Shown here piece after piece: positions 1 through 20,935 of a stretch of DNA of 20,935 bases. Under the pieces are notes generated by a model that was not told the origin of the DNA, did no database searches, and saw nothing but the letters and a program-made list of their open reading frames with translations. Position 1 is the first letter of the stretch. Each line of letters opens with the position of its first letter. Source of the stretch: Calditrichia bacterium (GTDB taxonomy: Bacteria; Calditrichota; Calditrichia; RBG-13-44-9); assembly GCA_037381445.1 (NCBI GenBank), contig JARRQT010000188.1, positions 1 through 20,935 of the forward strand, written 5' to 3'. The position numbers and the translations under genes are program-made.

Positions 1-80
1 GCTACAACGGGTATAAAATCGGCTCGGGACGGTCCGGATTTTTGAAAGAAACCTGGGGCAAAGAGAAGAAGCAGGAGTGA
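1..80 (+). CDS. 3' end of an unidentified gene entering from the left edge (...YNGYKIGSGRSGFLKETWGKEKKQE*)
   Basis: Frame from position 3 is open to TGA at 78-80, followed by a second stop TAA and a hairpin. Too short to assign a function. Confidence 0.45.
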   Translation, partial: YNGYKIGSGRSGFLKETWGKEKKQE

Positions 81-81
81 T

Positions 82-124
82 AAAAAAATCGCCTTCAGAA
101 TTCACCGCTGACTCTGAAGGCGAT
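82..124 (-). terminator. Rho-independent terminator, strongest on the minus strand
   Basis: 12-bp inverted repeat ATCGCCTTCAGA (88-99) / TCTGAAGGCGAT (113-124). The A-run at 82-88 reads as a U-tract on the minus strand. Confidence 0.75.
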
Positions 125-176
125 ATTGGAGGAGGCCTATGCGGGAGTAAGATTTAATTTAGTTCTTATTCCCACT
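82..176 (-). ncRNA. Candidate ~95-nt small RNA: 5' hairpin, anti-SD CCUCCUCC linker, terminator
   Basis: Lies between a sigma28 consensus promoter (182-208) and the terminator (82-124). Imperfect stem at 141-152/164-175. No family recognised. Confidence 0.5.
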
Positions 177-181
177 TATTA

Positions 182-208
182 TTATCGGCTCACCAATGAG
201 CGCCTTTA
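182..208 (-). promoter_or_regulatory. Sigma28 (FliA/SigD)-type promoter
   Basis: Minus strand reads TAAA-GGCGCTCATTGGTGA(15 nt)-GCCGATAA, an exact match to the TAAA-N15-GCCGATAA consensus. Confidence 0.65.
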
Positions 209-420
209 GCATTTTTTGCAATATTTTATATTTTTTTCAATTTTTATTTTTTTGGAGAGAATAATCCGGAAGATCATTATTTTTGCGTTGGCAGAATAAT
301 GGCGGCGGAAAACGAAAACCATGCGGCACTTGCCGTCGATAATTCGGGATAAATATATTTTGAATAGGAGAAAATGCAGACCTCACTAAACAGACGTTTC
401 TCTTTATTTAAGATTTTTGA

Positions 421-450
421 AAATAAAAAAGGGGGCTTTCGCCCCCTTTT
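421..450 (-). terminator. Rho-independent terminator of gdhA
   Basis: Minus strand AAAAGGGGGC-GAAA-GCCCCCTTTTTTATTT: GC stem, GNRA loop and U-tract, 24 nt past the gdhA stop. Confidence 0.9.
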
Positions 451-474
451 CACATAAGAAACATTTGGTTCAAA

Positions 475-1839
<1,365 letters not shown>

Positions 1840-1880
1840 TTAAGTTAGATTAGATCATTAAAATATGGGCAAATTCCCAT

Positions 1881-1907
1881 AAATAAAAAATGAGGCGTTA
1901 AGCCTCA
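1881..1907 (-). terminator. Terminator-like hairpin in the gdhA upstream region
   Basis: Minus strand TGAGGC-TTAAC-GCCTCA followed by TTTTTTATTT, about 55 nt before the gdhA start. Confidence 0.5.
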
Positions 1908-2420
1908 CTGTTTTATTATCATCAACTTTTTATCGTATTCCATACAGACAATTCACATATCATGGAGAAGCTGCGTAAATCACAAGAGCTCAGACAATTC
2001 CGGAATATTTCAGACACTGTAAGAATCCACCCTTTTGTAAAGGTATAACACATTATTCAGTTCACAGATAAAACCAGCAATAGCCAGAACAGGAACATGA
2101 GACGAAGTCAAAGGGAACAGGCATATGAGCGATTTCCATTTATTATAAAATAATTTTCACAAAACAATTTATGGGCCGCTTTTAAATTTGTCAAGACATT
2201 TAGAAAAAAGCTCCTGCCGCTATTTTCAATAAATCCATAAACGGGAATTCTCATTGACATAAAATCTCCGAGGCCCTGGCATAATCTCAAAATTACCGGG
2301 TAAAGATGAATATTCATCAGATTGCCACAGCTTGCCGGAATTTTAAATGAATCATATTGCATCCATTTTCTCGCGACATTAACTTTGGTCAAAATGTAAG
2401 GTATTAGATGGAAAAGGTTT

Positions 2421-5378
2421 ATGAATCTGGCATCTGATTTTGAAGTTCAATTCAGCGGCTTTCATGACCTCATGAAGTTCCGGGTGCGTGAAATACTTCT
2501 GGTTTCCAGCCTCTACGACGCATTTGTGCTGGAAGAAGACGGCCGCCTGGCGGAAAGAATTTTCAGTGAATATCTCGATCTCAACCTTCATTTTATCCCC
2601 CGCATTTATAAAGTGTCCACAGCAGAGGAAGCGCTCAGGGCGCTGCAAAATCAGTCGTTCGACCTAGTCATCACCATGGCCCGTATCTCCGATATGAATC
2701 CCATCGAATTCGGACAGCGGGTCAAGGAAATGGATCCCGAAAAGCCGGTGGTCCTGCTCACTTACGACGTCATCGATCCCGTTCTTCTGGAGAAGATCCG
2801 CGAAGTGAAAAGCATCGATAAAGTATTTTACTGGTCCGGAGAATCAAAGATACTGCTGGCAATCATAAAATATGTGGAAGATTTAAAGAATGTGCCGTAT
2901 GATGCGCCCGCCGGTGTGCAGGTGATCCTGATTATCGAAGACTCGCCAAAATTCTATTCTCTTTTTCTGCCCTACATCTATACCGAAATCATGACCCAGA
3001 CCCGCCTGCTGATATCCGACGGCGTAAATGATCTGCACCGGATGCTGCGGATGCGTGCCCGTCCCAAAATTCTGATGGCAGAGTCCCTGGAGGATGGTTT
3101 AAATATTTATGAAGCCTATAAACATAATCTTCTGGGAATCATTTCCGATGTGCGGTTCCCCAATCAGGGTGTGCTGGACGCACAGGCGGGATTACTATTG
3201 GCGGAGAAAGTAAAATCCGAGGTCTCGGATCTTCCCATTTTGCTGCAGTCCTCCGACGACAAAGCCAGGCAGCGGGCGGAACAACTGAATGCCACCTATC
3301 TCAATAAGAGTTCTCCCAATCTGGGCCTGGAATTGAAAAATTTTATCCTGCATAATTTCGGATTCGGGGAATTTATCTTCCGCCATCAGGATGGAACCGA
3401 AATTTGCAGGGCCCGGAACCTGACTGAATTTACCTCGAAGATTCCCACTATTCCCATCGAGAGTCTGGAATATCATGCGCGGCGAAACCATATTTCCATC
3501 TGGCTGAGGGCCAGGACGGAATTCGAACTCGCCGATGAACTGCGCCCCATACAGGTTTCCGACTTTTCCGACGCGGAAGAAATGCGGAATTTCATTTTGA
3601 AGGCACTGCAGAGGCGTATCGATCAGCTCCAATTGGGCGTTATAAAGGATTTTGGCTCCTCCCAATATTACGCGGACAACACCTTTATCCGCATCGGAAG
3701 CGGATCCCTGGGCGGGAAAGGCCGCGGACTCGCTTTTATAAATGCCCTGCTCGCCAATAGTGCCGCCTTCGGGAAATTCCCGGATATTGACATCAAAACG
3801 CCGCAAACCTTTGTCCTGGGAACTGAAGTTTTCGAAGAATTCATGGAAATGAATAATCTGCAGGAGTTTGCTGTCAATTGCCGGGACGAAGAGAAAATCG
3901 CCGCACGGTTTCTGGACGGTAAATTTCCTGCAAACATTACTCATGATCTCTTCGCGCTGCTGGAGAAAATCAGCTATCCGCTGGCTGTCCGTTCCTCCAG
4001 TTTGCTGGAAGATTCCCAGCTCCTGCCGTTCGCCGGGATGTACAAAACCTATATGATACCCAACAATCATGTGGATCTTCGCGTGAGAGCCGGGCAGCTT
4101 CTGGATGCGATCAGGCTGGTATATGCTTCCGTCTACTTTCAGAATCCGAAAGAATATGTCAAAAACTCTGGGTTCCGGATAGAGGAAGAAAAAATGGCGG
4201 TCATCATCCAGCAGGTTGCGGGCGTCCATTACGGGCAGTCATTTTATCCTGTCATATCGGGTGTGGCGCAATCCTATAATTTTTATCCCATATCTCACAT
4301 GAAGCCCGAGGATGGAATCGTGCATCTGGCCATGGGTTTGGGAAAGATCATCACGGACGGCGAACAGATTTACCGGTTCTCGCCGGCCTATCCGCAGATG
4401 AATCTACCCTACAGTTCCGCACTGGAGTATGTGAAGAATTCCCAATCCAGCTACTTGACGCTGGATATTGGCAAACCGGGCCTGAAAGTACAGCTGGATG
4501 AAAATTTCAGCCTGAAGAAGCTGGAGATATCCAAAGCTGAAAATGACGGCACCCTCTTTTTCATCGGAAGCAGCTATTCACCGGAAGACGGACGGATTCA
4601 GGATTCGCTTCACATAAGCGGCCCGCGAGTTATTACTTTTGCCAACATCCTAAAATACAACATATTTCCCCTGTCGGACCTGCTGCAGAATCTGTTGTCC
4701 CTGGGAAAAACCGCATTCGGCACCCATGTGGAGATTGAATTCGCCATCAATTTGTACAAAAAGAACAGAAAAAAACCGGAATTCTATATTCTGCAAATCC
4801 GCCCCATGATTGCAGGTAATGAAAATTATGAGGTGTCGGTGGATTCTATGGATCCTCGTACTTCCCTTTGCTTCTCCAATCACGCCATTGGAAACGGCAT
4901 ATTCCGTAATATCTTTGATCTGATTTACGTCAAGCCGGAGGATTTCGATATCTCAAAAAGCGACCGGATTGCCATGGAGCTGGATGAACTGAACCAGTCG
5001 CTGGATGAAGAGCAGCGGAACTATATTTTGCTGGGATTCGGCCGCTGGGGCACCGCCGATCCGTGGCTGGGAATCCCGGTGGAATGGCACAATATTTCGC
5101 AGGCCAAGGTGCTGATCGAGACCAGCCTGGGCGATTTCAATATCGAGCCGTCATCCGGAAGCCATTTTTTCCACAACCTGATTTCCCTTCGCCTGGGATA
5201 TTTTTCAATCCGGAAGATGGGCGAGACTGAACACATTTCCTGGGACTGGATCCGCCGGCAGCCGGCCTATCGCGAAACGAAATTCCTGCGGCATTTGCGT
5301 TTTGAACACCCCTTTGTGGTGAAAATCGACGGAAGGACCTCCACCGGTCTGATACTAAAACCCAATGGGCAGATATAA
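2421..5378 (+). CDS. Receiver-domain protein fused to a PEP synthase/PPDK-like ATP-grasp domain (pseudo-REC + REC + DUF5752-like + PPDK_N + HFF domain)
   Basis: REC motifs VILIIED...IISDVRFP...LLQSS...LNK. PPDK_N motifs GSLGGKGRGL, LAVRSSSLLED, FAGMY, MAVIIQQV, GLGK, EIEFA, LQIRP. C-terminal GRWG and SSGSHFFHN. Confidence 0.9.
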   Translation: MNLASDFEVQFSGFHDLMKFRVREILLVSSLYDAFVLEEDGRLAERIFSEYLDLNLHFIPRIYKVSTAEEALRALQNQSFDLVITMARISDMNPIEFGQRVKEMDPEKPVVLLTYDVIDPVLLEKIREVKSIDKVFYWSGESKILLAIIKYVEDLKNVPYDAPAGVQVILIIEDSPKFYSLFLPYIYTEIMTQTRLLISDGVNDLHRMLRMRARPKILMAESLEDGLNIYEAYKHNLLGIISDVRFPNQGVLDAQAGLLLAEKVKSEVSDLPILLQSSDDKARQRAEQLNATYLNKSSPNLGLELKNFILHNFGFGEFIFRHQDGTEICRARNLTEFTSKIPTIPIESLEYHARRNHISIWLRARTEFELADELRPIQVSDFSDAEEMRNFILKALQRRIDQLQLGVIKDFGSSQYYADNTFIRIGSGSLGGKGRGLAFINALLANSAAFGKFPDIDIKTPQTFVLGTEVFEEFMEMNNLQEFAVNCRDEEKIAARFLDGKFPANITHDLFALLEKISYPLAVRSSSLLEDSQLLPFAGMYKTYMIPNNHVDLRVRAGQLLDAIRLVYASVYFQNPKEYVKNSGFRIEEEKMAVIIQQVAGVHYGQSFYPVISGVAQSYNFYPISHMKPEDGIVHLAMGLGKIITDGEQIYRFSPAYPQMNLPYSSALEYVKNSQSSYLTLDIGKPGLKVQLDENFSLKKLEISKAENDGTLFFIGSSYSPEDGRIQDSLHISGPRVITFANILKYNIFPLSDLLQNLLSLGKTAFGTHVEIEFAINLYKKNRKKPEFYILQIRPMIAGNENYEVSVDSMDPRTSLCFSNHAIGNGIFRNIFDLIYVKPEDFDISKSDRIAMELDELNQSLDEEQRNYILLGFGRWGTADPWLGIPVEWHNISQAKVLIETSLGDFNIEPSSGSHFFHNLISLRLGYFSIRKMGETEHISWDWIRRQPAYRETKFLRHLRFEHPFVVKIDGRTSTGLILKPNGQI

Positions 5379-5485
5379 CCTGCCCGGCGAACAAATAGAT
5401 CCTGAACATGTTCCAATCAAAAAGAAAATATCATATAATTTATCTTACAGATTCCAACATTCGTTATCCGGGGATTTTTTGAAAC

Positions 5486-6294
5486 GTGCCTGAATGCTTT
5501 TTTGTATCCGATTTGCACGGCCATACAGACCGCTATGATAAACTGTTTAAGGCCATTTCGGGAGAACCTCCCGCTGCCATTTTTCTGGGGGGCGATCTGC
5601 TGCCCCACGACGGCAAACTGAAGCAAGCCATGAGTCTTTCCCACCGGGATTTTGTAAATGATTATCTGGCCGAAAATTTCAGGAAACTGCGAGGGCAATT
5701 GGGGGAAGCGTATCCATCTGTTTTCTTAATACTGGGGAATGACGATGCACGCTATCAGGAGGCGGCGATACTTGCCGCGGCCGGCGAAGGAATCTGGAGC
5801 TACATCCATAATCGTAAAATTAATTTTCGGGAATATGAGGTCTATGGTTATGCCATGGTTCCGCCCACCCCCTTCCGCCTGAAGGACTGGGAACGCTATG
5901 ATGTGTCCCGTTTTGTGGATCCGGGCTGCATCTCCCCCGAATCGGGATGGTACACGGTGCCTGTTTCGGAAAATATCTGATAAACTCCATATTTCTTTTT
6001 CATACCCCGCCCTACCAGACTGCACTGGACCGGGCGGCGCTGGACGGAAAAATGATCGATTATGCGCCGCTGGATGTGCATGTGGGAAGTATTGCCGTGA
6101 AGCGATTTATTGTAGGCCGCCAGCCGCTCATCACCCTGCACGGGCATGTGCATGAATCCGCCAGGATCACCGGCAAGTGGCAGGAAAAAATCGGAAGGAC
6201 ATATGCCTTTTCCGCAGCCCATGACGGTCCCGAGCTTGCCCTGGTGAAATTCGATCCGGAACACCCGGAGAAAGCCCGCCGGGAACTGCTCTGA
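5486..6294 (+). pseudogene. Calcineurin-like metallophosphoesterase split by a frameshift (ORFs 5486-5980 and 5947-6294)
   Basis: SDLHG, GGDL and GNDD lie in the first frame; LFHTPP and HGHVH lie in the -1 frame. Together they make one complete motif set. GTG start. Confidence 0.85.
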
Positions 6295-6295
6295 G

Positions 6296-9200
6296 TTATT
6301 TCACCTCATTTTTCAGCGGCAGCGGCCGGGCCGGATCTGTGATTGCACCGATCTTGAGCGCAAAACTTTGCTTTTGACGAATATCTTCATCGGTTACCAG
6401 ATGCACATCGAGTAACCCATCGCTTTTATATCCCGTGCGCTGGTAATTCATTTCCGCCAGGCAGTGGCTCCAGCCATCCAGCCACAATAAGAGATCAGCC
6501 CGTTGGTCTTCGGTTCCGTCAAAATGGATCAGAATATCAATATCGCTGCCCGGGCCGGCCGTAGCATTCTTGGTGCTGCCAAAGATATAAAATCCCTTCA
6601 CGCCAAACCGGTCGGGATCAATTTGTGAAGCGATCCGGGTGGCCATTTGCAGGCGCCAGCGCCAGAACTCTTCTCCGGTTTTTCTCTTCATGGAGTAGGA
6701 TTCTTCGGGATACATATCAACAGGGGAAGAGGGCGATGCCAGCACGCCCAAGGCCTCGTCCAAATCCGCATTCATGAGAATACGGAGCACATAGCCATTG
6801 GTGCTTTTGGGAACATCGATCACCCGCACGTACTCCGAGAGATGGGAAAATTCAGGTGCGATATCCGCCAGAATATTCGGGGACTTCAGCAGAAATCTTT
6901 CATTAAAGATGATTCCCTCTTCATCCGGATAAAGCGGCAGATACCGGATGGCCGATTCCACCAGATCCTGGAAAAAATGGGTGCCGAAAGAGAGATCGGG
7001 CGTATAATTTCCTTTTTTGCGGGCGATTTCAATCAGAACAGCAGTATTATTAATATCGGAATATGTGACGCATACGCCCAGTTTGATATCGCCCCGGCTG
7101 CCCCATCGTCCCGGCCCCATTAAAACAAATTGACGTTTGGGAAGGATTTTATTCAATTTTCCGATGGTTCTCCCGATTTCCCGGAGTTCTTCCAGACTCG
7201 TAATATTAGAATATGCCTCAGGATCGACATAGGCAATGTGCGTGATGTCGGGCGAGCGGCCATTGGAAATATATTTGTTCGCGGTGAAAAGAATCCGGTC
7301 CTCAGGAATATCCCTTGGAATGGGGGCTGCCACCGCATCTTTTGAAAAGCTCTGCGGGCGGCATTGCAGGAGATAAAAATTCTGGCCGTCGTGGGCAAAT
7401 TCAATATCCACCGGATATCCCAGCTTTGACTGCAGCAGGTCAAGTATGGCTTTCAACTGCTTTACGAAGGAATCCTGACTGACCAGTCCTTCAAAAGTCA
7501 CCACCAGATCCTCTTTCTGAAAATCTATTTGCATCCCGAACGGCTTTCTCAGGTGGTGGTCTTCCGCAACGGACACTATCCTATTAATCTTGGGATATTC
7601 TTCGCCGTATTCACGCAGTAAATCACTGACATCCACAGTTTCAAAACTATTGGTTTCAAGATTAATGATATCGATCTGCTTTGGCGAATATCTCACTATT
7701 TCTTCGGGAGTCACATTGACGCGAAGGCCCGGCTGACCGGGTGCGATAAGAATGGGATAATCGTCGCTTAATCGATCGACGGCGCGGGTTCCCAGTCCGG
7801 GCACCAGCCGCAGCAGACCATCTTCGCGCTTAATCCGCGGCGACCAGCGGAATTCATTGTTGCTGAAAGCCACGCCGGCAAAGGCGGGAAGGAAATATTT
7901 CCCGACCTGTTTTCCAACCACTTCCTGGATGAGAATGCCCATCTCCTCGTGAAAATCCAGCAGCTTTCGTTCGGCGCGGTATTCAATGGGATCGGGGCTG
8001 AAGGTAGATGAATAGACTTCTGCAATGGCGTCCAGCAGCGCCTCCAGCCGCTCTTCCTTGGTCCCCTGATTGGCCAGGAACAGGCTTTTATACTTGCCCG
8101 AAAAAGCTGATCCCAGGCGGTCTTCCAATAAACTTGAGCTCCTCACGATCAGCGGCTTATCCCCCAGATCATCCAGCACCACCGAGAGCCCTTTAACGAT
8201 TTCCGGCGGAAAATGGGAATTGATAAACACCTGCACGATGTGCGGATATTCTTGCCGGATCTGCCCGATATCCTTATATTTCTGCTCAATGACTTCTTCA
8301 AGGTTGTTATAATGAAGGAAGCTGAGAAGGCCGTCCGAAGTGATATACCATGTGCGGGGTGTTTTCACATCACACACTGACGGACATTCTTCAACAGATT
8401 TTCTGATGATCTGGTAAGCCAGAAAGAGCCCGGCGCTTTTGCCCCCCAGTTTTCCGTGGCTTCCCGTGGGATAAATCATGCGCTGTAAAAGATTATAAAA
8501 TTCGGACACGTCAACATAGTTCTTGGCGATATTGATAAAATCCAGCTGATCGGTAAAGAATCTGCGGATCAGCGACACATTCAATGTCTTTTTGGTCGAT
8601 TCGGACAATTCAAGACCTTCGGGTGCCAGATGATAAAAACGCATAATGGCATCGCAAATTTCAGTCAGGGAAGTATCCTGGTTTTCCAGTGCCCGCATCA
8701 GAAAGCTGGATTTGTCCTCCTGGATCCATTTCTGTATCATGGAAAGAATTTCTTTATCGCTCAGATGTTCGGCGGCAATTTCGAATATTTTATCCCCTAA
8801 TTGTAGCGTATTGTCCACAAAAGTTTTCTGAAGCGGACGATTTGCTTCCCCAAAGATATCCGGCTCTTCGTTCCTCCGGTCCCCTCCAAAATATTGCATT
8901 AATTCCTGGGCCGATTTCACACCGTGCCATGAAAGGTAATTCATCATTTTGCGGGAAATCCGCACGTACAGGTTGTGATCGGTACGTTGCAGCAGGTCAA
9001 GAATGACCCTCCATTCCCCTTTATGGTTTTCGCTGACATCTTCCCGCACTGTCTGCCATTCCCGGAAAGTTGTTTTCAGGTTTCGGTACAACAAAAAATG
9101 CCCCAGCCGTTCCGCAATGGTGTTGATCAATCTCCGTTCTTCCTTGAGAAAGGGACCTTCGTCAGCCGTGGGACGCTCTTCAGTATAATACACCTCCACA

Positions 9201-9487
9201 ACGCCCACAGCCCTGTCCTGAACTTCTATGGAAGCTTTCTGCACCCATTTTGTCTTCGGGAATTTCATTGAGCGGTAAACAGAGTTGCCATAGCGGATAA
9301 TGACCTGACAGACATCGGGATACTGCCAGCCCTGCGGGATAACATTCACAAGTGAATGGAAAATTTCATCCATGGATGCATCAGGATTATTCAATACCTC
9401 CTCAATCCCGTAGAGGCAATTCAGCTCCTTTGCCCTTTCCTTCAGGGATTCCAGCAAAATTTCTACTGATTTGTTTTCAATTTTCAT
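6296..9487 (-). CDS. PEP synthase/PPDK-like ATP-grasp protein with an N-terminal GAF-like sensor and a C-terminal nucleotidyltransferase domain
   Basis: N-terminal ERAKELNCLY...GWQYP...GPFLKEE (a sensor segment I recognise from histidine kinases). Core GKLGGKSAGL, LIVRSSSLLED, FSGKY, GLGT, DIEFA, LQCRP, GRWG, SFGTHFFQD. C-terminal FGS...SDIDIL...LLDVH. Confidence 0.9.
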   Translation of the reverse strand: MKIENKSVEILLESLKERAKELNCLYGIEEVLNNPDASMDEIFHSLVNVIPQGWQYPDVCQVIIRYGNSVYRSMKFPKTKWVQKASIEVQDRAVGVVEVYYTEERPTADEGPFLKEERRLINTIAERLGHFLLYRNLKTTFREWQTVREDVSENHKGEWRVILDLLQRTDHNLYVRISRKMMNYLSWHGVKSAQELMQYFGGDRRNEEPDIFGEANRPLQKTFVDNTLQLGDKIFEIAAEHLSDKEILSMIQKWIQEDKSSFLMRALENQDTSLTEICDAIMRFYHLAPEGLELSESTKKTLNVSLIRRFFTDQLDFINIAKNYVDVSEFYNLLQRMIYPTGSHGKLGGKSAGLFLAYQIIRKSVEECPSVCDVKTPRTWYITSDGLLSFLHYNNLEEVIEQKYKDIGQIRQEYPHIVQVFINSHFPPEIVKGLSVVLDDLGDKPLIVRSSSLLEDRLGSAFSGKYKSLFLANQGTKEERLEALLDAIAEVYSSTFSPDPIEYRAERKLLDFHEEMGILIQEVVGKQVGKYFLPAFAGVAFSNNEFRWSPRIKREDGLLRLVPGLGTRAVDRLSDDYPILIAPGQPGLRVNVTPEEIVRYSPKQIDIINLETNSFETVDVSDLLREYGEEYPKINRIVSVAEDHHLRKPFGMQIDFQKEDLVVTFEGLVSQDSFVKQLKAILDLLQSKLGYPVDIEFAHDGQNFYLLQCRPQSFSKDAVAAPIPRDIPEDRILFTANKYISNGRSPDITHIAYVDPEAYSNITSLEELREIGRTIGKLNKILPKRQFVLMGPGRWGSRGDIKLGVCVTYSDINNTAVLIEIARKKGNYTPDLSFGTHFFQDLVESAIRYLPLYPDEEGIIFNERFLLKSPNILADIAPEFSHLSEYVRVIDVPKSTNGYVLRILMNADLDEALGVLASPSSPVDMYPEESYSMKRKTGEEFWRWRLQMATRIASQIDPDRFGVKGFYIFGSTKNATAGPGSDIDILIHFDGTEDQRADLLLWLDGWSHCLAEMNYQRTGYKSDGLLDVHLVTDEDIRQKQSFALKIGAITDPARPLPLKNEVK

Positions 9488-11244
9488 TTTAAAATCACTC
9501 CTCTGCCTGATCTTCCATCCACTTTTACCTGCAAGGGTGAGGCGAGTTTCACGTGTTTGGTATAGATTAATTCATTGACCACACGCTGCCGGTTGAGCCA
9601 CTGCCAATCGATTTCATATTTTCCGGAGTGCCGGACGGAAAAATAGAGTACCTTAAAACTGGTTATGTTGTGAAAAAAATGAGAACCCTGGCTCAAATCG
9701 ACATTGACATGGGGCAAGGTGGCTTCTACAATAACTTTTGCTCCGGAAATCTGTCCCCAGTTTACCGGAATCCCCAGCCATGGGTCCGAACTTCCCCAGC
9801 GGCCAAAGCCGAGTAGCAGGTACGGGATTTCCGAACTCAGCAACTGATTATTTATTCTTTCCAGCTCATCCACCACGACGGCGGAAACCTCCGTTTTAAA
9901 ACTTTCCGGCTTGACATACACCACATCACTGATATGCTCCACAATCCCATTGCCCAGTACATTTTCGGAAGCAACCAAAACATGTTCACTTTCAAGATCA
10001 TCGCGAGAAATTTCAACCTTTTCCTTTGAAACGACCATCGGGCGGACCTGCAAAAATCCGAAACGGGCGGGTACTCCCCTCCTGGCATCGAGAGTGACAG
10101 CAAATTCAATTTCCACCGGTGCAGACACACTCTCGCTGCATATTTTAAGCAGGGATTGAATAATTTCGTTCAAAGGCATCTGACCCATTTGCAGAATGGG
10201 GGCAAAATTTATCAGCTTTGGAGCACTGCCGGCTGCCCCGGGATAGAGCCGGTCAGATTGAGGATCATATGTGGAAGCAATATATTTCAAGGCGCCGGCC
10301 TTTTCTGCTTCTCTCAACGTTAATTTAAGCAGGTATTCCGTTTCCTTTACCGGATCAAAAGCCGGCGGTTTTCCCATATTCACCGCCCAGTAAGAATTCT
10401 GGCTTTCCTTCAGCAGATCCCGGATGGAATTATAGGGCGGATTGGCCCTCGGATAAGCGGGCGAGTAGCTCCATGAAATGCCCTCATCGACGATGGTTCT
10501 GCCCAAGCCCAGGGCCAGGTTAACGATGCCCTCCTCCGGCCGGGCATTACCTGCCGGGTAAAAATTATAAGACCGTGCCACACCTGATATGGTCGGGTAG
10601 TAGTGATCGTCAAAGCGCTGTCCAACCACCTCCTGAATGATGACAGCCATTTTTTCGTCTTCAATCCGGTGACGGGTCGCCTTGAAATAATTTTTGGCGG
10701 CCCTGAAAAAAGTCGAGGCATATACGTATTTGATTGCTTCCACCAGCTTATGAAACCGGCCCTCGGTATCAAACTGGTTGTTAGGCGTCATCTTGGTCCC
10801 ATAGATACCCGCAAAAGGTTCGTAGAGCGCATCTTCCAGCAAACTGGAAGAACGAATGGCCAGTGGAGAATGCACTTTGGAGATAAGCGCCCACAGATCG
10901 CCCACCAGTTTCGCGGGCAGTTCGGTATTTTGAAATGCGTGCGAGATGCGGTTATCAGGCAGATCGGAAAGCGCAATTTCATACAGATTATTTAGTTTCA
11001 TGAATTCATCAAAAAATTCCGTGGTAATTACCGTCATGGTTGGAATCGAAACAGAAATACCCGGAAAGTCCGCATGGTTAAACTGCTCACGAAGGATGTC
11101 CCGGATGAACACCAATCCCTGCGCTTTTCCCCCCAGTGATCCGGAACCGATGAACGTAAAATTTTCATCCGAATCGAAAAATTTACGCTCAAAGCGGGAC
11201 GGTCCCTGGGTTGCACTATGGCTGTTTTTTTCTGTTCGTGTCAT
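9484..11244 (-). CDS. Stand-alone PEP synthase/PPDK-like ATP-grasp protein with HFF domain
   Basis: GSLGGKAQGL, LAIRSSSLLED, FAGIY, MAVIIQEV, GLGR, EIEFA, LQVRP, GRWG, SQGSHFFHN. ATGA overlap (9484-9487) with the next gene. Confidence 0.9.
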   Translation of the reverse strand: MTRTEKNSHSATQGPSRFERKFFDSDENFTFIGSGSLGGKAQGLVFIRDILREQFNHADFPGISVSIPTMTVITTEFFDEFMKLNNLYEIALSDLPDNRISHAFQNTELPAKLVGDLWALISKVHSPLAIRSSSLLEDALYEPFAGIYGTKMTPNNQFDTEGRFHKLVEAIKYVYASTFFRAAKNYFKATRHRIEDEKMAVIIQEVVGQRFDDHYYPTISGVARSYNFYPAGNARPEEGIVNLALGLGRTIVDEGISWSYSPAYPRANPPYNSIRDLLKESQNSYWAVNMGKPPAFDPVKETEYLLKLTLREAEKAGALKYIASTYDPQSDRLYPGAAGSAPKLINFAPILQMGQMPLNEIIQSLLKICSESVSAPVEIEFAVTLDARRGVPARFGFLQVRPMVVSKEKVEISRDDLESEHVLVASENVLGNGIVEHISDVVYVKPESFKTEVSAVVVDELERINNQLLSSEIPYLLLGFGRWGSSDPWLGIPVNWGQISGAKVIVEATLPHVNVDLSQGSHFFHNITSFKVLYFSVRHSGKYEIDWQWLNRQRVVNELIYTKHVKLASPLQVKVDGRSGRGVILK

Positions 11245-11259
11245 ATGCTTTTTGCGGAT

Positions 11260-11300
11260 AAAAAAAGACTCCCGTGCAAAATTCGTCCACGGGAGCCTTT
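11260..11300 (-). terminator. Rho-independent terminator between the second gdh and the PPDK-like pair
   Basis: Minus strand AAAGGCTCCCGTG-GACGAATTTTG-CACGGGAGTCTTT followed by further T residues. Confidence 0.8.
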
Positions 11301-11393
11301 CATGTTTATGAAACTACGTTAAATCTGCTTCTCTCTTTTGCTCTTTGAGATTTTACTTTCACGTTGTATCCATTTTCGTACATACCTTATAAA

Positions 11394-11422
11394 AATCTAT
11401 AATTAAAAATACCAAAAAGCAA
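11394..11422 (-). promoter_or_regulatory. Possible sigma70-type promoter
   Basis: Minus strand TTGCTT-N17-TAGATT. The AT-rich context makes a chance match possible. Confidence 0.3.
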
Positions 11423-11443
11423 TCTCAAATATGAAGCCTGGAA

Positions 11444-12730
11444 TTACACCCATCCCCGGTCTCTGCAGGCCTGGGCGACGCGGCTGATGGCAATGACATA
11501 AGCGGCATCTCTCATGAATAATTTCCGTTTGCGTGCTGTTTCACTGACCGCCAAATACGCTGCCGTCATTTTGACATCCAGTTTGCCCAGCACTTCATCC
11601 TTCTCCCAGAAATAATTCATATTGCTCTGCACCTGTTCAAAGTAGCTGCAGGTAACGCCGCCTGCATTGGCCAGGAAATCAGGAATCAGGAAAATACCGC
11701 GTTCGTCAATCACCTTATCGGCTTCGGGCGTTGTGGGACCGTTTGCGCCTTCAGCAATAATTTTGACCCTTTTGCTGATTTTATTGACATTATCGCCAGT
11801 GATCTGATTCTCAATGGCGGCAGGAATTAAAATGTCCACATCCTGCTCCAGCCATGCCTCACCGGGAAGAACTTCGTAACCCAATTCCCGGGCTTTCCCT
11901 TTGTCGATACCGCCGAATTTATCGGTGATCTTTCTGAGTTCTTCCAACTTTACGCCGGATTTCTTCAGGAATGTATAGGAAGTCTGATCATGCTGATCCC
12001 AACTGGAAACGCAGATCACCTTGCCGCCCAATTGCTCGTACAGCTCGATGGCATACTGGGCTACATTGCCAAATCCCTGCACGCTGGCAACGGTTTCCTC
12101 GGGACGAAGTCCCAGTTCCTTCAATGCTTCGCGCACCGTGAAAATAACGCCATAACCGGTCGCTTCCGTACGGCCGAGAGAACCGCCCATACCCACGGGT
12201 TTTCCAGTGATAAAACCGGGATATTGTCCGCCGTGAATCGCTTCAAATTCATCCCGCATCCAGAGCATATGCTGCGCATTTGTCATCACATCGGGAGCGG
12301 GGACATCGTTTACCGGACCGACATTTTTGGCAACCTGGCGTACCCAACCGCGGCAGATCTGCTCCTGTTCGTGCATACTTAGATTGTGGGGATCGCAAAC
12401 CACACCGCCTTTGCTTCCGCCCAGCGGAATGTCCACAACTGCGCATTTCCAGGTCATCCAGGTCGCCAGTGCCTTGACGGTATCAACTGTCTCCTGGGGA
12501 TGGAATCGGATGCCGCCTTTTCCCGGTCCGCGTGAATCATTATGCTGCACTCTAAAGCCTCTAAACACTTTCATGCTTCCATCATCCAGACGAACCGGAA
12601 TACTGAAATGGTATTCCCGTAAAGGATTCCTTAATAAATCGCGTGTAGCGGTGTCCAGATCCAGAATATCGGCAACCCGATCGAATTGTGCCTGCGCCAT
12701 TTCAAATGGATTAAAAGCTTTGTTACCCAT
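11444..12730 (-). CDS. gdh: Glu/Leu/Phe/Val-family dehydrogenase, most likely an NAD(P)-dependent glutamate dehydrogenase of the RocG/GudB/Thermotoga-like subfamily
   Basis: GPGKGGIRFHP, MTWKCAVVDIPLGGSKGG, DVPAPDV, ITGKP, GRTEATGYG, QGFGNVA, EGANGP, PDFLANAGGV. Start placed at ATG 12730 (MGNKAFNPF) because AAGGAAAGGG lies just upstream; the ORF track starts at 12784. Confidence 0.93.
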   Translation of the reverse strand: MGNKAFNPFEMAQAQFDRVADILDLDTATRDLLRNPLREYHFSIPVRLDDGSMKVFRGFRVQHNDSRGPGKGGIRFHPQETVDTVKALATWMTWKCAVVDIPLGGSKGGVVCDPHNLSMHEQEQICRGWVRQVAKNVGPVNDVPAPDVMTNAQHMLWMRDEFEAIHGGQYPGFITGKPVGMGGSLGRTEATGYGVIFTVREALKELGLRPEETVASVQGFGNVAQYAIELYEQLGGKVICVSSWDQHDQTSYTFLKKSGVKLEELRKITDKFGGIDKGKARELGYEVLPGEAWLEQDVDILIPAAIENQITGDNVNKISKRVKIIAEGANGPTTPEADKVIDERGIFLIPDFLANAGGVTCSYFEQVQSNMNYFWEKDEVLGKLDVKMTAAYLAVSETARKRKLFMRDAAYVIAISRVAQACRDRGWV

Positions 12731-13303
12731 AGGTTTTACCCTTTCCTTAAAAAATGACTGTTTTTGTTTTACTAAAACATGCACGGTACTTAAGCAATAT
12801 TATGACAAATTTCAATATTTTTTTAACATTCATAACAGCGCCAAATCCAGCCGTGCATAACATTTTTTATAGTGTCACACAATTTTCTGTCTTTCGGTTT
12901 CTGACTCGAACTATATTTTAATTCAAATCAAATTATCAAAAGCAACTTAATTTTGTGACATTTTTAATTTATAATTTTAGCTAATTAAAAAAAAAATAAT
13001 TTTATAATATATTGTTAAAAATTATGAAATTCTTCCAACAGGATAAATTACATATTTCACATGTAAATTCGGCTAAACATTTTGCTTAATCCGTAAAATT
13101 TGGTTTTTGCGAAAAAGAATATTTTCAAAAAGATAAAAATTCGGGATTAACATTTCTTTTCGAGACATTTATACAAAAAACTATACAAAAAGACAGGGAA
13201 CTTGCAGGGAATGTATCCTGACAGAGATTTATAAATTTAAAATGACGGATTTATTTCAATTATCTGTCCCAAAAGGTTCTGAGCAATCATTTTATCGCTC
13301 ACT

Positions 13304-13951
13304 TTATGCCACTCCCTGGGACCTGAATTTCGCATCCGCTAGTTTCTTCAATTTATTGTATAATGCACCTGTCTGTTTTTCAAGGGCTTTCAGGTCGCGG
13401 TTATTCTGAACGACAAAATCAGCCCACTTGATTTTATCTTCAATGGGAATCTGCTTTTTTATGCGGTCGACAATTTCCTTTTCAGACAATTTATCCCGCT
13501 GTTTAATTCTCTCAATCCGTAATCCCATGCGGGAGGCCACAACCACAATGGCGTCAAACATATGTTCCAGGCTAAGCTCGTAGATCAGTGCTGCATCCAC
13601 AGCGATAATTGAATACTCACCGGATTCCCGTGCTTCTTCAATCAGGTCGAGGATGCGGGCAACCATTTGGGGATGGACAATTTTATTCAGCCGATTCGTT
13701 TTTGCTTCATCGGAAAATGCGATATTGGCAAGCAGTTTTCTGTTAAGTTTGCCATTCCGGTAAAAAATATTCCTGCCAAAAGCTTTTCTTAATTCCTTTT
13801 TGATTTCTTCATTATTCTCGACCTCCTGCTTTGCCACCATATCAGCGTTGATCACCTTTATACCCATTTTTTCCAGAAAATTGCAGACGGTAGATTGACC
13901 GCATCCCATACCGCCGGTGACCGCTACCACTATTGAATTTTTATAAATCAT
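13304..13951 (-). CDS. coaE: Dephospho-CoA kinase (atypical Walker A)
   Basis: VAVTGGMGCGQSTV, INADMVA, LNRKLLANIAFSD, LNKIVHP, DAALIYE, ADFVVQN. GGAGG RBS upstream. Confidence 0.92.
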   Translation of the reverse strand: MIYKNSIVVAVTGGMGCGQSTVCNFLEKMGIKVINADMVAKQEVENNEEIKKELRKAFGRNIFYRNGKLNRKLLANIAFSDEAKTNRLNKIVHPQMVARILDLIEEARESGEYSIIAVDAALIYELSLEHMFDAIVVVASRMGLRIERIKQRDKLSEKEIVDRIKKQIPIEDKIKWADFVVQNNRDLKALEKQTGALYNKLKKLADAKFRSQGVA

Positions 13952-13962
13952 CTGCCTGCCTC

Positions 13963-16900
13963 CTATCTCAAAACGACAAATTTACCCAACTTCTTCTGAT
14001 TCCGGTATTTTGCGAGAAATATATACACTCCACTGGATACCTTTTCATTAACCCCATTCTTTAAATCCCAACGGATGCCTCCGTTCTGAACCTGATCTTC
14101 GAGCCGGGCCACCTGCTGCCCATTCACCGTATATATAAAAATTTCGCAACCATCGGGCAGGTTTCCAAACATAATTTCATTTTTGCCTTCCGAAACACGA
14201 AACGGATTAGGGTAAACAACGATATCAGCCAAAGATTCAACTTCACCTTCGACCAGATATCGGTTAGCCCAATTCGATGGAATGATCTGGCCGTAGGCGT
14301 CCTTCAATCCCGAAATTTCAAGATAGTATTTAATACCGAGGCTCCCCATGCGGTTTTTCCCCGACAGATAAAGGTGGACAATGCTGCCATCAAGGGAATC
14401 CAGACTGGCCTTGATCACCCGGCCGTCCGGGATAAGCCGGTAATTATCGAAATTTTCAATACTCTTTCTATCCATGAAGTGATTGAACCTCAACAGGAGC
14501 CGTCTTTTGGAAACAAATTCCACCTTTTTCAAATAGGGACTTTCAGGAGTAACGGGCTGGTCAAAATTGATGCGCAGCGTATCACTGCAGAATGGTACAC
14601 CATATTTATTGCGCAGATTGCCAAAAACCAGTTGGTGATTGCCGGGCGGAAAGGCTTTTAAGAATCCCAGCAGAATCTGTTCTTTTCCCTTTCCCCTGAT
14701 GGCACTGATTGGCCGGATTGAATCCGGAAGCAGAAGATACAAATCATTCTGAAATGACTGGTCACCCAGCGGCTCGGAAAAATGCAGCATTATCTGATGG
14801 GCATCCTCTACGGTAAGCCCCTCAAAAGCAGGCGGATTGGATGCGCTCACTTCAATCTCATTTCCCGGTGCGCTCAGCGTATCCGGAAATGACATATCTA
14901 CGGTCCGGACAAAATATGAATAGAGAACATTTGATGAAACCATTGTATCACAGAAAGTTGTGTGAGAAGTTTGAAATTCGCGGATCGAGCCCGTATCCTT
15001 CTGTGTCCGGCCAATCAGGTAAGAATCTGCTCCGCTTACCGTTTGCCAGGATAAAATTATATGGCCCGTGTCAGCCTCCTCAGTCTGCAGCGCGGCGGGC
15101 GGCAATGGCCTTTTTCCCTCCTCTGTTTTCTGCCATACCGCGAAAGATGCATCTCCGGCCAGTATGAAATGATTTCCATCCAGGAGCGGCACGGCACTGC
15201 AGTTCACACCCTGATAATACCAACTCACCTGATATTGGTGGTCCTGGTAATTTATAAAATATGCTTTGGGATAAGGGGTAAAGAAGAGCTCGTCCGCCCG
15301 GTCACCATCGTAATCGGCTGCTGTCAAACCACTATAAGTATTTTTCTGATTCGAGACACCGTGGAAGTTTTGCTGCCAGATGGTTTGCAGGGAGTTATCT
15401 CCATCGGATTTCAGGATGCTCAGATTCCAATACTGCTGATCAACAGCGGACTCGGCCTCGTAATCCGCTCTGACCTGGGTAGCAATGGCCAGCTCCTGCA
15501 GATTGTCTCCGTCAAAATCGCCCAGTGCAAAACAGCTCGTGGCATCTGCGCCGGGCAGTCTCTTCTGAAAAACGGGCTCAAAGCTGCCGGAGGTATTCTC
15601 TTCATAGACAATCAGATCGCCGTCATAGTCGCCGATGATAATTTCCCTCTTCTGGTCACCATCCAGATCCGCCATTTCAGCGAAGGGGATTCCATAATTG
15701 TTGTCGCCCTTAGTGGGATTTTCCAGCGTCTGAAGCTCCCTTACCGAAAATGTTTCCGGATTATCCAGCCGGTAGATATGCCACTTGTTCTGATGCAACG
15801 CCAGTATGTTAACGGCGTGATCGACACCGGTATAATACATCCGGGAGCCCCAGAAATCATTTAGAGGACATTGAACAGGGGGAGAAGTAAATCCCGGGAG
15901 GCTTCTGCCCGGAAACAGGTATGAGATACCGCCATATCCGGCCAGGATTTCCGGCAGGGAATCTCCGTCGGTGTCCAATACATCGCGTGGGAAAGCCGGC
16001 ATGGGCCCCACCTGCCGTTCGAGAGCGCCGTCAACATAAGTTATCAGTGAGATGCGCGGTTCCGGAAAATCCGGCCAATTCGCATTGGCGATGATTTCCC
16101 GGATTCCGTCCCGGTTAATATCTACTGTTTTAGGATAAAAATAGCCTGTGCCCCGCTCTTCGGTCATTTTCTGAAAATCCCCGGTAAAAGTGTTATCCTG
16201 AGCTAAATCCAGTTGATAAAAAGCATGGGAATTATCAGCTTCGGTAGTCAGCCCGGACGGATTGATCAATTTGAAATAGTACTCGATATCACCCGATATT
16301 TCTTTGTGGGACAATAAAAAAATGTGCTCATTATTAAAATAGCCGGAAGTGCAGGATTGCCAATCGGCCGAAGTCCCTAACGGCCTATAGTGCAGGGTTG
16401 CAATGGTTTTATCATCTGTTTTCAATTCCAAAAGATAGCCGCTATAGTTGTCGAAAATCATGGGAATGACTTTCAGCGAATCCACAGTAGGCGCACTGCG
16501 GTCCAGATAGACAATCGCGCGTTGAACAATATCGCTCAAATCCTTATTGATCAGCTTCAGTTCGAGGGTATATACGGTATCGGGCAGCCCGGATAAATTC
16601 CACCATCCCAGGGTATCAGCCACAATATGATCCGTACTCTCATGAAATGGAATCATTTTATCAGGAGCTTCCCCGGTACCGTAGGACAGAACGTAATGAT
16701 CCATATCCGGAGCGGTGGCGGTGCCGATAATTGGTTCGGAATCCTGGCAAATCCCGCCTTGCGTCGAAGGGGAAATCAGATTAGCAACGCCTCCGAATTC
16801 CGATGTGAGGCTGTTTTCAACATTCACGAGGCCCTGTCCGAAATATTTGTCCCATCCCGCTGCCCCCAGATCTGTGCAGCCCGCCAGCAATTGAGATTTT

Positions 16901-17826
16901 ATTTCCCCGGCATCCGCCTGCAGGTCATGCGACCACAGCAGGCCCAGTGCGCCGCTCACCAGCGGCGCCGAGAAACTGGTCCCGTTCATTTCGCCATACT
17001 GATTTCCGGGAACCGGTGAAAGAATATCCTGTCCCGGCGCCACCAGATCGATTTTCGAACCATAGCTGGAAAATGAAGCCAGTCTGTCGGTTTGTTCTGT
17101 GGCCCCTACCGAAATAGTTTCATCATAAGCGGCAGGATATTGGAGAACATCATTCCCTGAATTTCCGGCGGACACCACAAACAATGCGCCCATTTTTGTG
17201 CCGAAATCCACCGCATCTTTAATGAGGTGGGAATAGACAATATCTCCGAAACTCATGTTGATGATCCTGCACCCGTTCCGGATGGCATACACCACAGCCT
17301 CGGCAATATCATCCTCCTCCAGGTAGCCGGATGCCGTGCCCGCGCGCAGCGCCATCACTCTCACCGCCGGGGCGACGCCGGAAATTCCCGAAAAGTTATC
17401 GGCTTCTGCTGCAATCAATCCCGCAACCGCCGTTCCGTGCCCGCCAGGATATTCATCCATAGGGTCATTATCCGGCTCCAGGTAGTCTCCAGTGTCGGGG
17501 AAATCAGGCGCATCGGTAAAATCCCATCCGATGACGTCATCGATGTAGCCGTTGCCGTCATCATCAATATTGTTCAGATCGCCGGCATCCAGCCGACCGT
17601 TATGATTCAGGTCTTCCCCACTATTGATCCACAACTGGTTTCTCAGGTCGGGATGCTCGTAATCAATCCCTGTGTCAATCACTCCCACTATCACCTGCGC
17701 AGAACCCTTCTCAATATTCCAGGCCTGTTCCATCCCGATTTTTTTCATGGCCCATTGGCGTCCATAAAGCGAGTCATTGGGAACGTAATGGATTTTATAG
17801 CGGTAATTGGGTTCTGCCCATTCCAC
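13963..17826 (-). CDS. S8 (subtilisin-family) serine peptidase with FG-GAP repeats, an Fn3-like domain, probable Ig-like domains and a Por/FlgD-type C-terminal domain; true 5' end uncertain
   Basis: Catalytic VIDTG, GHGTAVAG and GTSFSAP, plus oxyanion SAGN. Five DxxxDxxxE-type repeats. C-terminal YPNPF...IYTVNG...WDLKN...SSGVY. Frame remains open upstream to 17985. Confidence 0.9.
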   Translation of the reverse strand: MEWAEPNYRYKIHYVPNDSLYGRQWAMKKIGMEQAWNIEKGSAQVIVGVIDTGIDYEHPDLRNQLWINSGEDLNHNGRLDAGDLNNIDDDGNGYIDDVIGWDFTDAPDFPDTGDYLEPDNDPMDEYPGGHGTAVAGLIAAEADNFSGISGVAPAVRVMALRAGTASGYLEEDDIAEAVVYAIRNGCRIINMSFGDIVYSHLIKDAVDFGTKMGALFVVSAGNSGNDVLQYPAAYDETISVGATEQTDRLASFSSYGSKIDLVAPGQDILSPVPGNQYGEMNGTSFSAPLVSGALGLLWSHDLQADAGEIKSQLLAGCTDLGAAGWDKYFGQGLVNVENSLTSEFGGVANLISPSTQGGICQDSEPIIGTATAPDMDHYVLSYGTGEAPDKMIPFHESTDHIVADTLGWWNLSGLPDTVYTLELKLINKDLSDIVQRAIVYLDRSAPTVDSLKVIPMIFDNYSGYLLELKTDDKTIATLHYRPLGTSADWQSCTSGYFNNEHIFLLSHKEISGDIEYYFKLINPSGLTTEADNSHAFYQLDLAQDNTFTGDFQKMTEERGTGYFYPKTVDINRDGIREIIANANWPDFPEPRISLITYVDGALERQVGPMPAFPRDVLDTDGDSLPEILAGYGGISYLFPGRSLPGFTSPPVQCPLNDFWGSRMYYTGVDHAVNILALHQNKWHIYRLDNPETFSVRELQTLENPTKGDNNYGIPFAEMADLDGDQKREIIIGDYDGDLIVYEENTSGSFEPVFQKRLPGADATSCFALGDFDGDNLQELAIATQVRADYEAESAVDQQYWNLSILKSDGDNSLQTIWQQNFHGVSNQKNTYSGLTAADYDGDRADELFFTPYPKAYFINYQDHQYQVSWYYQGVNCSAVPLLDGNHFILAGDASFAVWQKTEEGKRPLPPAALQTEEADTGHIILSWQTVSGADSYLIGRTQKDTGSIREFQTSHTTFCDTMVSSNVLYSYFVRTVDMSFPDTLSAPGNEIEVSASNPPAFEGLTVEDAHQIMLHFSEPLGDQSFQNDLYLLLPDSIRPISAIRGKGKEQILLGFLKAFPPGNHQLVFGNLRNKYGVPFCSDTLRINFDQPVTPESPYLKKVEFVSKRRLLLRFNHFMDRKSIENFDNYRLIPDGRVIKASLDSLDGSIVHLYLSGKNRMGSLGIKYYLEISGLKDAYGQIIPSNWANRYLVEGEVESLADIVVYPNPFRVSEGKNEIMFGNLPDGCEIFIYTVNGQQVARLEDQVQNGGIRWDLKNGVNEKVSSGVYIFLAKYRNQKKLGKFVVLR

Positions 17827-17989
17827 TGCTTCATCGGAATTCAGTTGATTAACGAAATCCTCAATGTCCGCGGAAGAATCTGTTTTGAGAAGATAATAGT
17901 CATCAGATTGCGATATCCCGGTTGTTTGCTGGTGCTTGAAAAGAATGTCGAACGCGGATGGCCATCGACCGGCCCCTGGAGGGAATCAT

Positions 17990-18016
17990 AAAATAAAAGA
18001 AGGGGCAAAAGCCCCT
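17990..18016 (-). terminator. Rho-independent terminator downstream of the TPR gene
   Basis: Minus strand AGGGGC-TTTT-GCCCCT-TCTTTTATTTT. Confidence 0.75.
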
Positions 18017-18108
18017 GTTTGAATGTTTGTCTTTACACCGCACCCGTAAGAACCAAAAATTATATTAATTTTATAAAATAGAGTATCTGTTTCCAGTGAA
18101 AGAAAGAA

Positions 18109-19530
18109 TCAGGGTTTGTCTTTCGGAGAAGATTTCTGTTTGTCAATAATAACCTGGAGGTCCTCTATTTTCCGGCCATAACGGGGATTCTCAGGATCCT
18201 TCTCCAGCAACTGTTTGAAGACGTCAATGGCTTCTTCAAAACGCCCCTGGGCAATGTAGATCTCACCAAGGGTCGGAGACAAGATCGGCGGGCGGCTGGA
18301 ACGTGAACCCTCCGGTTGTTGTGGCACCTCAGTCTCAGGTTCTTCCGCTTCTTCTTCCGGCGCTGCTTCTTCCGCTTCCTCTGTTTCAGGGAGAAAATCG
18401 GGTTCATCCGGTTCCTTCCGGGCGCTGATTTCCTTTTCTTCCATTTCCGTTTCGACATCCTCAGATTCCGGTGTTTCGGAGATGGTGTCTCTCAGAATGT
18501 ATTCCTGTTCGGACTCATCCCCCAATTCTTCCGGCGCTTCCTGCAGTTCTTCAGATTCTTCCAGCTCATGTTCCTCCTCCAGCAGTTCCTCGTCCTCACT
18601 CTCAACCTCGTTTTCCCTTTCAGATATCAAATCGGATACAACCGCACTGAAATCCATCGGCTCTTCCTCAATAAACTCTTCCGGGAATTCCTTTTCCTCA
18701 AGCTCCGTGCCTTCCTCCGTTTCGGCCTCATCCAATTCCATAAGTTCGCTTCCATCCTCCGATTCTGCAGCGGCTTCTTCATCAGAAGATTCTTCCTCTT
18801 TTTCATATTCTTTGAAAAATGAATCAAAGGCATTCGAAAACTCATCCCGGTCCAGAATCGTCTCTTCACCCAGCGTATCTTCTTTTGGCTGCGCCTCCGG
18901 TTCTTCCGAGACATCGGGTTCGGGCTCACTTTTATCTTCCTTCTTGGAGACGTCTTCCATTGTTTCTTTAAAAACCTCATCCAGGGTTTTCTGAAAGTCA
19001 GTATCTTCCTCGGGGATTCCGGTGCTGTCGAGTAGATTTTCGATTTCTTCTTCACTTAAATCTTCCACTTCTGCCCCGGTCTGCTCTTCAAATTCCACAG
19101 GTTCTGTTTCGGGTGCAGGGGCATGTTGTACAAGGTCTTCACCGAAAAACCTCTCGCCGGCCTCATGGTTGAATATGTCGTTTAGATATGCCCTCAGGTA
19201 GTCTTCCTTTGCCAGTGTCATTAAGTTCAGATGCTCATTAATCTCCCCCAGTAGTTTCCATGCCTTCGGGGCGGCCGGATCAAGGGCCAGGGAAATTTCC
19301 AACTCATGTTTGGCGTCGGAATAATTTTTCATATGATAGTTCGCCAAACCAAGGATATAATGGCCGAATGGAAAAGCAGGATTCTTTTGCAAGCCAGCCT
19401 GGCATATTTCAGCCGCCCGCTCATATTCTCCCTTTTCCAGTAGTCGCGAGGAATAAACTGCAAAAATAACGGAAGTTGGATTGGACTCATAGAAATTTTC
19501 AAGTTTCTTTAAATCCAGAAAATGGGCCAT
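18109..19530 (-). CDS. Tetratricopeptide-repeat protein with a long acidic low-complexity linker
   Basis: N-terminal TPR-like helices (GHYILGLANY, AWKLLGEI), an E/D-rich middle, and a C-terminal TPR (SPTLGEIYIAQGRFEEAIDVFKQLL). Confidence 0.85.
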   Translation of the reverse strand: MAHFLDLKKLENFYESNPTSVIFAVYSSRLLEKGEYERAAEICQAGLQKNPAFPFGHYILGLANYHMKNYSDAKHELEISLALDPAAPKAWKLLGEINEHLNLMTLAKEDYLRAYLNDIFNHEAGERFFGEDLVQHAPAPETEPVEFEEQTGAEVEDLSEEEIENLLDSTGIPEEDTDFQKTLDEVFKETMEDVSKKEDKSEPEPDVSEEPEAQPKEDTLGEETILDRDEFSNAFDSFFKEYEKEEESSDEEAAAESEDGSELMELDEAETEEGTELEEKEFPEEFIEEEPMDFSAVVSDLISERENEVESEDEELLEEEHELEESEELQEAPEELGDESEQEYILRDTISETPESEDVETEMEEKEISARKEPDEPDFLPETEEAEEAAPEEEAEEPETEVPQQPEGSRSSRPPILSPTLGEIYIAQGRFEEAIDVFKQLLEKDPENPRYGRKIEDLQVIIDKQKSSPKDKP

Positions 19531-19602
19531 CTTTTCCCCTTTGAAATTATTTTGTCAGTCTTGTATAATTTATAACAGATGGATTTAAATTAAAAACATT
19601 TT

Positions 19603-20103
19603 TTACCATGCTGCAATGGTATTATTGATAATATCATCAACAATCTGATCAATGTCATCGGATATGGCCGTATCGATGTCAGTCCGGAGTGCTGCCCCCG
19701 GGATAACACTAAATCTGGAAAGTGTGCTGCCCCACAATGGTTTATTGATATGGGTATTCAAACATTCTGCTTTAATATTCACAACCATCTGATATTCCTG
19801 AACCTGCTCCTGCTGCGTGATGCTGACCGGTCTGCGATCGATAGATGTGATAGCACCGCTAAGCACCAGATCCGCATCTTTCTCGTTGTTTATGACCGTC
19901 AGTGAATTGTCTTTGATAAATGCTTCGGTCACTTTCTGCATAAATTCCTGCTGGACGCCCGGGTAGGCGGTCTCATTTTCAAAATCCGCGATATAGATTG
20001 TTTTCAGATATGAAGGCAGCGCTCCCTTGAATGAATAACGCACGCACGAAAATGACCATGAAAGTGCCAGCAGTAGGATAATAAAAAATTTATTGAATGT
20101 CAT
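19603..20103 (-). CDS. lptE: LptE-family LPS-assembly lipoprotein
   Basis: Signal peptide ending in SFS-C, then [25 protein letters not shown] and a C-terminal W. Position after the sigma54 activator matches the gene order I recall in FCB-group genomes. Confidence 0.75.
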
Positions 20104-20935
20104 AGTCCTTGAGTTTCCGGTATAAAGTTCTTTCGCTTATCTGCAATGCCTGAGCGGCCTTTCTTTTATTTCCATGGTATTTTAGGAGAGCCCTTTTTAT
20201 CATTTGCTTTTCCATTTCCTCAATCGGCTGAATATCTTCATGAAAGACAATATCTTCAACCTCACCATGCACCGTTTGGTTATTTATATTTTGATTTAAA
20301 TTCAGAAGGATTTCTTTCATTTCGCGCACCTCCACACCCAGAGAGAGCAGCGCTTTATAAATAAGTTCGCGTTCCGTTTGATCCACACTTTTATGGACGG
20401 GAAGAGGCAAAAACGAATTTGAGTCTGGAATCTCCTTGTAATGAATCAAATGTTCTTTTGCCAAATCAGCGCTAATTTTTTTGCCTCCAGACAGGATTAT
20501 CACCGAGTCCACAAAATTTTTTAATTCCCTGATGTTGCCCGGCCAGTCATAGTCCTCTATTATTTCCAGCGCTTCATCGGCGAATCCGGCGAATTCAATT
20601 CTATTTTCTGAGAGGGTCTGGCGAATAAAGTAATCCAGTAACAGAGGGATGTCCTCCCGACGCTGACGAAGCGGGGGCACAAAAATAGTAACAGCCTTTA
20701 GACGGTAGTATAAATCCTTGCGAAACTGGCCAAGCTTGACCATTTCTCCCAAATCCCGGTTGGTCGCGGCAAGAATGCGGACATCTACTTTACGAAGATC
20801 GCCGCTTCCCACCCGCATAAATTCACCGCTCTCCAGCACCCGCAGCAATTTCACCTGGGTCTGCACAGGCGTTTCCCCTATCTCATCCAGAAAAATAGTA
20901 CCGCCGTCCGCCAATTCGAAATAACCCTTTTTCGT
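20090..20935 (-). CDS. Sigma54-dependent transcriptional activator (AAA+ and Fis HTH), 5' part beyond the window edge
   Basis: [56 protein letters not shown], and [24 protein letters not shown]. Frame is open to the window end. Overlaps lptE by 14 nt. Confidence 0.95.

Follow-up and report, generated by a model that had tools for sequence, protein, structure and literature searches.

A widespread family of PEP synthase-derived proteins without the pyruvate barrel and its candidate role in the control of glutamate dehydrogenase

The three paralogues A, B and C encoded in the window (the whole stretch of DNA analysed, 20,935 nucleotides) belong to one widespread and undescribed family that is derived from PEP synthase and is without the pyruvate barrel. 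Because the ATP site and a predicted His domain have been kept, the barrel has been lost and adjacency to glutamate dehydrogenase (GDH) genes is widespread, a kinase switch for GDH is a likely role for these proteins. We consider it highly probable that a phospho-His forms on the His of the predicted swivel domain and probable that the family regulates GDH by some means; that its members are signal-controlled histidine autokinases which pass phosphate to GDH, thereby switching it on or off, is proposed tentatively. A search of mostly openly available literature found no paper on the family or on its link to GDH.

Organisation of the locus

The genes and features that the argument draws on are the following, in window positions.

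475..1827, minus strand: gdhA, family I NADP-type glutamate dehydrogenase, candidate target (NCBIfam PRK09414, 780.7 bits against a cut-off of 536; Pfam ELFV)
2421..5378, plus strand: paralogue A, 985 aa (pseudo-receiver, intact receiver, DUF5752, PPDK_N ATP-grasp, His domain)
3147..3149, plus strand: D243 of A, phospho-acceptor position of the second receiver (with E173, D174, S277 and K296)
4830..5375, plus strand: His domain of A (H915, codon 5163-5165, SSGSHFFHN)
5486..6294, plus strand: Calcineurin-like metallophosphoesterase, the usual partner gene of B (Pfam Metallophos)
6296..9487, minus strand: paralogue B, 1063 aa (GAF-like N-terminus, a lead only; helical region, PPDK_N, His domain, C-terminal nucleotidyltransferase)
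6299..6658, minus strand: minimal nucleotidyltransferase domain of B (NTP_transf_2, E 6.7e-9; GS, DxD and a third Asp)
6716..7315, minus strand: His domain of B (H837, codon 6977-6979, SFGTHFFQD)
9484..11244, minus strand: paralogue C, 586 aa (ATP-grasp and His domain only)
9487..10017, minus strand: His domain of C, residues 410-586, predicted swivel fold (H522, codon 9679-9681, SQGSHFFHN)
11444..12784, minus strand: gdh2, family II glutamate dehydrogenase, candidate target (Pfam ELFV, active-site motifs present)

gdhA is transcribed divergently from A, and gdh2, the start of which is likely to be Met19 at about 12730, is the first gene in a gdh2-C-B run where the stop codon of C and the start codon of B overlap in ATGA; elsewhere the two genes are found fused (P0121-P0123). 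GDH genes flank the three-paralogue cluster on both sides, a context that the initial annotation omitted: its span of 3679..11244 took in the three paralogues, cut off the receiver domains of A and left out both flanking genes. In the assembly the phosphoesterase gene is broken near 5975, where the frame shifts and about 19 codons are lacking, as tblastn of four intact homologues gives two frames. An Rfam search of the window returned no match, and sigma-54-like sites occur within it at chance level (17 against 17.8).

A shared core with a His domain and no pyruvate barrel

PPDK_N is the only Pfam match in the shared core, at 122-204 bits against a cut-off of 27 in all three paralogues; PEP-utilizers and PEP-utilizers_C have no match in A, B or C, and scores against the NCBIfam PEP-synthase, RPH and PigC models are all below 55 bits where the cut-offs are 501-1700. 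Checking of the ORF translations bore out the initial annotation on the codons of H915, H837 and H522 and on the GRWG motifs, which lie at residues 874 (A), 793 (B) and 481 (C). It was also right that GGxTSHAA, the canonical His motif of PEP synthase and PPDK, and the TIM barrel are absent from all three, with a scan for GGxTSH negative, no Pfam barrel match and no room for a barrel. The tails past LQxRP (residues 791, 707 and 398 of A, B and C) measure 190 aa in A, 184 aa in C and 352 aa in B, where the extra length is the nucleotidyltransferase domain, previously overlooked, that follows the His domain, the tail being still too short for a barrel. GGxTSHAA is present in the PPDK encoded in the same genome, and a check of 447 motif-bearing sequences turned up no barrel motif. 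None of A, B and C can bind pyruvate in cis.

The combination GRWG...SxG[ST]HFF occurs in exactly three of the genome's 13,633 ORFs of at least 60 aa, namely A, B and C. The His, described earlier as invariant, is very nearly so: 466 of the 470 distinct domain sequences have it (the others having one N, one R, one Q and one gap), in a set biased towards the motif because the queries used to gather it contain the motif. H837 is kept in 58/58 B homologues, and R482, G491, E507, S518 and G520 of the His domain are invariant. The domain exceeds a canonical swivel by about 60 residues and has no Pfam match, Pfam over 150 domain sequences giving noise only, and an Atlas search returned nothing beyond the family itself.

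Judged by alignment, the catalytic residues of the ATP-grasp are shown to be intact in all three paralogue types. The available part of one RPH study reports that K22, R117 and T136 are needed for activity (PMC4844700); their equivalents in C are K40 (114/115), R131 (118/120) and T150 (112/120, with Ser in a further 6). E380 (142/143), Q399 (141/143) and R401 (137/143) are conserved in the homologue alignment, and K350, R449, E696, Q708 and R710 of B are kept in 57-58 of its 58 homologues.

Predicted fold of the His domain

The full AlphaFold2 model of C (pLDDT 93.2) can be superposed, across both ATP-grasp and His domain, on PEP synthase 2ols (residues 17-586 on 4-465; Z 25.6, rmsd 3.9, 363 aligned) and on PPDK 1dik (residues 35-586 on 17-505; Z 18.4, rmsd 5.1, 339 aligned), superposition on the second-state PPDK 2r82 requiring an rmsd of 14.5. 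The best structural match of its ATP-grasp is 5hv1 (Z 26.4), of the RPH/PigC/HpeHI group.

Modelled alone, the His domain of C has a pLDDT of 96.4, and its first match among the 48,161 chains searched with VIA-align is the PPDK phosphoryl-carrier domain 2fm4 (Z 7.1, rmsd 3.6, 112 aligned), followed by the RPH swivel (7.0), maize PPDK (6.7), a Bacillus pyruvate kinase swivel (6.7), a DRTGG protein (6.7) and two EI chains (5.7). Phospho-His swivels thus fill six of the top seven rows, at Z 5.7-7.1, although a Z of about 7 is middling, lies within the range that VIA-align calls common and ties with the DRTGG protein. Foldseek gave the lone domain no match at E 0.001 or better, its highest probabilities going to PPDK at ranks 5-6 (0.75 and 0.69); a PDB profile search with the domain found weak unrelated matches only (best E 0.016), and hhalign against a four-sequence swivel profile returned a probability of 0.5%. 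In the model the His sits at a helix start between two strands, in the strand-loop-His/helix-strand order of canonical swivels. The domain is predicted from the model to have the swivelling beta/beta/alpha fold of the PPDK, RPH and EI phospho-His domains, and the structural comparison with the PPDK, PpsA and RPH swivels proposed in the initial annotation comes out in favour of its divergent swivel, with PPDK and RPH the closest folds at that middling score.

Linkage to glutamate dehydrogenase

The recurrent neighbours of family loci are GDH, the phosphoesterase and the paralogues themselves. GDH is found in 54/79 GTDB loci, rising to 34/38 among loci of 15 kb or more, and of the 42 loci that have gdh2, 40 also have B. 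A GDH gene lies within 6 kb in 29/38 relatives of the source genome and in 26/56 Bacteroidales genomes, where by our own arithmetic about 1% would be expected by chance; the remaining 30 of those 56 have no GDH nearby, and neither do the D-type members in L105 and L106. The distant KaiC-type subfamily has GDH in 43/80 loci. No pyruvate-barrel gene was seen among the recurrent neighbours in the 79 GTDB loci or the 80 KaiC-type loci.

In a quick tree, gdh2 falls within one clade of 54 rows that spans many phyla (support 90), and the linked GDHs keep normal active-site motifs. Both GDH families are linked to the dikinase family, and since these are only about 32% identical to one another, a shared metabolite fits the linkage as well as a shared surface does.

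Receivers and other accessory parts

Of the three paralogues only A carries receivers. The motif positions of the second are well kept among 131 homologues (D243 in 128, E173 in 130, S277 in 125 and K296 in 129; D174 completes the set), and the first is a pseudo-receiver with Met at the acceptor position (M86 in 96/131). HisKA and HATPase_c have no Pfam match in A, B or C. In a FastTree tree the C-types are nested among lineages that carry receivers, and they keep the His and the ATP site without having a receiver themselves.

It had been suggested that the acceptor is something other than pyruvate, perhaps a protein or the attached receiver Asp. A protein fits the GDH linkage, but the receiver Asp is not supported as a general acceptor, because only A has a receiver and C-types keep the His and ATP site in its absence; for A itself D243 is a possible acceptor.

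Sensor domains vary across the family between receivers, GAF-like repeats and KaiC-like domains, the GAF-like N-terminus of B being a weak Atlas lead (score 0.80, 20% of the cluster). The residues of a Pol-beta nucleotidyltransferase of the GlnD/GlnE/MNT type (GS, DxD and a third Asp) are all present in B, and in 48 homologues that have the domain G970/S971 are kept in 47, D982 in 48, D984 in 47 and D1027 in 48; some B proteins (P0191, P0229) are without it. The phosphoesterase, the metal motifs of which are kept in 26-35 of 35 homologues, occurs in 31/79 GTDB loci, 30 of which also have B.

Genetic evidence from Bacteroides

GDH of Bacteroides fragilis is reversibly inactivated by ammonia, and a trans-acting factor for GdhA of B. 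thetaiotaomicron was reportedly described in 1996, to go by the title of that report. In B. thetaiotaomicron the presumed family member BT1972 sits between the GDH genes BT1970 and BT1973. It was assigned by annotation and gene order, as was its B. fragilis P207 counterpart PTOS_003162, for which length and InterPro domains were also used; a homologue search from a Phocaeicola protein gave 120 close matches (119 at 99-100%), none of them from B. thetaiotaomicron.

At an r of at least 0.8 over 523 experiments, the only partners of BT1972 are korB (0.824) and korA (0.817), which encode the 2-oxoglutarate synthase KorAB, and the same co-fitness listing does not pair it with either GDH (PMC8121099 Table S3). 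The co-fitness with KorAB is partly one of general amino-acid auxotrophy, korA being co-fit at 0.92 with other biosynthetic genes (PMC8121099).

In B. fragilis, loss of gdhA (PTOS_003163) brings a gain of 0.80-1.25 in deoxycholate (8 values), whereas mutants of the adjacent PTOS_003162 stay between -0.11 and +0.08, and PTOS_003162 is non-essential in rich medium (PMC10197588). It is thus no obligate activator of the adjoining GDH, since its mutants do not copy the gdhA phenotype and it is non-essential. PTOS_003162 reaches an expression of about 110 RPKM and gdhA one of about 290, with an increase of about 2-fold for the former and about 19-fold for the latter (PMC10197588). The essential-gene tables of B. 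fragilis 638R have no GDH or dikinase rows, and the available part of PMC11304471 does not mention the family.

A proposed mechanism and its alternatives

In the mechanism that we tentatively favour, an ATP-grasp whose catalytic residues are evident in the sequence would work with a divergent swivel bearing a near-invariant His, modelled beside it. By analogy with the chemistry of PPDK, RPH and VadK, ATP would be split at its beta-phosphate, leaving phospho-His, AMP and Pi. Gene order and the Bacteroides genetics suggest GDH, at the 2-oxoglutarate/glutamate node, as the target, and the net effect would favour glutamate supply on ammonium media, with an anabolic GDH activated or a catabolic one silenced. 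Input may come through the receiver of A, the GAF-like domain of B and the KaiC-like domain of other members; C and B may act as a pair, the metallophosphoesterase could remove the mark and the nucleotidyltransferase of B may add a second one.

The phosphate could instead stay on the His and gate the binding of GDH in a reversible inhibitor or activator complex, for which GudB-GltAB offers a likeness as a counter-enzyme. The GDH linkage and the Bacteroides genetics fit such a complex equally well, the roughly 60 extra residues together with invariant R482, G491, E507, S518 and G520 could form a docking surface, and binding rather than transfer is what the authors of the VadK study propose in its available part (PMC13400623). 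We nevertheless regard it as unlikely, as the conserved phosphoesterase and the intact nucleotidyltransferase beside gdh2 suggest covalent marks that can be removed.

Rather less likely again is that these proteins are one half, with the ATP site and the His, of a two-component dikinase for small molecules in which GDH supplies the acceptor site, a metabolite such as 2-oxoglutarate or its carbinolamine is phosphorylated and amination is ATP-driven. Variable sensor domains resemble those of a regulator and not a flux enzyme, the B. fragilis member is less strongly expressed and induced than gdhA, and the linked GDHs retain normal active-site motifs, although the links to both GDH families point to a shared metabolite, there is co-fitness with 2-oxoglutarate synthase, and split dikinases such as HpeHI do exist, as the available part of one study describes (PMC12167813).

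A His-to-Asp relay, a two-component system powered by a dikinase, would have the swivel His phosphorylate D243 of A, in cis or from B or C in trans. In its favour, A has an intact second receiver, and the clustering of the 79 GTDB loci, read by eye, shows no histidine kinase among the immediate neighbours that recur; against this, B and C keep the His and ATP site without receivers, C-types nest among receiver-bearing lineages, a gdh2-C-B-phosphoesterase unit without A in the locus occurs in 18/79 loci and the receiver has no output domain besides the kinase itself, all of which makes the relay improbable. Marginally more so is the reading of the family as ATP/AMP-sensing scaffolds or pseudo-enzymes with a structural His that is never phosphorylated: it would account for the lost canonical motif, the two Phe after the His and the middling fold match, but sits poorly with the 466/470 conservation of the His and with catalytic ATP-grasp residues in all three types. 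Finally, that these are split PEP synthases with the barrel encoded elsewhere, as the database names imply, is very improbable indeed given the absence of a barrel motif from the 447 sequences and of a barrel gene from the recurrent neighbours, the complete PPDK and EI elsewhere in the same genome and the separate PPDK (BT0644) of B. thetaiotaomicron.

Distribution and significance

The family is found in 58/61 Bacteroidales genomes and in 39/41 genomes around the source genome, comprises 2,284 clusters at 50% identity and reaches human gut Bacteroides. Annotations wrongly name it PEP synthase, and metabolic models that rely on them could be misled. If phosphate transfer to GDH is correct, a protein-phosphorylating dikinase would be a form of kinase chemistry for which the available parts of the literature report no transfer to a protein target. 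BT1972 is furthermore a candidate gene for the old question of post-translational control of GDH activity in gut Bacteroides. More speculative still is the picture as a whole, in which the missing post-translational control of GDH in Bacteroidota and many other phyla might lie with dikinase-chemistry kinases that phosphorylate GDH via a new swivel His, gated by receiver, GAF or KaiC-like domains, with the nucleotidyltransferase as second writer and the phosphoesterase as eraser, and in which BT1972 might be the 1996 trans-acting factor for GdhA.

Comparison with known systems

PEP synthase (PpsA) and PPDK share with the family PPDK_N, the catalytic residues, the predicted swivel fold and the domain order; the family differs in having neither barrel nor GGxTSHAA and in scoring far below the cut-offs. 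GlnE and GlnD exert covalent control of nitrogen assimilation with a Pol-beta-type nucleotidyltransferase, and here too such a domain and a candidate eraser are tied to an ammonium-assimilating enzyme. In contrast to GlnE/GlnD, the nucleotidyltransferase here is a minimal domain found in a single paralogue, and some B proteins lack even that; the core is that of a dikinase, and the presumed target, GDH, is neither glutamine synthetase nor PII.

RPH, PigC/RedH and HpeHI resemble the family in the structural match of the ATP-grasp, a terminal His domain and an acceptor other than pyruvate. They own an acceptor-binding domain, in cis or, in the two-component HpeHI, on HpeH (PMC12167813, available part), whereas C has none and its conserved neighbours supply no such domain or subunit unless it be GDH.

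Among the closest likenesses is VadK (Rv1127c), a PPDK that is itself barrel-less, so that whilst the swivel fold (as modelled) and the ATP site speak for the divergent phospho-carrier swivel of the initial annotation, the architecture is not without precedent. In the available part of its description VadK autophosphorylates His422 and binds enzymes encoded beside its own gene, transfer to a target not being reported there (PMC13400623). On that account both have an ATP-grasp and a His domain without a pyruvate barrel, and VadK is encoded next to the metabolic enzymes that it binds and tunes much as the family adjoins GDH genes. VadK, described there in actinomycetes, acts on methylcitrate enzymes and has a His motif of the canonical type (as read from a primer), where the family is GDH-linked and has SxG[ST]HFF. 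Compared by description, the family further differs in its enlarged divergent swivel (GRWG, SxG[ST]HFF), its partner phosphoesterase and its fusions to receiver, GAF-like, KaiC-like and nucleotidyltransferase domains.

Three dikinase-like paralogues and their neighbours

The three PPDK_N paralogues, A, B and C, lie in the window among the following features.

475-1827, minus strand: gdhA, a glutamate dehydrogenase (GDH)
2421-5378, plus strand: paralogue A, 985 aa, conserved histidine H915
5486-6294, between A and B: metallophosphoesterase gene, broken near 5975
6296-9487, minus strand: paralogue B, 1063 aa, conserved histidine H837
9484-11244, minus strand: paralogue C, 586 aa, conserved histidine H522
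11444-12784, minus strand: gdh2, a second GDH
13304-20914, minus strand: an unrelated run with a dephospho-CoA kinase, an S8 peptidase with a T9SS-like tail, an acidic TPR protein, LptE and a sigma-54 activator truncated by the contig end

The sequence check places the three ORFs and their motifs exactly where the initial annotation had put them, and its claim that they lack the PEP/pyruvate barrel holds: PPDK_N is the sole Pfam match in the core common to all three, and the tails following LQxRP are 190 (A), 352 (B) and 184 (C) aa, the extra length in B being a nucleotidyltransferase domain. The barrel-less dikinase feature is real. The motif pair GRWG...SxG[ST]HFF occurs in 3 of the 13,633 ORFs of the genome, A, B and C only. 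The canonical His motif is found in proteins encoded elsewhere in this genome (G000): a complete PPDK, an EI and a pair of RPH/PigC-like dikinases (C164:10829-13297 and C36:18929-21349). The C164 dikinase is set within a polysaccharide/glycosyltransferase gene cluster. Since the reading frames of C and B share an ATGA overlap here and are fused in proteins P0121-P0123 elsewhere, C and B probably act together. The metallophosphoesterase is frameshifted, with ~19 codons missing compared to four intact homologues, and is either a pseudogene or an assembly error.

Linkage to glutamate dehydrogenase

Two GDH genes bracket the A/B/C cluster, and similar linkage is found elsewhere. Among 79 loci, a non-random sample comprising the best by similarity to C of at least 615 GTDB matches, GDH is present in 54 (34/38 of those of at least 15 kb), B in 40 of the 42 that carry gdh2, and a phosphoesterase in 31, of which 30 also have B. 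At the scale of whole genomes, 29 of 38 relatives (leaving out weak canonical-dikinase matches and G000) and 26 of 56 Bacteroidales possessing both have a GDH no more than 6 kb from a family member, against ~1% expected by chance on our own arithmetic, counts that are lowered by fragmented assemblies and drawn from kin that are not independent. In the divergent KaiC-type subfamily GDH occurs in 43/80 metagenome loci, some of them near-duplicates; glutamate synthase-like subunit genes, read by eye, recur near its members in 4-5 loci, including L148. In a quick tree the GDHs linked to B/C form one group (54/93 rows, support 90), and A-types accompany family I GDHs as well as other family II GDHs. 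At gut Bacteroidales loci of Phocaeicola (L110) and Parabacteroides (L111), A is transcribed divergently from one GDH, and a second GDH lies facing it 3.5-4 kb off; GDH is absent from a Prevotella locus (L112). A third GDH lies between gdhA and A in two close relatives (L094:3245-4531, L095:5158-6438), its orthologue in the window's genome being on another contig (C258:1037-2323).

Published genetics are available for two presumed members, known by annotation and gene position. According to passages of an RB-TnSeq study of B. thetaiotaomicron (PMC8121099), BT1972, annotated PEP synthase/PPDK, lies between the GDH gene BT1970 and the NAD-GDH gene BT1973, and across 523 experiments only korB (0.824) and korA (0.817), which encode 2-oxoglutarate synthase, reach r of at least 0.8 with it; BT1970 shows co-fitness with genes for amino-acid biosynthesis, BT1973 mutants are fitter under two stresses, and BT1972 has no main-text match in the passages searched. 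The canonical PPDK of this species is a separate gene, BT0644. Subunits of 2-oxoacid:ferredoxin oxidoreductase near members at L045, L069 and L076 (3/99 clustered loci) echo the KorAB co-fitness. In B. fragilis P207 (PMC10197588, in part) PTOS_003162, of 2,970 bp, encodes PPDK_N plus two receiver folds, adjoins gdhA and is non-essential in rich medium; in deoxycholate its mutants are neutral (-0.11 to +0.08) and gdhA mutants gain 0.80-1.25, and the strongest bile extract gives slightly positive values for both (0.39-0.47 and 0.04-0.69). These data speak against an obligate role for PTOS_003162; the two data sets could be reconciled by a regulator whose main action is on ammonium media.

The family members are most likely signal-gated histidine autokinases, which would use dikinase chemistry and have GDH as candidate target. 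Control of GDH by whatever route is reasonably likely, and phosphotransfer to GDH itself is a plausible but tentative form of it. The gdh2 group (alignment A6) has invariant C130, H133 and C379, near-invariant H172 and an insertion containing W262 after the nucleotide-binding strand, all candidate docking or modification sites. That a phosphorylated member might simply bind GDH, such binding being phospho-gated, is unlikely, and a split small-molecule dikinase that borrows the site of GDH is more unlikely still.

Distribution and domain variation

The homologue search returned at least 8,000 matches, and a His-domain profile built from three sequences matched 2,284 clusters (50% identity). Members are present in 39/41 genomes around the window's genome, 58/61 Bacteroidales genomes and one archaeon. 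A FastTree tree, with a midpoint root only, was built from 63 cores: at most 14 sampled from each type, together with the three of the window, two D-type and two KaiC-type halves. It sets B, D and KaiC-type apart from the A-like proteins and nests the C clade, which has no receiver, among lineages that bear one. The first receiver of A is a pseudo-receiver, with Met at the Asp position in 96/131, and the second is intact (D243 kept in 128/131); a His-to-Asp relay is improbable as the family's mechanism. The nucleotidyltransferase motif of B is intact in 47-48/48, the domain being missing from some B proteins, and the N-terminus of B may be GAF-like (a weak Atlas lead only). In other members, inspection shows multiple GAF-like repeats or else a KaiC/RecA-like domain (weak PAXNEB match).

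A second A-type paralogue is frequent in Bacteroidales, with one to ~5 GAF-like repeats and in tandem with a plain one (P0175, P0177, P0172; L069, L070, L072, L081, L084, L085, L087). A divergent 703-aa subfamily with GRTG...SYGTHFY (L105:7265-9376, L106:7420-9531, L107) has no GDH nearby, and none was found near the D-type members at L105 and L106. Rare C-like members (L035, L062, P0184) have N, Q or R in place of the His; neither GDH nor B lies within the stretches covered at L035 and L062.

ATP site and fold of the His domain

RPH K22, R117 and T136, reported in passages of PMC4844700 as needed for activity, correspond to C K40, R131 and T150 (K by the GGK motif), which are kept in 114/115, 118/120 and 112/120; E380, Q399 and R401 of C are kept in 142/143, 141/143 and 137/143, and B homologues keep the same set in 57-58/58. 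Because these residues are kept, the family members do not look like pseudo-enzymes, and a non-catalytic sensor is quite improbable.

The His domain has no Pfam match and no PDB match by sequence. AlphaFold2 modelled both constructs confidently, with pLDDT values of 93.2 for full C and 96.4 for the lone domain. Both domains of the C model fit PEP synthase (2ols 4-465; Z 25.6, rmsd 3.9, 363 residues) and PPDK (1dik 17-505; Z 18.4, rmsd 5.1, 339 residues), the latter in what we take to be its nucleotide-side state; the rmsd to a PPDK structure in the second conformational state is 14.5, and the modelled His domain is thus read as in the nucleotide-side position. Compared with 48,161 chains, the lone domain was best matched by the PPDK phosphoryl-carrier domain 2fm4 (Z 7.1, rmsd 3.6, 112 aligned), followed by the RPH swivel (7.0), maize PPDK (6.7), Bacillus pyruvate kinase swivel (6.7), a DRTGG protein (6.7) and two EI chains (5.7). 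As these Z values are middling, Foldseek with the lone domain gave nothing significant and hhalign failed against a thin swivel profile, the swivel assignment is based on the ranking together with the superposition of both domains. The initial proposal of a divergent swivel is thus favoured by the predicted fold, at middling Z. A helix between two strands begins at the His, as in the canonical enzymes of this genome, and the preceding loop is ~8 residues longer than theirs. Among 470 distinct domain sequences, a set biased by motif-containing queries, 466 retain the His.

Comparison with known systems

The likeness of A, B and C to PPDK and RPH would lie in the first half-reaction. Lacking the barrel and the canonical His motif, they fall outside PEP synthase/PPDK; their shared core misses the PEP synthase, RPH and PigC NCBIfam cut-offs by far, and a split PEP synthase is very improbable. 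Lacking an acceptor domain, they also fall outside RPH/HpeHI as described in passages of PMC12167813. Our literature search found no paper on this family. The nearest functional precedent, from the portions of PMC13400623 consulted, is the mycobacterial VadK, a barrel-less PPDK shown to autophosphorylate on His and to bind metabolic enzymes encoded nearby, and the concept is therefore not categorically new. What distinguishes the present family from VadK is its divergent putative swivel, sensor fusions, candidate writer/eraser partners and link to GDH.

Follow-up and report, generated by a model that had tools for sequence, protein, structure and literature searches.

Organization of the locus

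The window, by which we mean the whole stretch of 20,935 nucleotides of Calditrichia DNA analyzed here, carries glutamate dehydrogenase (GDH) genes together with dikinase-like genes and a metallophosphoesterase gene, arranged as follows:

475..1827, minus strand: NADP-specific glutamate dehydrogenase (family I; NCBIfam PRK09414 above cut-off), divergent from the 985-aa gene
2421..5378, plus strand: 985-aa receiver-domain dikinase-like paralogue, upstream of MPE and in the same orientation
5486..6294, plus strand: MPE, calcineurin-like metallophosphoesterase with a GNDD motif, convergent with the fusion gene; break at 5974/5975
6296..9487, minus strand: fusion gene, 1063 aa, encoding GAF, helical linker, dikinase ATP-grasp, swivelling His domain and minimal nucleotidyltransferase
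6299..6667, minus strand: minimal Pol-beta-type nucleotidyltransferase, aa 941-1063 of the fusion (PF01909, fold, conservation)
6734..7315, minus strand: putative divergent swivelling phosphohistidine-type domain, aa 725-918 (fold matches, conserved His)
7343..8470, minus strand: PPDK/PEP-synthase-type ATP-grasp, aa 340-715, with GGK, RSSS, G-x-G and LQ-x-RP motifs (PF01326)
9053..9469, minus strand: GAF sensor domain, aa 7-145 (fold matches)
9484..11244, minus strand: P586, a 586-aa sensor-less dikinase-like paralogue with ATP-grasp and His domain
11444..12730, minus strand: GDH2, a 428-aa glutamate dehydrogenase from a clade of its own, the most constant neighbour of the fusion

P586 and the fusion gene share an ATGA, in which the stop codon of the first overlaps the start codon of the second, and natural P586-fusion gene fusions occur among the core representatives. 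Positions 13304-20914 hold ordinary genes: a dephospho-CoA kinase, an acidic TPR protein, LptE, a sigma-54 activator fragment and, by motif, a secreted subtilase-like protein.

A C-terminal domain of the Pol-beta superfamily

The 1063-aa product of the fusion gene reads FYIFGSTKNATAGPGSDIDIL, with LLDVH further on. The catalytic signature G970-S971-x10-D982-I983-D984 plus D1027 lies within aa 941-1058 and is encoded on the minus strand, with GS at 6580-6575, D982-I983-D984 at 6544-6536 and D1027 at 6409-6407, which confirms the residues and coordinates given in the preliminary description (DID at 6536-6544, third Asp intact). That description had proposed a Pol-beta-type domain fused to the C-terminus of a dikinase-like sensor protein, and profile and structure searches bear this out. 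NTP_transf_2 (PF01909) matches aa 959-995, scoring 36.5 bits where 21 is the Pfam cut-off (E 6.7e-9). The predicted structure of aa 718-1063 has a pLDDT of 92, and the top fold matches of its C-terminal part are minimal nucleotidyltransferases: 2rff comes first (Z 7.7, rmsd 4.2, 103 aligned), followed by 8xeh_E (Z 7.5, rmsd 3.0, 97 aligned), 1wot (Z 7.0) and 1no5 (Z 6.9), while the GlnE N-domain scores just 4.8. Z values below 8 are middling, yet motif, profile and modelled fold agree on the nucleotidyltransferase assignment.

The catalytic residues are also conserved. The five signature residues (G, S and three D) do not vary among 104/104 top homologues, which were selected on the transferase region; in sets of long forms assembled without ranking on that region, all five are found in 70/80 GTDB loci and 53/60 loci of the window's own phylum. 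The C-terminal domain is a real and probably active member of the Pol-beta superfamily.

Several specific identities were considered. The domain is shorter than 150 aa and contains GSX10DXD, as expected of MNT proteins; MNT antitoxin identity was nevertheless rejected, since there is no adjoining HEPN gene with RX4HXY and NF047752 (MntA) reaches 20.4-25 bits against a cut-off of 60. GlnE or GlnD identity was likewise rejected: Pfam and NCBIfam searches of the fusion found no GlnE/GlnD domains, no ACT or HD domain and no duplicated transferase, and the architecture is GAF, ATP-grasp, His and MNT-like. Profiles of class I adenylyl cyclase, CD-NTase and RelA/SpoT did not match the fusion, and CdnD reaches only rank 48 in Foldseek.

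The dikinase-like core and the sensor

PPDK_N (PF01326) spans aa 346-726 of the fusion with an E value of 3.6e-60, and the ATP-grasp domain, whose motifs were read by aligning homologues from the same genome, matches rifampin phosphotransferase (RPH, 5hv3) with Z 23.8. The GAF fold of aa 10-145 matches 3cit (Z 12.6), the NifA GAF (Z 11.8) and the PtsP GAF (Z 11.1); because these matches are all nearly tied, they point to no particular ligand. Together, the PPDK_N and GAF matches substantiate the dikinase-like sensor part of the preliminary description.

The segment between the ATP-grasp and the transferase (aa 725-918) has no Pfam match. Compared alone, it resembles the PPDK phosphocarrier domain 2fm4 with Z 5.5, as well as the His domain of RPH (5hv1 756-867) with Z 4.8. 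In context, residues 307-920 of the model superpose on PEP synthase 2ols 13-467 (Z 23.3, 358 aligned), and the whole fusion model also superposes on PPDK 11-527. His837 (6979-6977) lies within S-x-G-[TS]-H-F-F, and the strand-loop-helix-strand spacing around it fits a canonical swivel domain. This His is invariant in 150/150 aligned rows of three paralogue types, a count that is partly circular because the pattern used to find the loci contained it, and it is kept by most of the more distant core representatives. Profile comparison with canonical swivel domains gave a probability of 0.2%, from shallow alignments. From the model, we infer that aa 725-918 form a swivel domain of divergent type, in which H837 would be the phospho-His; a reading of the core as swivel-less is not supported by the fold matches. 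A second His of this domain, H750 in P0001, is present in 100% of MPE-bearing rows and 43% of MPE-less rows. In the long forms P0289, P0320, P0326, P0361 and P0269 the ATP-grasp or His motifs have decayed and the transferase domain is intact.

The core lacks the pyruvate/PEP-binding barrel, and in profile searches the PEP synthase models, whose cut-offs are at least 598 bits, reach only about 55; the window's genome encodes a separate PPDK and other PF00391 proteins. As in PEP synthase, PPDK, rifampin phosphotransferase and HpeI, the ATP-grasp and swivel domains superpose jointly; unlike those enzymes, the fusion has no pyruvate- or drug-binding domain. A precedent for an ATP-grasp plus His protein with a regulatory role is VadK (Rv1127c), a PPDK-derived His kinase that phosphorylates itself and controls metabolic enzymes by binding to them (PMC13400623). 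With VadK, the fusion core would share an ATP-grasp, a putative phospho-His domain and the missing pyruvate barrel; it differs in a His domain too divergent for PF00391, in its sensor and transferase fusions, in its paralogue pairs and in its GDH linkage.

Among 150 core representatives, every full-length transferase-bearing form has a GAF domain, and the 590, 760-790 and 850-880-aa forms have neither; six GAF-bearing representatives lack the transferase. The 850-880-aa representatives (P0266, P0297, P0373 and others) fuse the ATP-grasp and His core to an extra N-terminal region that has no Pfam match and whose start we take, by motif, to be KaiC/RecA-like; in P0266, two cores flank this region.

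Linkage to glutamate dehydrogenase

The neighbourhood was surveyed in the best 80 of 590 GTDB matches, with records from many phyla. All 80 contain the transferase domain, and within this set a GDH2-clade gene lies upstream of the fusion in 58/59 sufficiently long loci, a P586-type paralogue at 58/73 and MPE downstream of the fusion at 37/64. The link to GDH genes, first noted from the window itself, holds. Across all 86 genomes of the window's phylum (probably Calditrichota, judging by the nearest P586), the transferase domain and the GDH2 clade occur together in 61 and are both missing in 19, with GDH only in five and the domain only in one. The dikinase-like family is found in 71 of these 86 genomes and in 349 of 401 sampled Bacteroidales genomes, and the P-type and NT-type genes examined all tend toward a gdh neighbourhood. 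No HEPN gene lies beside the fusion in the window, nor is there a recurrent HEPN-sized neighbour cluster at the surveyed loci. In the literature searched (main texts without supplements, with scarce coverage of subscription journals), we found no description of a GDH-dikinase module.

The receiver-type paralogue often has a third GDH beside it (L370-L377, L385, L390-L408), with 43-48% identity to GDH2, and the window's genome has a similar GDH on C258. Compared with 1euz, GDH2 (11444-12730) has the clade-specific insertions WDQxDQxSY and GIDKxKAxxLGY at aa 241-290, in the nucleotide-binding domain.

The phosphoesterase partner

The reading frame of MPE is broken at 5974/5975 by 55 missing bases. 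Contigs from three runs carry the stretch, one of them near-identical to the window, and with the 55 extra bases the two halves of MPE fall in one frame; the frameshift is thus an assembly artefact, and we rejected the reading of MPE as a true pseudogene.

Calcineurin-like monoesterases and cyclic phosphodiesterases are marked by the GNH His and the motif-II Arg, and MPE has neither mark as a rule: GNDD replaces GNH in 130/132 MPE sequences, and the motif-II Arg is mostly absent, occurring in five sequences within the six commonest motif variants. In CthPnkp, the equivalent residues His264 and Arg237 are required (PMC2190708) for monoesterase and 2',3'-cyclic activity and dispensable for acyclic diesters. 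By analogy, MPE would be an acyclic phosphodiesterase, a predicted activity that suits removal of an NMP from a protein hydroxyl; the roles of protein phosphatase or cAMP phosphodiesterase would fit poorly. A PDB search with MPE returned no match. At the loci compared, P586 and MPE are both present in 38, P586 only in 13, MPE only in one and neither in 11; In G016 and G018 the transferase is canonical and MPE is retained, with no P586 found.

Short forms reveal a separable writer-eraser candidate

In two genomes of the window's phylum, a 284-286-aa gene encodes GAF and transferase with no core, and MPE follows directly. Such short forms, which surfaced solely in whole-phylum searches, number at least 120 proteins of about 285 aa, and the motif is intact in all (catalytic triad in 120/120). 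In a search for stand-alone homologues of 70-224 aa, 120 of 450 matches were listed, and the nine inspected are fragments of the long fusion. Of 40 short-form loci in Bacteroidales, one lacks an intact transferase ORF and two end at a contig edge; in 34 of the remaining 37, with GAF+transferase or transferase-only genes, a co-oriented MPE lies at most 35 bp downstream. MPE also adjoins the short form in 16/21 metagenome loci. A distant GAF+transferase group (L226, L239, L241, L244, L254, L259, L263, L265 and L266) has an intact triad and an altered C-terminus, with neither an adjacent MPE nor an adjacent gdh at these nine loci.

The tight coupling of this two-gene unit across varied contexts would also suit a toxin-antitoxin or defence pair, in which the transferase tags tRNA or an essential target and MPE reverses the tag, or an orphan MNT antitoxin; weak PADLOC matches to PDC-S09 and PDC-S10 and the weak MntA match (20.4 bits against 60) point the same way. 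A mobile pair of this kind would hardly be kept in 62/86 genomes of the phylum and track one GDH clade, and with no HEPN gene or recurrent HEPN-sized cluster nearby we regard this explanation as very improbable.

The 401 Bacteroidales genomes contain the transferase in 44, MPE in 52 and both in 40, with the transferase only in four; the 12 genomes with MPE and no detected transferase are a point against a writer-eraser pair. The transferase and MPE are thus restricted to about 11% of Bacteroidales, and at least two P-type paralogues occur in 40/44 transferase genomes versus 123/345 of the others, counts that are confounded by kinship. This narrow distribution, set against the P-type genes in 349/401 genomes, also counts against a metabolic explanation, in which dikinase-like proteins use ATP to activate a substrate of GDH and the transferase adds or recycles a nucleotide in that chemistry. 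Such a machine would fit the gdh-adjoining tendency of the P-type and NT-type genes and a core structurally nearest the small-molecule dikinases RPH and HpeI; it is at odds with a core that has no substrate-binding domain and occurs joined to signalling domains of several kinds (GAF, receiver and, by motif, KaiC-like), and we hold it to be most unlikely.

Of 39 short-form loci, nine have P-type dikinase genes around them and 11 are close to gdh. In 21 of the 34 longer loci, neither a gdh nor a dikinase-like gene is nearby, and a unit of sensor-synthase and hydrolase whose product is a nucleotide signal free to diffuse, such as a linear dinucleotide or an NMP-metabolite, would act in trans from just such unrelated positions: the transferase would synthesize the signal, MPE would destroy it, an acyclic diesterase being likewise suited to cutting such molecules, and the GDH or dikinase proteins would bind it. 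Close to some loci, beside gdh, there is a Crp-family regulator with an N-terminal GAF of the same family (L313:2127-3269, L337, L342), as a signal receptor might be; it lacks, however, both the Glu and the Arg that we take to be the cAMP-binding pocket motif, and it has no orthologue in the window's genome. The transferase is moreover MNT-sized, with no second substrate-binding domain, and matches none of the cyclase, CD-NTase and RelA profiles. We consider a diffusible signal unlikely, at about one chance in five in our judgement.

Co-decay of the catalytic motif and MPE

We classed 111 long-form rows by MPE, setting aside short contigs and any locus that has P586 but shows no MPE, and assigning six second copies by hand to the MPE-less class. 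The G-S-D-D-D motif is broken in 11/51 MPE-less rows, scattered across the tree, versus 0/60 MPE rows, and the C-terminal AxKIxAxTD is kept in 57/60 MPE rows versus 9/51 MPE-less rows. In eight independent pairs, change in the opposite direction almost never occurs, with a sign test that is not significant (median p 0.125-0.25). Strict dependence of the triad on MPE is disfavoured, since the triad is intact in 40/51 MPE-less rows and the nine distant loci have no adjacent MPE.

This persistence of the triad while the rest of the domain drifts, and the many core relatives that lack the transferase domain entirely, could mean that the domain is a nucleotide- or metal-binding regulatory module for the dikinase core with little or no transfer activity. 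That explanation has to account for transferases that occur alone or with GAF only, for an invariant triad, for a coupled hydrolase gene, and for P0289, P0320, P0326 and P0361, which have lost His-domain motifs and kept the transferase intact; we judge it improbable.

Candidate targets

Protein nucleotidylation being the preferred reading, we asked which protein would carry the tag. A column scan of receiver-type paralogues and of family-I GDHs revealed no hydroxyl or His column that clearly splits sequences with MPE from those without it. In GDH2, six of the 14 most discriminating columns fall in segment 373-386 (p 1.5e-4 for random placement, kinship ignored), which stays conserved alongside MPE and P586 and drifts elsewhere, a comparison in which loss of P586 is confounded with loss of MPE. 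Within it, Y373 is found in 96% versus 55%, mostly with Phe instead, the MPE-less class being largely one clade. Complex prediction for the transferase domain with P586, ATP and Mg gave an uninformative score of 0.00 (2/79 rows of the P586 alignment are receiver-type).

In the five short-form Bacteroidales genomes examined, neither the GDH2 clade nor the long-form core was found, and each genome carries a pair of P-type dikinase-like genes as well as GDHs that are more distant. The paralogues are slightly favoured: both settings have them, they surround the pair at nine loci, and 40/44 transferase genomes encode at least two; the adjacent GDH is less fitting because its clade was not found in those five genomes. 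Dikinase-like paralogues of the 586/985-aa type are therefore the most likely candidate target, tentatively and at well under even odds, and GDH itself is the next candidate, a doubtful one. The earlier suggestion of a nucleotidylating enzyme directed at GDH or a partner gains as to nucleotidylation of a protein, through MPE, and loses ground as to the adjacent GDH: its clade was not found in 5/5 short-form genomes, and neither a gdh nor a dikinase-like gene is near 21/34 longer short-form loci.

A proposed model of reversible nucleotidylation in GDH control

We propose, with a probability of roughly 55%, that the locus carries out reversible protein nucleotidylation within a GDH control module, the putative transferase being the writer and MPE the predicted eraser. 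The GAF domain would sense a carbon or nitrogen metabolite and gate the writer; the transferase would then place a nucleotide, probably AMP on a hydroxyl residue, on a protein of the GDH module, and the neighbouring calcineurin-like MPE would strip it. The dikinase-like proteins would load an ATP phosphate on the swivel His, and would either pass it to GDH or use it to bind GDH. The domain layout, the conserved motif, the gene order and the occurrence of GAF, transferase and MPE apart from the dikinase core are observations; the steps of this scheme are predictions. Co-inheritance of the phosphoesterase makes a protein-nucleotidylating role better supported than it was from sequence alone.

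MntA provides a precedent: it AMPylates a Tyr of its partner with an identical GSX10DXD motif (PMC7641770), which shows that this motif and a domain of this size suffice for such a reaction. Like MntA and other MNT proteins of type VII HEPN-MNT systems, the transferase has GSX10DXD, a third Asp and a minimal fold of about 120 aa (Z 7.0-7.7); unlike them, it is fused to GAF with or without the dikinase core, has no HEPN partner and is paired with a phosphoesterase.

A second comparison is with GlnD (UTase/UR) and GlnE (ATase/AR), Pol-beta transferases that combine metabolite sensing and a removal activity with a link to nitrogen assimilation. The system described here likewise has a Pol-beta transferase, a sensor, a predicted removal activity and an adjacent nitrogen-assimilation enzyme; it differs in having GAF rather than ACT, a separate calcineurin-like putative eraser, and GDH rather than glutamine synthetase. 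The analogy with GlnE drawn in the preliminary description consequently holds at the functional level only, the domain being MNT-sized and the likely eraser a separate protein. Most likely, judging by this analogy, the transferase works as the GlnD and GlnE writers do, within a module linked to GDH in which another protein would be the eraser.

A more specific version, which we put forward as a possibility with the odds against it, is a two-tier GDH cascade spread over many phyla, in which a GAF-gated transferase and MPE reversibly AMPylate a PPDK-derived histidine dikinase that switches GDH. GDH stands at the junction of carbon and nitrogen metabolism, and to our knowledge little is known of covalent control of bacterial GDH compared with glutamine synthetase. 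If true, the cascade would be a GDH counterpart of the GlnD/GlnE-glutamine synthetase cascade made from different parts. Going by the title of a 1996 paper by Baggio and Morrison (cited in PMC4539542), trans-acting genes downstream of gdhA reportedly influence GDH activity in Bacteroides, and the module would be a candidate for these genes. The dikinase-like family is in any case not rare, given its presence in most of the Bacteroidales and own-phylum genomes counted above, and the short GAF-transferase and MPE unit is a small soluble pair that is directly testable. MNT-type AMPylation would, if the model is true, reach beyond toxin neutralisation into reversible metabolic signalling, and would be joined there by a calcineurin-like de-nucleotidylase.
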